Source: an uncultured delta proteobacterium
GTDB taxonomy: Bacteria; Myxococcota; Myxococcia; Myxococcales; Myxococcaceae
Length of the DNA: 64,000 nucleotides
NCBI GenBank assembly: GCA_963771175.1
Contig: CAVYSY010000057.1
Coordinates: 128,001 to 192,000 of the forward strand
Reading direction: 5' to 3'
Position numbers and translations under genes: made by a program. This document shows positions 1-64,000 of the stretch, in pieces. Below the pieces are notes generated by a model. That model made no database searches. It worked only from the letters and a program-made list of their open reading frames with translations, and was not told where the DNA came from. Every line of letters starts with the position of its first letter. The stretch's first letter is position 1.

Positions 1-2195
1 AGAGCCTCCGGGCCCGCGGCCTGGCCGCCCTCAGCGAGTACTTCCGCGCCCTCCTGCGCCGCGAGCCCATGGTCCTCTTCCTGGAGGACATCCACTGGGC
101 CGACGACAGCGCGCTCGACCTGCTGGAGCGCCTGCTCCAGACGCTCGCGCCGAAGCGGCTCCTCGTGCTCTGCACCGCGAGGCCCGAGCTCTTCGAGCGG
201 CGGCCGGAGTGGGACCTCGACCCCGCCCACGTCCGGCTCGAACTCCGGCCGCTCTCCCAGGAGGACAGCCACCGGCTCGTCGCGGAGCTCCTCCGGAAGG
301 TGGAGGCCATCCCCCCGGCCCTCCATGAGCTCGTGGTCTCCCGCGCCGAGGGCAATCCGTTCTACCTCGAGGAGCTCATCCAGATGCTCCTCGAGGAGGG
401 CGTCATCCTCGCGGACGGGGAGCGCTGGCGCGTCGAGCCGCGCCGGCTGACCTCCCTCAAGGTCCCCGCCACGTTGAGCGGCGTCCTCCAGTCCCGGCTG
501 GACGGCCTCCCCGCCCAAGAGCGCGAGGTCCTCCAGCGGGCCTCGGTGGTGGGACGCATCTTCTGGGACGAGGCCCTCGCGAGAATGGGGCCAGACGAGG
601 AGCCGCCCATCCCGCTCCACGCCGCCCTGGTCGCCCTCCAGGAGCGGGAGCTCATCTTCGAGCAGTCCAGCCCCGCCTTCGCCGGGACGCGCGAGTACAT
701 CTTCAAGCACGCCATCGTCCGCGAGGTGGCCTACGACACCGTGCTCAAGCGCGAGCGGCGCGCCTTCCATGGCCGCATCGCCGAGTGGCTGCTGGCACGC
801 GGTGGCGAGCGCTCCCGAGAGCACCTCGGGTTGATCGCCGACCACCTGGAGGCGTCCGGGCAGGCCGTGCGGGCCGCCGTCTACCTGCGGCGCGCGGGAG
901 AGGAGGCCCTGTCCCTCTTCGCCAACGCGGAGGCCCGCTCGTTCCTGGAGCGGGCCATGGCCCTGACTCCCGAGACGGACCTCCCCGAGCGCTACGCCAT
1001 CGTGGCGGCTCGCGAGAAGGTCCACGCCGTCCTGGGCGAGCGGCGGGCACAGCGGATGGACCTGGAGATGATGGAGGTGCTGGCCGAGCTGCTCGGCGAC
1101 GCGCGGCGACAGGCCGAGGCGGCCCTGCGCCGCGCCCTCTACGCCTCGGAAATCGGTGAGCTCGCCACGGGCGTGGAGGCGGTGCGCAAGGCCATCCAGC
1201 TGGCCCAGGAGACCGGAGATGTGGCCAGCGAGGCGCTCGGCCACCTGCGCTGGGGACGCATGCTGCGGCACCACCGGGGGGACTTCGAGAGCGCCCGGCT
1301 CCACTTCGAGCGCAGCCTGGCCCTCGCCGAGTCCGCGAGACTCGCCCACCTGGAGGTGGAGAACCTGCTCAGCCTGGGCGCCGTCATCCACGAGACCGGA
1401 GATCTGGCGACGAGCCTCTCCTACATCCAGCGGGTGCTCCCCTTCTGCCAGGCGATGGAGGATCGCTGGCTGGAGTTCTCCACCCTCCGGCACCTGGGGT
1501 ACGTGCTCAAGGGCCTGGGCGACTTCGTCGCGGCCAAAGCCGCCTTCGAGCAGACCCTCCAGTTCAGCCGCGTGATTGGCTACCGGTTCTGGGAGTGCAT
1601 CGACCGCTGCAACCTGGCGCTGCTCCACCACCACCTGGGGGATGCGCCCGCGGCGCTGGAGTTCGCCGAGCAGGCCCTGCGGATCAGCCAGGAGATCGGC
1701 AGCTCGCGGTACCAGGGCTATGCGTGGATGAGCAAGGGCCACGCCCTGGCCACCCTGCGGCGCTTCCCGGAAGCCCGCGAGGCGTACCAGCGGGCCCGGA
1801 GCATCCGGGTGGAGACGCGAATCCCTCACCAGGAGCTGGAGTCCATCGCGGGCCTGGCCTCCGTGGCGCTGGCCACCGGGGATGCGCAGGGGGCGCGTGG
1901 CCACGCCGAGGAGCTCCTCGCGTACCTGGAGCGGGGGGAGACGCTCAACGGCGCGGAGGAGCCCTTCTGGATTCGCCTGGTCTGTTTCCGGGTCCTCCAG
2001 GCCCAGCAGGACTCCCGCGCGAGGAAGTTCCTGAAGAAGACCCACTTCCAGCTCCAGGAATGGGCCGGGAGGATCCAGGACGCGGAGCTGCGGCGCTCGT
2101 TCCTCGGCATCGCCGCGCACCGGCAGCTCCTGGAGGAGTGGCGGCGCCTGGGCAAGGCCGAAGACTTGGACCGTCAGGGGGATGAAGTAGCGTAG
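1..2195 (+). CDS. AAA/STAND-type ATPase with C-terminal TPR repeats (5' end outside window; N-terminal kinase or cyclase domain likely)
   Basis: Walker B-like LFLEDIHWAD, GNPFYLEE, F-H-x-x-x-REVAY motif, then TPR-like helical repeats; the reading frame appears to run in from the window edge. Confidence 0.8.
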   Translation, partial: SLRARGLAALSEYFRALLRREPMVLFLEDIHWADDSALDLLERLLQTLAPKRLLVLCTARPELFERRPEWDLDPAHVRLELRPLSQEDSHRLVAELLRKVEAIPPALHELVVSRAEGNPFYLEELIQMLLEEGVILADGERWRVEPRRLTSLKVPATLSGVLQSRLDGLPAQEREVLQRASVVGRIFWDEALARMGPDEEPPIPLHAALVALQERELIFEQSSPAFAGTREYIFKHAIVREVAYDTVLKRERRAFHGRIAEWLLARGGERSREHLGLIADHLEASGQAVRAAVYLRRAGEEALSLFANAEARSFLERAMALTPETDLPERYAIVAAREKVHAVLGERRAQRMDLEMMEVLAELLGDARRQAEAALRRALYASEIGELATGVEAVRKAIQLAQETGDVASEALGHLRWGRMLRHHRGDFESARLHFERSLALAESARLAHLEVENLLSLGAVIHETGDLATSLSYIQRVLPFCQAMEDRWLEFSTLRHLGYVLKGLGDFVAAKAAFEQTLQFSRVIGYRFWECIDRCNLALLHHHLGDAPAALEFAEQALRISQEIGSSRYQGYAWMSKGHALATLRRFPEAREAYQRARSIRVETRIPHQELESIAGLASVALATGDAQGARGHAEELLAYLERGETLNGAEEPFWIRLVCFRVLQAQQDSRARKFLKKTHFQLQEWAGRIQDAELRRSFLGIAAHRQLLEEWRRLGKAEDLDRQGDEVA

Positions 2196-2219
2196 GTGGC
2201 CCTCACCGAGGAGAACACC

Positions 2220-2609
2220 ATGTCCAAGACCGCCTGGATGAAGTACCTGCTGCCCGCCCTGCTGCTCACCACCACCGCCCTCGCCGCCGGCACGGCCGAC
2301 GTGAAGGTCGGCACCGGCGTCGAGAAGTATGAAATCACCGGCGCCTCCGACTCCTTCACGGTCACCCCGAACACCCGCATCTACGCGGCCACCAAGCTCA
2401 GCGGCGTGGAGCCCGGCACCGTCACCGTCGTCTGGTCCAAGGACGGCAAGGAAGTCTCCAAGACGGAGCTGAAGGTGCCTCGCGCGACGTACCGCACCCA
2501 CGCCTACCGCACCTTCCGCGCGGGTGAGACCGGCTCCTGGACCGCGAAGGTCGTGGGCATGGATGGCGCCGAGCTGGGCTCCTCCAGCTTCCAGGTGCAG
2601 GTGCAGTAA
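2220..2609 (+). CDS. Secreted DUF2914-like small beta-sandwich protein
   Basis: Signal peptide ending ALA; YRTHAYRT...GSWTAKV pattern; GAGGAG upstream of the ATG. Confidence 0.65.
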   Translation: MSKTAWMKYLLPALLLTTTALAAGTADVKVGTGVEKYEITGASDSFTVTPNTRIYAATKLSGVEPGTVTVVWSKDGKEVSKTELKVPRATYRTHAYRTFRAGETGSWTAKVVGMDGAELGSSSFQVQVQ

Positions 2610-2705
2610 CGCGCCTCGGGAGCGGGTGCAGCGGAGCACGACCTCCGGTGCACCCATGACTCTCGGCGCTTCCCTCCGACAAGCCACTGGGGGAGGCTCC
2701 GGACC

Positions 2706-3398
2706 ATGCTTGGAACCTCCTCCATCGCGGTCATCGGTACGGGAAACATGGGGCGCGGGCTCGCGCGGGTGCTCGCCGCCGCAGGTCACACGGTGCTCCT
2801 CGGTTCGCGTGAGCCGGAGCGCGCCCATCAGCTCTCCACGGAGCTCGGAGCCGAGCACGTGCGGGGAATGAGCAACGTGGAGGCCGCCTCGCGCGCGTCC
2901 ATCGTCTTCCTCGCCTACCACTCCAACGACATGCTGGTGGAGGAGCTCGCCCCGGTCACCGAGGGCAAGGTGGTGGTGGACATCTCCACGTACCACGAGG
3001 AGCCTCCCCCCGACTTCAACCCGCTCACCCAGGTGCCCTCCGACTCACCCCAGGAGCGGACCGCCTCGCGGCTGCCCCGCGCACACGTGCTCGGCGCATT
3101 CCAGGTGACGTGGGCCCAGCTCTTCAGCGAGCCGCTGCTCGACGGACGCAAGACGCCTGTCTTCGTGGTCGGCGACCACGCGGAGGCGAAGGCGGCGCTC
3201 CTCGCGCTCATCCGCACGCTCCCCTTCGAGCCCGTGGATGCCGGAGGACTGCGACAGGCACGCGTCATCTCCGCCATGTACTTCCTCGTCACCCGCCTGG
3301 AGCGCCAGTACGGCTTCCCGGACCATGGCCATGACTGGCACACACTCGCTCGCTCGCTGAATGTGCTGCTCCCCCCCACGCTCGGGCTCCGCCCTTGA
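2706..3398 (+). CDS. NADPH-dependent F420 reductase family oxidoreductase
   Basis: IGTGNMG Rossmann motif, GSR, VVVDIS, PVDAGGL. Confidence 0.85.
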   Translation: MLGTSSIAVIGTGNMGRGLARVLAAAGHTVLLGSREPERAHQLSTELGAEHVRGMSNVEAASRASIVFLAYHSNDMLVEELAPVTEGKVVVDISTYHEEPPPDFNPLTQVPSDSPQERTASRLPRAHVLGAFQVTWAQLFSEPLLDGRKTPVFVVGDHAEAKAALLALIRTLPFEPVDAGGLRQARVISAMYFLVTRLERQYGFPDHGHDWHTLARSLNVLLPPTLGLRP

Positions 3399-3418
3399 GC
3401 GAGCCGCCGCGCTGAGCC

Positions 3419-4096
3419 TCACCAGGGCAGCGGCTTCAGCTCCGTGTCGAGGAACAACCCCGAGTGCTCGGGGCGCAACCGAGCGATGGCTTCCACCATG
3501 CGCTCGGCGGTGACCTCGTCCGACAGCGGAGCCTTGTCGCCGCCCATGGCCGTCCGCGTCCAGCCCGGGTGGAGGGACACGCAGATGACCCGAGGCTCCT
3601 GCGCGGCCTGCCAGAGCGTCAGCGCGTTGAGGGCGGCCTTGCTCATGGCGTACTCGGGCTTGCCACTCACCCGGAACGCGGACAGCGAGCCCGAGTCCGA
3701 GCTCACGTTCACCACCACGCGAGGCTCCTCGGCGGCGCGCACCCGCTCGATGAAGGTGTCATAGACACGCATCGGCCCCATGGCGTTGACGTCCAGGATG
3801 CGCGCGGCCCGCTCCAGGTCCATGCCCGGCGCCCGCTGAGGCCCGCCATTGAGCGCGGCGTTGTTGACGAGCACATGGATGGGCCCCGCCGGACACCTCG
3901 CCGCCGCGGCCCTCACCGACTCCGTCGAGCCCACGTCCATCTTCACCACGTGCAGCCGGGGCGAGGCGTACGCACGCAGCCCCTCCGCCCCTTCCGGCTC
4001 CCTCACCGCGGCCACCACCTCGTCGCCGCGAGCGAGGTACTTCATGACGAGCTTCAGGCCGATGCCCCGCGAGGCACCGGTGACGAGCACACGCAT
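3419..4096 (-). CDS. Short-chain dehydrogenase/reductase (CsgA/C-factor-like subfamily)
   Basis: TGASRGIG, NNA, YAMSK, LHPGWTRTAMGG, C-terminal LPW. Confidence 0.85.
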   Translation of the reverse strand: MRVLVTGASRGIGLKLVMKYLARGDEVVAAVREPEGAEGLRAYASPRLHVVKMDVGSTESVRAAAARCPAGPIHVLVNNAALNGGPQRAPGMDLERAARILDVNAMGPMRVYDTFIERVRAAEEPRVVVNVSSDSGSLSAFRVSGKPEYAMSKAALNALTLWQAAQEPRVICVSLHPGWTRTAMGGDKAPLSDEVTAERMVEAIARLRPEHSGLFLDTELKPLPW

Positions 4097-4180
4097 GGAC
4101 GCCTCCGTGGGCCTCATGGCCACGACTGCACTCTAGCGGGGACGGGCTATGCTCGCCCCCCCACAGGAGGGGATGACAGG

Positions 4181-4921
4181 ATGCACGAGGCAGAGCCGAC
4201 AACGCCCAACACGGGCCGGATGTTCGATTACTGGCTGGGAGGCAAGCACTACTACCCCGTCGACGTGACGGCGGCGAAGGCATTCGAGGCCGTCTTCGAT
4301 GACTTCCCCCGCGTGTTCCGCGCGCTCCGCGACTTCATCGGGCGGTCCTCGCGGTTCATCCAGTCCCAGGGGGTGGAGCAGTTCCTCGTCCTGGGCTCCG
4401 GCCTGCCCACGCAGGGCAACGTCCACGAGACGGTGCCCGGGGCCCGCGTGCTGTACACGGACATCGATTCCTCCAACGTCGAGCTGGGCCAGCGCATCCT
4501 CGCCGACGTGCCGGGCACGGGCTACGCCTACTGCGACGCCACGGACCTGTCGACACTCGACCTGGGCGTCGTGAGAAAGGTGCTCGGGCCCATCCGCCGG
4601 CTGGGCATCATCGTCGTGGGCGTCGAGGCGTTCATGACGGACGAGCAGATCCGCGCCACGTTCCAGAGGCTCTACGACTTCGCGCCTCCAGGGAGCTATC
4701 TGGCGTTCGACTGCGACAGCCCCAAGGCCCTGGACCATCCCGAATTGGTGAAGATGATGGGCCCTGCCTTCCACATGCGCACCCCGGAGCAGCTCGCGGC
4801 GGTGCTCGGACCGTGGCAGCTCACCGAGGACGGCATCCAGCCCGTCTCGACCTGGCGCAACCCGGGGAAGCCGGCCGACATCCCCCCGTACATGAATGGC
4901 GGCGTGGCGACGAAGCCGTGA
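4181..4921 (+). CDS. SAM-dependent methyltransferase (actinobacterial-type Methyltransf_19 family)
   Basis: RMFDYWLGGK, QFLVLGSGLPT.GNVHE, RVLYTD motifs. Confidence 0.8.
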   Translation: MHEAEPTTPNTGRMFDYWLGGKHYYPVDVTAAKAFEAVFDDFPRVFRALRDFIGRSSRFIQSQGVEQFLVLGSGLPTQGNVHETVPGARVLYTDIDSSNVELGQRILADVPGTGYAYCDATDLSTLDLGVVRKVLGPIRRLGIIVVGVEAFMTDEQIRATFQRLYDFAPPGSYLAFDCDSPKALDHPELVKMMGPAFHMRTPEQLAAVLGPWQLTEDGIQPVSTWRNPGKPADIPPYMNGGVATKP

Positions 4922-4981
4922 GGAACGCCCCGAGGCCGGAGACCGCTGAGACTCCGCGGCTTCCGGCCTCCGTGGGCTCGC

Positions 4982-5137
4982 TCACTCCTGCTCCTTTCGG
5001 AGGACCTCGGCCGGCAGGTTGCGGCGGAGCGGCGCCAGGAGGACCGCCACGAAGGCCGCCACGGGCACGGGCAGCATCACGAGGCCGAGGATGAAGAGGA
5101 ACCGCATGACACGGAGGGACAAGCGCAGACTGCTCAT
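4982..5137 (-). CDS. Small (51 aa) single-TM hypothetical protein
   Basis: Hydrophobic core FLFILGLVMLPVPVAAFVAVLL with a charged tail. Confidence 0.45.
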   Translation of the reverse strand: MSSLRLSLRVMRFLFILGLVMLPVPVAAFVAVLLAPLRRNLPAEVLRKEQE

Positions 5138-5233
5138 GATGGCGCGCGCGCAGGCGCACCTTGCTCTGGCAAGAAGGGACACGGCGTACTCCTCGAGCTG
5201 AAAGACATTCCAGGACCCAGGCCCCGGAATGGC

Positions 5234-5539
5234 TCAGCGGAGGAGCGCTCGATGCGCGAGGAAGAGGCGACGCGGTGGACCCGGGAGGCGCACCTCGGGG
5301 ACACGGCCCGCGAGCGGAGCACGCGCGTGGACCCGTGCGCTCCCCACCTCCACCCGCCCGCTGCCGCGCACGGACGCGACGGCCTCCGCGCGTTGACCCG
5401 CCGGAGCACGACGCTCGAGGACCGACACCACGGTATCGGCTTCCGGTAGCGCCTGGGCCGGAGTGCCGCCCAGGGCGAGCGTGACGCACGCCAGCACCAG
5501 CTTCAACCAGCGGATGATGGGGGGCGGGTGTCCGGACAT
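5234..5539 (-). CDS. Small hypothetical protein with signal-like N-terminus
   Basis: LVLACVTLALGGTPAQA leader; Arg-rich C-terminus RRLFLAHRALLR. Confidence 0.45.
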   Translation of the reverse strand: MSGHPPPIIRWLKLVLACVTLALGGTPAQALPEADTVVSVLERRAPAGQRAEAVASVRGSGRVEVGSARVHARAPLAGRVPEVRLPGPPRRLFLAHRALLR

Positions 5540-5691
5540 GCGACTTCAATCTAGCCAGGGAGGTGCGTCTGTCAAAGCCGCCGGGAATGACTCAGCACGT
5601 CCGACCAGCTCCGCCGTCCCGAAATGTCGAGGCCGGAAACCGCTGAGTCCTCAGCAGCTTCCGGCCCCTGACTCCGTGTCGCGCCGTCAGC

Positions 5692-8600
5692 CTAGTTCAT
5701 CTTCGGGTCGCAGCCACAGGTGCTCATGTTGCAGGCCGTGTTGGCCGGGCAGGTGCCGCCACAGTTCTCCTTGCAAACACAGGCACAGGCGTTGGGGTCG
5801 GCCTGGTAGGCGGCGCCACAGTGGAGCGCTGCCGTGTCACAGACGCAACCGCAGGCGCTCGGGTCGAACTTGAAGCCCGGGGCACAGGTGGCGCTCGCCA
5901 CGCACTGGCAGCTACACGTATTCATGTTGCACGCCTGGAAGCTGCCGCACGTGCCGCCGCAGTCCGACGCGCAGGTGAAGGCGCACACGTCCTTGCTGGT
6001 GTTGCACACCTGGCCGGGTGCACCACCGCCGCCGCAGTCCGACGGGCACTCGCACCGGCTCGTCTGCCGGTTGCAGGTGAGTTTGCCCTTGCAGAAGTCC
6101 GGGTCGCTCGCGTCGTAGTAGCCCGTGTCCGTCGAGCAGGGCGGCGGGTTGCCGTCCCGGTTGGACGTGCGGTCCACCCAGTAGCGGTAGGAGATGGCCG
6201 CCTTCGTCGTCCCCGCCGAGACCGGACGGCACGCGCCGTAGAAGGACAGCGTCCGGTTCACCCCGTCCACGTCGAAGCCGTTCGTCTGGCTGCGCGGCAG
6301 GTCGCTCGCCGAGCACTTCGTGGCGTCCTGCACGCCCTCCAGCGCCACCCGCACCGAGGCACCGATGGGCGGCTTGAGGGTGCGATAGCCCGTGGAGGCA
6401 ATCACGCTGTCCACGATGGCGTTGATGGTGTTCTGGATGGACTGGGGGCTGCTGATGCTGCCCACCACGCCCCCGGTGGCCTGGATGACGTCCAGGTGCC
6501 GAGGGTCCTTGTTGTCCTCCTCCTCGTGACAGCGGCCACCGTTCGGGTCGCAGATGATGCCGTGCACCTGGATGAGCTGCTTCGCCGGGTTGCCGGTCTT
6601 GAAGTAGTTCACATACCAGTCCACCGGAGGCGTGTCGGGCTGGTCACGCACGTCCGTGAGGACGATGACGACCAGCTTCGCGCCCGAGCGGAGACGCTGG
6701 GCCGTGGGCGTGCTGGCATTGGTCATGTAGTCCACCGCCACCTTCGCGGACTCGAGCGAGCGCTCCTCGCTGGAGCCGTTGATGTTCACCCAGCAGCCCT
6801 GGGTGGGGTCGGGGCACGGCGCGCTCTGCTGCAGCCAGGCCTTGAATTGGTTGAGGTCCTTGGTGAAGCCCCGGAACCTGTCGCCGTTCTCGGCCCAGCT
6901 CTGGGTGTAGGACGTGGTCACCATGGCGATGCGCCAGTCGAGCGACGCCTTGCCCAGTCGCGCGGCCATGGTCGTCGCCGCGCTGCCCAGCGCGCTCTGC
7001 GAGATGGCCATGGAGCCGCTGTCGTCCACCACGAAGAGGAAGTCGGCCATGCCGGAGCCCGCGGTGAAGGTCTCGCACTGCACCGCGTCCGCGTCACCGA
7101 ACTGCGCCAGCGCGGTGCCGCCCGCGGCATCCGCCGTCGTGAAGCGGGCCGCCTTCACTCCCGGGGCCTCGTCGTAGAGGGCCTTCGGCGTGATGGCCAG
7201 CACCACCAGCACGCTCGCGTCGGAGCGGTGGACGTACTGCGCTTGAATCTTGAACGGCCCGCTCACCCCCGCGCCGCCCGAGAGCACTCCGGCCCCCGCC
7301 CCCACCAGCGCGTTGGCCAGGGTGTTGGTGTAGTCGCGCAGGTTGGTGGTGGCGCCCAGGTTGTAATAGGCCTGCACCGCCGGGAAGCCATCCCAGGTGG
7401 TGAAGGTCTGCGTGGTCTCCACCGTCGCCCCGTTGAGCTGCGCGCGGATGCCGAGCTCGTCCCCCGTCGCCGTGGACGAGGTGCCCACCCGCCCGCGCTT
7501 GTAGGCGATGAAGGTCACCTTGTACTCGTCGTCGTAGCCCACGTAGCCGCGGCTCTTCCCGCTCAGCACGAGTTGCCGCACCTCCTGGAAGGAGGGCCGC
7601 AGCGCCAGCCGGACGTCCGCGCCACCGTCTTCCTTGAACGACACCTGCCGCAGGTTCTGCGCGGCGCAGGCCTGGCCAGGCGGGGTGTTGCTGGCGCCAT
7701 CGTTGCCATCGCGCGGGTCGAGCTCGCCCGGGTCCTTCCTGCCGTTCTGGTTCGAGTCCTCGGCGCCGTCGGCGATGCCGTCGTTGTCGTGGTCGTTGTC
7801 CAGCGCATCCGTGGTGGTGCCGGGGTCCGCGTCGCCGACGTAGCCGCACGATGCGATGGGCGCAGCGCTCGTGGGAATGCCCCGCTCCACGCCGTCCAGC
7901 AGGCCGTCGCCGTCCGTGTCGCGGTTGGCCGGATCCGTCTCGCCCGTGTCACGCACGCTGTTGGCGTTCAGGTCCTCGCCCTTGGAGGTGCCCTGGTCCG
8001 GGCCATCGAGCAGGCCGTCACAGTCCGAGTCCCGCGAGCGAGGGTCCGTCTCGCCGGAGCTCACCACGCCGTTGCGGTCGCGGTCCTCCACGCCGTCGCG
8101 CAGCCCGTCCCCGTCCGTGTCCGGGTTGCGCCAGTCCGTCTCGGTCGTGTCCTTCGTCCCGTTGCGGTTGGTGTCCTCGATGTGGTCCGGCACGCCATCG
8201 CCGTCCGTGTCCGTGAAGGTGCCCGTGCCGCAGTCGGAGCCGTTCTTCGGATCGCTCTCGCCCGGGTCCTTCACGCCGTTGCCATTGATGTCCTCGGCGC
8301 CATCCCGGCAGGAGTCCCCATCCATGTCGGCGTTGCGCGGATCCGTCCGGGTGACGTTCAGCTCGATGGCGTCCGAGAGGCCATCGCCATCCGAGTCCCG
8401 CTTGCGCGGGTCCGTCTCGCCCAGGTCCACGGCACCGTTCTTGTTCGGGTCCTCCGCGCCATCCGTCAGGCCGTCGCCGTCCGTGTCGCGGTTGGCAGGG
8501 TCCGTCTCGCCCGGGTCCATCTTTCCGTTGCGGTTGAGATCCTCCGCCCCATCCATCAGGCCATCACCGTCCGTGTCCGGGTTGCCCGGGTTCGTCCGGC

Positions 8601-9021
8601 TCGCCGGGTCCGAGTCCCCGCTGAAGCGGCAGTCCGAGCTCGTGTTGACAGTGGTGGTGCGGCCCACCTCGAGCCCATCTCGCAGTCCGTCCCCGTCCGT
8701 GTCCCGCCGGCCCGGGTCCGTCTTCAGGTTGCCCGGATAGAGGTTGCCCCACTCCTCCGCGTCCGTCAGACCGTCACAGTCGGAGTCGATCTTCCCGTTG
8801 GAGGGATTTCTCGGGCCCGGCACCGGGACGGGACCGGGATCCGGCGTGGGGCCCGGATCCGGCGTGGGATCCGGGTCTGGCGTGGTGCCTGGCTCCTGCG
8901 GGGTAACCGGCCCCTGGCTCGAACCGTCGCCGGGCAAGGGCGCCGCGATATCAGGACCACAACCTGAGAAAAGCGCGGCCACGAGAAGCGCGGCCGCGAG
9001 GAATCGGGATTGAACTCTCAT
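5692..9021 (-). CDS. cglD: Adventurous gliding motility lipoprotein CglD (Ca-binding TSP3-like repeats, vWA domain, Cys-rich C-terminus)
   Basis: Lipobox LFSGC, many DxDxDG repeats, vWA MIDAS VDDSGS, Cys-rich tail, 1109 aa; neighbours PilZ gene and sbcCD as recalled for Myxococcus. Confidence 0.85.
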   Translation of the reverse strand: MRVQSRFLAAALLVAALFSGCGPDIAAPLPGDGSSQGPVTPQEPGTTPDPDPTPDPGPTPDPGPVPVPGPRNPSNGKIDSDCDGLTDAEEWGNLYPGNLKTDPGRRDTDGDGLRDGLEVGRTTTVNTSSDCRFSGDSDPASRTNPGNPDTDGDGLMDGAEDLNRNGKMDPGETDPANRDTDGDGLTDGAEDPNKNGAVDLGETDPRKRDSDGDGLSDAIELNVTRTDPRNADMDGDSCRDGAEDINGNGVKDPGESDPKNGSDCGTGTFTDTDGDGVPDHIEDTNRNGTKDTTETDWRNPDTDGDGLRDGVEDRDRNGVVSSGETDPRSRDSDCDGLLDGPDQGTSKGEDLNANSVRDTGETDPANRDTDGDGLLDGVERGIPTSAAPIASCGYVGDADPGTTTDALDNDHDNDGIADGAEDSNQNGRKDPGELDPRDGNDGASNTPPGQACAAQNLRQVSFKEDGGADVRLALRPSFQEVRQLVLSGKSRGYVGYDDEYKVTFIAYKRGRVGTSSTATGDELGIRAQLNGATVETTQTFTTWDGFPAVQAYYNLGATTNLRDYTNTLANALVGAGAGVLSGGAGVSGPFKIQAQYVHRSDASVLVVLAITPKALYDEAPGVKAARFTTADAAGGTALAQFGDADAVQCETFTAGSGMADFLFVVDDSGSMAISQSALGSAATTMAARLGKASLDWRIAMVTTSYTQSWAENGDRFRGFTKDLNQFKAWLQQSAPCPDPTQGCWVNINGSSEERSLESAKVAVDYMTNASTPTAQRLRSGAKLVVIVLTDVRDQPDTPPVDWYVNYFKTGNPAKQLIQVHGIICDPNGGRCHEEEDNKDPRHLDVIQATGGVVGSISSPQSIQNTINAIVDSVIASTGYRTLKPPIGASVRVALEGVQDATKCSASDLPRSQTNGFDVDGVNRTLSFYGACRPVSAGTTKAAISYRYWVDRTSNRDGNPPPCSTDTGYYDASDPDFCKGKLTCNRQTSRCECPSDCGGGGAPGQVCNTSKDVCAFTCASDCGGTCGSFQACNMNTCSCQCVASATCAPGFKFDPSACGCVCDTAALHCGAAYQADPNACACVCKENCGGTCPANTACNMSTCGCDPKMN

Positions 9022-9222
9022 GGCGATTCAGCGCTCGCGGTAGGGGGAACTGGGGACAATCCGGCCGAAGCTAGGAACGAGGCCCCCCATCGCCCAGGTG
9101 GGTCTCCAGGCGCCTTCCTCCGCTCCGCCCTCCTCCGGACAGAGAGCGTCCAGACCGTCCTACCCCTTGTGCTTGCCTGCTCTCGGGGCGTTCGGTAGCG
9201 GTAAATGCACGATGAATGACCC

Positions 9223-10146
9223 ATGCATGGGCGGGCTCGGCTAACCTCCCCCGACGTGCCAGTGTTCGGTCTCGCGGCGTTGTGGAATGGCTCGGCCCGT
9301 GCGGAACGGGTGCGAGAGTTGGTGGAGGGGTTGGGGGCCATGCTGCCCCCGCCGAAGCCACCTGGCCTCGTTGTGTCCTTGCGCGAAGCGGAAGCCACCC
9401 TGGAGCTGAAGGTGGAGGTGGCCAACTACCCCCGCGCCGCGCTGGAGAGCCTGTCGGAGCAGGTGAAGGAGAGCGGCGGCACCCTGGTGGAGCTGTGGCG
9501 CCTGCCCAAGGCCACGCGGGACACGTTCCGCGCCGACGCGCTCACCGGACCGGACGCCCACACCGTGGAGGACTACGAGACCGCGGCCCTCGTGCTGCAC
9601 GGACACCTGCAGCAGCTCGCCGTGCGCGAGCCCATTCCGGACGGGCCACCGCCGGGGCCCTCCTCGGTGCCGATCGAAATCCCGGTCCAGTCCGCCCCGG
9701 CCCGGTCCCCTCGGCCCGAAGCCGCCGAGGAGCCCGCCCCGGCCGAGGGACCCTCCACCGACAAGTTCGCCCTTCCCGACGCGGACACCGAGACCACCCA
9801 GCTCCCCTACCAGACCTTCGACACGGATCGCCGGGGGCGCCGCTTCGCGGTGAAGCTGGAGATGGAGTTCCGCACGGAGCTGGAATTCGTGCGCGAGCAC
9901 GCGACGAACATCTCCAACGGGGGCCTCTTCGTGCGCACGGCGCACCGCCCGCCCGTGGACAGCGTGGTGACGGTCGCCGTGAAGCTGCCCAACGGCGAGC
10001 GCCTGCAGGGCGACGCGCTGGTGGTGCACGTGGTGGACGACCCCTACAAGGGGGGCGTGGGGCTCGCCTTCATCAACGACGACCCCACCTTCTCCGAGAC
10101 GCTCGACCACTACCTGGCGAGCCTGGTCAGCACCCCGGCGAGCTGA
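9223..10146 (+). CDS. TIGR02266-family PilZ domain protein
   Basis: C-terminal RRGRRF...ATNISNGGLFVRT PilZ signature. Confidence 0.85.
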   Translation: MHGRARLTSPDVPVFGLAALWNGSARAERVRELVEGLGAMLPPPKPPGLVVSLREAEATLELKVEVANYPRAALESLSEQVKESGGTLVELWRLPKATRDTFRADALTGPDAHTVEDYETAALVLHGHLQQLAVREPIPDGPPPGPSSVPIEIPVQSAPARSPRPEAAEEPAPAEGPSTDKFALPDADTETTQLPYQTFDTDRRGRRFAVKLEMEFRTELEFVREHATNISNGGLFVRTAHRPPVDSVVTVAVKLPNGERLQGDALVVHVVDDPYKGGVGLAFINDDPTFSETLDHYLASLVSTPAS

Positions 10147-10150
10147 CGCC

Positions 10151-13100
10151 CTACCCCACCGACACCGTGGGCCGTGCCTCGGGGGCCAAAGGGACCAGGA
10201 GTCCCGGCTCGCCCACCACGACGAGCCGGCTGCGCCCCGCGCCCTGCTTCACCACGCGCACCTGCACGCCGATGCGCTCGGCCAGCCCGGACACGTGGGA
10301 GATGATGCCCACCTGCCGGCCCGTGGCCTGGAGCGCGTCGAGCGTGGCCAGTGCCACCTCCAGCGTCTCCGGGTCCAGGGTGCCGAAGCCCTCGTCGATG
10401 AAGAGGGTCTCCACCTGGGTCGTCTCCGAGGAGAGCGAGGCGAGTCCCAGGGCCAGTGCCAGGGAGACGAGGAAGCCCTCTCCGCCCGAGAGGCTGGAGA
10501 CGGCGCGCACCTCGTCGCCCATGTCCCGGTCCACCACCTGCAGATCCAGGTCGTACTTCGGCACGCGCATGAGGCGGTAGCGCGGGGCCAGCTCGTCCAG
10601 GTGCGCGTTGGCGTGGTGCAGGAGCGCGTCCAGCGTGAGGCTCTGGGCGAACACCTTGAACTTCTTGCCATCGTGCGAGCCGATGAGCTCGCTGAGCGTG
10701 CGCCACACGCCGCCGGCACGCTGCTTCTCCTCCAGGAGCCGGGCCTGCTCGCCATGGCGGCGGCGGGCCTCGTCGTCCTGTTCGAGCCGGGCCTTCACGG
10801 TGGCAACGGCCTGACGCCGGGCCTCGGTGTCCGCTCGGGCCCGCTCACACGCGGTGGGGGCCTCCGCCTCGGAGAGGGACGGGAGGCCGGAAGCCTCGTG
10901 CCGGGTGCGCTGGCCCTCACGCTCCTTCAACACGGAGAGGGCGTGCTCGTGCGACTGACGCAGCGCGGACAGCGCGCGCTCCTCGGCCTCGCACCAGGCG
11001 GCGTCCCTCGCGAGCAGGGCCCGCACGGCTTCCAGCGTGAGGCTCCGTTCGGACAACAGCGCGGAGAGCGCCGCCTCGGCCTCGGCCTTCGCGGTGCTCG
11101 CGGCTTCACGGGTGCGCACCGCCTCCCCGACGAGCGCGGCGATGGTGGCCGCCGCCTGCTTCGCCTTCTCGGCCTCGGCGCGCACGGACTCAAAGGCCCG
11201 GGAGGCCTCCTCCAGCTCCCGGTGGAGCGTGGCACGGACCTCGGCGGTGGGCCGCCCGCCGAGCAGCGCCCCACGTGTGGCCTGAGTCTCGCGCAGCAGT
11301 TCCTGTGCTCGGGCCAGCGCCCCCGCGCAGTCCTCGGTCTGCGTGTGCCGCAAGCCGGCCGTGGCCTCCGCGGGAGCCCGCTTCGCCTCGGCCTGGACCA
11401 CCCGCGCCTCCGCCTCGCGCAGCGCCTGCTCGCGGGTATTCCACTCCGCCACCCACTTCGCGCAGCGCATCCGGAAGCTCACGGGGTCGGCCGTCAGCGA
11501 CTCCTGCCAGCGCTGCGAGTCCTTGAAGGGAGTCGCCAGCCCCACCAGCACCTCCTGGCGGACCTCCGAGGCCCGAGTCAGCTCACGCTCGGACACCGCC
11601 TGGGCCTCGACGTTCTGGCGCAGCGCCTCCTCCGACTGGCGCAGCACCTTCTCCGTCTCCTCCTGGCGCTCGCGCGCGACGGTGAGCGCGGCCCGGGCCT
11701 CCTTCGCCGCCCGAGCCAGCTTCTCCGCCGCCTCCTCCTCGGTCTTCAGCACGGCCAGTCGCGCCTTCGCCTCCGCGAGCGCCGCCTCCAGCCACGACTC
11801 GACGCCCTCGGCCTCCGCGTCCTCCGGGGGCAGGTCTCCCACGAGCTTCGCCCGGCAGGTGCTCCAGGACTCGCGCTGCTGCGCACGCCGCTTCGCCGCG
11901 GCCTCCCGGCGAGCCTCCGCCTGTGATGCCCGAGGGCCAGCCCCCGCCGCCCGCGCGCTGGCCGTGGCCTCCGCCCGAGTCGCCACCGTCCGCTCGCCCT
12001 CCAGCGCCTCCACCCGCCCCCGCGCCTCCACGACGAGCCCCTCCAGCGCCGCCTCCGCGCGGCCATAGGGGTGCTCCGTGGCACCGCACAACGGGCAGGG
12101 CTCGCCCTCGCGCAGCTCCGCCCGGTGCTCCGAGAAGCCCTGCGCCGCCCTCGCCCCGTCGAGCGCGCGCTGCGCCTCCTTCAGTGCGGCCTCGTGCTCG
12201 ATGCGGCGCACCTTCGCGGCCTCGGCCTCGGCCGTCGCGGACGCCTGCTCCGCCCGGGCCTTGTCGGCCTCCTCGGCGGCCTCCTGTTCAGCGCGCGCAG
12301 CCTCGCTCGCGCCCTTGCGTGCCTCCGTCAGCGCGCGCAGCCCCTCCTGCCGGGACAGCAGCGACTCACGCCGGGTCCGCCGCTCCGCGCCGGCATCCTC
12401 GCCCTGCGCGGCCTCGGCGCTGGCCACGGTGGCCTCCGCCGCCTGCACGGCCTCGCCCGCCTCGCGACGCTCCTCACGTCGGAGATCGACCTCCGCGCGC
12501 AGGGACTCCGCCTGGGTCCGCAGCTTCGTGAGCGAGTCGCGGGCCACGGTCTCTTCCTGCGTCGCGCGGCCATAGCGGGTGAGCTCGGCCTCCCACCGGG
12601 GCCACTCGCGGGCCAGCGCCTCCAGGCGCCCGTGCTCGCTGAGCCATGCCCGCGCCACATCCACGTCCGCGCGCGCGGCCGACTCCTCCTTGGCCACCCG
12701 CGCCACCTCGTCCCCGGCCAACCGCTCGGACTCCCGGGCCGCGTCCAGCTTTCGCGCCGCCTCCTGCTCATCGCTCCGCGCCCGCTCCAGCGCGGCATCC
12801 AGCTTCACGGCCTCTTCCAGCGCCGGGCGCGCGGTGGCTTCCGCTTCCACCGCCGCGTTCTTCCGCGCCTCCGCCTTCGCCCGTGCTTCCTCATGCTTCT
12901 GCGCCGAGGCCCGTGCCGACTCCTCCTCCGCGCGCCGCGCCGTCAGCGCCGAGTCCGCGTCCTCCAGTCGCCGCGCCGTCTCGTCCACGCGAGCCACCGG
13001 GGCGCGCAGCACCTCCGCCGAGCGCACCCGAGCCAGCTCCACCTTCCGAGGCTCCGCGGCCTCCACCGCCTGCGCCGCTCGCTGGCGTGCCTGCTCCGCC

Positions 13101-13936
13101 TCGGCCTCCTGTGCCACCAGCCGAGCCCGCTCCGTGTACCAGTGCGCCGCCTGCTCCGCCCGAGCCTGCGCCGCCTGGGCCTCCGCCTGCGCCGCCTCCT
13201 CGCGCGTCCTCAGCTCCTCCTGAGCCGCGCGGTCTTCGTCCGTCAGCCGGGCGATGGCCGCCACGCCATGCGCCAGCTTCTCCAGCTCCTCCTGCAACTC
13301 CTTGTGGCGCTGGTGCGCGGCCGTGGACAGCTTGCTGTACACCTCCGTCCCCGTCATCCGCTCCAGCAGCTCCGCGCGCTCGTTGGCGTCCGCGCGCAGG
13401 AAGGCCGCGAACTCCCCCTGCGCCAGCAGCGCCGAGCGCCGGAACTGGTCGAAGGACAGGCCCAGCCGCTCTTCAATCGCCTTGAGCACCTCGGACTTCG
13501 TGCGCCCGAAGGTCTGCCCGGTGGCCACGTCGGTGAGGACCATCTCCTGCGCCTGGAAGCGGCCCTCGGCCTTGCTGCGCGCCCGGCGCACCGTCCAGCG
13601 CGCGCGGTAGCGCCGGCCGTCCCTGCCCAGGAAGTCCACCTCGGCGAAGCCCTCGCCCGCCCCGCGCCGCAACACGCCGCGCACGTCGTTGGCCAGCAGC
13701 CGCGCGTCCACTTCCTCGTCCGGGCGCCCCACCGGAACGCCCCCGCGCTCGCCCAGCCGCGGCGTGCGGTCGAAGAGGGCCAGGCACATGGCGTCCAGCA
13801 GCGTGCTCTTGCCCGCGCCCGTGGCGCCGGTGATGGCGAACAGCCCCAGCTTGTCGAGCGGCGCCTGGTCCATCGCCAGGGCGAAGTCGCCCGCGAGGCT
13901 CGCCAGGTTGCGTCCGCGGATGGTGAGGATTCTCAA
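10151..13936 (-). CDS. sbcC: Exonuclease SbcCD subunit C (SMC-like ATPase)
   Basis: GATGAGKS Walker A, long coiled coil with CPLCG zinc hook, LSGGE signature, IDEGFG; TTG start overlaps the sbcD stop. Confidence 0.95.
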   Translation of the reverse strand: MRILTIRGRNLASLAGDFALAMDQAPLDKLGLFAITGATGAGKSTLLDAMCLALFDRTPRLGERGGVPVGRPDEEVDARLLANDVRGVLRRGAGEGFAEVDFLGRDGRRYRARWTVRRARSKAEGRFQAQEMVLTDVATGQTFGRTKSEVLKAIEERLGLSFDQFRRSALLAQGEFAAFLRADANERAELLERMTGTEVYSKLSTAAHQRHKELQEELEKLAHGVAAIARLTDEDRAAQEELRTREEAAQAEAQAAQARAEQAAHWYTERARLVAQEAEAEQARQRAAQAVEAAEPRKVELARVRSAEVLRAPVARVDETARRLEDADSALTARRAEEESARASAQKHEEARAKAEARKNAAVEAEATARPALEEAVKLDAALERARSDEQEAARKLDAARESERLAGDEVARVAKEESAARADVDVARAWLSEHGRLEALAREWPRWEAELTRYGRATQEETVARDSLTKLRTQAESLRAEVDLRREERREAGEAVQAAEATVASAEAAQGEDAGAERRTRRESLLSRQEGLRALTEARKGASEAARAEQEAAEEADKARAEQASATAEAEAAKVRRIEHEAALKEAQRALDGARAAQGFSEHRAELREGEPCPLCGATEHPYGRAEAALEGLVVEARGRVEALEGERTVATRAEATASARAAGAGPRASQAEARREAAAKRRAQQRESWSTCRAKLVGDLPPEDAEAEGVESWLEAALAEAKARLAVLKTEEEAAEKLARAAKEARAALTVARERQEETEKVLRQSEEALRQNVEAQAVSERELTRASEVRQEVLVGLATPFKDSQRWQESLTADPVSFRMRCAKWVAEWNTREQALREAEARVVQAEAKRAPAEATAGLRHTQTEDCAGALARAQELLRETQATRGALLGGRPTAEVRATLHRELEEASRAFESVRAEAEKAKQAAATIAALVGEAVRTREAASTAKAEAEAALSALLSERSLTLEAVRALLARDAAWCEAEERALSALRQSHEHALSVLKEREGQRTRHEASGLPSLSEAEAPTACERARADTEARRQAVATVKARLEQDDEARRRHGEQARLLEEKQRAGGVWRTLSELIGSHDGKKFKVFAQSLTLDALLHHANAHLDELAPRYRLMRVPKYDLDLQVVDRDMGDEVRAVSSLSGGEGFLVSLALALGLASLSSETTQVETLFIDEGFGTLDPETLEVALATLDALQATGRQVGIISHVSGLAERIGVQVRVVKQGAGRSRLVVVGEPGLLVPLAPEARPTVSVG

Positions 13937-15177
13937 GACGCGTCCTCCTGCACCTGGGTGAGGAGCGAGTGGAAGGCCTCGAGCAGCGCCGCGTCGGGCG
14001 GCTCGGTGTAGTCGCGCGCGTAGCGGGCGCGGAAGACGTCCTCGGGGGTGCGCTCCTTGAGGGAGACACCCGGCCGGTCCTCCGCGAGCGCGTTGCCGGT
14101 GCCGGTGTACTCCGGGGTGAGCTTCACCAGCCGCGCGGCCTTGCCCTCGAGCGCGTCCTCCACCCGGCGGCGCAGCGCGGGCTCGGGGCGGGGCAGCGCG
14201 ACGCGCACCTCCAGGTAGGGGCGCCGCCAGTCGGGCGTCTCGGGCTCCAGCGCGGGCAAGGCCTCCAGCAGCGCCACCACATCCTCGAGCGTGGCCGTGT
14301 CGCGCGAGGGCACCCGCAGCATCTCCACCCGGCGAGGCACGTGCAGCGGCCTCACGGAGGAGAGTTGCTCGCCGTCCAGCTCCACGAGCAGCACCTGGTG
14401 CGAGTAGCTCGCCTCGGAGAGCGACAGGGGAAGGGGCGAGCCGCTGTAGCGCACGCCCTCGCGCCCGCCCACCCGCTGCGCCTTGTGCAGGTGCCCGAGC
14501 GCCGCGTACGCCACGTCCTCGGGGAAGAGGTCCACCGGGAGCGCGTGCTGGTTGCCCCCGAGAATCTTGCGCTCGCTGAGCGCGGAGAGCTCGGTGCCCA
14601 CCATGTAGCAGTGGCCCATGGCCACGAGCGCCTGGCCCGGCTTGCGCTTCGCGCGCGCGCCCTCCAGCACCTCGGCGTACACCGAGCGCACGCCCTCGAC
14701 GAGCTTGTCCCCCACCTCCTCGGAGATGAGCGGCAGGTCCGCGGGCCGCAGGTAGGGCACCGCCGCCACCCACGCGCCCACCTTGCCCTGCGCGTCCTTC
14801 AGCGGCACCAGCAGGCGCTCCAGGTCCACCGCGCCGCTCGACTTCGGCAGCCCGCCCACCACGCGCACGTCGAGCGCGGAGAAGAGCGGATCCGGCGCAT
14901 CCAGCCGCGCCGCCGAGTCGTGGTTGCCACCGATGACGACGAGGTCCAACTTCGGGCAGCGGCGCCGGGCGCGAGCGACGAACTGGTACCAGGCGGCCTG
15001 GGCCTCGGCGCTGGGGTTGGCGGTGTCGAAGATGTCGCCGGCCACCAGCAGCGCGTCCACCTTCTGCGCCTCCAGCGTGTCCAGCAGCCAGTCGAGGAAG
15101 GCCGCGTGCTCGGCCTCACGGGACGTGTCGTACAGCGTGTGGCCGAGGTGCCAGTCCGATGTGTGCAGCAGGCGCAT
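13933..15177 (-). CDS. sbcD: Exonuclease SbcCD subunit D
   Basis: HTSDWHLG, AGDIFD, GGNHDS, LGHLH, YSGSP motifs. Confidence 0.95.
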   Translation of the reverse strand: MRLLHTSDWHLGHTLYDTSREAEHAAFLDWLLDTLEAQKVDALLVAGDIFDTANPSAEAQAAWYQFVARARRRCPKLDLVVIGGNHDSAARLDAPDPLFSALDVRVVGGLPKSSGAVDLERLLVPLKDAQGKVGAWVAAVPYLRPADLPLISEEVGDKLVEGVRSVYAEVLEGARAKRKPGQALVAMGHCYMVGTELSALSERKILGGNQHALPVDLFPEDVAYAALGHLHKAQRVGGREGVRYSGSPLPLSLSEASYSHQVLLVELDGEQLSSVRPLHVPRRVEMLRVPSRDTATLEDVVALLEALPALEPETPDWRRPYLEVRVALPRPEPALRRRVEDALEGKAARLVKLTPEYTGTGNALAEDRPGVSLKERTPEDVFRARYARDYTEPPDAALLEAFHSLLTQVQEDAS

Positions 15178-15228
15178 CCGTACACTCCCCTCCTGCGTCC
15201 GCCGCGAGCCGGAGGAGGACGTCCCGCC

Positions 15229-15245
15229 CTGCTCGCACGTTCAGG
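15229..15245. promoter_or_regulatory. Candidate myxobacterial LexA (SOS) box upstream of sbcD
   Basis: CTGCTCGCACGTTCAGG matches the recalled Myxococcus consensus CTRHAMRYBYGTTCAGS at 15 of 17 positions, ~50 bp before the sbcD start. Confidence 0.5.
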
Positions 15246-15380
15246 CGGCGCGCAGTGTGCCCGCAGGAGCATGCGGTGCCAACACCGGGCTTGAGACCTA
15301 CATCGGGGACCCGGAGGCTACCTGACAGGAGCAAGCATCCTGGAAAAGTGCGGTGCGGATGCTGATTCCAGGGGTTTCAC

Positions 15381-15487
15381 TCGTCACCGGTGACGACCGG
15401 ATTGGCCCTTCTCCGTTCCGCTTGTCACCGGTGACAACCGGATTGGCCCTCCTCGCGTTCCGCTTGTCACCGGTGACAACCGGATTG
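15381..15487. repeat. Three tandem 41-42 bp units, each with a perfect 16-bp palindrome TYGTCACCGGTGACRA
   Basis: Palindromes at 15381-15396, 15422-15437 and 15464-15479, each followed by CCGGATTG. Confidence 0.9.
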
Positions 15488-15504
15488 ATCCCGGAAAGGG
15501 AAGG

Positions 15505-15540
15505 CCCTCACTCAAGCCCTCTCTTGGTGGGAGAGGGGCT
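15505..15540. repeat. Degenerate REP-like hairpin (CCCTCAC...CCCTCTC...GGGAGAGGGG type), possible terminator of the phzF-like gene
   Basis: CCCTCACTCAAGCCCTCTCTTGGTGGGAGAGGGGCT directly after the stop codon. Confidence 0.55.
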
Positions 15541-16333
15541 TCACAGGATGATGTGGCCCTCGAGGTACAGCACGGCCTGTCCGGCGAGGCCCACGCGCTC
15601 GCCGCGGTCCTCGCACTGGAGCACGCCGCCACGGTGGGACACCTGGTGCGCCAGCAACTGCGACTTGCCCAGCTTCTGGGCCCAGTAGGGCACCAGCGAG
15701 CAGTGCGCCGAGCCCGTCACCGGATCCTCCGGCACGCCCACCCGCGGCGCGAAGAAGCGCGAGACGAAGTCCGCCTGCGTGCCCGGAGCCGTCGCCGCCA
15801 CCGCGAACAAGTCCAGCGCCGCCAGCTTCGCCATGTCCGGGTTGAGCGCCCGCACCTGCTCCTCGCTGTCGAAGACGGCCACCAGGTCGCGCGACAGCAG
15901 CGTCTCGCGCGGCTCGGCGCCCAGCGCCTCCACCAGCCCCTCCGGAATCGGGCACGGCTCGGGCGGCCGCGAGGGGAAGTCCATCTCCAGCCAGCCCTCC
16001 TCCCGCTCCGTCACCACCAGCGGCCCCGAGCGCGAGTTGAACTGCGCCTTCTCCAGCCCCGGTGCCAGCCGCGTGAAGAGGATGTAGGCCGCGGCCAGCG
16101 TGGCATGACCGCACAGGTCCACCTCCTGCGTCGGGGTGAACCAGCGCGATCTGCCAGCCGCGCACCTCGTCGCGCAGCACGAAGGCCGTCTCCGAGAGGT
16201 TGTTCTCCAGGGCGATGGCCTGCAGCACGTCATCCGGGAGCCACGCGTCGAGCGGGCACACCGCCGCGGGGTTGCCTCCGAAGACCTGGGAGGTGAAGGC
16301 GTCGACCTGATAGAGGCGCAGGCGGATGGACAT
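15541..16333 (-). CDS. PhzF family isomerase/epimerase (one frameshift near 16148, probably sequencing error)
   Basis: QVDAF...GNPAAV...NLSETAF in one frame; EVDLCGHATLA and EDPVTGSA in another. Confidence 0.85.
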
Positions 16334-16349
16334 GGAACGACGACTTACC

Positions 16350-17082
16350 TCAACCTGAGGAGTCGTGCGACCCCAGGGCCCGCAGGAAGAGCCCTCGAAC
16401 CCGTTCGCCGAGCGCCCCATCGTCTTCCCCGAAGTCCTCTGGGCGTATGGGGGGCAGCACCCGGATGCGCACCCGCGCGCGGGGGCTCATCCACGGACCA
16501 TCCCCCTCCACCAGCTCCGTGGTGCCCTCGAGCACCACCGGCACCAGCGGCACCCGCTCCTCCAGGGCCAGCCGGAAGGCGCCGCGCCGGAAGGGCAGCA
16601 GCCGCCCCCCCTGCGCGTAGGTGCCCTCGGGGAAGAGGAGCACCGGCATGCCCCGGCGCAGCCACCCACGGCAGACGTCCAGCATCTCGCGCATGGACTG
16701 GTGCCGCCCCCGCTCCACCGCGCACGTAGCGCAGGAGGCTCATCATCCACCCCACCAGCGGAACCCGGAACAGCGAGGCCTTGGAGACGAACTTGAAGGG
16801 GTGGAACAGACCCATGGCGGCGAGGATGTCCGCCATGGACTGGTGGTTGGCCACCAGCACGCACGGGCCCTCGGGCAGCAGCTCGCGCCCCTCCACCCGC
16901 GTCCGCCACCCCGGCCAGACGCGCAGGTACTGGAAGCACCAGTGGCACACGTACGTGTGCAGCACGCGCCGCTCCGGGTCGAACGGCAGCGTGAGCAGCC
17001 ACAGCACCACGCCCAGCAGGAACCCGGGCACCGCCGTCAGCCCGAAGACGGCCCAGAACCAGAGCGTGGCGAGGTACTTCAC
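16350..17082 (-). CDS. Lysophospholipid (1-acyl-sn-glycerol-3-phosphate) acyltransferase (frameshift near 16722)
   Basis: NHQSMADI (HX4D) and FPEGT motifs in different frames; GTG start overlaps the SDR stop. Confidence 0.85.
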
Positions 17083-17867
17083 TTGGACGAGTTGAGGACG
17101 CTGGCGAACTGCATGGCGTAGTTCACCTCCAGCCCTCCATCCACCACCAGCGTCTGCCCGTTGACGTACGAGGAGCCCTCGGAGCACAGCCACTCAATCG
17201 TCTTGGCGATGTCATCCGCGCTGGCCACGTAGCCCACGGGGACGCTCTCCTTCACCTTGGCCTCGAGCGCGGCCCAGGCATCTCCCATGTAGAAGCGGCT
17301 GGAGTCGGTGTCGATGTAGCCCGGGTTGACGGCGTTGACGCGGATACCGGAGGAGGCCAGCTCGGCGGCCAGGTACTTCACCAGAATCTCCATGGCGCCC
17401 TTCATCGCGCCGAGGAAGCCGTGGAAGGGCAGCGGCATGCGCGAGTCCATGCCGGACACCATGACGATGCGGCCCTTGCGGCCCTCCATCAGCGGCACGG
17501 CGCGCTGGGCGCCCAGCAGGAAGCTCTTCACCGTGACGTTGAACGTCTTGTCCATCTGGTGGAGCTTCATCTGCATGAGCGGGGTGAAGGCGGTGGAGGC
17601 GGCGTTGGCCACGAAGACGTCCAGCCCGCTGAACTCCTGCTGGACCACGTCGAAGGCGGCATGGAGGCTGGCCGGCTCGAGCTGATCCGCGATGACGGCG
17701 CGGCAGCGGCGGCCGAGCGCCTCCACTTCCTTCACGAGGGCCTCGGCGGCCTCGGCGTCGCGCCGGTAGGTGGAGACGATGTCGTAACCCGCCTTCGCGA
17801 GTCTCAGGGAGAGGGCGCGGCCCACGCCACGCGAGCCGCCGGTGATGAGCGCCACGGGAGCAGTCAT
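17079..17867 (-). CDS. SDR family oxidoreductase (FabL/FabG-like)
   Basis: [31 protein letters not shown]. Confidence 0.85.
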
Positions 17868-18010
17868 GCCCCCGGGCATACCACCTTCCACACGCCTCCG
17901 GCCGGTGTCCTGATTCAGCTCACTCCCGGGACGGATTGTTCGATTCCGGGACAGGCTCGCCCAGGTGCCATTTCCCCAGGTATTCCAACAGTTTGAGCCC
18001 CATATTGCCA

Positions 18011-18026
18011 GGTTTGTTTACAAACC
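18011..18026. promoter_or_regulatory. Inverted repeat GGTTTGT-N2-ACAAACC, candidate enhancer (UAS) for the downstream sigma54 promoter
   Basis: 7-bp perfect arms in an AT-richer patch ~75-90 bp upstream of the -24 box. Confidence 0.45.
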
Positions 18027-18098
18027 CGATGCGCCGCCATGGTCCACCCGCGCCGGAGCCGGAGGGAGACTCCCCAGGAAGTCCGCGCACTTGGACGT

Positions 18099-18113
18099 TG
18101 GCACGGCCAGTGC
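18099..18113 (+). promoter_or_regulatory. Sigma54 (-24/-12) promoter
   Basis: TGGCACGGCCAGTGC with exact GG-N10-GC spacing and full TGGCACG box. Confidence 0.7.
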
Positions 18114-18124
18114 TCAAGAGAGGT

Positions 18125-18210
18125 CCGTCGAATACGACGCGTCCCCTCAAGAACCTGACGCGACTGGAGGGCTCCGGGTTCCCCACCAACCCGGGGCCCT
18201 CATCATTTCT
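18125..18210 (+). ncRNA. Candidate sigma54-dependent small RNA, three stem-loops, C-rich loops (Pxr-like architecture)
   Basis: SL1 GTCG-AATA-CGAC; SL2 GCGTC-CCCTCAAGAACCT-GACGC; SL3 14-bp stem 18167-18201 with loop CCCCACC, then ATCATTTCT; begins at the predicted +1. Confidence 0.55.
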
Positions 18211-18252
18211 GGAGCCAGGGTCGAGGGACGTCCAGCGCTAGAGTGCGCCGCC

Positions 18253-18957
18253 ATGCACGTCGCGCCCGGCCCCTCCCCGACTCCCGCCGGCCCTCGCTGG
18301 CTCTACCTGCACGGCTTCGCCTCCGGCCCCGGCTCCGCCAAGGGCGTGGCCCTCGCCGAGCACTACGCGCGCCAGGGCATCCACCTGGAGCGGTTGGACC
18401 TGCGCCAGCCCTCGCTCGAGCACCTGCGCCTGAGCGCGATGATGAGGACGGTGCGCGACGCCATCGGCGGCGAGCGGGACCGGGCCATCCTCTTCGGCTC
18501 CAGCCTGGGCGGGCTGACGGCCTGCCGCGTGGCCGAGGAAGACTCCCGGGTGTGCGCGCTGGTGCTGCTGGCGCCGGCCCTGCGCGCCTCGGAGCAGATG
18601 CGGCGCAACGTGGGCGAGCGGAACCTGCGCCAGTGGCGGGAGACGGGCTGGCTGGAGACCCAGGACTACGCGGAGAAGCGGATGGCCCGGGTCCACTTCG
18701 GCCTCATCGAGGACCTCGACGCCATCGAGGCGCGCTCGGAGGGCTGGCCGGACGTGCGGGTGCCCACGCTCCTCATCCACGGGAGCCGGGACACCACCAC
18801 CCTGCCGCCGTACTCCCGCACGTGGGCGCGCGGCAAACGCCACGTCCGCCTCGTCGAGGTGGACGACGGCCACGAGCTGGTGGACTCGCTCGGGCGCATC
18901 GCCGCCGAGGCGGACGACTTCCTGCGGCCCTTCCTCGCGCCGCCCGAGCCCCGGTAG
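18253..18957 (+). CDS. YqiA/YcfP family alpha/beta hydrolase (esterase)
   Basis: YLHGFAS, GSSLGG, IHG..D, DDGHEL. Confidence 0.85.
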   Translation: MHVAPGPSPTPAGPRWLYLHGFASGPGSAKGVALAEHYARQGIHLERLDLRQPSLEHLRLSAMMRTVRDAIGGERDRAILFGSSLGGLTACRVAEEDSRVCALVLLAPALRASEQMRRNVGERNLRQWRETGWLETQDYAEKRMARVHFGLIEDLDAIEARSEGWPDVRVPTLLIHGSRDTTTLPPYSRTWARGKRHVRLVEVDDGHELVDSLGRIAAEADDFLRPFLAPPEPR

Positions 18958-18963
18958 GACGCG

Positions 18964-18984
18964 CCCCGCTCCCAGGGAGCGGGG
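18964..18984. terminator. GC-rich hairpin between convergent genes
   Basis: CCCCGCTCCC-A-GGGAGCGGGG; no U-tract. Confidence 0.45.
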
Positions 18985-18995
18985 GCGGCGTCACC

Positions 18996-20888
18996 TCACA
19001 GGGAGGACTCGCCCCAGCTCAGCACGGCCGCTCCGCTGGAGGAGGAGATGGGCGGCAGGGCGGGCACGGAGATGGTGGCATTGCCCTGCATGTCGATGGC
19101 ATTGCCCGTGACGAAGCCGGAGCAGGTGGCCGCGTTCTGCACCACGAGCTGCCCTTGGAGGTGCGAGTTGGAGCCCATCTTGAACTGCTCGTGCACCATG
19201 ATGGCCGCACTGGGGCAGCTCGGCAGCGGCCCGGTGGGGTCCCCACAGGTGAGCAGCATGCTGTTGCCCCCCTTGACCTCCAAATCCCTCCCGGCCATCA
19301 GTGCCACGTCCCGGTGAGCGGGTCGCAGGCGGACGGTGGTGTTGTTTTCCACGAGCACGTCGCCGGTGACGATGAGGGTGACGGGGAGCTGGTCCGTACC
19401 GAGCGTGGAGCCGAAGGCGGGCGTGTCGTCCTTGAAGGTGAGGTCGCCGTCCACGAACCAAACCCCGTGGGGGATGGGGGCCGAGGCGGTGGGCTGATAG
19501 ACGAACATTCCTCCGGTGAGATAGTGCCGCTTGTACCGGTTGTCGCCCACCTCCGGGTAGAGGGTGGAGGGACTGTCACACGTCGCGCCATAAACATGGG
19601 TGCCGGTGCCGGGCGACAGGAAGACGGTGGATGCCGAGGTGCACGTCGTCATGGAGGGGTTGCGATTGCTCAGGCTGGACTCGTCCTTCATCTGCACCTT
19701 GTCCCCCGGACAGGGCCCCGTCTTGCCGTCGTAGACGAGATTCCAGCACGAGTTCGCGGGAGAAGCGGTCTCGTTCGGGTAGTGGATGCGGGAGAAGGCC
19801 TGGGGGTCCTCGCAGCCCGCGACGGAGTAGTTCCACATATGGACCTGGGCCTTGTCCGTGCTGAGGTCCGCGCGCAGGTAGTAGAAGGGGATGCAGGGGG
19901 CAACGAGGCAGGCCGGGGGCGCGTTGAGCTTGCTCCACACCTCCACCTTCGGCGGAGGGGGAATGCTGACGTTGGTGGTGCAGGTGCCCCCTCCACCTCC
20001 GAAGTCGATGCTGCACGTGGAGCCGGAGACCTGCACGTCGCAGGTGTCCCCGATGCCGCAGGACTGGTAGGCGGGCCCGTGACTGCAGCCCGAGCCGCAC
20101 ACGCAACCATCCATGAAGTCGCCGTTGTTGACGGAGACGTTGCCGTAGTCGCCGCACACGTGCGCGGCCCCACTCAAATCGATGGAGCCGCCGGAGACGA
20201 TGCCAGCGGCGGGCGGGCTCCCGAGGCGCGCGCGCAGCACCTTGCGCGCCTGCGCGCGCGTCGGGTCCGAGCCCGGGGCGAGGCCGACCACGGTGACGAC
20301 CACCGTCCTGTCCCTGTCCCGGACCGGGTTGCTCCTCGACGGGAGCGCGAGCAGGGCAGGCCCCTCCTCGCAGCCAGGAGTGCCCGCGCGGTTGTTGTTG
20401 GTGCTGGACGGGAGGTCGATGCCAACTCCGTCATCGTCGTTGTCCTCGATGCGCACCAGGTACGCCCCCTCCATCCCGCCGTCGGCGCCGGGGCTGTAGG
20501 GGAAGCGCAGGAACTGGCGGCCCGAGAACGTCACCACCGTCCCCCCGTCGATGACCGGGAGGTGGTCCTCCGCCGTCCCCCCGTCGAACAGCGGCAGGGC
20601 GGCGCAGTCGGTGTCCAGGTTCGGGTCCAGCACCTTGTCCAGGTCCAGCTCGTTGTCGAGGGCGGACCCCACATAGGCCCGGGTGCGGTCCAGACCGAAC
20701 TCGGCGGCGGAGAGGGCGAGCGCGTCGTGCTGCACCAGGTAGGCGTTGCGCCGCTCGTCCTCACCCCGCTGCAGCGCCATTCCCACCACGAGGGTCAGCG
20801 CGGCCAGGACCACGAGGATGGCCAGCAGGGTGAAGCCCCGGGGCCCGCCCCTCCCTCCTGCTCTTGCTGCGTGCATGGATGAACCCAT
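18996..20888 (-). CDS. Large PilX/ComZ-like minor pilin with inserted Cys-rich beta-solenoid-like domain
   Basis: Prepilin site G|FTLLA lacking Glu5, ALSAAEFG helix, repeated V.GD+.+ beta-rungs, terminal VLSWGE. Confidence 0.7.
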   Translation of the reverse strand: MGSSMHAARAGGRGGPRGFTLLAILVVLAALTLVVGMALQRGEDERRNAYLVQHDALALSAAEFGLDRTRAYVGSALDNELDLDKVLDPNLDTDCAALPLFDGGTAEDHLPVIDGGTVVTFSGRQFLRFPYSPGADGGMEGAYLVRIEDNDDDGVGIDLPSSTNNNRAGTPGCEEGPALLALPSRSNPVRDRDRTVVVTVVGLAPGSDPTRAQARKVLRARLGSPPAAGIVSGGSIDLSGAAHVCGDYGNVSVNNGDFMDGCVCGSGCSHGPAYQSCGIGDTCDVQVSGSTCSIDFGGGGGTCTTNVSIPPPPKVEVWSKLNAPPACLVAPCIPFYYLRADLSTDKAQVHMWNYSVAGCEDPQAFSRIHYPNETASPANSCWNLVYDGKTGPCPGDKVQMKDESSLSNRNPSMTTCTSASTVFLSPGTGTHVYGATCDSPSTLYPEVGDNRYKRHYLTGGMFVYQPTASAPIPHGVWFVDGDLTFKDDTPAFGSTLGTDQLPVTLIVTGDVLVENNTTVRLRPAHRDVALMAGRDLEVKGGNSMLLTCGDPTGPLPSCPSAAIMVHEQFKMGSNSHLQGQLVVQNAATCSGFVTGNAIDMQGNATISVPALPPISSSSGAAVLSWGESSL

Positions 20889-21968
20889 TCATTGCCTCAA
20901 GGAGATGGAGCCGTGGGCCGTGTGGCGCAGCGGCGCGCCGGTGCTCATGGACCGCTCGAGCTGCAGCTCGATGTCCACCCGGGAGATGTCTTTCAGGGCC
21001 GTGGCCGCCACGGGGGTGGTCAGCAACGAGCCATCGCGCTTGAAATACTTGAAGGTCACGTTGAGCGGCGTCCCCATCCGGGCCAACTGCTCCCAGTCGG
21101 TGCCCTCGCTCGCACTGGCGGCGCAGGGGGTGCTGAGGGTCCCGATGGGCTCGCCCACGGAGCCCCAGCACTGCTTGCGCTCCCACCAACCGGCGTTGAA
21201 CCGGTGGAAGACGCGGTCCGGCGTGGAGACGAAGCTCTGGTTGGGGCCGCCGGAGACGAGCTGCGCCGGTACGCTCGTGCCGAGCCGCAGGGCCACGCGA
21301 CCACTCGTCAGGTTCTTCCCCCACACGGCGCTGGAGTCGAGCTGCCGCTCCACCCACCGGCCCATCCCATCCGCGACGATGATGTACTCGGAGGACTGGT
21401 AGCGGTTGAGGCTCCAGGGACACGTGCGTGCTCCCCCCGGGTTGCTCGCGCAGTTGGTGGTGGTGCTCGAGGCGGCGTAGGCGAAGGCGGTGCTGGAGAC
21501 GTCGGTGGTGCAGAGCGAGGAGCCATCCACCACGTCGCAGCCCCCGTTGAGCTCGTTGAGCAGCGCCAGGCCGCTGCCGCCCGGGAGCGTGGTGGCGGTC
21601 TGATCTCCCGCGAGCTGGGAGTAGCCGCTGAAGGTGGAGTTGGGGCGGGGCAGGTCCGCGATGAAGGCGAGCCGGTGGTCCTCGGCCACCAGGATGCTGG
21701 CGGGAAAGCGGTCTCCGACGCCCGAGGCCGTGTCCACCCGCGGGCCGCGGGGACGGCCGAGCCCGGCCTGCCGCAGCTCCGTGGTGAGCTGTCCCATCAC
21801 GAGCGCGGCGCTGCGCTTCATCTCCGCCATCTTCCGCTGCTTCTGCTGCAGGGAGATGCCCTGGACGAACAGGGCCAGCGCGGCGGACAGCATGATGATG
21901 GCCACCACGCTCGTCACCAGGATTTCGATGAGCGTGAAGCCCCCCCGCGGGGGACCGCGCTTCACCAT
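20889..21968 (-). CDS. PilW-like minor pilin
   Basis: G|FTLIEIL cleavage/methylation site, ELRQAG motif. Confidence 0.8.
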   Translation of the reverse strand: MVKRGPPRGGFTLIEILVTSVVAIIMLSAALALFVQGISLQQKQRKMAEMKRSAALVMGQLTTELRQAGLGRPRGPRVDTASGVGDRFPASILVAEDHRLAFIADLPRPNSTFSGYSQLAGDQTATTLPGGSGLALLNELNGGCDVVDGSSLCTTDVSSTAFAYAASSTTTNCASNPGGARTCPWSLNRYQSSEYIIVADGMGRWVERQLDSSAVWGKNLTSGRVALRLGTSVPAQLVSGGPNQSFVSTPDRVFHRFNAGWWERKQCWGSVGEPIGTLSTPCAASASEGTDWEQLARMGTPLNVTFKYFKRDGSLLTTPVAATALKDISRVDIELQLERSMSTGAPLRHTAHGSISLRQ

Positions 21969-22366
21969 TTCAGCACCGCCAGGGACTGGGAGGTGGTGCG
22001 GGAGGTGACGGTGACCACGGCGCGCTTGTACGCCACGGGCCCGGCGGCGCCCCCCATGGCGCTGTCCGTCTCGTCGTACACGTCGAGCGTGCAGGTCCAC
22101 GTGCTCGGCAGTCCCATGGCAATGCAGGCCTTGCCCAGGCCGGCGGTCGCCCAGGTGGCGTCGGAGACGGGCAGGGCCCGGAGCCGCTCGGTCTGGTCCA
22201 CCAGGAACTGCGTCAGGTGCTGATCCGCCACCGCCCGGGCCACATGACCGTTCGCCTGGATGAGGCCCCCCAGCACACTGCCGAGGGCAATCATCAGGAT
22301 GGCGCCGCCCACCATGGCCTCGATGAGGGCATAGCCGCGCTCGCCCCGTGGGTTCCTCCCGCTCAT
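21962..22366 (-). CDS. PilV-like minor pilin
   Basis: G|YALIEAM site, ERLRA motif, 134 aa, overlaps both neighbours. Confidence 0.75.
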   Translation of the reverse strand: MSGRNPRGERGYALIEAMVGGAILMIALGSVLGGLIQANGHVARAVADQHLTQFLVDQTERLRALPVSDATWATAGLGKACIAMGLPSTWTCTLDVYDETDSAMGGAAGPVAYKRAVVTVTSRTTSQSLAVLKW

Positions 22367-22902
22367 GGACACGCCTCCAAGGGAATCTCGCTCACGCACA
22401 CGGGGCCCTGCCCCATGAGCCGGACGGCCAACTCCGGGCCGGCGGCCACGAACCGCAGCTCGGTGGTGCCCTGGCGCAGCCGGCTGTTGGGCCGCCACTC
22501 CGGCTCGGTATTCCCGGCCTGCACCCGGACGCGCATGCTGCCCGGCATCCGCACCCACTCGACGTGCTCCAGCTCCCCCAACGCCACGGCATCGCCCTCG
22601 CAGTCGGGGGTGGTGCGGCGCTGGAGGCGCAAACGGTCTCCCAGGTCCCCGACGCTCGCCACCTTGACGGGGTTGCCCGACACGTCGGCCGTGTAGACCT
22701 CGAGGGTGTGGCACCGCCCCGTCTCCCGCGCCAGGAGTTGGGCCCGCGCCGCCGCCGACGCGGCCAGCTCCGCCGCCTGCCGGCGGGCATAACGCTCCCG
22801 CAACGGCCCGAGGGTCGCCACGGACAACGCCGTGAGCAACCCGAGCAGGGCTACCGTGACCAACAGCTCCACCATCGTGAAGCCGCGCATCCGCTGATTC
22901 AT
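22363..22902 (-). CDS. FimU/FimT-like minor pilin
   Basis: G|FTMVELL site; first gene of the operon. Confidence 0.8.
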   Translation of the reverse strand: MNQRMRGFTMVELLVTVALLGLLTALSVATLGPLRERYARRQAAELAASAAARAQLLARETGRCHTLEVYTADVSGNPVKVASVGDLGDRLRLQRRTTPDCEGDAVALGELEHVEWVRMPGSMRVRVQAGNTEPEWRPNSRLRQGTTELRFVAAGPELAVRLMGQGPVCVSEIPLEACP

Positions 22903-22939
22903 GAGGTGCGTATAGTAACCTCATTCTCACACTCTTGAA
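22901..22939 (-). promoter_or_regulatory. Possible sigma70-type promoter (TTCAAG-N16-TACTAT) overlapped by inverted repeat ATGAGGT-N10-ACCTCAT
   Basis: The -10 box is only 9 nt from the ATG with no Shine-Dalgarno; repeat arms at 22901-22907 and 22918-22924. Confidence 0.4.
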
Positions 22940-23100
22940 AAACCAGGAAATGGAGGGGGCCCAGCAGGGGCGCGTCCCAGGCACCTCGGACGGCCGCTGA
23001 CAAGCACCCACGGCGGGCCCGGCAGCACAGCGGCCAGGTACTCGAAGACCCTGGGAGTGTCCTGGAATGGTCACCGGGGACTTCCGTTTGCGCCCCCACG

Positions 23101-25011
23101 ATGAACAAACGACTCCTCTCGTCGTCGTGCCTGCTGGGCATCCTGCTCACCACGGCCTGTGAAGCGCCCCCCTCCGCCACGGCCTCCGCGCCGCCGGCCG
23201 AAGCGCCGCCGGCCGAGACCCTGCCGGCCGAAGCACCGTCGGCCGAAGCACCGGCACCAGAGAACGTGCTCCAAGTGGAAGCCGCCCTCGCCGTGAGCAA
23301 CTGCCGCGTGCTCACCACCGCCGCCACCACGGCCAGCGGCGACGATGGCGCCGGCAGCGTGGCCGCCAACAGCCAGGATGACAACCTGAGCACGCGCTGG
23401 GCCGGCCCCGGCAAGGGCGCGTGGCTCACGCTCGACCTGGGCTCCTCGCAGTCGCTCGCGGGAGCGGCCGTCGCCTGGCACCTGGGCAACCAGCGCCAGA
23501 ACCACTTCACGCTCGCCACCTCCGAGGACGGCACCACCTTCACCCAGGCGTACGCGGCCGACAGCGCCTTGAACACCGCGGCGCAGACGTACCGCTTCAC
23601 CAGCCCGCGCAAGGCCCGCTACCTGCGCATCACCGTCAACGGCAACACCGTCAACGACTGGGCCTCCATCACCGAGGCGCGCGCCTGTGGCGACGACACC
23701 TCGACGCCGACGCCCACTCCGCCGCCCACCAACGTGCCCACCACGGACGCGGGGCCGGCCCTGCCGCGCCTGCCGTACCTGCAGAGCGTGGGCCCCACCA
23801 GCGCGCTCGTGGCCTTCCGCACTGGCGTGTCCTGCACGCCCTTCGTGCGCTTCGGCGAGGGCACGGACATGTCGCGCACCGCCACGGCCACGGTGGCCGG
23901 CTGGCGGCACGCGGTGAAGCTGGACGGGCTGCAGCCGGGCAGGACGTACAGCTACGTGGTCGAGGCGTGCGGCTCGGTCACCGGCGTGCGGCAGTTCCAG
24001 ACGGCCACCGGCCCCGGGACGCGCGTCCACTTCACGGCCCTGGGGGACTTCGGCACCGGCGGCACGCAGCAGGCCAACGTGCTCAAGCTGCTCGCGCAAC
24101 CCTCGCGCGCCGGCGAGCTCCTGCTGGCGCTCGGAGACAACGCGTACTCCTCCGGCACCGAGGCGGAGTTCCAGAGCAACATGTTCAAGCCCATGGCGGC
24201 CCTGCTGCGCCAGGTGCCCCTCTTCCCCACCCCGGGCAACCACGAGTACGTGACCAACCAGGGCCAGCCGTACCTGGACAACTTCTACCTGCCGGCCAAC
24301 AACCCCGAGAAGAACGAGCGCTATTACTCGTTCGACTGGGGCTCGGTGCACTTCGTGTCGCTCGACTCCAACTGCGTCATCGGCCTGGCCTCGTCCGACC
24401 GCTGCACGCTGGCGGCGCAGAAGAGCTGGCTCGCCCAGGACCTGGCCGCCACACGCCAGCCGTGGAAGGTCGTCTTCTTCCACCACCCGACCTGGTCGAG
24501 CGGCGAGCACGGCTCGCAGCTCAAGATGCGCCGCGAGTTCGCTCCGCTCCTCGAGCAGTACGGGGTGGACCTGGTCCTCACCGGCCACGACCACGACTAC
24601 GAGCGCTCCAAGCCGATGAAGGGTGACGCGGTGGCCCCCTCGGGCACGCGCGGCATCCCCTACCTGGTGGTGGGCAGCGGTGGCGCCAACCTGCGCACCT
24701 TCCCCAGCTCGCAGCCGAGCTGGTCCGCCTTCCGCGACAACACCAACGCGGGCTACCTGGACGTGGTGGTGGACGGCGGCACGCTGGCCGCGAAGTTCAT
24801 CACCCCGAGCGGCTCCGTGCGCGACAGCCTCACGCTGACGAAGACGCTGCCCGCCGCGACGGTGCAGCCGACGGGCGTCTCGGCCCTGTCGCTGGAGACG
24901 CCCCCAGGCCCGGTGGATGATCCGAACCAGCAGCCGGCCTACATGGGCGCCACGCAGCCGGTGCCGCCCGCCGACACCCTGAAGTCCGTGGCGGATGCCC
25001 CCGAGCCGTAA
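23101..25011 (+). CDS. Lipoprotein: F5/8 type C (discoidin) domain + purple acid phosphatase-type metallophosphoesterase
   Basis: Lipobox LTTAC, PAEAP linker, STRW...ARYLRI discoidin, GDFG, GDNAY, GNHE, GHDHDYER. Confidence 0.85.
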   Translation: MNKRLLSSSCLLGILLTTACEAPPSATASAPPAEAPPAETLPAEAPSAEAPAPENVLQVEAALAVSNCRVLTTAATTASGDDGAGSVAANSQDDNLSTRWAGPGKGAWLTLDLGSSQSLAGAAVAWHLGNQRQNHFTLATSEDGTTFTQAYAADSALNTAAQTYRFTSPRKARYLRITVNGNTVNDWASITEARACGDDTSTPTPTPPPTNVPTTDAGPALPRLPYLQSVGPTSALVAFRTGVSCTPFVRFGEGTDMSRTATATVAGWRHAVKLDGLQPGRTYSYVVEACGSVTGVRQFQTATGPGTRVHFTALGDFGTGGTQQANVLKLLAQPSRAGELLLALGDNAYSSGTEAEFQSNMFKPMAALLRQVPLFPTPGNHEYVTNQGQPYLDNFYLPANNPEKNERYYSFDWGSVHFVSLDSNCVIGLASSDRCTLAAQKSWLAQDLAATRQPWKVVFFHHPTWSSGEHGSQLKMRREFAPLLEQYGVDLVLTGHDHDYERSKPMKGDAVAPSGTRGIPYLVVGSGGANLRTFPSSQPSWSAFRDNTNAGYLDVVVDGGTLAAKFITPSGSVRDSLTLTKTLPAATVQPTGVSALSLETPPGPVDDPNQQPAYMGATQPVPPADTLKSVADAPEP

Positions 25012-25104
25012 AGACGGCGAGTCGGCTCGCGGTCCCGGACTCTCCGGTTGGAATGCCGCCCGAAGGAGGCGAGGATGCGGCGGCATTCCCCGGGAGCCCA
25101 AGAC

Positions 25105-26133
25105 ATGAACCGCATGCACTGGCTGGACGCGCTCGCCGCGCGGCTCACGGTGGCGCGCCAGCCCCGCTTCTTCGAGGACGGCTGGGGCTCCAACGCGCTC
25201 CTGGAGAAGCTCACCCGGGGCCCGCAGGGCTTCGCCTTCCCCGAGCTCTCCGAGGTGAGGCTGCGTCACCTGGGGCGCGAGGGGCGCCTGCTCGTCCAGG
25301 AGGGCCGCTTCCCCAGCCCCGCCGCGGTGGGCTCGCTGCCCGCCGCGTGCCAGGAGGCGCGCTTCCAGTTGCTGCTGCCCCAGGACGCCGGCCCGCGCCC
25401 GCCGGTGTGCGTCTTCCTGGCCGCCTCCGGGGACGAGGGCTTCGGCGTGCGGCGCTTCCTGGCCCGCGAGCTCGCCCGGCACGGCGTGGGCGCGCTGTTG
25501 CTGGAGAATCCCTACTACGGCTCGCGCCGCCCGCCCGGACAGAAGGGACATGCGGTGCGCACCGTGGCGGACCTGCTGCTCATGTTCCGCGCCACGGCGG
25601 TGGAGGCCACGGCACTGCTCGGGTGGCTGCTGGCGACCGGACACCCCAAGGTGGGCATCTCCGGCTACAGCATGGGAGGCAGCATCGCCGCCTATGCCGG
25701 CGCGATGTTCCCCCTGCCCGCGGCCGTCATCCCCCTGGCCGCCTCGCCCTCGTCTGCCCCCGTCTTCACCGAGGGCGTGCTGTCCTCCGTCCCGGATTGG
25801 GAGGCCCTGGGCCGCACCACCGGTGGCCCGGAAGCGGCGCGCCAGCGGCTGGCCGAGCTCCTCTCCGCGGCCTCCACCACGGTGCTCCCCCCGCTGTCCA
25901 ACCCGCGCCGCGCCATCCTCGTGGCCGCGCGCCGGGACGGCTTCGTGCCCTCATCCGCCACCCTGCGCCTGCTGCAGCACTGGCGGGGGGCCGAGCTGCG
26001 CTACGTCCCCGGAGGCCATGTGAGCGCCTTCATCACCGGGAGGGCCGCCATGACCCAGGCCATCCTGGACGCCTTCTCGCGCCTCGAGCCCCTCCAGCTC
26101 CCCCCCGAGGAGCAGCCCGCGGACCCGACGTGA
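25105..26133 (+). CDS. Alpha/beta hydrolase, DUF2048/ABHD18-like
   Basis: FFEDGWG, LENPYYGSRRP, GYSMGG, GGHVSA. Confidence 0.8.
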   Translation: MNRMHWLDALAARLTVARQPRFFEDGWGSNALLEKLTRGPQGFAFPELSEVRLRHLGREGRLLVQEGRFPSPAAVGSLPAACQEARFQLLLPQDAGPRPPVCVFLAASGDEGFGVRRFLARELARHGVGALLLENPYYGSRRPPGQKGHAVRTVADLLLMFRATAVEATALLGWLLATGHPKVGISGYSMGGSIAAYAGAMFPLPAAVIPLAASPSSAPVFTEGVLSSVPDWEALGRTTGGPEAARQRLAELLSAASTTVLPPLSNPRRAILVAARRDGFVPSSATLRLLQHWRGAELRYVPGGHVSAFITGRAAMTQAILDAFSRLEPLQLPPEEQPADPT

Positions 26134-26190
26134 CACAGTCCAACGAGGGCATCCTCGCGTTCATCGCCGAGGGAGCCCTGGCCCGGGGGC

Positions 26191-26985
26191 CTACGGGTTC
26201 CTGAGCCCACCGGAGCGCCGGTCGGAGTCGCCGCCCTGCCCGGGCCCCTGCCAGCCCCGAGGCCGCGACTCCCGCCACTCCTCGCGCCGCATTTCCTCGT
26301 ACTTCACCCGCTGCGTCTCATCGAGGACGGACGCCATTCCCTTGTCCGTCTGCTCGCGCGCCGCGCGAAGCTCCTGCCGGGCATCCCGGGGCGACTTGCC
26401 ACCGGCGCGCACCTCGTCGAAGAGGGCCTGACGCTGGGCGTCCTCGTGCTGCAGCCGGCTCGTGAGCGCCTGCTCCTGGGTGTAGTTCAACCGCGCCTCG
26501 GAGACGAACTGGCGCAAGCGCTCGGCGCGCTCCACCTGGCCCTGCGCCTGCGCCTGCTGCAGCTGCTGCTGCCGGAGCTCACGCTGCTCGGTCCGCATCT
26601 CCTCCTGCACCGAGCGCACCATGTCCTTGAGGTAGTCGCGCCCGCCCTGGGAGCTCAGGGCCTCGCCGGCGATCATGCTTCGCACCTCCGTCTTGAGCTG
26701 CTCCACCTCCGCGGCCAGCGCCACCGGGGCCACGGCCACGCCGCCATCCGAGGAGGCCATCGGCCGCTGCTCGAGCAGCATCAGCCGCTTGGACAGGGTT
26801 AGCGCGGTCTGCTCGAGGGACTCCACCCGTTGCTCCAGCTCCTCGAGCTCGCTCGAGGACAGGGTGGAGGGCGTCGCGGGAGAAGGAGCGGGAGCCACCG
26901 TCTCGCCGCGCGAGCCCCAGAGGGCCACCACGAGCGCCAGGCCGGACAGGCCGAGGGAGGCGAAGCCAAGGAACCGGTTCATCAT
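26191..26985 (-). CDS. Hypothetical membrane-anchored coiled-coil protein
   Basis: N-terminal hydrophobic helix, Glu/Gln/Arg-rich coiled coil, GAGG upstream. Confidence 0.65.
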   Translation of the reverse strand: MMNRFLGFASLGLSGLALVVALWGSRGETVAPAPSPATPSTLSSSELEELEQRVESLEQTALTLSKRLMLLEQRPMASSDGGVAVAPVALAAEVEQLKTEVRSMIAGEALSSQGGRDYLKDMVRSVQEEMRTEQRELRQQQLQQAQAQGQVERAERLRQFVSEARLNYTQEQALTSRLQHEDAQRQALFDEVRAGGKSPRDARQELRAAREQTDKGMASVLDETQRVKYEEMRREEWRESRPRGWQGPGQGGDSDRRSGGLRNP

Positions 26986-27144
26986 GTCCTCACAGACGGG
27001 GGCGCCCCCAACGTATTCCATGGACCTGCTGAAGCCCGCGCACCTCCCTGTGGTGGACACAACGACGCACCGCGCCAACGCACTGGGGATGCAACTCGGG
27101 TCCGATTTTGCCGACAATTCCTGGAACCCCCCACAGGAGTCCCC

Positions 27145-29217
27145 ATGCAACGATGTTCCTTCTTATCCCCTCGCCTGTTGGCGGCCGTGACGCTCGCGCT
27201 CGTCCTGGGCGCCTGCGGCACGGACGTTCCGGTCGAGGATTCCCTCTCCACCCAGAGTGCCGCGCTCGTCGACCCTTGTGCCACCAACCAGGGCTTCCAG
27301 GTTGGCGCCGGCCTGTATGACGTCACCGGCCCGGCCGCCGAGCTCGGAATGATGGGCTATGCCATGGTGGACCAGAAGACCGCGGGCATCCACCAGCGCC
27401 TGCGCTCGCGCGCCTTCGTCATCTCCTCCACCTGCAACGGCAAGCGCGTGGCGTTCGTCAGCGCGGACCTCGGACAAGTCTTCCAGGGCGTGAAGCAGCA
27501 GGTGATGGAGAAGCTGCGCGCGAAGTACGGAACCCTCTACTCGGACGAGAACGTCCTGCTGAGCGCCACGCACACCCACTCGGGCCCGGGCGGCTTCTCG
27601 CACTACGCGCTCTACAACCTCACCACTCTCGGCTACGACAAGCAGAACTTCGACGCCACCGTGGACGGCATCTACCAGTCCATCGTCCGCGCCCACGACA
27701 ACCTGGCGCCCGGCACCATCCGCGTGGCCTCCGGAGACCTGCTCGACGCGAGCATCAACCGCTCCCCCGAGGCGTACCTGCGCAACCCCTCCACCGAGCG
27801 CGCGCAGTTCGGCTACGACACGGACAAGAAGATGACGCTGCTGCGGCTGCAGGGCGATGACGGGAGGGAGGTGGGCCTCATCAACTGGTTCGCCGTCCAC
27901 GCCACGTCCATGGGCAACGACAACCTGCTCATCAGCGGCGACAACAAGGGCTACGCCTCCTACCTCTTCGAGAAGCTCAAGGGGACGAACTACACCGCGC
28001 AGCGCACCTTCGTGGCGGCCTTCGCGCAGGCCAACGAGGGCGACGTGACGCCCAACATCTACGGCGGCACCAACGGCGGCGGCGCCAACGACTTCGAGAG
28101 CGTGGAGCTCTCCGGCCGCAAGCAGTACACCCTGGCGAAGACGCTCTACGACTCGGCGTCGACGCTGGTGAAGGGGGGCGTGGACTACCGGCACGTCTAC
28201 GTGGCGATGGACTCGGTGCAGGTGGCGCCCGCGTACACGGACGGCGTCTGGCGCTCCACCTGCGAGGCGGCCATCGGCGACTCGATGATTGCCGGCGCCG
28301 AGGACGGCCCGGGCTATGGCACGGAGGGCTCCACCTGCGAGAGCATCAAGGACACGTGGGGCGTGTTCAACTGCGCCTTCTTCACCACGCCGTGCCAGGG
28401 AGAGAAGCCCATCGCCGTGGAGATGGGCACGATGACGCCCTACCCGTGGACGCCCGAGGTGCTGCCGCTCCAGGTGGTGCGCCTGGGCAACGTGGCGATG
28501 GTGGCGGTGCCCTTCGAGCCCACCACCATGACGGGCCGGCGGCTGCGCCAGACGGTGCTCGCGCAACTCTCCCCGCTGGGGGTGGACCAGGTGGTCATCG
28601 CCGGCCTCTCCAACGCCTACGCCGGCTATCTCGCCACGCGCGAGGAGTACGCGAAGCAGGACTACGAGGGTGCCTCCACGCACTTCGGCCCGTGGCAGCT
28701 CGCGGCGGTGCAGCAGGAGGTGGACAAGCTGGCCATCGCGATGCGCACCGGCGCCACCGTGGCGGCGGGCCCCACCCCGAGGGACCTGCGCAACGACCAG
28801 ACGACGGTGCAGCCGGGCGTGCTGTACGACGACAAGCTGCTCTGGGTGGACTTCGGCAGCATCGTCACGAACGCGCGCAGCTCCTACGTCCGGGGCGAGA
28901 CGGTGAGCGTGAAGTTCTGGGGCGGCCACCCGAAGAACAACCTCCGCCGCCAGGGCTCCTTCCTCCAGGTGCAGCGCAAGTCGGGCACCTCGTGGGTGAC
29001 GGTGGCCAACGACTGGGACTGGGAGACGAAGTACCGCTGGGAGCGCAATAACTGCGCTCCCACGTTCGGGTGCTCGCACATCACCACGGAGTGGAAGATT
29101 CCGGCGGACACCACGCCGGGCACCTACCGCATCCGCCATGACGGTGACTGGAAGTCCGGCTGGGACGGGCTCATCCGCCCCTACTCCGGCACGTCGCGCG
29201 AGTTCACCGTCAACTGA
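27145..29217 (+). CDS. Neutral/alkaline ceramidase, lipoprotein
   Basis: Lipobox VLGAC, ATHTHSGPGG, WFAVHATSM, SGDNKG, YEGAST.FGP, GTYRIRH. Confidence 0.92.
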   Translation: MQRCSFLSPRLLAAVTLALVLGACGTDVPVEDSLSTQSAALVDPCATNQGFQVGAGLYDVTGPAAELGMMGYAMVDQKTAGIHQRLRSRAFVISSTCNGKRVAFVSADLGQVFQGVKQQVMEKLRAKYGTLYSDENVLLSATHTHSGPGGFSHYALYNLTTLGYDKQNFDATVDGIYQSIVRAHDNLAPGTIRVASGDLLDASINRSPEAYLRNPSTERAQFGYDTDKKMTLLRLQGDDGREVGLINWFAVHATSMGNDNLLISGDNKGYASYLFEKLKGTNYTAQRTFVAAFAQANEGDVTPNIYGGTNGGGANDFESVELSGRKQYTLAKTLYDSASTLVKGGVDYRHVYVAMDSVQVAPAYTDGVWRSTCEAAIGDSMIAGAEDGPGYGTEGSTCESIKDTWGVFNCAFFTTPCQGEKPIAVEMGTMTPYPWTPEVLPLQVVRLGNVAMVAVPFEPTTMTGRRLRQTVLAQLSPLGVDQVVIAGLSNAYAGYLATREEYAKQDYEGASTHFGPWQLAAVQQEVDKLAIAMRTGATVAAGPTPRDLRNDQTTVQPGVLYDDKLLWVDFGSIVTNARSSYVRGETVSVKFWGGHPKNNLRRQGSFLQVQRKSGTSWVTVANDWDWETKYRWERNNCAPTFGCSHITTEWKIPADTTPGTYRIRHDGDWKSGWDGLIRPYSGTSREFTVN

Positions 29218-29220
29218 GCC

Positions 29221-30813
29221 TCACCTCCGCCGTGGAAGGCAGGAGAGGGGCAGCGTCCACAGCTCCTCTCCCGTCACGGTGTCGTCCGCGACGAAGTACA
29301 CCCGCGAGCCCGAGAGGGTGAAGCCCGTCGGGTTGGAGGAGATGGGGCCGGGCACGATGTCTTGGATGCGCATCGTGCCGGCCTCCGTCCCATCGCTCCG
29401 CCATGGCTCGCGGCCCGTCGTCCCGTCGAAGGCGGAGAAGAAGAGCCAGTCCCCCACGGCCGCCAGGTCGTCTGGCTCCGAGCCCTCCGGACCGGGGACG
29501 ATGTCCTTCACCCGTACCGTCCCCGCGTCCGTCCCGTCGCTCCTCCACAGCTCGCCCAACTCGTCGGCGATGTTGTGGAAGAAGAGCTGCCCGCCCGCGG
29601 CCACCATCGGGCGTGGCGCGGGGGAGACATCCCCCACCTGGACGGTCCCCTCCGCCGTGCCGTCGCTCTTGTAGAGCCTGAGATTGAAGGCCTCGTCGAA
29701 GATGGAGAAGAAGACCGTGTCGCCCACCGCGACGAGGCCACTCGGGAACGAGCCCCGGGGACCGGGGATGATGTCCTTGACCAGCCTCGTCCCCCTCGCC
29801 GTCCCGTCGCTCACGAACAGCTCGCGGTTCTCTCCCCCCGCGAAGGCGGCGAAGAAGACCTGTTTGCCCGCCCGGGTCATGAAGATGGGACCGGAGCTCT
29901 CCGGGCCTGGAGACAGGTCCGCGAGCCGGAACGTCCCGGACCGCGTGCCATCGCTCCGCCACGGCTCCGCCCCGCCCGCCGCGTCGAAGCCGCTGAAGAG
30001 GACGAAGCTGCCCAGGGCCTCCAGATTCGAGGTGAAGAAGACGTTGGACGCCACCAGGAACGTCCCGCGCCGGGTCCCATCGCTCGTCCATAGCTCCTGG
30101 GGGCCCCCCGGCCTGTTGAGGAAGAAGAAGAGCTTGCCGTCCGCCGCGGTCAGCGCGAAGGCCTCGGCGCCCTCGGGGCCAGGGATGAGGTCCTCGACCA
30201 GCCTCGTCCCGGCCGCCGTCCCATCGCTCTTCCACAGCTCCCGGCCGTGGACCCCGTCATCCGCCGTGAAGTAGAGCGTGCGCCCCACGGCGACGAGGCT
30301 TCGCGGGTCCGAGCTGGCCGCGCCGGGAGCGATGTCGTCCACCCGCCTCGTGCCCCCTCCGGTCCCATTGCTCCTCCACAGCTCGCGGCCGCTGCTCCCG
30401 TCATCCGCCGTGAAGAAGAGCAACCCATTCACGTCCGTCAGCTCCCTCGGCACCGAGCCATCAGCACAGGGAAGGATGTCCTTGAGCAGGGAGGCCCCCG
30501 AGCAGTTCCTCCTCGAGGGAGCGCCTGCCAGCTCCCGCGGCTCCGTGCTTCCGGGCTCCTCCGCGGGCGCCTCGACCTCGGCGGGAGAACAGCCCGTCAG
30601 CAGGGAAGGAAGGACGAGCAACAGGAAGGCCAGCGGCCCCCACGGGAAGCCCCTGCCCCGGCCCGTGTGACTTCCGCCGACGCGCCAGGCCCAGCGCCAG
30701 CGCGGGCAACCCGAGGAGGAGCCCCCCGAGGCCGAGGAGGTGCGACCCGCTCCGGGACGCCTCGGCCAGGGTGCCCCCGCCCGCCTCGCCCCGAGCCTCT
30801 CCCCGGCGGCCAT
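29221..30813 (-). CDS. ELWxxDGT repeat protein with lipobox (true start uncertain, probably near 30670)
   Basis: Multiple ELWxSDGT repeats; LLLVLPSLLTGC lipobox. Confidence 0.8.
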   Translation of the reverse strand: MAAGERLGARRAGAPWPRRPGAGRTSSASGGSSSGCPRWRWAWRVGGSHTGRGRGFPWGPLAFLLLVLPSLLTGCSPAEVEAPAEEPGSTEPRELAGAPSRRNCSGASLLKDILPCADGSVPRELTDVNGLLFFTADDGSSGRELWRSNGTGGGTRRVDDIAPGAASSDPRSLVAVGRTLYFTADDGVHGRELWKSDGTAAGTRLVEDLIPGPEGAEAFALTAADGKLFFFLNRPGGPQELWTSDGTRRGTFLVASNVFFTSNLEALGSFVLFSGFDAAGGAEPWRSDGTRSGTFRLADLSPGPESSGPIFMTRAGKQVFFAAFAGGENRELFVSDGTARGTRLVKDIIPGPRGSFPSGLVAVGDTVFFSIFDEAFNLRLYKSDGTAEGTVQVGDVSPAPRPMVAAGGQLFFHNIADELGELWRSDGTDAGTVRVKDIVPGPEGSEPDDLAAVGDWLFFSAFDGTTGREPWRSDGTEAGTMRIQDIVPGPISSNPTGFTLSGSRVYFVADDTVTGEELWTLPLSCLPRRR

Positions 30814-32332
30814 CCGGCGCGGCCGTGCCAGGACGGCATTCACCAATCGAGGCGCGCGGCAGGGCCCACAGCTCGGCCCCGGTGCTCCTCTCGAAGGCAC
30901 GGAAGAAGACGTGCCCACCGGAGACGGTGAAGGCTCGAGGACCCGAGAAGCGAGGCCCTCCCGTCACGGTGCGGATGCGGTAGGTCCCCGCCTCGGTCCC
31001 GTCGCTCCGCCACAGCTCGTCGAAGGACCTGGCATCGCTGGCGGAGAACAGGAGCGTCCCGTCGGCCACCGCCAGCCAGGTCGGGAACCCACCCTCGGGG
31101 CCGGGGAAGATGTCCTTGACGAGCACCGTCCCGGCCTCCGTCCCATCCGTCCGCCAGAGTTCGACGCCGTGGACCCCGTCCTCCGCGTCGAACATCAACA
31201 CATCCCCCAGTGCGACCCGGAAGCGGGGGAGATCGTCGTCGGGGAACGAGTCCTCGGGACCGGGGTTGACGTCCTTGATGAGGTGGGTCCCCGCCTCCGT
31301 CCCATCGCTCACCCAGGGCTCATCGCCATGCTCCGGAGTGCTGGCGAAGAAGAAGAGGCGGCCTCCGACGGCGAGAGTCCCGTCGAGGTTCGACCAGTCC
31401 GGCCCGGGGAGGACGTCCTTGACGAGCACCGTGCCCGCCTCCGTCCCGTCGCTCTTCCACAGCTCGCGGCCGTGGACCTCGTCATCGGCGGAGAAGAAGA
31501 GCGTGTCGCCCACCACGGCGAGGTGGAAGGGGAACGCGCTGTCGGGTCCGGGGAGGATGTCCTTGACGAGCACCGTGCCCGCCTCCGTCCCGTCGCTCTT
31601 CCACAGCTCACCGCCGTGGACGCCCTCCTCGGCCTCGAAGAAGAGCACGCCTCCGGCGGCGACGAGGGAGGACGGGATGGACGACTCCAGACCCGGGAAG
31701 ATGTCCGCCACCAGGAACGTCCCGGCCTCCGTCCCGTCGCTCCTCCACAGCTCCCTGCCGTGGACTCCGTCGTCCGCGGTGAAGAAGAGGACACCGTCCA
31801 CGAACATCAGCCCCGTGGGAGATGAGCTCGCCTCCCCCGGGAAGACGTCCTTGACGAGCACCGTGCCCGCCGCCGTCCCGTCGCTCTTCCACAGCTCGCG
31901 GCCGTGGACTCCGTCGTCCGCCGTGAAGAACACCACCCCGTCCCCCAGCACCATCGGCTCGAAGGCGAGGCCCGTCTCGTCATCGAGTTCGGGCAACGAG
32001 TCCTCGGGTCCCGGGCGGATGTCCTTGACGAGCACCGTGCCCGCCGCGGTCCCATCACTCCGCCACAGCTCGCGGCCGTGTGCCCGCGATTCGGCACCGA
32101 AGAGGAGCGTGCCCCCCAGGTCGACGAGCGCACCGGGGTCTCCCGAGCGCGAGCCGAAGATGATGTCCTTCACCAGGAAGGCGGGCGCGCACCTCGGGGT
32201 CGGACACACGGGACCGGGGCCCCAGTGGGCGGAGGGCTCCGCTGGCGCGGCTTCATTCGAGGCCCGGACGGAGCCGGGCGATAGACAGACGACGGCGAAC
32301 GGCAGGAGAAGAATCCAGCCACGGCGCGACAT
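30461..32332 (-). CDS. ELWxxDGT repeat protein with signal peptide and C-terminal TM/basic anchor (true stop uncertain)
   Basis: About ten ELWxSDGT-type repeats; LLGLGGLLLGLPALALGLARRRK near 30670-30740. Confidence 0.8.
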   Translation of the reverse strand: MSRRGWILLLPFAVVCLSPGSVRASNEAAPAEPSAHWGPGPVCPTPRCAPAFLVKDIIFGSRSGDPGALVDLGGTLLFGAESRAHGRELWRSDGTAAGTVLVKDIRPGPEDSLPELDDETGLAFEPMVLGDGVVFFTADDGVHGRELWKSDGTAAGTVLVKDVFPGEASSSPTGLMFVDGVLFFTADDGVHGRELWRSDGTEAGTFLVADIFPGLESSIPSSLVAAGGVLFFEAEEGVHGGELWKSDGTEAGTVLVKDILPGPDSAFPFHLAVVGDTLFFSADDEVHGRELWKSDGTEAGTVLVKDVLPGPDWSNLDGTLAVGGRLFFFASTPEHGDEPWVSDGTEAGTHLIKDVNPGPEDSFPDDDLPRFRVALGDVLMFDAEDGVHGVELWRTDGTEAGTVLVKDIFPGPEGGFPTWLAVADGTLLFSASDARSFDELWRSDGTEAGTYRIRTVTGGPRFSGPRAFTVSGGHVFFRAFERSTGAELWALPRASIGECRPGTAAPDGRRGEARGEAGGGTLAEASRSGSHLLGLGGLLLGLPALALGLARRRKSHGPGQGLPVGAAGLPVARPSFPADGLFSRRGRGARGGARKHGAAGAGRRSLEEELLGGLPAQGHPSLC

Positions 32333-32516
32333 CGGGCCCCCCTCGGGCGTACGGAACGACGACACCGTCCCGAGGGCTGCAATCTGGAAATGCTCCGACT
32401 CGCGGCAACCCCCTCCACGAGGGAGGGACGCCAGGCCGCTCGCTCACGGGCCCCGGTGTAGACCCGGTCCGGCGCGAGGGGGGGGCGCTTCGCGTTCCAA
32501 GCTCAGCACCAGGTCG

Positions 32517-32858
32517 TCAGTCCACCACGAGCGAGGTGACGGCGAGCCCCGTCTGGCCGAGCTGCTCCCCATTGGTGCTGCCACACACCGGGCACCGCAG
32601 GCGGTGGTGCTCGGGCGCGTAGGTGCGGCCACAGGCCCGGCAGCGCGCCTCCACGTGGATGAGCTCCAGCAGGAGCCGCGCGCCTTCCGCCTGGGTGCCC
32701 CGGGCCTGCGTGGCGAAGTCGGAGAACAGACGCTCGGGGGACAAGGACACCGTCTCGGCCACCCAGCCCCGCACCACACGCACACGCGAGGACCCCTGGG
32801 ACACGGCCCGCTGGAGAACGGCGTCGAGCATCTGCTGGGCAAGGACAGATTCGTGCAT
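32517..32858 (-). CDS. hypA: Hydrogenase maturation nickel metallochaperone HypA/HybF family
   Basis: N-terminal MHE, CRAC and CPVC zinc motifs, 113 aa, GGAGG RBS. Confidence 0.85.
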   Translation of the reverse strand: MHESVLAQQMLDAVLQRAVSQGSSRVRVVRGWVAETVSLSPERLFSDFATQARGTQAEGARLLLELIHVEARCRACGRTYAPEHHRLRCPVCGSTNGEQLGQTGLAVTSLVVD

Positions 32859-33099
32859 GGAGCACCTCCGGGGGGAGCAGAGGTCATGGAACGCGGGGAT
32901 TTCCAGCTTAGGCAACCCGCCCACGGGCTCGCGAGCGGGGAGCCCCCGGGCCGTTATCCGGCGAACGATTGCACCTCCCCCTTCCTGCACCGGACGCCCA
33001 CCTCGCCCGTGCGTACGAGGTCGCGTCAGACGGATTGGTGCGCCAGCGGAGTCGCGAGCGCATATGTTCCCCCCCGCATCCGCCGTCCCGGAGGACGAC

Positions 33100-34646
33100 A
33101 TGGAAGAGCAGGGGCTGCACATCGAGACCCATCCCCGCGAGGGCGAACCGCTGGTGCGCGCGGGGAGACCGGACCCGTGCCTCATGGTCCTCTTCGGCGC
33201 CACGGGAGACCTGGCGCAACGCAAGCTCTTCCCGGCCCTCTTCGAGCTGGCCCGCCAGGGGCTGCTGCCCAACAACTTCGCCCTCGTGGCCTTCAGCCGC
33301 TCGGAGCACAACCTGGAGCAGTTCCGCGCCCAGGTGAAGGCGGGACTCCAGAAGTACGCCCGCACCCAGCCGCTCGACGAGGCCACCTGGGAGCGGCTCG
33401 CCTCCAAGCTGGAGATGATGACCGGGGCCTACGATGACCCGGAGTCCTACATCCGCCTGCGCGAGCACCTGGACCGCGTGTCCGAGCGCTTCGGCACCCA
33501 GGGCAACCAGCTCTACTACCTGGCCACCCCGGCCTCCTCCTTCCCCTCGCTGCTCGAGGGCCTCGCGAGCTCCGGGCTGCTGTACCGCGAGGACCCCACC
33601 GTGAAGCGCCCCTGGCGGCGGCTCGTCATCGAGAAGCCCTTCGGTCACGACCTCGCCAGCGCGAAGCGAGCTCAACCGCTGCCCTGGCCGCGGTGATGGA
33701 CGAGCGAGCAGATTTTCCGCATCGACCACTACCTGGGGAAGGAGACGGTCCAGAACATCCTCGTCTTCCGCTTCGCCAACGCCATCTTCGAGCCGCTGTG
33801 GAACCGGCAGCACATCGACCGGGTGGAGATAACGGCGGCGGAGAGCATCGGCGTGGAGGGCCGAGGGCGCTTCTACGACGAGACGGGCGTCGTCCGGGAC
33901 ATGGTGCAGAACCACCTGTTGCAGGTGCTGGCCCTGTGCGCCATGGAGCCGCCCATCTCCGTTCGCGGCCGAGGACATCCGCGACGAGAAGAACAAGGTG
34001 TTCCGCGCGCTGCGCCCCATGGTGGGCGGCGAGGTGGCGAAGTACGTGGTGCAGGGCCAGTACCAGGGCTACCGGGAGGAGCAGGGGGTGTCGAAGGACT
34101 CGAAGACCCCCACCTACGTGGCGACTGAAGACGTACATCGACACGTGGCGCTGGCAGGGCGTGCCCTTCTACGTGCGCGCCGGCAAGCGGCTGAGCAAGC
34201 GGGTGACGGAGGTGTCCATCCACTACAAGTCCGTGCCGCACTGCCTCTTCAACACCAGCGACACCTGCCAGCGGCTGCAGCCCAACGTGCTCACGCTGCG
34301 CATCCAACCGCACGAGGGCATCGGGCTGAGCTTCGAGTCGAAGGTGCCCGGCGAGGACATCAACATCGCCGGTGTGGACATGGACTTCGACTACGCCAAG
34401 AGCTTCCACAAGCCAGTGCCCGAGGCGTACGAGCGGCTGATGCTGGACTGCATGCGGGGCAACACCACGCTGTTCGCGCGGCAGGACAGCGTGGAGCAGG
34501 CGTGGGCCTGGGTGACGCCCATCATCGAGGCGCTGGACTCGGGCAAGGGAGGGCCGATGCAGACGTACGAGCCAGGGAGCGCGGGGCCGGACACGGCGGG
34601 GGCCCTGCTGGCGCGCGACGGGCGGCGCTGGAAGGAGCTGAAGTGA
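33100..34646 (+). CDS. zwf: Glucose-6-phosphate 1-dehydrogenase (several single-base frameshifts)
   Basis: [42 protein letters not shown] spread over frames. Confidence 0.92.
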
Positions 34647-35314
34647 TGAGGCCCGCCCCCATCGTGGTGGAGAAGGAATCGCTGGCGCGCGAGGGAGCGG
34701 ACTGGCTCGCAGGGGCGCTCATGGACGCGGTGGCCGGGGGCCGCCGGGCCAGCCTGGCGCTGTCGGGCGGGAGCACTCCGGGGCCGGTGTTCCGGGAGCT
34801 GGCGAAGCGGGAGGTGCCCTGGCACCTGGTGGACTTCTACTTCGTGGACGAGCGCTTCGTCCCGCCGGACCACCCGGAGAGCAACTACCTGCTGGCGGAG
34901 GAGGCGCTCTTCAAGCCGCTGGGCGTGGACGCGCGACAGGTGTTCCGGATGCAGGGCGAGCGCCAGGACCGGGACGAGGCCGCGCGAGACTACGAGAAGC
35001 TGCTGCCACCGGTGCTGGACGTGGTGGTGCTGGGGATGGGCGAGGACGGACACACCGCGTCGCTCTTCCCGGACAGCTCGTCGCTGGAGGAGAAGACGCG
35101 GCGGGTGCTGGCGGTGGTGGGCCCCAAGCCCCCGCCGTGGCGCATGACGCTGACACTGCCGGTGCTCCAGTCGGCCCGGAAGGTGCTCGGGCTGGTGGCG
35201 GGAGCGGGCAAGCGGGACATGGTGCGTCGGGTGCTCGCGGGCGAGGACCTCCCCGCGGCGCGGGTGACGCAGGCGCAGTGGATGATGGACAAGGCCGCGG
35301 CGGGCCAGCAGTGA
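34646..35314 (+). CDS. pgl: 6-phosphogluconolactonase
   Basis: LSGGSTP, DERFVP, GMGEDGHTASLFP; TGATG coupling to zwf. Confidence 0.93.
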   Translation: MRPAPIVVEKESLAREGADWLAGALMDAVAGGRRASLALSGGSTPGPVFRELAKREVPWHLVDFYFVDERFVPPDHPESNYLLAEEALFKPLGVDARQVFRMQGERQDRDEAARDYEKLLPPVLDVVVLGMGEDGHTASLFPDSSSLEEKTRRVLAVVGPKPPPWRMTLTLPVLQSARKVLGLVAGAGKRDMVRRVLAGEDLPAARVTQAQWMMDKAAAGQQ

Positions 35315-35331
35315 GCACAGGAGTCAATGCA

Positions 35332-36771
35332 ATGACCACAGCACAGGGCCCACAGCAGGGGCGTGCGCAGTTCGGCGTGGCGGGGATGGGCGTGATGGGG
35401 CAGAGCCTCGCGCTCAACGTGGCGGACCACGGCTTCCGGGTGGCCGTGTGGGACCGGCACACCGAGCGCTTCGACGAGCTGCGCCAGAAGGGCGCGCCCG
35501 CGAGCCTTCAGGGATACGGCGCGCTGGAGGACTTCGTGGCCGCGCTGGAGCGCCCGCGCCGCATCATGCTGATGGTGACGGCGGGCGCGGCGGTGGACTC
35601 GATGATGGAGAAGCTCGAGCCGCTGCTGCAGCCCGGGGACGTGGTGCTGGACTGTGGCAACTCCTGGTACCTGGACACCCGGAAGCGCGAGGCGGCCTGG
35701 AAGCAGAAGGGGCTGAACTTCCTCGGGGTGGGCGTCTCCGGCGGTGAGGAGGGAGCGCGCTTCGGCCCGTCCATCATGCCGGGCGGCCCGTCCGAGGCGT
35801 ACGCCCTGGTGCGCCCGGTGCTGGAGGCCATCGCCGCGAAGAGCGAGGCGGGCGTGTGCGTCACGCACGTGGGCCCGGATGGCGCGGGCCACTTCGTGAA
35901 GATGGTGCACAACGGCATCGAGTACGCGGACATGCAGCTCCTGGCGGAGACGTATGACCTGCTGCGCCACGGGCTCGGGCTGTCGGCGGACCAGCTGGCG
36001 GACCTGTTCTCGCAGTGGAACCAGGGCATCGCCGAGTCCTTCCTGCTGGAGACCACCATCAAGGTGCTCCGCAAGAAGGACGCCGAGACGGGCAAGCCGC
36101 TGGTGGACGTGGTGTTGGACAAGGCGGGCCAGAAGGGCACGGGGAAGTGGACGGTGCAGGTGTCGCTCGACCTGGGCGTGCCGGTGCCCTCCATCGCCGG
36201 AGCGCTGGACGCGCGCAACCTCTCCTCGATGAAGGACGAGCGCGTGGCGGCGAGCCGCATCCTCCGCGGCCCCCAGGGCGAGAGCCTGTCCGCGGACGAG
36301 AAGGCGAACCTGGCGGCGTGGGTGCATGACGCGCTGTACGCGGCGCGGGTGGCGACGTACGCGCAGGGGATGCGGCTCATCCAGGCGGCGTCCAACGAGT
36401 ACCAGTGGAACGTGTCGCTGGCGGAGATGGCGCGCATCTGGCGGGCCGGCTGCATCATCCGCGCGAAGCTGCTGACGCCGCTGCGCGAGGCCTTCGAGAA
36501 GAAGCCGGATCTGCCCAACCTGATGCTGGCGGACAGCCTGGCGCCGGTGCTGGAGCGGATGGCGCCGGCGTGGAGGCGCACGGTGGCGGTGGCCACGCGG
36601 CTGGGGATTGCGGTGCCGGTGTTCTCCGCGAGCCTCGCCTACTTCGACAGCTACCGCAGCGCCGAGCTGCCGCAGAACCTCACCCAGGCCCAGCGCGACG
36701 CCTTCGGCGCCCACACCTACCAGCGCCGCGACAGGCCCGAGGCCGGCTTCGTCCACTCCGACTGGAGCTGA
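35332..36771 (+). CDS. gndA: NADP-dependent 6-phosphogluconate dehydrogenase
   Basis: GVSGGEEGA, KMVHNGIEY, GQKGTGKW, QAQRDAFGAHTY. Confidence 0.95.
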   Translation: MTTAQGPQQGRAQFGVAGMGVMGQSLALNVADHGFRVAVWDRHTERFDELRQKGAPASLQGYGALEDFVAALERPRRIMLMVTAGAAVDSMMEKLEPLLQPGDVVLDCGNSWYLDTRKREAAWKQKGLNFLGVGVSGGEEGARFGPSIMPGGPSEAYALVRPVLEAIAAKSEAGVCVTHVGPDGAGHFVKMVHNGIEYADMQLLAETYDLLRHGLGLSADQLADLFSQWNQGIAESFLLETTIKVLRKKDAETGKPLVDVVLDKAGQKGTGKWTVQVSLDLGVPVPSIAGALDARNLSSMKDERVAASRILRGPQGESLSADEKANLAAWVHDALYAARVATYAQGMRLIQAASNEYQWNVSLAEMARIWRAGCIIRAKLLTPLREAFEKKPDLPNLMLADSLAPVLERMAPAWRRTVAVATRLGIAVPVFSASLAYFDSYRSAELPQNLTQAQRDAFGAHTYQRRDRPEAGFVHSDWS

Positions 36772-36897
36772 CGCCCGAGGCTCCGCCCGCCTGGTCCCGA
36801 GCCGGGCGCCTTCTCCCTCGGCCGGTATCAAGCCGCCTGGATATTTCGGGCGGCCCTTCGCAAACTGCGGCTTCCGCTGAACGCACGGGAAGCCCAC

Positions 36898-37386
36898 ATG
36901 AAGCTCACCATCAACAATCAGGAACACGAGGTCTCCGACGAGAACCCCGACCGCATGCTCCTCTGGGTGCTGCGGGATGAGCTCGGTCTGGTCGGCACCC
37001 GGTTCAGCTGTGGGGCCGGCGTGTGCGGCGCGTGCACCGTCCACGTGGATGGGGCCGCCACCCGCTCGTGCCTCCTCCCCGTCTCCCAGGTGGCCGGCTC
37101 GCGCATCCGCACCGTGGAGGGCCTCGCCAGCGAGGGGCCCGATGGAAAGCCGCGCCTGCACCCCGTGCAGCAGGCGTTCCTGAAGGTGCAGGTGCCCCAG
37201 TGCGGCTGGTGCATGAGTGGGCAGATGATGACCGCCGCCGCCCTCCTGGAGCGAAACCCGAAGCCCTCGCCCCAGCAGGTGGTGGAGGCCATGGGCAACA
37301 ACTACTGCCGCTGCGGCACCTACTGCCGCATCAAGAAGGCCGTGCTCGAGGCGGCGGAACTGCTGAGCCAGGAGGCCGAGCCATGA
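36898..37386 (+). CDS. (2Fe-2S)-binding subunit, IorA/CoxS family
   Basis: CGAGVCGAC, QCGWC, CRC motifs. Confidence 0.9.
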   Translation: MKLTINNQEHEVSDENPDRMLLWVLRDELGLVGTRFSCGAGVCGACTVHVDGAATRSCLLPVSQVAGSRIRTVEGLASEGPDGKPRLHPVQQAFLKVQVPQCGWCMSGQMMTAAALLERNPKPSPQQVVEAMGNNYCRCGTYCRIKKAVLEAAELLSQEAEP

Positions 37387-39554
37387 GCGACTCGCGTCCC
37401 GAGAAGAAGTCGTGGCGCCCCACGCGCCGGCAGTTCCTGCTCGGCCTGGGCGTGGGCGGCGCCGGAGCCGTGGCCCTCGGCCTGCCCGCCATGCGCCTGG
37501 GCATGGCCCGGTGGCTCGACAAGGGCGAGATGCCCTCCATGGCCGGCACCCTGGACCCCACCCTCTGGTTCGAGCTCTTCCCGGACGACCGCGTGCGCCT
37601 GCACCTGCCCAAGGTGGAGATGGGCCAGGGCATCCACACCTCGCTGGCGCAGATAGCCGCCGAGGAGCTGGAAGTCCCCTGGGAGAAGCTGGAAGTGGTG
37701 CACGCCAGCACCGCCCGGGGCCCGGTGGATTCCCAGGGCACCTCGGGCAGCCAGACCGTGGTCGGCCTGTTCCACCCACTGCGCGAGGTGGCCGCCACCC
37801 TCCGCGAGATGCTGCGCACCGAGGCCGCACGCCAGCTCGGCGTACCGGTCGAGTCGCTCGTGGCCACCGGAGGGACGTTCAGCGTGCGAGACGCGCCCGG
37901 ACGCACGCTGCGCTACGGCGAGGTGGTGGCACGACACACGGGCGCGTGGGAGGTGCCCGAGAAGGCGCCGCCCCTCAAGCCGGTGAAGGACTTCCGAGTC
38001 ATCGGCCAGTCGATGCCGCGCGTGGACCTGGAGGCCAAGCTCACCGGCCAGCCGGTGTATGCGTATGACCAGCGGCTGCCCGGCATGCTGTACGGGGCCG
38101 TGGCGCGACCGCCGAGGCTGGGGAGCACGCTGCGAGCTGCCCGCGAGGGACAGGCGCGCCAGCAGCCGGGCGTGGTGGCGGTGGTGCTGGGGAACGACTT
38201 CGCCGGTGTGGCCGCCGAGTCCCGCGCGCAGGCGTACGCCGCCCTGGCCCACCTGGAGCTGGAGTGGACCGAGGGTGAGCGCGTTCAGCAGGCGGACATC
38301 GACGCGTTGACGACCGTGAAGGACGGAGAGGGCGTCATCATCCAGGACGAGGGGGACGCGCCGGCGCACCTGGGCCGCGGCAGGCAGCTCAGCGCCGAGT
38401 ACCGCACGCCCCTGGCGGCCCATGCGCACCTGGAACCGCAGGCCGCGCTGGTGGAGGTGAAACCGGAGCGGATGCGGGTGTGGATGGCCACCCAGACGCC
38501 CGGGCGCCTTCGCAAGCAGGTGGCCGAGGCGATGGACCGAGAGGAGGAGAGCGTCGAGGTCATCCCCACCTCCCCGGGAGGAGGCTTCGGACGGCGCCTG
38601 GACGCGCGAGCCGCCATCGAGGCCGCGAGGCTCTCGCAAGCCACCGGCCGCCCGGTGCACGTGGGGTGGAACCGCACCGAGGAGTTCCGCCAGGGCTTCT
38701 TCCGCCCGCCCACGCACCACCGGCTGCGCGCCTCGCTGGACGAGTCCGGCCGGGTGATGGCCTTCGAGCACCAGCAGGCCAGCGGAGACGTCCTCCTCGG
38801 CATGGTGCCGGAAGTCGTGGGCGCGGTGATGGGGGCGGACTTCGGCGCGTGGCGTGGAGGGACCATCCGCTACGCCGTGGCCCACCGCCAGGTGCGCGCC
38901 CAGCGTGTGCGGCTGCCCGTGCCCACCGGCACCTGGCGGGGCCTCGGCCTGCTGGCCAACACCTTCGCGCTGGAGGGCTTCATGGACGAGCTCGCCCACG
39001 CCGCCGGGGAAGATCCACTGGCCTTCCGGTTGAAGCACTTGTCGGAGGATGACGCGATGGAGCGCCGCTGGCGCCGGGTGCTGGAGGCCGCGGCCCGGCA
39101 CGCGGGCTGGGACACCGCCGCTCCAGCGGGCCGGGCCCGGGGACTGGCGTGCTCCGTGGACGTCAACACGGTGGTGGCCCAGGTGGCCGAGGTCTCGGTG
39201 GAGGACAGTCGCATCCGTGTGCACCGCATCACCTGCGCCGTGGACTGCGGCCTGGTCGTCAACCCGGACGGAGCCACCGCGCAGGTGGAAGGCGCGGTGA
39301 TGATGGGGCTGGGCTCCACCCTCTCCGAGCAAATCACCTTCAAGGACGGGCAGGTGGAGGCGGAGAACTTCTACAACTACCCGCTGCTGACGATGGCGGA
39401 CGCGCCGGACATCGAGACGCTGCTGGTGGGCGACGGCGACACACCCCATGGCATGGGCGAGCCGCCGATCGGGCCCGTGGCGGCCGCCGTGGCCAATGCC
39501 GTCTTCGCCCTCACCGGGCAGCGCCTGCGGAGCCTGCCCTTGCGGCTGGGGTGA
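37383..39554 (+). CDS. Molybdopterin-binding subunit, isoquinoline 1-oxidoreductase beta (IorB)-like, Tat signal
   Basis: TRRQFL twin-arginine motif, EMGQG, GGGFGRR, GMGEP. Confidence 0.9.
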   Translation: MSDSRPEKKSWRPTRRQFLLGLGVGGAGAVALGLPAMRLGMARWLDKGEMPSMAGTLDPTLWFELFPDDRVRLHLPKVEMGQGIHTSLAQIAAEELEVPWEKLEVVHASTARGPVDSQGTSGSQTVVGLFHPLREVAATLREMLRTEAARQLGVPVESLVATGGTFSVRDAPGRTLRYGEVVARHTGAWEVPEKAPPLKPVKDFRVIGQSMPRVDLEAKLTGQPVYAYDQRLPGMLYGAVARPPRLGSTLRAAREGQARQQPGVVAVVLGNDFAGVAAESRAQAYAALAHLELEWTEGERVQQADIDALTTVKDGEGVIIQDEGDAPAHLGRGRQLSAEYRTPLAAHAHLEPQAALVEVKPERMRVWMATQTPGRLRKQVAEAMDREEESVEVIPTSPGGGFGRRLDARAAIEAARLSQATGRPVHVGWNRTEEFRQGFFRPPTHHRLRASLDESGRVMAFEHQQASGDVLLGMVPEVVGAVMGADFGAWRGGTIRYAVAHRQVRAQRVRLPVPTGTWRGLGLLANTFALEGFMDELAHAAGEDPLAFRLKHLSEDDAMERRWRRVLEAAARHAGWDTAAPAGRARGLACSVDVNTVVAQVAEVSVEDSRIRVHRITCAVDCGLVVNPDGATAQVEGAVMMGLGSTLSEQITFKDGQVEAENFYNYPLLTMADAPDIETLLVGDGDTPHGMGEPPIGPVAAAVANAVFALTGQRLRSLPLRLG

Positions 39555-39603
39555 GACACGAAGGCAGTACCCGGCGGGGGCACCGGTGCGCTAAGGCGCA
39601 TCC

Positions 39604-40857
39604 ATGCCGCCCCTCCCGCTCCAGAAGAAGGTCGTGCTGGGCCTCCAGCACACCATCGCCATGTTCGGCGCCACCGTGCTGGTGCCCCTCCTCACCGGCC
39701 TCAATCCCAGTGTCGCCCTCTTCGGCGCGGGGCTCGCCACGCTCCTGTTCCACGTGCTCACCGGCTTCGGCGTGCCCATCTTCCTGGGCAGCAGCTTCGC
39801 CTTCATCGCCCCCGTCATCGCCGTGATGAAGGCCGAGGGCCCCGCCGCCGTGAGCGCCGGGCTCCTCGCCGCCGGCGCCATGTACATCGTCTTCTCCGCC
39901 GGGGTGAAGGCCGTGGGCGTGCGGCGCATCCAGCAAATCTTCCCCCCCATCGTCACCGGCCCCGTCATCATCGTCATCGGGCTGAGCCTCGCGGGAGTCG
40001 CCGTCAACCAGGCGCAGAGCCACTGGGGGCTCGCCCTGGTCACGCTGCTGGCCGCCATCCTCACCAGCGTCTTCGCCCGCGGCCTCTTCAAGATGATTCC
40101 CATCCTCATCGCCGTCATCGCCGGCTACGTGGCCGCGCTGGTGCTCGGGGTGGTGGAGCCCGCGAGGCTCGAGGCCATCCGCGACGCCGCCTGGTTGGGC
40201 CTGCCTCCCTTCCACGCGCCGAGGTTCTCGTGGACGGCGGTGCTCGTGCTCGCCCCGGTGGCCCTCGTCACCTTCATCGAGCACATCGGCGACGTCATCG
40301 TGAACGGCCGCGTGGTGGGGAAGAACTTCCTGGAGCACCCCGGCCTGCCGCGCACCCTCTTCGCCGATGGCATCGCCAACATGGCCTCGGCGGTGCTCGG
40401 AGGCCCCGCCGCCACCACCTACGCGGAGAACACCGGCGTGCTCGCCGTCACCCGCGTGTATGACCCCGCCGTCCTGCGCATCGCCGCCGGGTTCGCCATG
40501 CTGTTCGGCCTCTCGCCCAAGCTGGCCGCCGTGTTCCAGAGCCTCCCGGCCGGCGTGCTCGGCGGCGTGAGCATCCTGCTCTTCGGGATGATTGCCTCCG
40601 TGGGCATCCGCACCCTCTCCGAGGCGCGCATCGACTTCGCCCACAGCCGCAACCTCATCGTGGTGAGCCTCATCCTCGTGCTCGGCCTGGGCGGGGCGAA
40701 GATTCCGGTGTCCGTGGGCGAGCTGCACCTGGAGCTGCACGGCATGGCGCTGGCCGCGCTCGTGGGCATCCTCGCCAACGCGCTGCTGCCCGCCTCGCTC
40801 AACCGCGAGGAGCTGGATGCCCAACCCGCGCAGGAGACCCAGCGCGCCCCGGAGTGA
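39604..40857 (+). CDS. NCS2 uracil/xanthine permease (UraA-like)
   Basis: [25 protein letters not shown] signature. Confidence 0.9.
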
Positions 40858-40863
40858 GCGCTC

Positions 40864-42516
40864 TCAGTCCTTCTTCGCGGGCTGCTGGGCCATGGCGCGC
40901 AGATCCGTGCGGCGGATCTTCCCGCTCACCGTCTTGGGCAGCTCGGTCACGAATTCAATCTCCCTCGGGTACTTGTAGGGCGCCGTCGTCTTCTTCACGT
41001 ACTCCTGGAGCTCCTCGCTGAGCTCCGCCGAGCCCGTGAATCCCGGCGCCAGCACCACGTACGCCTTGATGCGCTGACCGATGCGCTCGTCCGGCACACC
41101 CACCACGGCGGACTCGGCCACCGCGGCGTGCTCCAGCAGCGCCGACTCCACCTCGAACGGCCCCACCCGGTAGCCCGACGTCTTGATGACGTCGTCGCTC
41201 CGCCCCACGAACCAGAAGTACCCGTCCGCGTCCCTCACCGCCCGGTCCCCCGTCACGTACCAGTCGCCCCGGAACGACGCGAGGTTCGCCGAGTCGTCAT
41301 TGAGGTAGCCCGTGAACAGGCCCACCGGCGGCTCCGGCTTCACCCGCACCGCGATGTCTCCCTCCTGCCCCACCGGCACCTCCTTCCCCTCCCCGTCGAT
41401 GACCGACACCACGAAGCCCGGCGACGGCTTGCCCATGGAACCCACCCGCGGCTCCAGCGCGGGGAACATGCCGACGATCATCACCGACTCCGTCTGCCCG
41501 TAGCCCTCGCGGATGTGCAGCCCCGTGGCCTGCTTCCACGCGTCGATGACCTCGGGGTTGAGGGGCTCGCCCGCGCTCGTCACGTGCCGCAGCGCGGACA
41601 GGTCGTACTGCGACAGGTCCTGCAGCACGAGGGCCCGCCACGCCGTGGGCGGCGCGCAGAACGTCGTCACCCGCTGCCGCTCGAGCATCCGCAGGATTCG
41701 CGCCGCGTCGAACCGGCCTCGGAAGTCGTACACCACGTTGCACGCGCCCTGGCTCCACGGGCCGAACAGCTTGCCCCAGGCGCACTTCGCCCAGCCCGTG
41801 TCCGACAGCGTCAGGTGCCTGTCCTCCGGCGTCAGGTCCAACCAGTAGCGGCCGGTAATCTGATGCCCGATGCCGTAGCTGGCCTGCGTGTGCTGCACCA
41901 TCTTCGGCATGCCCGTGGTGCCCGAGGTGAAGTAGATGAGCATCGGCTCATCGGCCCGGGTGCGCTCGAACGCCACCCCGTGCGAGCCCGTGCCCGCCCC
42001 ACCGGGCTCGTAGCTCACCCAGGGCGAGGGCGCGTGGCCCACCGCCACCCACGTCTCCACCCGGCCCGTGCCCACCAGCCCCTCGAACTTGTCCAGGCAG
42101 CTCGTGTCCGCGATGACACCGTTGGCGTCGGCCGCCAGCAGCCGGTAGCGGATGTCCTTGGTGGTGAGCATCGGCGTGCCCGGCATGAAGACGATGCCCA
42201 CGCGGATGCAGCCCAGGACGAGGAACCACCACTCGGGCACTCGCGGCATCATCACGAAGACGCGGTCGCCCTTGTGCAGGCCCAGGCTGGTGAGGAACTG
42301 CGCCGCGTGCAGCGAGCGCTGCTTCAGCTCCTTCCAGGTGAAGACTTGAGCGTGCCCCGCCTCGTCGCTCCACTGCAGCGCCGGAGCGTCGGGGCGCTCG
42401 GAGGCCCAGCGGTCGATGACGTCCGTGGAGAAGTTGAAGAACTCGGGGCGCTCCCACTGGAAGTCGCGGTGGGTGGCCTCGTAGTCCGTCATGTTGCGCG
42501 GGGAGTGTGAGGACAT
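40864..42516 (-). CDS. Medium-chain acyl-CoA synthetase (AMP-binding)
   Basis: YFTSGTTGMPK, YGQTE, GRSDD, PKTVSGKI. Confidence 0.92.
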   Translation of the reverse strand: MSSHSPRNMTDYEATHRDFQWERPEFFNFSTDVIDRWASERPDAPALQWSDEAGHAQVFTWKELKQRSLHAAQFLTSLGLHKGDRVFVMMPRVPEWWFLVLGCIRVGIVFMPGTPMLTTKDIRYRLLAADANGVIADTSCLDKFEGLVGTGRVETWVAVGHAPSPWVSYEPGGAGTGSHGVAFERTRADEPMLIYFTSGTTGMPKMVQHTQASYGIGHQITGRYWLDLTPEDRHLTLSDTGWAKCAWGKLFGPWSQGACNVVYDFRGRFDAARILRMLERQRVTTFCAPPTAWRALVLQDLSQYDLSALRHVTSAGEPLNPEVIDAWKQATGLHIREGYGQTESVMIVGMFPALEPRVGSMGKPSPGFVVSVIDGEGKEVPVGQEGDIAVRVKPEPPVGLFTGYLNDDSANLASFRGDWYVTGDRAVRDADGYFWFVGRSDDVIKTSGYRVGPFEVESALLEHAAVAESAVVGVPDERIGQRIKAYVVLAPGFTGSAELSEELQEYVKKTTAPYKYPREIEFVTELPKTVSGKIRRTDLRAMAQQPAKKD

Positions 42517-42747
42517 GACTCGCTCCTGTCGAAGGGAGACACGAGCTTGTCATAGGAGGGCAGCGGCTCGCGGTCCTCCTTCACGGCCACCACCCGGAAC
42601 TTCCTAAAAAACTACACCCCCATGGAAAAGCACCAGGGTTGGCGGCAGAATGGAAGCGGTTGACGGCTGAAGGGAAGCTGCAGGGGCCTGGGTTGGTGCA
42701 ATGAACGGCCGTCTCCTCACAACCTGCATCCATCCAGGGAGAATGCG

Positions 42748-43257
42748 ATGAACGCGATTGCTCTGACCGCGGATTCCGCACAGCGGCCTTTCGGACTCTA
42801 CGCACGGGTGCTGGCGACCCAGATTCTCTACATCGCCCCGCTGCTCTGGCTGCTGGAGCTGAGCCAGAACCAGGCCTGGAAGGCGGTGAACGGGACGTAC
42901 GGCTGGGTGTACCCGGACTCGCCCTACGGCTGGTTCTCGTTCGGGAGCATGATCCTCTGGACCGGCTCGGTGTTCCTGATGTGGACGCTGAACTACTACT
43001 GGTTCCACCCGAAGGGGATGAAGCTCTGGAAGCGCATCCTCATCGCCGCGGCGGTGTGCTGGGTGGGCGAGTGGGTCGGCGGATTCCTCTCGGTGCAGCT
43101 CACCGGACACCACCTGCACGTGTGGCCCGGTTCGGAGCTGGTGTACGTGAGCTTCCCGGCCATCTTCTTCTGGGTGAGCAACGTCATCGTCTACAACCTG
43201 CTCACCGTGTACGTGATCGACCTCACGCCCAACTACGACGTGCCGGCGGACACCTGA
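42748..43257 (+). CDS. Hypothetical multi-pass membrane protein
   Basis: Four hydrophobic, Trp-rich segments; GC3-biased codons; GGGAG RBS. Confidence 0.7.
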   Translation: MNAIALTADSAQRPFGLYARVLATQILYIAPLLWLLELSQNQAWKAVNGTYGWVYPDSPYGWFSFGSMILWTGSVFLMWTLNYYWFHPKGMKLWKRILIAAAVCWVGEWVGGFLSVQLTGHHLHVWPGSELVYVSFPAIFFWVSNVIVYNLLTVYVIDLTPNYDVPADT

Positions 43258-43273
43258 GCCCCGCACGCCTGGC

Positions 43274-43807
43274 ATGAACCCCATCGTCCACGCCGAGCTG
43301 TCCTGGCTGATGGCGCAGCGCCTGGAGGCACGGCGGGACCGGCTGCTCGTCGCCTGCGCGGGGCTGGCGCCGGACATCGATGGGCTGACGATCCTCGGTG
43401 GCGGCGAGCTGTACGCGCGCTACCACCACCTCATCTTCCACGGCTACGTGGGGGCGCTGGTGACGGCGCTGACGTGCGCGGCGCTGGCCCGGAGTCGGCT
43501 GTGGGTGGCGGGACTGTCGCTGGTGGCCTTCCACCTCCACCTGCTGTGTGACCTGGCCGGCAGCGGCCCGGGGTGGCCCATCTGGTACTTCTGGCCCACC
43601 AGCCAGACCGAGTGGTTCTGGGACGGTCAGTGGGACCTGGCCTCGTGGCAGAACAGCGTCATCGGACTGGTGGCCACCCTGGTGTGCCTCGCGTGCGCGC
43701 TGCGCTACCGACGCACGGTCGTGGAGTTGCTCTCCGAGCGTTGGGACGCCGAGGTCGTCCGCACGTTGAGGGCCCGGTTCCTCGGTGAGGGCAGAACCGA
43801 ACCGTAG
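43274..43807 (+). CDS. Membrane-bound metal-dependent hydrolase (YdjM/DUF457-like)
   Basis: N-terminal H, APDID, HH...H, HLLCD, FWP motifs. Confidence 0.8.
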   Translation: MNPIVHAELSWLMAQRLEARRDRLLVACAGLAPDIDGLTILGGGELYARYHHLIFHGYVGALVTALTCAALARSRLWVAGLSLVAFHLHLLCDLAGSGPGWPIWYFWPTSQTEWFWDGQWDLASWQNSVIGLVATLVCLACALRYRRTVVELLSERWDAEVVRTLRARFLGEGRTEP

Positions 43808-43853
43808 TCCTCTCACCGCGGGTCCCACCCATCTTCTCCGAACAGGTAGGCTC

Positions 43854-46166
43854 ATGACTCTCTCACGAACGTTCATACTCCGATGGTTCTCCTGCCTCGC
43901 GAGTGCCGCGCTCATCGGCGCGTGCTCCCCGGAGGACATCACCGACGCCGAGTCGCTCGACAACGGCCCCGCTGGCAGCGTGCAGGAGGCGCTGAGCGCA
44001 CCCAACCTCGCGCTCGGCAAGCCGGCGTCCCAATCGAGCATGTACACCGGAGGCGGCGGCGAGGCAGCGCGCGCGGTGGACGGCAACACCCATGGCAACT
44101 GGAATGGCGGCTCGGTCACCCACACCGACAACCAGCTCCAGCCCTGGTGGCAGGTCGACCTCCAGGGCTCGCACGCCCTCTCCACCGTGGGCCTCTTCAA
44201 CCGCACCGACTGCTGCTCGGATCGGCTCCAGAACTTCCGGGTACGCGTCTCCGATGACGGAGTGAACTGGCAGGACTACCCCTTCGCGGGCGTCGCTCCG
44301 GCGCAGTCCACGTTCGCCATCAATCGCTCGGCCCGGTACGTCCGGGTGCAGCTCGATGGCAGCGGCGTGCTGAGCCTCGCCGAGGTCCAGGTCCTCCCCT
44401 CCCAGCAGCCCGCGCCGGGCGCCGCCCGCGCCGGCAACATCGTGTATGGCCGGTGGAGCGGCTCCGGCGGGCGGTCCCCGTCCAGCCCTGCCAACCGGCA
44501 GTTCCTCGTGGACTTCTCCGGCCCGAGCGAGATGGTGACCTTCCAGCTCACCTCATCCGCCAATGCCTATCTCTACCTGCTGGACGCGAACGGCAACGTG
44601 CTCGCGGAGAATGACGATGGCGGCGGAGGCACCCACGCGCGGCTCTCCCAGACGCTGTCCGCGGGGACCTACAAGCTCGTCGCGGCGACGGCCTCCCCCG
44701 GCCAGAGCGCCGAGTTCTCGCTCAGCTCGGACAAGGCCCTGCTGCGCTTCCCGCAGCGGCTCTGGGTCCAGGCCGCGACCCAGTTCCACTGGCTCTACGA
44801 CGACTACAACACGGGAGCTGGCAACGACGTGTCCGTCTGGCGCCCGAACCTCGGCGCGTATCCGGGCTACTACTCGCTCGGCGACGTGGCCATGCCCGCT
44901 CAAGGCGTGGCTCCCAAGATGACCTTCGTGGTCTCTGGCGAGGGGGACGTGCTCGCGCGTCCGGTCGACTACAACTGGATCTGGAGCGACTGGGGCTCGG
45001 GTGGCTCGCATGACGTCTCCTTCTGGGACCCGGTGCCTCCGGCGGGCTACACCTGTCTGGGCACGGTCACCGTGCAGGGCTACGGCAAGCCCTCCACCGA
45101 CCTCATCCGGTGCCTCAAGAGCGAGTACGTGCTCCCGGGCAACTCCAGCTGGGTGTGGAATGACGCGGGCTCTGGCGCGGACTACGACGTGGGCCTGTGG
45201 CAGACGGAGGCCTGGGATCACCGCGGGCTGCCCGTGTCCACCTTCAAGAGCCAGGGCAACCACAACGGGCCCGACGCCGGCCGCTTCTGGGTCATCAACA
45301 AGAGCGCCACCGCCAATCCGGAGCTGCAGGGGCTGCCCGTCGATGAGCAGACGGCGACCTGGTTCGCGCCCCGCATCTGGTTGCACGCCGAGGAGTCCTA
45401 CTTCCCCTCCTCCGTCGAGTTCTTCCTGCCCAACGTGCACGGGGAGGACGGCTACCTGGTGACCAACCAGCCCCTGGGCTGTGACTCCTGCACGGACCCC
45501 CAGTTCCTCGATGGCCAGCGGCCGGACCAGGTCCAGGTGCCCATGTACGTGGAGGTCGTCACCCGCATGCAGAATGGCGTGCCCACGAACATCACCGACG
45601 TCATCTACTGGAACTTCTACCCGTACAACAATGGCAAGCGGGTGTGCATCGGCTGGTACTCGCCCTGGGGATGCGCGGGTGGCTACTCCACTTTTGGCAA
45701 CCACGTGGGGGATTGGGAGCACCTGACCGTGCGGTTCATCGAGGGCCGGCCGTACGCGGTGTACTTGAGCCAGCACTCGGGCGGACAGACCTTCCTCTTC
45801 GGGGCCAAGGAGCTGGCCGTGCTGGGCTGGCACCCGGAGGCCTACTCGGCGAAGGGCTCGCATGGCCTCTACCCGGACGCGGCCCGACACATCTACGAGA
45901 CCATCCCCAACGGGGACTTCCTCGCCGACGACACGAGCCGCGGAATCGCCTGGGACGGGTGGGTGCAGCCGGTCATCTTCCCCTGGCAGCCGATGGGCAC
46001 GTACACCGGGAGCCTGTCCTGGCTCAACATCACCAGCGACTGGGGCAACCCCCCTTCCGGCTGTGACTTCAGCGACATCATCGGCGGTCAGTGCGTGCTC
46101 AACAGCGGCCCGACGGCGCCCATGAAGAAGGGCTTCTCCCAGCCGGAGGCCCTGACGCTAGAGTGA
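43854..46166 (+). CDS. Lipoprotein: fucolectin/discoidin domain + PPC-like domain + Vps62/DUF946-like domain
   Basis: Lipobox LIGAC; NLALGKPASQSS...WWQVDL...NRTDCC; ENDDGG...GTY; SVWRP...LGD, FYPYN, HVGDWEH, GSH. Confidence 0.8.
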   Translation: MTLSRTFILRWFSCLASAALIGACSPEDITDAESLDNGPAGSVQEALSAPNLALGKPASQSSMYTGGGGEAARAVDGNTHGNWNGGSVTHTDNQLQPWWQVDLQGSHALSTVGLFNRTDCCSDRLQNFRVRVSDDGVNWQDYPFAGVAPAQSTFAINRSARYVRVQLDGSGVLSLAEVQVLPSQQPAPGAARAGNIVYGRWSGSGGRSPSSPANRQFLVDFSGPSEMVTFQLTSSANAYLYLLDANGNVLAENDDGGGGTHARLSQTLSAGTYKLVAATASPGQSAEFSLSSDKALLRFPQRLWVQAATQFHWLYDDYNTGAGNDVSVWRPNLGAYPGYYSLGDVAMPAQGVAPKMTFVVSGEGDVLARPVDYNWIWSDWGSGGSHDVSFWDPVPPAGYTCLGTVTVQGYGKPSTDLIRCLKSEYVLPGNSSWVWNDAGSGADYDVGLWQTEAWDHRGLPVSTFKSQGNHNGPDAGRFWVINKSATANPELQGLPVDEQTATWFAPRIWLHAEESYFPSSVEFFLPNVHGEDGYLVTNQPLGCDSCTDPQFLDGQRPDQVQVPMYVEVVTRMQNGVPTNITDVIYWNFYPYNNGKRVCIGWYSPWGCAGGYSTFGNHVGDWEHLTVRFIEGRPYAVYLSQHSGGQTFLFGAKELAVLGWHPEAYSAKGSHGLYPDAARHIYETIPNGDFLADDTSRGIAWDGWVQPVIFPWQPMGTYTGSLSWLNITSDWGNPPSGCDFSDIIGGQCVLNSGPTAPMKKGFSQPEALTLE

Positions 46167-46269
46167 GCGGCGGCTGAGTCACGCTCGCTGACGCAGGGGC
46201 CTTGCGGGGCACCCGCCCGGCACTCCATCGGGGGTGCCGGGCGGCCTTCACCTCGGCCCTATGCGCCAT

Positions 46270-46824
46270 GTCGGACCCTCACTCCCGCGCCAAGCGAGGT
46301 GAGAGCCGAGGGCCAGTGGTGGGCCCGGGAGTACCTCGAGACCGGTGCCTTTCCCCAACCCCGGCAGATGCGCCAGGTGCAACCCGGTGAGGTCCTGGTG
46401 ATGCACTCGGGGGCCGAATTCGACTTGGGCCGCGCTGCCTGGTGGGTGCACCTGTTCGCCGAGGTCTTCACCCACTTGGACGAATGCGTCCAGAAGGAGG
46501 AGCGCCAACGCACGGAGGAGGCCTTCGAGTCCTTCTGCCTGAGTACCCCCTGGGGGGCGCTCTACCATGCCGTGTCTCCGCCGCCGCCATGGAGCGCATG
46601 GCTCGCGCGACCCGGGAGGATTGCCTGGAAGCCGTGCTCCGGGTGATTCCTGTCCTCGTGGAGGGGGACAACGACTTGAAGCACCCCGAGGTGCTCAGCG
46701 ACCCGGGCTTCCTACGCGAGCGCATCCAAGCGCTTCCCCCAAGGACTTCGAGTCGCTCTCGAGCGCCGAAAAATACTCGGTGGCCGTGCAACTGGCTGAC
46801 TGGGACAGGCAATTGGGGCGGTAG
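46270..46824 (+). pseudogene. Remnant of a myxobacterial hypothetical protein gene
   Basis: Protein-like segments (WWAREYLETG..., MERMARATREDCLEAVLR..., DFESLSSAEKYSVA...) in three successive frames with no convincing start. Confidence 0.55.
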
Positions 46825-46835
46825 CAGCGCTCCGC

Positions 46836-48290
46836 TCAGTACACGAGGATCTCTCCGGAGGTGCAGACCTGGTCCTCCACCTTGACCTCGAAGTAGTACT
46901 CGGCCGCGTTCATGTGGAGGTCCAGCGGGTCGAACTCGTCTTCGTAGAGGGTGGTCCAGCGCGCCTCGCTCGCGTTGCTCCGCACGTCCGCGTCGAATGA
47001 CTCGCCTTCGTCGTCGTTGTTCTTGAGGAAGTCGATGTCCTCGGGCGTGGGCCGACCGCCGGGATCCCGCTCCCAGACCGTGAACTCCGCCACTGGCCGC
47101 CTGAAGATGAGCCAGCCCGTCGTGTCGGGGAAGCCCCAGAGCTCGGCGTGCATCACCGCCTGGGTGCCGCGGCCGACGGTCTCGTCCTCCGCGTAGGGGC
47201 GCCCCTCGCTCGAGCGCCAGGCGCAGCTCTCGACGCCCCAGCGCTGAACGGTGATGCTCGCCGCTCTCTCGATGCCGCCGGACTGCACCACGAAGTCATA
47301 GACCTCGCGCCCCTTGCCGTCCGCGAAGTCCTTGGAGGTCGGGGTGACGAGCATCAGCTCCAGCTGATCGCTCGGGGCGCTCATCGGCGGACCTCCGTTG
47401 ATGGTGAGCTCGTGACCGGCGAGCTGGGTCCCCGAGATGCGGATGCCCAGCTCCGCGACGTCGCCGAGGCGCGGATAGGGGACCGTGGGCTGACCGAGCC
47501 CTCCCGCGCGATCGCGCACCACGACGCTGACGTGGTCGACGGTGTGGGTGACCTGCAGGGAGATCGGCTCGGACTCCAGCTGAAGCTCGCCATAGCGCGC
47601 GACGAAGCGCAGCGGATGGGTGCCCACGCGCTCCAGCTGGCGTCCGCGGAGGGGCCAGATCTCGGCGACCGACGCCTGGCTCCCGTCGAAGGGCAGGGCC
47701 CGCCCCAGCTCCGGGACGCGCGTGCCGGCTTCGACATCGAGCACCTCGACGCTGACCTCTCCCCAGAGATCCTTGCCCGTTACCCGGACCTCGACGGGCG
47801 TGCCGTAGGCGACGGGTTCGCCTGCGCGCGGCAGCGTCACCTCGAGGCGGTCGAGGGTTGGGTACAGCTCCACGTACACGCTCTCGCTCTGGACCACCCA
47901 GGGAGTGCTCCCCGTCCGGGTAGCGGTCAGGGAGGCCTGGAGCTGAACCCGGATGCGACCCGAGCGCTTGAGGAAGTCGTGGCGCAGCATCCATTTCCTG
48001 CGCAGGTCGATGCGCGCGCTGTCCTGGCCCTGCTCGGACCATCCGAAGGAGGCGGTCTCCCCGCTCGGCTCGTGGGTGAAGAGCGCTGTGAAGCGCAGGT
48101 CGCGGGCCAGGTCGCCGGCGTAGTGGACCTGGTACGCCAGCGCCGTGCCCGGCACGACCCGCTCGCCCTCGGACAGGTCGATCAGCTCGAGGGTGAACTG
48201 CTCGTAGCTGGCGCGCGGGGGTTCATCGCCTCCACCACAGGCCGCGAGCACACCCAACAGCAGGAGACACAGCGGGAGCCCGGTGCGCAT
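46836..48290 (-). CDS. Hypothetical beta-rich lipoprotein
   Basis: Lipobox VLAAC; 484 aa open frame. Confidence 0.7.
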   Translation of the reverse strand: MRTGLPLCLLLLGVLAACGGGDEPPRASYEQFTLELIDLSEGERVVPGTALAYQVHYAGDLARDLRFTALFTHEPSGETASFGWSEQGQDSARIDLRRKWMLRHDFLKRSGRIRVQLQASLTATRTGSTPWVVQSESVYVELYPTLDRLEVTLPRAGEPVAYGTPVEVRVTGKDLWGEVSVEVLDVEAGTRVPELGRALPFDGSQASVAEIWPLRGRQLERVGTHPLRFVARYGELQLESEPISLQVTHTVDHVSVVVRDRAGGLGQPTVPYPRLGDVAELGIRISGTQLAGHELTINGGPPMSAPSDQLELMLVTPTSKDFADGKGREVYDFVVQSGGIERAASITVQRWGVESCAWRSSEGRPYAEDETVGRGTQAVMHAELWGFPDTTGWLIFRRPVAEFTVWERDPGGRPTPEDIDFLKNNDDEGESFDADVRSNASEARWTTLYEDEFDPLDLHMNAAEYYFEVKVEDQVCTSGEILVY

Positions 48291-48352
48291 CCGAAAGATG
48301 CTAGCGGCCTGGAGTGCCAGAGGCCAGCCGGGCCGGCTGTCGCCGTGGCGCG

Positions 48353-48745
48353 TCAACTCGAACAGCCGGGATGCGCCGCGGCGTGGAGGCGGTCGTACTC
48401 CTCGCGCGTGATCTCACCCGCGAAGTACGTCATGGCGATCTCGCCCCAGGTCCTCGCCCAGTCGCGCGGCATCACCAGCGGGTCGAAGTGTACGCCCGGG
48501 GGCGGAGGCGGAGGTACCACCATCAGATAGGCGTCGCCGAGTGGATGTGGCGGGAGCGCCCGCGCGATGACGCGCGTTTGCAACTCCTCGAAGGAAATCT
48601 CGCCGAGCTTGTATGCGGTCGCATCGGCGAGCGCGGCGGAGTAGTCCGCGCTGCCCTTCGGAATCCTGCTGGGCGGAGAGGTCCTTTCAGGCGGCATCCC
48701 TGGTGGGCGTGGTGGTTCCCAGGGTGGCGGAGGGGGCTTCGACAT
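48353..48745 (-). CDS. Small proline-rich hypothetical protein
   Basis: AGGAGG RBS; GEIS/TxEE motif twice. Confidence 0.6.
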   Translation of the reverse strand: MSKPPPPPWEPPRPPGMPPERTSPPSRIPKGSADYSAALADATAYKLGEISFEELQTRVIARALPPHPLGDAYLMVVPPPPPPGVHFDPLVMPRDWARTWGEIAMTYFAGEITREEYDRLHAAAHPGCSS

Positions 48746-48846
48746 GGGTTCCTCCTGTTTCGGGACCGTGCGGCTCAATACGCGCCGTCGAGGTGCAGTC
48801 GTTCAACATCCCGAGAGGCGTCACCTCTCCTGACACAGGTGGCTCG

Positions 48847-49149
48847 CTACCGCAGCTGCTGGGGCTCCGGGGCTCCGGCGTCTCGCGCGCGTGACTGCTC
48901 GAGGAGGTCGAGCGCGACGCCCACCGCCGTGCCCGCAACGCGGTTGACCCACCGGACCATCCCATACGAGCCCGAGACAGCCAGGTCATGGAGCTCGTGT
49001 ATGCCCCGGACGGGGACCTCGAGCGGGGGCACCTTCTCCAGCAGCTCGAAGGGCCTGGAGGCGGTGCGTTTGTGCACCTGCTCCACCGCCGTCGCGCCCT
49101 TGTCCACCGCGTCTCGCACCAGCTCCGTCAATCCGCGCCACTTCTTCAT
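48847..49149 (-). CDS. Small helical hypothetical protein coupled to the upstream hydrolase
   Basis: ATG overlaps the upstream stop; AAGGAG RBS; MKKWRGLTELVRDAV. Confidence 0.65.
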   Translation of the reverse strand: MKKWRGLTELVRDAVDKGATAVEQVHKRTASRPFELLEKVPPLEVPVRGIHELHDLAVSGSYGMVRWVNRVAGTAVGVALDLLEQSRARDAGAPEPQQLR

Positions 49150-50215
49150 GGAAGCTCCTTGTCGCACCAGTCCCTCACCTGGGCATAGACCGCCGCGTGG
49201 TGGGCCAGGGCGATGTGGTCCACCCCCGCCACGACCTTGACGTTCTCCTGCGGGAAACACCGGCGAGCGGTCCTCCGGACCCGCCCGTCCGGCCGCGCTC
49301 GCCAGGGGCACCACGCCATCGCCAAAGAGCGCCGAGAGCAGGTGGCGCTCTTCGTTGCCCAAAGAGCCAACGAGCAGGTGATGGGACAGCTCCGGGAGCA
49401 GCGGGACGGGGTGGCGGCGGTTCTGGAGCTGCGCCTCGCCCTCCGCCCCCTCCCAGTCCCGCTTCAGCAGGTTCCCGAAACCCAGGTCCTTCACACCGCT
49501 GCTGCGCAGGTCGACGACGTCCGCCACCAGCCGCGTGTAGGGATTGGGAATCGCCCGCAGCGCCAGGCTCACCACCTTGCCCGCCCGTTCGAGCGGCGAG
49601 CCCAGGTGCGGCACGCCGATGTAGAGGGCACGGCGGACCCGGGACAGCCAGGTGTGCCCCGCCTCGGCGGCCACGTGGCACGCGCTGCGCACCACGAGCC
49701 CTCCCATGCTGTAGCCCACCAGGATGAGTTCCTCGACGGGGACCGGGAAACAGGCCACCAGCGTCTCCAGCAGCCGGGCCAGGGCCTCGCCGTTGTCGGA
49801 GATGTGCAGACCCGTGTTGTAGCGGAGGTAGAGCGGCGTCACGCCCTGGTCCCGTTGCAGCAGCGTGCCGTAGGTCACCGCGGGCTCGCCAGGGAAGGAC
49901 CAGACGGCCTCAGTGACGGCGAGCCCGTGCACCCAGAGCGCCAGCCGGCCCGTGGGCGCGGGGTACGCACGCCGGAGCGACTCCCGGTCGAGCCGCACCG
50001 GGTGCCCGTCGAGGAAGAGCTCCATCGGCGTGGCCAGTCCGTTGTCCTGGCGGTGGAGGTAGTCCCCCAGCACGCCGTTGAGAACCCCGAGGGCGAACTC
50101 CAGCTTGCCGCCACCGGCCCGGGCGGCGGGCGGCGGCGGGGCGAGCTTCTCCGGCTGGGACGGGCGGGGCCAGGTCGCTCTCCGTCGCCGGAGCTTCAGT
50201 GTCTTTGGGTGTCAT
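49146..50215 (-). CDS. Lipase/PGAP1-like alpha/beta hydrolase (frameshifts near 50140 and 49255)
   Basis: VHGL, YNTGLHIS.NG, GYSMGGLV, PHLGSPLE, GDGVVP. Confidence 0.8.
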
Positions 50216-50513
50216 CAAGGTTCGCTCCCAGCGGACCATGACACGGATGACGCACCGCGTGAAACCAGCGGTTCGACGGGCGAGGCCTCCCTTGAGCGGA
50301 CCCTGGCCCCGCCGTCAAAGTGTCTGACACCTGCCTCGGACACCTTCCTCGGCTCGACCCGCGTACAACCCGGGCCGTCGAGTACATTGAGGCCCAGAGG
50401 GTCACGGGAGCACGAGCCATGAACGCGTCGAGGGAAGAGGGCCAGGTCAAGTTCCCCCTCGGCTGGGAGCACGAAGCGGTCTGCCTCGTCCACACCGCCG
50501 AGGCGTCCCGGAC

Positions 50514-53500
50514 ATGACCGTGCGGGACGGAGCAGCGGGCGCATCCACCCTGGATGGCCCCCCCACGCCTGGGGCTCCTCCTCCGGAGACTCCCGTCTTC
50601 CCCGTGCCCGGCTGGGAGCGCTACCAGGGCGTGCGCTTCCTCGGCCAGGGCGGCATGGGCCAGGTCTTCCTCGCCTATGATCCACGGCTGCGCCGCCATG
50701 CCGCCCTCAAGTTCGTCCGGGGCGACGACACCGGGCTCACCCAGCGCGTCCTCTCCGAGGCCCGGGCCCAGGCCCGTGTCGAGCCACGAGTGCGTCTGCC
50801 AGGTGTACGAGGTGGGGGAAGTCCAGGGGCGCGCCTTCATCGCCATGCAGTACGTGGACGGCCACCCGCTGAACCAGCTCGCGGGCCAGCTCACCGTGGA
50901 ACAGGCGGCCCTGCTGCTCCGAGAGGCCGCCGCGGGAGTCCACGCCGCCCACCGGGCTGGCCTCATCCACCGCGACCTCAAGCCAGGCAACATCCTCGTC
51001 GAGCGCACCGAGGACTGGCCGCCTCAAGCCCTACGTCATGGACTTCGGGCTGGCGCGCGACTGGAAGGAGCAGGGCAGCACCGCCACGGGCTCGGTGCTC
51101 GGCACCCCTCACTACATGGCCCCCGAGCAGGCCCGCGGCGAGGTGTCCCGGCTGGACCGGCGCGCCGACGTCTACAGCCTCGGCGCCACGCTCTACACCC
51201 TGCTGACGGGCCAGCCTCCCATCCCCGGCGGCAACGGGCTGGAGGTGCTCAGCAACATCGCCTCCCTCGAGCCTCGCCCGCCGCGCGCGCTCAACCCGGA
51301 CCTGCCGGCGGACCTGGAAGCCATCATCCTCAAGTGCCTGGAGAAGGAGCGCTCGGCCCGCTACGACTCGGCGCGCGCCCTGGCCGAGGATCTGGACCGC
51401 TTCCTCGGTGGCGAGCCCGTGCGGGCGCGCCCCACCGGCCTGGGGTACCGGCTGCGCAAGAGGCTCCGCAAGCACCGCGTCGTGGTGGGCGTGGCCGCCG
51501 CGGCCCTGCTGGCCGTGGCGCTCGCTGTCGTCCAGGTCTCGCTCACCCGTCGGGAGGCCACCCGGCGCGAGCGCCTGGCTCGCGCCAGTTCACCGAGCGC
51601 GTCGAGCGCATCGAGGCCCTGGCTCGCTACTCCGGCCTCTCCCAGCTGCACGACACCCGCGCCGACCGCGAGGCCCTCCGCGGCCGCATGCGCGAGCTGG
51701 AGGCGGAGATCCACGAGGCCGGCGCGCTGGCCGTGGGCTCCGGCCACTACGCCCTGGGGCGTGGCGCCCTGGCGCTCGGTGACGAGGCCCTGGCCCGCGA
51801 GCACCTGGAGGCCGCCTGGAGCCACGGCTTCCGCGAGCCCCGTGTCGCCTGGTCGCTGGCCCTCGTGATGGGGCACCTGTACCAGGAGCAACTCCTGCAG
51901 GCCGAGCGCCTGCGCAACCCGGAGCAACGCGAGTCCCGCAAGCAGGACATCCAGCGCCGTACCGCGCCCCCGCCCTGGACTGGTTGCGCCAGAGCCAGGG
52001 CGCCGACGTGCCCTCTCCCGAGTACGTGGCGGCGCTGCTGGCCTTCTACGAGGATCGGCTGGACGAAGCCCTCGCCCAGCTCGAGGCGATGAAGGACCGC
52101 CTCCCCTGGTTCCACGAGGCACCCCTGCTCCGGGGCGACATCCTCCAGGCCCGGGCCACCCGCCGCTGGAACCAGGGCGATCGCGAGGGAGCGTTGGCCG
52201 ACTTCGAGGCCGGCCGCCGCGCCTACACCGCCGCCGCCGCAACGGGCGAGAGCGTGCCGGAGGTCCACAGGGCCCTGGCGATGCTCGAGTACACCGTGAT
52301 GGTGATGGAGCTCTACAGCAAGGGGGACGTCATGCCTCCCTTCACCCGTGGGCTGGAGGCCGTCGCCCGCGCGCTCCAGGCGGACCCCGATTTCGGGCTG
52401 GCCCGCGTGCTGGAGGCGTACTTCTACAACCGGCTGGCGGAGTACCGCATGAGCCGGGGCCTCGACGTGGAGGAGCCCCTCCAGAAGGCCCTCTCCGCCG
52501 CGCGCACCGCCATGCGCCTGGTGCCCGAGCCGCCCCGGGCCCGCATGGAGCAGGTCCAGAGCCTCTGGCGCCGGGCCCGCTCCCTCCAGGCCCGGAGCCT
52601 GGACCCCCACGAGCCGCTCCAGCAGGCCGTGGAGCTGCTGGGCACCATTCCCCCCAAGGAGCAGGACTACGAGTTCCACGCCACCCGGGGCCTCGTCTTC
52701 AAAATCTGGGCGGACTACGAGGACGAGAAAGGGGAGGACTCCCTGCCCCACCGTGGCGAGGCCATCGCGTCCTACCGCGAGGCCATCCGCCTCGACGAGC
52801 GCCTGCCAGACGCATGGATCAACCTGGGCATCGCCTACCTCACCCGCGCCACCCACCCGCGCGCCACGACCCCCCTGGAGGACCTGAAGCAGGCCCAGGC
52901 CGCGCTCGACACCTCCCGGAAGCTCAACCCGGGCAACTATGTGCCCTACTTCCTGGGCGGCACGCTGCATCTGGAGCTGGCCCAGCGGCGCAGGAGCCAG
53001 GGAGAAGACGCCCGGCCCGACCTGACCACCGCCCTGGAGTTCTTCGAGGGCGGCATCCGTATCAACGCCCGGATTGCGCAGCTCCACAACGGCAGGAGCG
53101 CGGTCCTCTTCGAGCAGGCGAGGGAGGCCTGGGACCACGGCGGCGACCCCTTCCCCTTGCTCGAGCAGGCCGGGCAGGCCGCGCGTCAAGCCATCGAGGT
53201 CGCCCCCCAACAGGGTTTTGGCCACCACAACGTCGGCGAGACCCAGGCCGAGCGCGCCACCTTACCGCGCGCTCTCCGGGGAGGACCCGCGCCCCGAGCT
53301 CCAGGCGGCCGAGGCGGCCTACCTGAAGGCCAGCGAGCTCCTCCCGGGCGGCGCCTACTACCCGGCCAGCCTGGCCCGAGTCCATGCGCGGCGAGCGGCC
53401 TTCGAGCTGGAGCACGGGCAGGCACCGCGGAGGAGCCTCGAACAGGCCGAGGCGGCCCTGCGACAGGCCTTCGAGCGCGGCCCCAAGGAGCCCCTGGCCT

Positions 53501-53919
53501 GGCTCGTCCAGGGGGAGGTGCGTGGACTGCGGGCCCGCTGGCTGGCTCGCCAGCGGCAGGCGCGCTCCGAGGACTTCGAGGAGGCCGCCCGCGCCTTCGA
53601 GAAGACGCTCGAGCTGGAACCCCGGCGCCAGGACTACCGCATCGCCTTCGGCCACTTCTGCCGCGAGTGGGCCGCCTGGCGGCGGGAGACGGGACTCGAG
53701 CCGCTCTCCGCCCTGAAGCGTGGCCTCGCCCTGGCGGACGAGGTGCTGGCCGCGCGCCCCCGCTGGGCGGATGCGCTGCTGCTGCGCGCGAGCCTGCGTG
53801 AAGAGGCTGGGATGACGCGCGAGGCCTGGGAAGACCTCGAGAGGGCCCTCGCGCTGAACCCTCACCTCGCCGGCTGGTGGAAGCGGCGGTTTCCTGGCCG
53901 CGCGACTCCCTCTCCGTAG
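50514..53919 (+). CDS. Membrane Ser/Thr protein kinase with C-terminal TPR-like domain (about five frameshifts; N-terminus may extend to 50419)
   Basis: GQGGMG, ALK, HRDLKPGN, DFG, YMAPEQ, TM VVVGVAAAALLAVALAVV, helical repeats. Confidence 0.85.
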
Positions 53920-53927
53920 CGCCCGAC

Positions 53928-54404
53928 TCAGCCCTCACCGGGCGGGACCGGGTCACCCCCAGTGCCCGTTCCTACCTCCAGCGTCCCGGTCTTGGTGTCC
54001 TGGTTGCTATCGGGGCAACCCTCGGCGGTAATCGTGTAGGTGCCCGACGCCGGGAAGGTATCGTCGATCCCATTGCCATGAGGCAGCGGCTGAATGACTT
54101 TCGATACGGGTCCTCTGATGTCGATGGAGAGGAGGGAAGCCTCGTTCGAGCACTTGTTGATGAACCTGGCCTTGCCATCTTTCTTGAGACAACGATTCGG
54201 ACTGAAGGCAATCCCTCGCGAGGTGACGTCGACTTCCACCGTGTCGTGATAGCTCGTGCACGGAGTGGGCGCCGTGACATCCGGCCCCGTCTTGCAGGAG
54301 ACGAGTCCGGAGAACGGCAGCCCCAGCAACAGTCCCGGCACCAGGAGACGGGCCAGGGACTGTCTCACTCCGCACTGCGACACTTCAGACAAACGACTCA
54401 GCAT
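53928..54404 (-). CDS. Small lipoprotein, possible cupredoxin-like fold
   Basis: AGGAGG RBS, lipobox LVSC, FSP...F...GTY...C...GTLEV pattern. Confidence 0.6.
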   Translation of the reverse strand: MLSRLSEVSQCGVRQSLARLLVPGLLLGLPFSGLVSCKTGPDVTAPTPCTSYHDTVEVDVTSRGIAFSPNRCLKKDGKARFINKCSNEASLLSIDIRGPVSKVIQPLPHGNGIDDTFPASGTYTITAEGCPDSNQDTKTGTLEVGTGTGGDPVPPGEG

Positions 54405-54455
54405 CACATTCCTCCTGTTCATCGCGTTGGAGCCAACATCGGCATCGGTGACAAA

Positions 54456-54470
54456 GCAACGAATATGCCA
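54456..54470 (-). promoter_or_regulatory. Sigma54 promoter for the small lipoprotein gene
   Basis: Minus strand TGGCATATTCGTTGC, GG-N10-GC with TTGC box. Confidence 0.7.
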
Positions 54471-54510
54471 GGAGTCCGGCACTCCGCGTTCGCGCGAGCA
54501 GCCCCGAGCC

Positions 54511-56160
54511 TCAGGTGGCCCCCGAGCCGAGGCCGAGCTCCTTGACGCGACGTCCCAGCGCCCGCTTCGACACCTGGAGGCGCCGGGTCATCGCCTCCAG
54601 GTCACCCTGACACTCATGATGGCAGCGGGTGATCTCCTCGGCGCTCAGGTCCCCGGCGGTCCGCAGGTTCGGGCTCTTGTCGATCAAATCGTAGATGGAG
54701 GACCGGTGGATGCGGAGCTGGTCGGCGGCGGCCTGGAAGTCCCAGTCGTTCTCCCGAAGGGCGGCCAGCAGCTCCGGCTCGGTGATCTCGGAGGGCTTGC
54801 GGCGGGAGGGGGCCTTGGCCTCGGCCGTGGGCTGCGCGGTGGCGGGTCGCCCCGAGGGAGCCACCTTCGCCAGGGCCAGCTCCTGCTCGAGCTGGGCATC
54901 GAGCTGCAGGCGCGGCTGGCTTCGACTGCCAATGACGAGCTGCCGCACCACGTTGCGCAGCTCTCGGATGTTCCCCGGCCACCGGTGGCCCACCAGGCGC
55001 GCGGCCAGCGCCGGCGGGAGCCAGGGCTCGGCGAAAGGCTCCTCGGGCCGCAGGCGCCAGGCCTCTCCCAGCGCCTCCAGCTCCCCGCGGGCGAAATGGT
55101 GGAACAGCAGCCCGATGTCCTCTCGCCGCTCACTCAGCGGCGGCACGCGGATGGAGTAGCCGGCCAGCCGATGCAGCAGCGGCGCCTTGAAGCGCCCCTC
55201 GTGGATCTGCTGCTCCAGGTGCGCGTCCGTCGCGGCGATGAGCCGTACATCGACGGCGACAGGAGAGCGCTCGCCCACGGGGTAGAGCTGCCCTGTCTCC
55301 AGCACCCGCAGCAGCATCACCTGCACCTCGGGCGGCGCCTCGCCCACCTCATCCAGGAACAGCGTCCCCCCATGGGCGGCCTGGAAGAAGCCCGACTGAT
55401 CCCTCACCGCGCCGGTGAAGGCCCCCTTGCGCGCGCCGAACAGCTCCGTGGCCGCCAGCTCCCGGGGAATGGCGCCCAGGTTCACGCTGACGAACGCCTT
55501 GTCCCCGCGCGAGCTGTGCCGATGGATGGCCTGGGCGATCAGCTCCTTGCCGGAGCCCGTCTCCCCGCGAATGAGCACCGGCACGTCCAGATCCGCCACC
55601 TGCATGATGTGTTGGCGCACGCGCTGGAGCCCCACGCTGGTGCCCACCATGCCCAGTGCATCCACGGCCTCCTTGGCCGAGGCGTCCGCCAGGTGCAACA
55701 ACAGCAGCACGCGTCCGGCCAGTTCCAGCGGCACGCCCGCGGCCACCTCCTCGGCCGAGAACTCCCACGGCTCGCGCAGCACTTCTCCTCCGACGGCCAC
55801 TCGGCTCCCCTCACCCGGCTCCAGCCGGATGCGACCCTCCACGCCCGGCGCGAAGACGAGCGGCTTGCGGCTCAGGAAGGGATCCGCCAGATGCATGCCA
55901 AGTGCGCCCCCAGGCCGAGTGAAGTCCGGCTCATTGCGGGACAGGAGGACCTGGCGGCCCTCGGCCAGCGCCTCCAGCAGCAGCCGCTCACCGACGCGAT
56001 GCGCCTGGGGGTGCGAAGCGATGGTCAGCGCGGGGACGAGCCGGGAGCCCGGCGGAGTGCGGTGGCCTCTCGAGGCATCGGCCGTGGAGATATCCGCGGC
56101 CTCCTGCCTGGACCTGACTTCTCGTGGGTTGCACGCCGGAGGACGGGGCACTGAGGTCAC
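54511..56160 (-). CDS. Sigma54-dependent enhancer-binding protein with FHA-like N-terminus (start uncertain)
   Basis: GETGSGKE, GAFTGA, FLDEVG, WPGNIREL, C-terminal HTH segments. Confidence 0.9.
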   Translation of the reverse strand: MTSVPRPPACNPREVRSRQEAADISTADASRGHRTPPGSRLVPALTIASHPQAHRVGERLLLEALAEGRQVLLSRNEPDFTRPGGALGMHLADPFLSRKPLVFAPGVEGRIRLEPGEGSRVAVGGEVLREPWEFSAEEVAAGVPLELAGRVLLLLHLADASAKEAVDALGMVGTSVGLQRVRQHIMQVADLDVPVLIRGETGSGKELIAQAIHRHSSRGDKAFVSVNLGAIPRELAATELFGARKGAFTGAVRDQSGFFQAAHGGTLFLDEVGEAPPEVQVMLLRVLETGQLYPVGERSPVAVDVRLIAATDAHLEQQIHEGRFKAPLLHRLAGYSIRVPPLSERREDIGLLFHHFARGELEALGEAWRLRPEEPFAEPWLPPALAARLVGHRWPGNIRELRNVVRQLVIGSRSQPRLQLDAQLEQELALAKVAPSGRPATAQPTAEAKAPSRRKPSEITEPELLAALRENDWDFQAAADQLRIHRSSIYDLIDKSPNLRTAGDLSAEEITRCHHECQGDLEAMTRRLQVSKRALGRRVKELGLGSGAT

Positions 56161-56191
56161 GTCCCAGAGCAAAGCAGACTTCCGGCGACAC

Positions 56192-56227
56192 TTCCACGCG
56201 TCGAGCCTCCGGGTTCCACGCGTGGAA
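56192..56227. promoter_or_regulatory. Tandem palindromic sites (TTCCACGCGTGGAA and a partial copy 22 bp away)
   Basis: Perfect palindrome at 56214-56227; TTCCACGCGT at 56192-56201. Confidence 0.4.
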
Positions 56228-56632
56228 ACGGCCCACCGCCCATGCGTTCCCCTGATTCCCGGTGGGAGAGCGGACTTGCCACGGAGGGGTCCCTCCCAGT
56301 CGGTGTTCGGCCTCACGGTGAAGCGCGGGCGCGTCAATCCCTTGAGGACGCGCCGAGCTGGCGGGCAACGACCCCGACTCGGGCTTCGTGGCGTTCCGCG
56401 CGGGCACGAAGGGCTGACCTTCTGGGCGGCGAAGCAGGCGGGGGCTCGACGCCTCCCCAGGGGCAGGCTCGCGATGGGTGCCGGTACAGCGCGTCGGCGA
56501 AGCCGTAGATGCGGCGGCCCTCCGACGGCTCGATCACCAGCCCCATCTGCGTCAGGCGCTGCCGGCCGTCGCTCGCTCATGGCTAGCGCTGGGGTCGACA
56601 CTCGATGACCTCGTGCGCACAAAAGAACTGCC

Positions 56633-57592
56633 ATGAAACCATCCATCCCCAGCCAGATGAAGGCCGCCATCGTCGAGCACTTTGGCGGACCCGAGGTCCT
56701 CCACACTGGGACGCTGCCCGTCCCTGAGCCGGGTGAACACGAGATCCTCCTCCGCGTGGATACAGCCGGGATTGGTGTCTGGGATCCGTGGGTACGGGAA
56801 GGCGGGTTCGACGACGGCTCGACGCGTTTTCCTTACGTGATGGGCAACGACGGGGCGGGCGAGGTGGTCGCCGTCGGTCCCAAGGTACGCCGCCTGCGTG
56901 TGGGAGATTGCGCCTATGGCTTCCAGATGGAGGGAGGCTTTTACGCCGAGTACGTCAAGCTCGAGGAGAGCCACGCGGCACGGGTCCCGAAGGGCGTGGA
57001 CGCGAAGGAGGCGGGAGCGCTGGGCGCGGACGGCATCACGGCGCTACGGGGGCTGGACGATGAGCTGCGCCTGCGCAAAGGACAGTCACTCATGATCATC
57101 GGCGCGAGCGGCGGCATCGGACACATGGCCGTGCAATTGGCCAAGCGAATCGGGGCGCGGGTACTCGCGGTGGCGTCGCGGCCGGACGGGATGGAGCTGG
57201 TCAAGAAACTTGGCGCGGACGCCGCCATCGATGGGCGGAGCGAGGACGCGGCGAAAGCAGCGCGCGAGTTCGCGCCCGAGGGGCTGGATGCAGCACTCGT
57301 GCTCGCTGGCGGAGACGATGTGGATGAAGCGCTGAAGGCAGTCAAGAAAGGCGGTCGAATCGCCTACCCCAACGGTGTCGAACCCGAGCCCAGGGCGCCG
57401 AAGGGTGTCACGCTGCTTGCGTACAACGGCACTCCCAGCGAGGAGGCGTTCGATCGCCTCAATCGGTTGATTGGAGACGCACCGTTTCATGTCGAGCTGG
57501 GAAAGGTCTACGAACTCGACGACGCCGCCCAGGCGCACCGGGACATTGGAAAGCACCACCTGGGGAAGTTCGCGATACGCATCCATTCGTAG
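56633..57592 (+). CDS. NADP-dependent oxidoreductase (MDR/quinone reductase family)
   Basis: FGGPEVL, G.DGAGEVVAVG, GASGGIG, AHRDI...GK. Confidence 0.9.
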   Translation: MKPSIPSQMKAAIVEHFGGPEVLHTGTLPVPEPGEHEILLRVDTAGIGVWDPWVREGGFDDGSTRFPYVMGNDGAGEVVAVGPKVRRLRVGDCAYGFQMEGGFYAEYVKLEESHAARVPKGVDAKEAGALGADGITALRGLDDELRLRKGQSLMIIGASGGIGHMAVQLAKRIGARVLAVASRPDGMELVKKLGADAAIDGRSEDAAKAAREFAPEGLDAALVLAGGDDVDEALKAVKKGGRIAYPNGVEPEPRAPKGVTLLAYNGTPSEEAFDRLNRLIGDAPFHVELGKVYELDDAAQAHRDIGKHHLGKFAIRIHS

Positions 57593-57747
57593 GTGAGCCT
57601 GCCCTGCGGGGCCTCGGCGGACGGAAGGCGCAACGGCATGCCCATCTGTTCCCGGCCCAGCAGCAGCAGCACCAGCGCCGGCAGTACTTCACGCCGTAGG
57701 CGCGGGGTGGGCGGCCCTCGGAGCTCCACCCTCCGAGGGACCCCTCC

Positions 57748-57820
57748 CTGGAGCACCTGCAACTGCCCACGCGACCTCCGAAGCTGGCCCCCGGCGCACA
57801 GCCCGAGTTGCTCCCCTCAG
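57748..57820 (+). mobile_element. Possible remnant of an IS91-like transposase C-terminus
   Basis: Translates LEHLQLPTRPPKLAP, resembling recalled myxobacterial transposase ends; very short. Confidence 0.25.
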
Positions 57821-57905
57821 CGGCCCGCCCCACCCTCTCTGCACCAGCCCACCACCCTCAACAGGGGCCCCATCCGTCCTTCTGTGAAGCGGCCCCCCGA
57901 GAAGC

Positions 57906-58721
57906 TCAGCCCACGCTTCGCGTGTCGCGACCCGCGCCTTCGACCTCGGCGAAGAAGCCCTTCACCGCCTGAACGATCTGCCCGGGCTGATCGATCGGCG
58001 CCGCGTGGCGGGAGTCCTTCAACTCCTGGAGTCGAGCGTCCGCGAGGAGGTCGACATACGCCTTCTTCGCGGACAGCGGCGTGTAGTCGCCGTCGGAGGC
58101 GAGGACCAGGACCGGACAGGAGATCTCCTTCAGACGATCCAGGACGCTCCAGCCGATGAGCCCACGGGTCGCTCGCTGGTAGGCACCTGGCTCGTTGGCG
58201 CCGATCGACTCCTCGACCCTCCTCCGCAGCTCCGCCTGCTCCGGCTTGGGAAAGAGTTTCGGTGCGAGCAGCCTGGCCAGGCCCCTCGGCCCGAGCGTCT
58301 TCAGCAGCAGCATCCGCGTGGCGAACATGAGCCGCATGCCCAGCGTCCGCGGAACCATGTCGGGCCCGCTGTTGATGACGGTCAGGCTGCGCACGAGCGC
58401 CGGCCGATCCACCGCGAGCTGAAAGCCGATCATGCCCCCCATCGAAAGCCCGACCACATGCACGCGGGTGAGGCCCAGGCGCTCGCAGAGGGCGGCGACA
58501 TCCCGGGCGAAGAGCGGCACCCCATAAGGCCCCTCTGGCTTGTCACTGCGTCCATGGCCTCGGACGTCGGGGGCGATGACTCGGTAGTGGGCCGCGAGCC
58601 CAGGCGCGACGAGCTCCCAATCCTGTCCCGAGGAGCCGAGCCCGTGGAGGAGCAATACAGGCTCGCCCGCACCGGACTCCTCGAAGTGCAGGGATAGGCC
58701 ATCAAGTCGAATCGTGGGCAT
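57906..58721 (-). CDS. Alpha/beta hydrolase (enol-lactonase-like)
   Basis: LHGLGSS, D.RGHGRS, GLSMGG, D, H triad. Confidence 0.88.
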   Translation of the reverse strand: MPTIRLDGLSLHFEESGAGEPVLLLHGLGSSGQDWELVAPGLAAHYRVIAPDVRGHGRSDKPEGPYGVPLFARDVAALCERLGLTRVHVVGLSMGGMIGFQLAVDRPALVRSLTVINSGPDMVPRTLGMRLMFATRMLLLKTLGPRGLARLLAPKLFPKPEQAELRRRVEESIGANEPGAYQRATRGLIGWSVLDRLKEISCPVLVLASDGDYTPLSAKKAYVDLLADARLQELKDSRHAAPIDQPGQIVQAVKGFFAEVEGAGRDTRSVG

Positions 58722-58815
58722 GGTCAGGGCCTCGAACTCCGGCGGACTCCTGAACGATCGCTCTCCCATTCGAACGATTGAACAGGGCCATAAGATTGTG
58801 GTACATATTCTATCC

Positions 58816-58831
58816 GAACGAACGCTCGTTC
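58816..58831. promoter_or_regulatory. Candidate TetR operator GAACGA-N4-TCGTTC
   Basis: Inverted repeat 13 bp before the tetR start, in a divergent intergenic region. Confidence 0.55.
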
Positions 58832-58844
58832 AGCAAGGTCGGTC

Positions 58845-59477
58845 ATGCGCTCCCTTCCGCGGTCACGTCTGCAGGTCCAGAAGGCGACCCTGCCGCGAAC
58901 GGTGCCCGATGGCACGCGGCGGCGGATCCTGGAGACGGCCCTGCGGCTCTTCGCGAGCCAGGGGTTTCACGGCACGTCGATCCGGGATGTCGCGAAGGAG
59001 CTGGAGCTACAGCCGAGCGCGCTCTACACGCACTTCCCCTCCAAGGAGCACATCCTCGCGGAGCTCGTCCGGGTCGGCCACGAGGCACACCACGAAGCGC
59101 TCCGCACGGCGCTGCTGAACGCGGGCACCGAACCGGCCGCGCAGGTGCGAGCGCTCATCCGGGCCCACACCCTCATGCATGCGACCCATCCGCAGTTGGC
59201 GGTCGTGGTGAATGAGGAGATCCACGCACTGCCATCCGAGCTCGCCGCACCGGCGATGGCGCTGCGGAACCAATCCGCCGCCCTCCTGCTCGAGGTGGTC
59301 GAGCGCGGCGTGGCGATGGGGCGGTTCTCTCCTCCCCACGCGGTGGCGACTGCGGCGGCGATCTCCGCGATGGGCGTGCGCATCCCGTACTGGTACGAGC
59401 CGACTGGCGCGCTCGATGCGGACACCCTCGCCGATATTCACGCAGAGCTGGCGCTCCGCATGCTGGGAGGACGCTGA
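58845..59477 (+). CDS. TetR/AcrR family transcriptional regulator
   Basis: ILETALRLFASQGFHGTSIRDVA...LYTHFPSKE HTH. Confidence 0.93.
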   Translation: MRSLPRSRLQVQKATLPRTVPDGTRRRILETALRLFASQGFHGTSIRDVAKELELQPSALYTHFPSKEHILAELVRVGHEAHHEALRTALLNAGTEPAAQVRALIRAHTLMHATHPQLAVVVNEEIHALPSELAAPAMALRNQSAALLLEVVERGVAMGRFSPPHAVATAAAISAMGVRIPYWYEPTGALDADTLADIHAELALRMLGGR

Positions 59478-59564
59478 CTGAGCGGCAGCTCCTCGCCCGC
59501 CGGGATGCGTCAGCGCGTGCACCGATGAAGTGCCCACACTGAAGCAGGAAACAAGGAGATGCTC

Positions 59565-60557
59565 ATGAAGCGGAGTCCTGGTGCATTCGCGCGCATCGGT
59601 GCGTTGCTGCTCGTGCTTTTCGCGCTGTCTGGAACCCCGGCCCACGCCGGCTCATGGGTGAACGGCCACTACACGAATCTCTGGGGCTCCCGAAGCTTCC
59701 AGCTCTGGGTCCCCACCGGATATCAGCCGGGAGAGGAGCTCCCCCTGGTGGTGGCACTGCACGGATGTCTCCAGAATCCCGATCAGTTCGCCGGTCTCAC
59801 GCGTCTGAACCAGAAAGCGGACGCGGAGAAGTTCCTGGTCCTCTACCCGAACCAGGAGACACTCTTCAATGGCACACAGTGTTGGAATTTCATGATCGCC
59901 ACCAACATGGAGCGCGACATGGGTGAGCCCTCCATCATCGTAGGCATGGTGGACTGGGTGAAGAGCCGTTACGCGGTGGACGACCACCGCGTGTATGTCG
60001 GAGGAGTCTCCGCCGGCGCGGTCATGAGCAGCATCCTGCTCGCCTGCTATTCGGATGTGTTCGCCGCCGGCATGGTGGGCGCGGGAGCGATGTACAAGGC
60101 GGCGACCACCGCCTCCGGCAGCGCCTATGCCATGGTCTTCGGCAGCATCTACAATCCCGATGACCGTGGCCGTGACGCCTGGGCGTGCTCGGGCAAGCCG
60201 CGCTGGCAGGTACCGGTGCTCGTCCTCCACGGCACCGAGGATGACGTCGTCAATCCGATCAACGGCGAGCAGGTGGTGCAGCAATTCCTGCAGACCAATG
60301 ACTACGGCGATGACGGTGCCAACAACGACAGCGTGCCCTACGCCGCCACCCAGGTCCGGTATGGCAGCGTGCCCGGCGGTCGCAGCTACACCATCAAGGA
60401 CTACGTCTACGGCGGGCGTCTGCTGCTCCAGAAGTATGAGATGCAGGGGATGGGTCACGCCTGGCCCGGTGGCGATCCCTCCTACCTGTTCTCCGATCCC
60501 TCCGGTCCCGACGCCACCACCATCATGTGGGACTTCTTCAAACAGCACACGCGCTGA
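59565..60557 (+). CDS. Secreted PHB depolymerase-family esterase (catalytic domain type 1)
   Basis: Signal peptide AHA, LVVALHGC.Q, CWN, GVSAG, HGTED, GMGHAWPGG. Confidence 0.88.
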   Translation: MKRSPGAFARIGALLLVLFALSGTPAHAGSWVNGHYTNLWGSRSFQLWVPTGYQPGEELPLVVALHGCLQNPDQFAGLTRLNQKADAEKFLVLYPNQETLFNGTQCWNFMIATNMERDMGEPSIIVGMVDWVKSRYAVDDHRVYVGGVSAGAVMSSILLACYSDVFAAGMVGAGAMYKAATTASGSAYAMVFGSIYNPDDRGRDAWACSGKPRWQVPVLVLHGTEDDVVNPINGEQVVQQFLQTNDYGDDGANNDSVPYAATQVRYGSVPGGRSYTIKDYVYGGRLLLQKYEMQGMGHAWPGGDPSYLFSDPSGPDATTIMWDFFKQHTR

Positions 60558-60729
60558 AACGGATCGTCTTCGGGACCGCGTCGCCCGCCCTCTCGAGCTG
60601 GCGACGCCGGGCGGATGAATCTCCGAGCCCGAGGCGGCAGCTGCTGCCGCAGCTCCTTCGCCGCCCGGAAGTGGGTAGAGCGCGCACTCCCAGCTTTTCT
60701 GGACCTGGCAGCAGAGCTTCTGCGACCAT

Positions 60730-60927
60730 CCCTACTTCGTCGACCACCCGCTCTGGCTCGCCGCCTACTCCCAGCAGACCGAGCCCAAGCTGCCCAAGGG
60801 TTGGAAGCGCTGGAACTTCTGGCAGTACACGGAGAGTGGGAAGGTCGCGGGCATCTCCGGCTCGGTCGACCAGAGCTACCTCAACGGCAGCCTCGAGGAG
60901 CTCAAGGCCCTCATCGCCGCGAAGTAG
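60730..60927 (+). pseudogene. C-terminal fragment of a GH25 lysozyme/muramidase
   Basis: PLWLAAY...WKRWNFWQYTESGKVAGISGSVD...NGS; in-frame stop at 60676-60678 upstream and no start codon. Confidence 0.75.
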
Positions 60928-61447
60928 GGCGTGGACGCTCCGGGGGCTCAGAAGACGCGGTAGACCTGACCGGTCTGATGGACCTCTCGAACATGTCCTC
61001 TTCACGTCATGGCACAAATGTCTTTGCATTGGTGTCGGCAGACTTCATGGCATGAACACCCTGCACACCCGCGAAGTCTTCAGCGGCCTCGCTGAGCATC
61101 TGTCGCCAACCTGACTGTTGACTCGATCGTGGATTGACAAGACCGATGGGTCCGTCTCCCTCTCGTCCTCTATTTTTCTGCCGTCCTCAAATTTCTGCTT
61201 TTCTGACACTCTTAAACTCTGACACCAAGACAGTCGGCAGGCCCTCAAATGCGAACTTCCTCACGGGAAATCTCCATTCGCGATGAAACGATATGAGTGC
61301 CACGCGTTTCTATTGACTGGCTGAAATCGATCTTTATATTAATCTGCACTTTCCCTGTTTTTGGAATATCCAAGACCTCCTGGGATGTGCGGACCACGGC
61401 ATGTCGGCGACCCCGGGGCCATCCTCTCTGTTTTTCCCTCAAAGCTC

Positions 61448-63082
61448 ATGAACACAAATCAGATCTCGGACGAGAACGACGGCAGGGTGCGGAAGCTCAT
61501 CATCGTTGGCGGTGGAAGCTCGGGCTGGATCGCGGCGGCCTATCTAAGCAAGGCATTGAATTCCAATGTCGCCATCACCCTGATCGAGTCCCCCACCATC
61601 GGCAGGATTGGTGTCGGCGAGGCCACCATTCCGACCATCAAGGAAGAGCTGTTCGACTTCCTCGAGATTCCCGAAGAGGAATGGATGTCGGAGTGCAAGG
61701 CCTCGTACAAGCTGGGCATCCGATTCCAGAACTGGAAGCGGCCGGCCTCCGAGGGCGGGGACCATTACTACCACAACTTTGGTGAGATACCTTCGGTGAA
61801 GGGCGTGCCCCTCTCGCACGTCTGGATGTACAAGCACCAGCTGCAGGGCTATGCCAAGCCTCTCGACTACTCCTGCTATCACGCCTCTGTCATCAGTGAC
61901 GCCAGGAAGTCACCGCGCTATATGGACGGGACCAAGGCCGTCCACTATGCATACCACTTCGATGCGTTGCTGATCGCCGAGTACCTCAAGAAGTGGTCCA
62001 TCGAGCGGGGGCTCACCCACATCACCGACGACATCGTTGGCACGGAGCTGGACGAGGGTGGCGACATCCAATCCCTGCGCGGTGCCAGCGGGCGCAAGTA
62101 CGAGGCGGACCTCTACGTCGATTGCACCGGCTTCGCGGGTCTGCTCATCGAGAAGGCGCTTGGCGAGCCGAAGATCAACTTCCACGACTGCCTCCTCACC
62201 GACCGCGCCGTCGCCATCAACATCCCCTCGGACTCCGAGGTGGAAGGCATCCGCCCCTACACGAGCGCCAGCGCCTTCAGCTCCGGCTGGACCTGGGAGA
62301 TTCCGCTCTACAACCGCGCCGGCAACGGTTACGTCTATTCCAGCGCCTTCCAGACAGCCGACGACGCGGAGCGGGAGATCCGTGCCTGGTTCGGCAAGAA
62401 GGCGGAGAAGCTGGATGCGCGTCACATCAAGTTCGTCTCGGGCAGGCGTCGGCGCTCCTGGGTGAAGAATTGTGTGAGCATCGGCCTGTCCAGCAGCTTC
62501 CTCGAGCCGCTGGAGTCGACCGGCCTCTATTTCGTCTACGCCGCGCTGTACCAGTTGGTGGCCTTCTTCCCGAACAAGGTCATTGATCCGGCGCTGCGCA
62601 ACAAGTTCAACGAGCGCGTGGCCTACATGGTGGATGACGTGCGCGACTTCATCGTGCTGCACTTCTGTACCTCCCCGCGCACCGATACGCCGTACTGGCG
62701 GGCCAACCAGAACGAGCTCAAGCTGCCTGATACGCTCAAGGAAGTCCTCGAGCTGCAGAAGGCGGGCATTCCCATCCGGAAGAGCTACCACTCGAACAAC
62801 TCGCTGTATGACTCCTTCGAGGCGGGTTTCGACAGGTTCTGGACCAACAGCAACTTCCAATCCATCTTCGCAGGGGTTAACTACCTGCCGAAGCAGCCCA
62901 TGCCGCTGCTGCGGCACCGGACGGACATCCTGTTCGAGGCGGAGCGGGTGTTCGAAGACCTCCAGCGGAAGACGGACCAGATGATGGCCCAGTTGCCCAC
63001 GCAGTATGAGTATCTCACCTCCCTGTACGCCAAGGGCAGGAATGGCGGCCAGGCCGCTCTGGCAGCGAAGCTGGCAGGCTGA
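61448..63082 (+). CDS. prnA: Flavin-dependent tryptophan halogenase (PrnA-like)
   Basis: GGGSSG, GVGEAT, catalytic K in YKLGIRF, WTWEIP, FLEPLEST; adjacent prnB. Confidence 0.88.
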   Translation: MNTNQISDENDGRVRKLIIVGGGSSGWIAAAYLSKALNSNVAITLIESPTIGRIGVGEATIPTIKEELFDFLEIPEEEWMSECKASYKLGIRFQNWKRPASEGGDHYYHNFGEIPSVKGVPLSHVWMYKHQLQGYAKPLDYSCYHASVISDARKSPRYMDGTKAVHYAYHFDALLIAEYLKKWSIERGLTHITDDIVGTELDEGGDIQSLRGASGRKYEADLYVDCTGFAGLLIEKALGEPKINFHDCLLTDRAVAINIPSDSEVEGIRPYTSASAFSSGWTWEIPLYNRAGNGYVYSSAFQTADDAEREIRAWFGKKAEKLDARHIKFVSGRRRRSWVKNCVSIGLSSSFLEPLESTGLYFVYAALYQLVAFFPNKVIDPALRNKFNERVAYMVDDVRDFIVLHFCTSPRTDTPYWRANQNELKLPDTLKEVLELQKAGIPIRKSYHSNNSLYDSFEAGFDRFWTNSNFQSIFAGVNYLPKQPMPLLRHRTDILFEAERVFEDLQRKTDQMMAQLPTQYEYLTSLYAKGRNGGQAALAAKLAG

Positions 63083-63157
63083 TCTGACGAGCCCGTCACG
63101 GGCCTTTGGCGGAGACTCCTGTCTCACGCCTCCCGTGGCGGGCCTCGTATGACTTGA

Positions 63158-64000
<843 letters not shown>

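Follow-up and report, generated by a model that had tools for sequence, protein, structure and literature searches.

The region upstream of the esterase gene described below is best explained overall, with moderate confidence on our part, as the remains of a deleted sigma-54-dependent protease gene whose transcript may have become a young small RNA (sRNA) under selection. The first component of this explanation, namely that the unit is the promoter–terminator shell of the lost protease gene, is very likely in view of the genome comparisons; that a discrete short transcript of ~85 nt is made from it appears fairly likely, and a selected function of this RNA, which if real would lie in the linker and in the third hairpin (SL3) and not in SL1 or SL2, is proposed tentatively, as something short of probable. 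Throughout, the activity of the promoter, the stop of transcription at SL3, and any action of the RNA in trans are predicted from sequence comparison. The term “window” denotes here the whole stretch of 64,000 nt that was analyzed, which is GC-rich myxobacterial DNA and whose genes have their best relatives in Archangium, with protein identity of up to 94%.

In the model proposed here, an Archangium ancestor would have carried a cassette between the divergent SDR and esterase genes, consisting of activator sites, a -24/-12 promoter, a gene for a 261-aa trypsin-like lipoprotein, and a 3'UTR with a terminator hairpin, an arrangement which locus L008 still retains. In the lineage of the window ~802 nt would then have been deleted, such that the sigma-54 promoter would now stand directly before the old 3'UTR and SL3. 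When the cognate enhancer-binding protein (bEBP) is active, the sigma-54 RNA polymerase would start at ~18125 and stop at SL3, at ~18205-18210, and the resulting ~85-nt noncoding RNA would essentially be the 3'UTR of the old protease mRNA, since the deletion would have fused the promoter and start to the last codons, the 3'UTR, and the terminator. Our best guess is that a 3'UTR has here been exapted as a young sRNA, which has kept its place in the old sigma-54 regulon in the manner of OxyS. The coordinates of all features in the window are collected in Table 1.

Table 1. Features of the SDR–esterase intergenic region and its flanks, in window positions
Feature	Positions	Strand	Basis and remarks
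Divergent SDR	17079-17867	-	flanking gene
Upstream regulatory region of the cassette, with candidate bEBP activator and bending-protein sites	17896-18098	+	alignment of 11 intergenic regions
Upstream conserved block TTCCGGGACAGG	17944-17955	+	alignment
Upstream conserved block ATTTCC..GTATTCC	~17970-17986	+	alignment
Upstream conserved block TTTACAAAC	18017-18025	+	alignment
Upstream conserved block CCAGGAAGTCCGCGCACTTGGACGT	18074-18098	+	alignment
Sigma-54-type -24/-12 promoter, TGGCACG-GCCAG-TGCT = TGGCACGGCCAGTGCT	18099-18114	+	motif match; TGGCACGGCCAGTGC = 18099-18113
Stretch homologous to the 15 nt that follow the L008 promoter (L008 2068-2082)	18115-18129	+	alignment; includes the predicted +1, with the deletion junction at its end
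Decayed remnant of the last protease codons and 3'UTR	18130-18166	+	alignment to L008 2885-2925; SL2 at ~18138-18162, conserved linker CTGACGCGACTG
SL3, 14-bp GC-rich hairpin, loop CCCCACC, intrinsic-terminator-like 3' end	18167-18201	+	fold, terminator scan, presence in 10 loci and the window
Short T-rich tail ATCATTTCTG	18202-18211	+	terminator scan
Esterase -10-like element 8 nt before the ATG, TAGAGT-GCGCCGCC-ATG	18239-18255	+	14/17 invariant in the short forms; lies outside the sigma-54 unit and forms its limit on the right
UPF0227 alpha/beta hydrolase (esterase)	18253-18957	+	flanking gene

Sigma-54 promoters carry GG at -24 and GC at -12 with a fixed spacing between them (consensus TGGCAC-N5-TTGCW), and their +1 usually lies 12 nt from the -12 GC. 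The promoter of the window fits the -24/-12 consensus in a motif scan, including the GG/GC spacing, and with the GC at 18112-18113 taken as -13/-12, the +1 is predicted at ~18125. The original prediction, which had placed a -24/-12 promoter with this start here, agrees with the sequence in this respect, and the promoter is conserved at the homologous place in relatives, with an invariant core and a variable spacer. By itself the motif occurs at chance frequency in the window (one found against 1.08 expected, with at least one in 70 of 100 shuffles), and its significance derives from its conservation in relatives and not from its rarity. For the predicted RNA (18125-18212, 88 nt) a fold of three hairpins with -38.9 kcal/mol (z = -3.85) is obtained, and one of 200 shuffles is as stable; a slightly longer segment, 18122-18215, folds at -41.8 kcal/mol on the + strand (z = -3.24), and its reverse (-) strand, with z = -1.76, does no better than shuffles. 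All the elements that had been described for these hairpins, including the SL2 loop CCCTCAAGAACCT and the stem, loop, and T-rich tail of SL3, are present in the sequence. A scan of 17500-18700 returned SL3 as the sole terminator-like site (shuffles average 0.3), and together with its tail it has the makeup of a Rho-independent terminator, in which a GC-rich hairpin with a U-tract behind it closes the 3' side of a transcription unit. As had also been stated, SL3 ends shortly before the esterase ATG at 18253, the hairpin being 51 nt and the end of the tail ~43 nt upstream of it. A hidden small ORF in the predicted RNA was considered and rejected, as on reading the sequence it contains no ATG, GTG, or TTG, and the alignment of relatives, with its non-triplet indels, contradicts the mechanically called ORFs that run across the region.

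Evidence for the shell origin comes from L008, the locus of Archangium gephyra PVMSAZ, in which an intact gene stands between a homologous promoter and SL3. This promoter, TGGCATGGGCAGTGCT at 2052-2067, is homologous to that of the window, with its -24 part reading TGGCATG, and is followed in order by a Shine-Dalgarno sequence (SD), the ATG at 2108, an ORF at 2108-2893, the sequence TGATTCGC..CTGACGCGAGC, and SL3. The ORF encodes a 261-aa lipoprotein with a Trypsin_2 domain, which belongs to a protease family found across the Myxococcaceae, with identities of 96, 89 (A. gephyra), 87, 82, 80, 78 (Melittangium), and 75% (Cystobacter), and of ~60-66% in Myxococcus, Corallococcus, and Hyalangium. 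A tblastn search of the window and the related loci found the protease in L008 only, the best match in the window having E = 1.1. When L008 is compared with L009 and L006 from the promoter to SL3, it differs by a single specific block of 802 nt at 2083-2884, and the other 56 nt align gap-free, with 42/56 positions identical between L008 and L009 and 36/56 between L008 and L006. The block is bounded in L008 by 5-nt GCATC repeats, at 2078-2082 and 2880-2884, and this pair is the signature of a microhomology-bounded deletion. What is missing from the short form extends from 5 nt past the predicted start to three codons before the stop, and the corresponding junction in the window falls at ~18129/18130, the alignment of the remnant being uncertain outside the group formed by L006, L009, L010, and L008. 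There exists, then, a relative with an intact gene between the same promoter and terminator, to the ends of which the short form aligns.

The direction of this change can be read from the codons at the junction. The C-terminal ..GL is common to all 15 aligned proteases, which come from six or more genera, G260 and L261 being invariant, so that the codons on the junction side of L008 can be taken as native protease codons; in the short forms they are decayed, reading AGTCTGTGA in L009 and L010 and GGTCCG in L006 and the window. The short form would accordingly be the product of a deletion and not the state before an insertion, because these junction codons are those of the native protease C-terminus. 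The scenario favored by parsimony on the flank-gene tree, in which an ancestral sRNA locus gained the L008 gene by insertion, was rejected on the same ground. The AGT at the invariant Gly codon, a non-synonymous change, is common to L009 and L010, which indicates that the deletion is older than the split between these two and disfavors independent deletions at the same repeats. It has to be noted that in the flank-gene tree L008 is nested among the short-form genomes as sister to L006 (support 96/91), so that a single old deletion would require either later allele exchange or a long-lived polymorphism; a donor for such an exchange is plausible, since other genomes contain intact orthologues of 78-96% identity.

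The distribution of the unit was followed in 80 loci from species-representative genomes, fetched via the esterase. The SDR–esterase pair is limited among these to the Archangium/Cystobacter group (13 loci), and a sigma-54 motif lying on the + strand no more than 700 nt upstream of the esterase is seen in 7/80 loci, all from Archangium (L002, L003, L006, L007, L009, L010, and L011), and in none of the 69 loci outside L001-L011. A single match on the minus strand, in a Sorangium locus, was taken as chance. The exact SL3 core is present in 8/80 loci, with a version bearing one substitution in L002 and L007. A covariance model, R1, composed of SL2 and SL3, was searched against the window and the 80 loci (559,755 bases) and matched only the 11 copies from which it had been built, plus their reverse strands; the next-best scores belonged to window 57671-57755 (23.9 bits), which was considered as an extra copy and dismissed as an unrelated GC hairpin, and to L079, L057, L020, and L051 (15-23 bits). 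As R1 finds no further copies, the unit does not occur as a dispersed repeat in the DNA searched.

Thirteen loci of the Archangium clade, including the window, were classified by the state of the unit. One carries the intact gene (L008), and seven have the promoter, the remnant, and SL3 and are referred to as short forms (the window, L002, L003 from Archangium minus Cbm 6, L006 from A. gephyra SDU49, L009 from A. lansingense, L010, and L011). In L007 everything between has been lost and the promoter abuts SL3, and two loci keep SL3 without the promoter: L005, in which the -24 half is deleted, and L001, in which another ORF runs up to SL3. This ORF has no counterpart in the window or the other loci, which makes L001 a rearranged context. 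In L004 and L022 nothing is left of the unit, L022 having at most a possible fragment; in L004, which is an Archangium MAG, as well as in Cystobacter (L013 and L019), the start codons of the SDR and the esterase are ~41-45 nt apart, without the unit. By our count, 5/12 gene-less loci of the clade (L001, L004, L005, L007, and L022) have lost the promoter or more, which shows the unit to be dispensable in several lineages. Such a pattern suits a decaying relic, i.e. a leftover promoter and terminator without function, lost piecemeal, from which any transcript would be inert. This alternative, which we regard as rather unlikely, is to be weighed mainly against the way in which conservation is distributed along the unit.

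Over the seven short forms, invariant positions were counted. They make up 11/11 of the -24/-12 core, 1/5 of the promoter spacer, and 0/7 of the 7 nt after the promoter; the remnant at 18122-18157, which corresponds to the SL1/SL2 region, has 3/36 invariant positions, the linker at 18158-18166 has 6/9, SL3 has 30/35 (6/7 in its loop), and the stretch after the tail has 2/29. The 4-fold sites of the two flanking genes, 136/232 of which are invariant, served as the reference, although they are not truly neutral given a genome GC3 of ~0.9, and against them the core (Fisher p = 0.0034) and SL3 (Fisher p = 0.0012) both stand out; compared with the adjacent positions, the core gives p = 3e-5. The form TGGCACG-N4-NTGCT is kept in the window and in the seven loci with the + strand motif listed above, with 4/5 spacer positions variable, and this combination of a conserved core with a spacer that is free to vary at orthologous sites marks it very probably as a genuine sigma-54 promoter.

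For the relic reading, it counts that the 5' two-thirds of the predicted RNA are unconstrained, with a fold that differs from species to species, and that SL3 is conserved whatever stands upstream of it. SL3 and its loop are in fact equally conserved where they serve as a plain gene terminator (L008 and L001) and where the promoter is missing (L005), so that the conservation of SL3 does not require an sRNA function from this promoter. What the relic reading accounts for poorly is the core, which is unchanged in seven lineages while its 5-nt spacer and its flanks vary, and which neutral decay should have reached, the deletion being older than the L009/L010 split; the upstream blocks, too, are conserved above their surroundings. 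From the age of the deletion it appears that the promoter was probably maintained after the gene was lost, and, since the core and SL3 are invariant while the sequence between them is randomized, the unit has probably been kept by continued selection, as the shell-derived sRNA model supposes.

The hairpins themselves differ in how they fared across relatives. In the stem of SL3, 99.4% of cells are paired, as compared with 81% in SL2, and the pairs that vary in SL3 remain paired, either as G.U on the + strand (three pairs) or through a double change from C-G to U-A (L002); the sole break in pairing is the loop-closing pair of L007. Because the variable pairs are preserved in this manner, SL3 is, on comparative evidence, a real RNA structure of the + strand, albeit with statistically weak covariation, in that 64/500 shuffles reach the observed values, there being little variation present. 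Upstream of SL3 the folds differ in every species, and the three-hairpin architecture is restricted to the window and its closest relative. Conservation of the stems is therefore seen for SL3, as a hairpin of the + strand RNA, and not for SL1 or SL2. The same division applies to the C-rich loops proposed as the interacting parts: that of SL3 is nearly invariant, and that of SL2 is confined to the window, its loop differing even in the nearest relative, L002. The tail of SL3 is weaker in L006 (GTCCTCGC), L007 (ATCCTCGC), and L009 (GTCCTTGC), and with such a poor U-tract in these three loci the efficiency of termination is uncertain.

The conserved blocks upstream of the promoter (Table 1) lie 75-180 nt from it and show a pairwise identity of 0.65-0.80 among the seven short forms, as opposed to 0.42-0.48 in unconstrained stretches, and they may be regarded as candidate binding sites. 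A nearby gene for a cognate activator was looked for, and none could be assigned: a Sigma54_activat domain was found in 0/17 ORFs scanned between 5.7 and 32.4 kb, and the only gene in the window with this domain, i.e. its sole bEBP gene, is at 54511-56706, 36 kb off. As the blocks are spread over the whole divergent intergenic region, they also fit a role of the unit at the level of DNA, in which a bound sigma-54 holoenzyme or activator would modulate the SDR or esterase promoters and the RNA would be irrelevant; conserved, transcriptionally silent sigma-54 sites are described for E. coli in the accessible part of one report (PMC4591121). Such a role is decidedly improbable, in that the SDR and the esterase function with a ~41-45-nt intergenic region devoid of these blocks in L004 and Cystobacter, and that it leaves the conservation of SL3 unexplained.

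The position of the unit raises a further alternative, which the original prediction had itself named, namely that it serves the esterase as a 5' leader or attenuator under sigma-54 control, with SL3 acting as a conditional terminator. The promoter is indeed aimed at the esterase, ~150 nt upstream of it, the weak U-tract of SL3 would allow read-through, and in L007 the promoter abuts SL3 directly. The esterase, however, has a conserved -10-like element close to its start codon, which suggests a promoter of its own and, with no SD visible upstream of the window esterase ATG (GCGCCGCC), an mRNA that is probably leaderless or nearly so. Elements of this kind (TAGAGT, TACAGT, or TACATT), mostly 7-8 nt before the ATG, are also found in Cystobacter, Myxococcus, Corallococcus, and Hyalangium, and in L004 as well; of 18 esterase loci that were read, 17 lack the unit and one, L022, has a possible fragment, and most have a TAnAnT-type element near the ATG. 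The sigma-54 motif, on the other hand, is not co-inherited with the esterase (0/69 loci outside L001-L011), the strong conservation of a 14-bp terminator that stands between promoter and gene speaks against simple read-through, and L008 uses the same promoter for the protease, with SL3 lying between the protease and the esterase. A leader role is thus unlikely, given the conserved -10-like element that belongs to the esterase itself, and we consider this alternative improbable as a whole; the sigma-54 unit would be independent of the esterase, in agreement with the preference for a separate RNA in the earlier proposal, as the TAnAnT element is kept in genera without the unit and the L008 promoter serves another gene.

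The RNA had also been described as Pxr-like, and this did not survive the comparison. Infernal cmscan against Rfam 15, which we take to contain the Pxr model, gave 0 matches at the gathering score in the window and in 10 related loci, and at E <= 10 the region 17850-18300 returned four chance-level matches (mir-2232, F6, BjrC68, and SOX2OT), none of which is Pxr and none of which has E < 0.25, so that nothing relevant was found in window, region, or related loci. The statement that the unit lies outside the known pxr context holds: nla19 is absent from the surroundings, and the neighbors are the SDR and the UPF0227 hydrolase. In the accessible part of PMC5568312, all known pxr homologues are placed between nla19, which codes for a sigma-54 response regulator, and an NADH dehydrogenase gene. 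Pxr as described in the available portions of PMC5568312 and PMC5684412 does resemble the unit in its myxobacterial host, its apparent sigma-54 promoter, its length of ~85-108 nt, its several stem-loops, and the importance of its 3' stem. It differs, however, in showing no match in sequence or structure, in its nla19–NADH dehydrogenase locus as opposed to the SDR–esterase locus here, and in its conservation, which is the reverse of that of the unit: in Pxr, SL1 and SL2 show high conservation and SL3 varies except for an 8-bp core, as far as PMC5684412 is accessible, whereas here conservation is confined to SL3 and the linker. The unit is, moreover, limited to Archangium and traceable by alignment to the UTRs of a protease gene. 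That it might still be a Pxr-family paralogue outside the nla19 locus would accord with the sigma-54 promoter, the three predicted hairpins of the window, and the myxobacterial host, as well as with the several pxr paralogues that the same part of PMC5568312 mentions for Archangium strains known at the time as Cystobacter minor and C. violaceus; given the absence of an Rfam match in the window and the 10 related loci, the different neighbors, the reversed conservation, and the homology to the protease UTRs, this is highly improbable.

The preferred reading, that of an sRNA derived from the shell of the protease gene, can be compared with several known systems. As a terminator, SL3 resembles any ordinary Rho-independent one in L008, where it follows the protease, and in L001, where it follows an unrelated ORF, having a GC-rich stem of 14 bp, a loop of 7 nt, and a tail with T residues, and starting ~33 nt (L008) and ~27 nt (L001) after the stop codon; it departs from an ordinary terminator in that its loop and ~9 nt of linker are conserved above the 4-fold sites of the neighboring genes and in that it was retained after its gene had been lost. 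Qrr, CrcZ, and GlnZ are sigma-54-dependent sRNAs, and GlnZ comes from the glnA 3'UTR and is cut from the full mRNA. The predicted RNA of the window would likewise come from the 3'UTR of a sigma-54-dependent mRNA; the difference is that GlnZ is processed from the full mRNA, while no coding part is left here and the promoter stands directly before the 3'UTR. GlmY is a further sigma-54-dependent sRNA, according to the accessible part of PMC3045617. With the sRNAs of this class the unit shares a -24/-12 promoter, candidate activator sites upstream, and a predicted short RNA ended by a terminator, although theirs are experimentally shown and that of the window is predicted from its sequence.

The closest parallel is OxyS, which, in the part of the study by Krieger et al. 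2022 (PMC8825220) that is accessible, arose from a fragment of a peroxidase mRNA and stayed in the parental regulon. In both cases, a coding gene would have been replaced in place by a short noncoding unit that keeps the ancestral promoter and hence the regulon, the transcribed part would come from the old mRNA, and relatives keep the intact gene at the same place. The two differ in that OxyS is regulated by OxyR, whereas here sigma-54 and a bEBP would be involved and the RNA is a predicted one; they differ as well, to the extent that the accessible text on OxyS allows the comparison, in that the deletion junction is still readable here and intact and deleted alleles occur within one genus.

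The origins of bacterial sRNAs are poorly documented, with OxyS being among the few cases that have been worked out. The present locus, with its readable junction, allows the “before” and “after” alleles to be compared within one genus, the intact one persisting in A. gephyra PVMSAZ and other strains, and the pattern of conservation points to a promoter and a 3' hairpin that have outlived the gene. It may represent an sRNA near its birth, in which one microhomology-bounded deletion would have taken out the coding part of a secreted, sigma-54-dependent protease gene and put an already conserved 3'UTR under its sigma-54 promoter, and selection would have kept the resulting regulated RNA in most Archangium lineages, a possibility that we place on the unlikely side; had the 3'UTR of the intact gene been a processed regulatory RNA before, the deletion would merely have freed a regulator from its mRNA. 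If the RNA is inert, the locus would be an ordinary scar of gene loss. For the prediction of sRNAs it carries a caution, in that a lost gene can leave as its shell an intergenic promoter with hairpins and a terminator behind it.

A second sigma-54-like element, with the correct spacing, is found in the intergenic region approximately 105 nt 5' of the main sigma-54-type promoter. Its GG dinucleotide is unbroken in six of the related esterase loci (L005, L006, L007, L008, L010 and L011) and is replaced by GA in the window and in L002, L003 and L009, and the -12 half of the element is gone in L007. The element may once have served as a second promoter; alternatively, it may be a piece of a -35-like TTGNNC box. 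At the left border of the same region, the divergent SDR gene has two in-frame ATGs that are 12 nt apart, with starts at 17867 and 17879 (window 17865-17879, - strand). The true start may be 17879, because the block GGCATACCACCTTCC, which holds the upstream ATG, hardly varies among all 11 of the intergenic regions.

The gene under the sigma-54-type promoter in the Archangium gephyra locus L008 is intact and belongs to a protease family that is conserved throughout the Myxococcaceae, every aligned member of which terminates in ..GL. The window also encodes a protein with a sigma-54 activator domain (bEBP), the gene for which is positioned 36 kb from the main promoter, and nothing ties the two together.

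Features by coordinate
Feature	Location	Strand	Remark
-10-like hexamer through esterase ATG	window 18239-18255		conserved across genera
Second sigma-54-like element, TTGG-N10-TGC	window 17994-18009		homologous positions aligned in L005, L006, L008, L010, L011
Lipoprotein, trypsin-like (V8-like) protease, 261 aa	L008 2108-2893		intact; under sigma-54-type promoter
731-aa protein with Sigma54_activat AAA+ domain (bEBP)	window 54511-56706	-	
SbcC/SbcD pair	window 10151-15177	-	seen during annotation
Neutral/alkaline ceramidase homologue	window 26830-29217	+	seen during annotation
Tryptophan halogenase	window 61361-63082	+	seen during annotation

Elsewhere in the window, the model built on hairpins SL2 and SL3 gave a weak match (23.9 bits at 57671-57755, + strand), which was rejected as a copy, being by eye an unrelated GC-rich hairpin (CCCTCGGAG..CTCCGAGGG).

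In L001, an Archangium MAG, an unrelated ORF of ~335 aa (1912-2990) takes the place of the SDR gene and the promoter, stopping 13 nt 5' of the linker CTGATGCGA and the terminator-like hairpin SL3; it is overlapped by a second, longer ORF (783-2663), which suggests a frameshift or an assembly problem. In L022, a MAG on a long branch, the intergenic region (in the stretch ~2870-3000) measures ~95 nt, and its 3' end, ..CGATTCCGGG, which adjoins TAGAGTG, resembles window 17941-17950. This likeness suggests a further deletion that would have taken out the promoter, the remnant and SL3.

The esterase start codon is preceded, mostly by 7-8 nt, by a -10-like hexamer (TAGAGT, TACAGT or TACATT), also present in L004, L013, L019, L024, L025, L046, L050, L051, L071 and others, and kept in Archangium, Cystobacter, Myxococcus, Corallococcus and Hyalangium regardless of the upstream gene. 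A Shine-Dalgarno sequence is not visible, and the esterase mRNA is probably leaderless.
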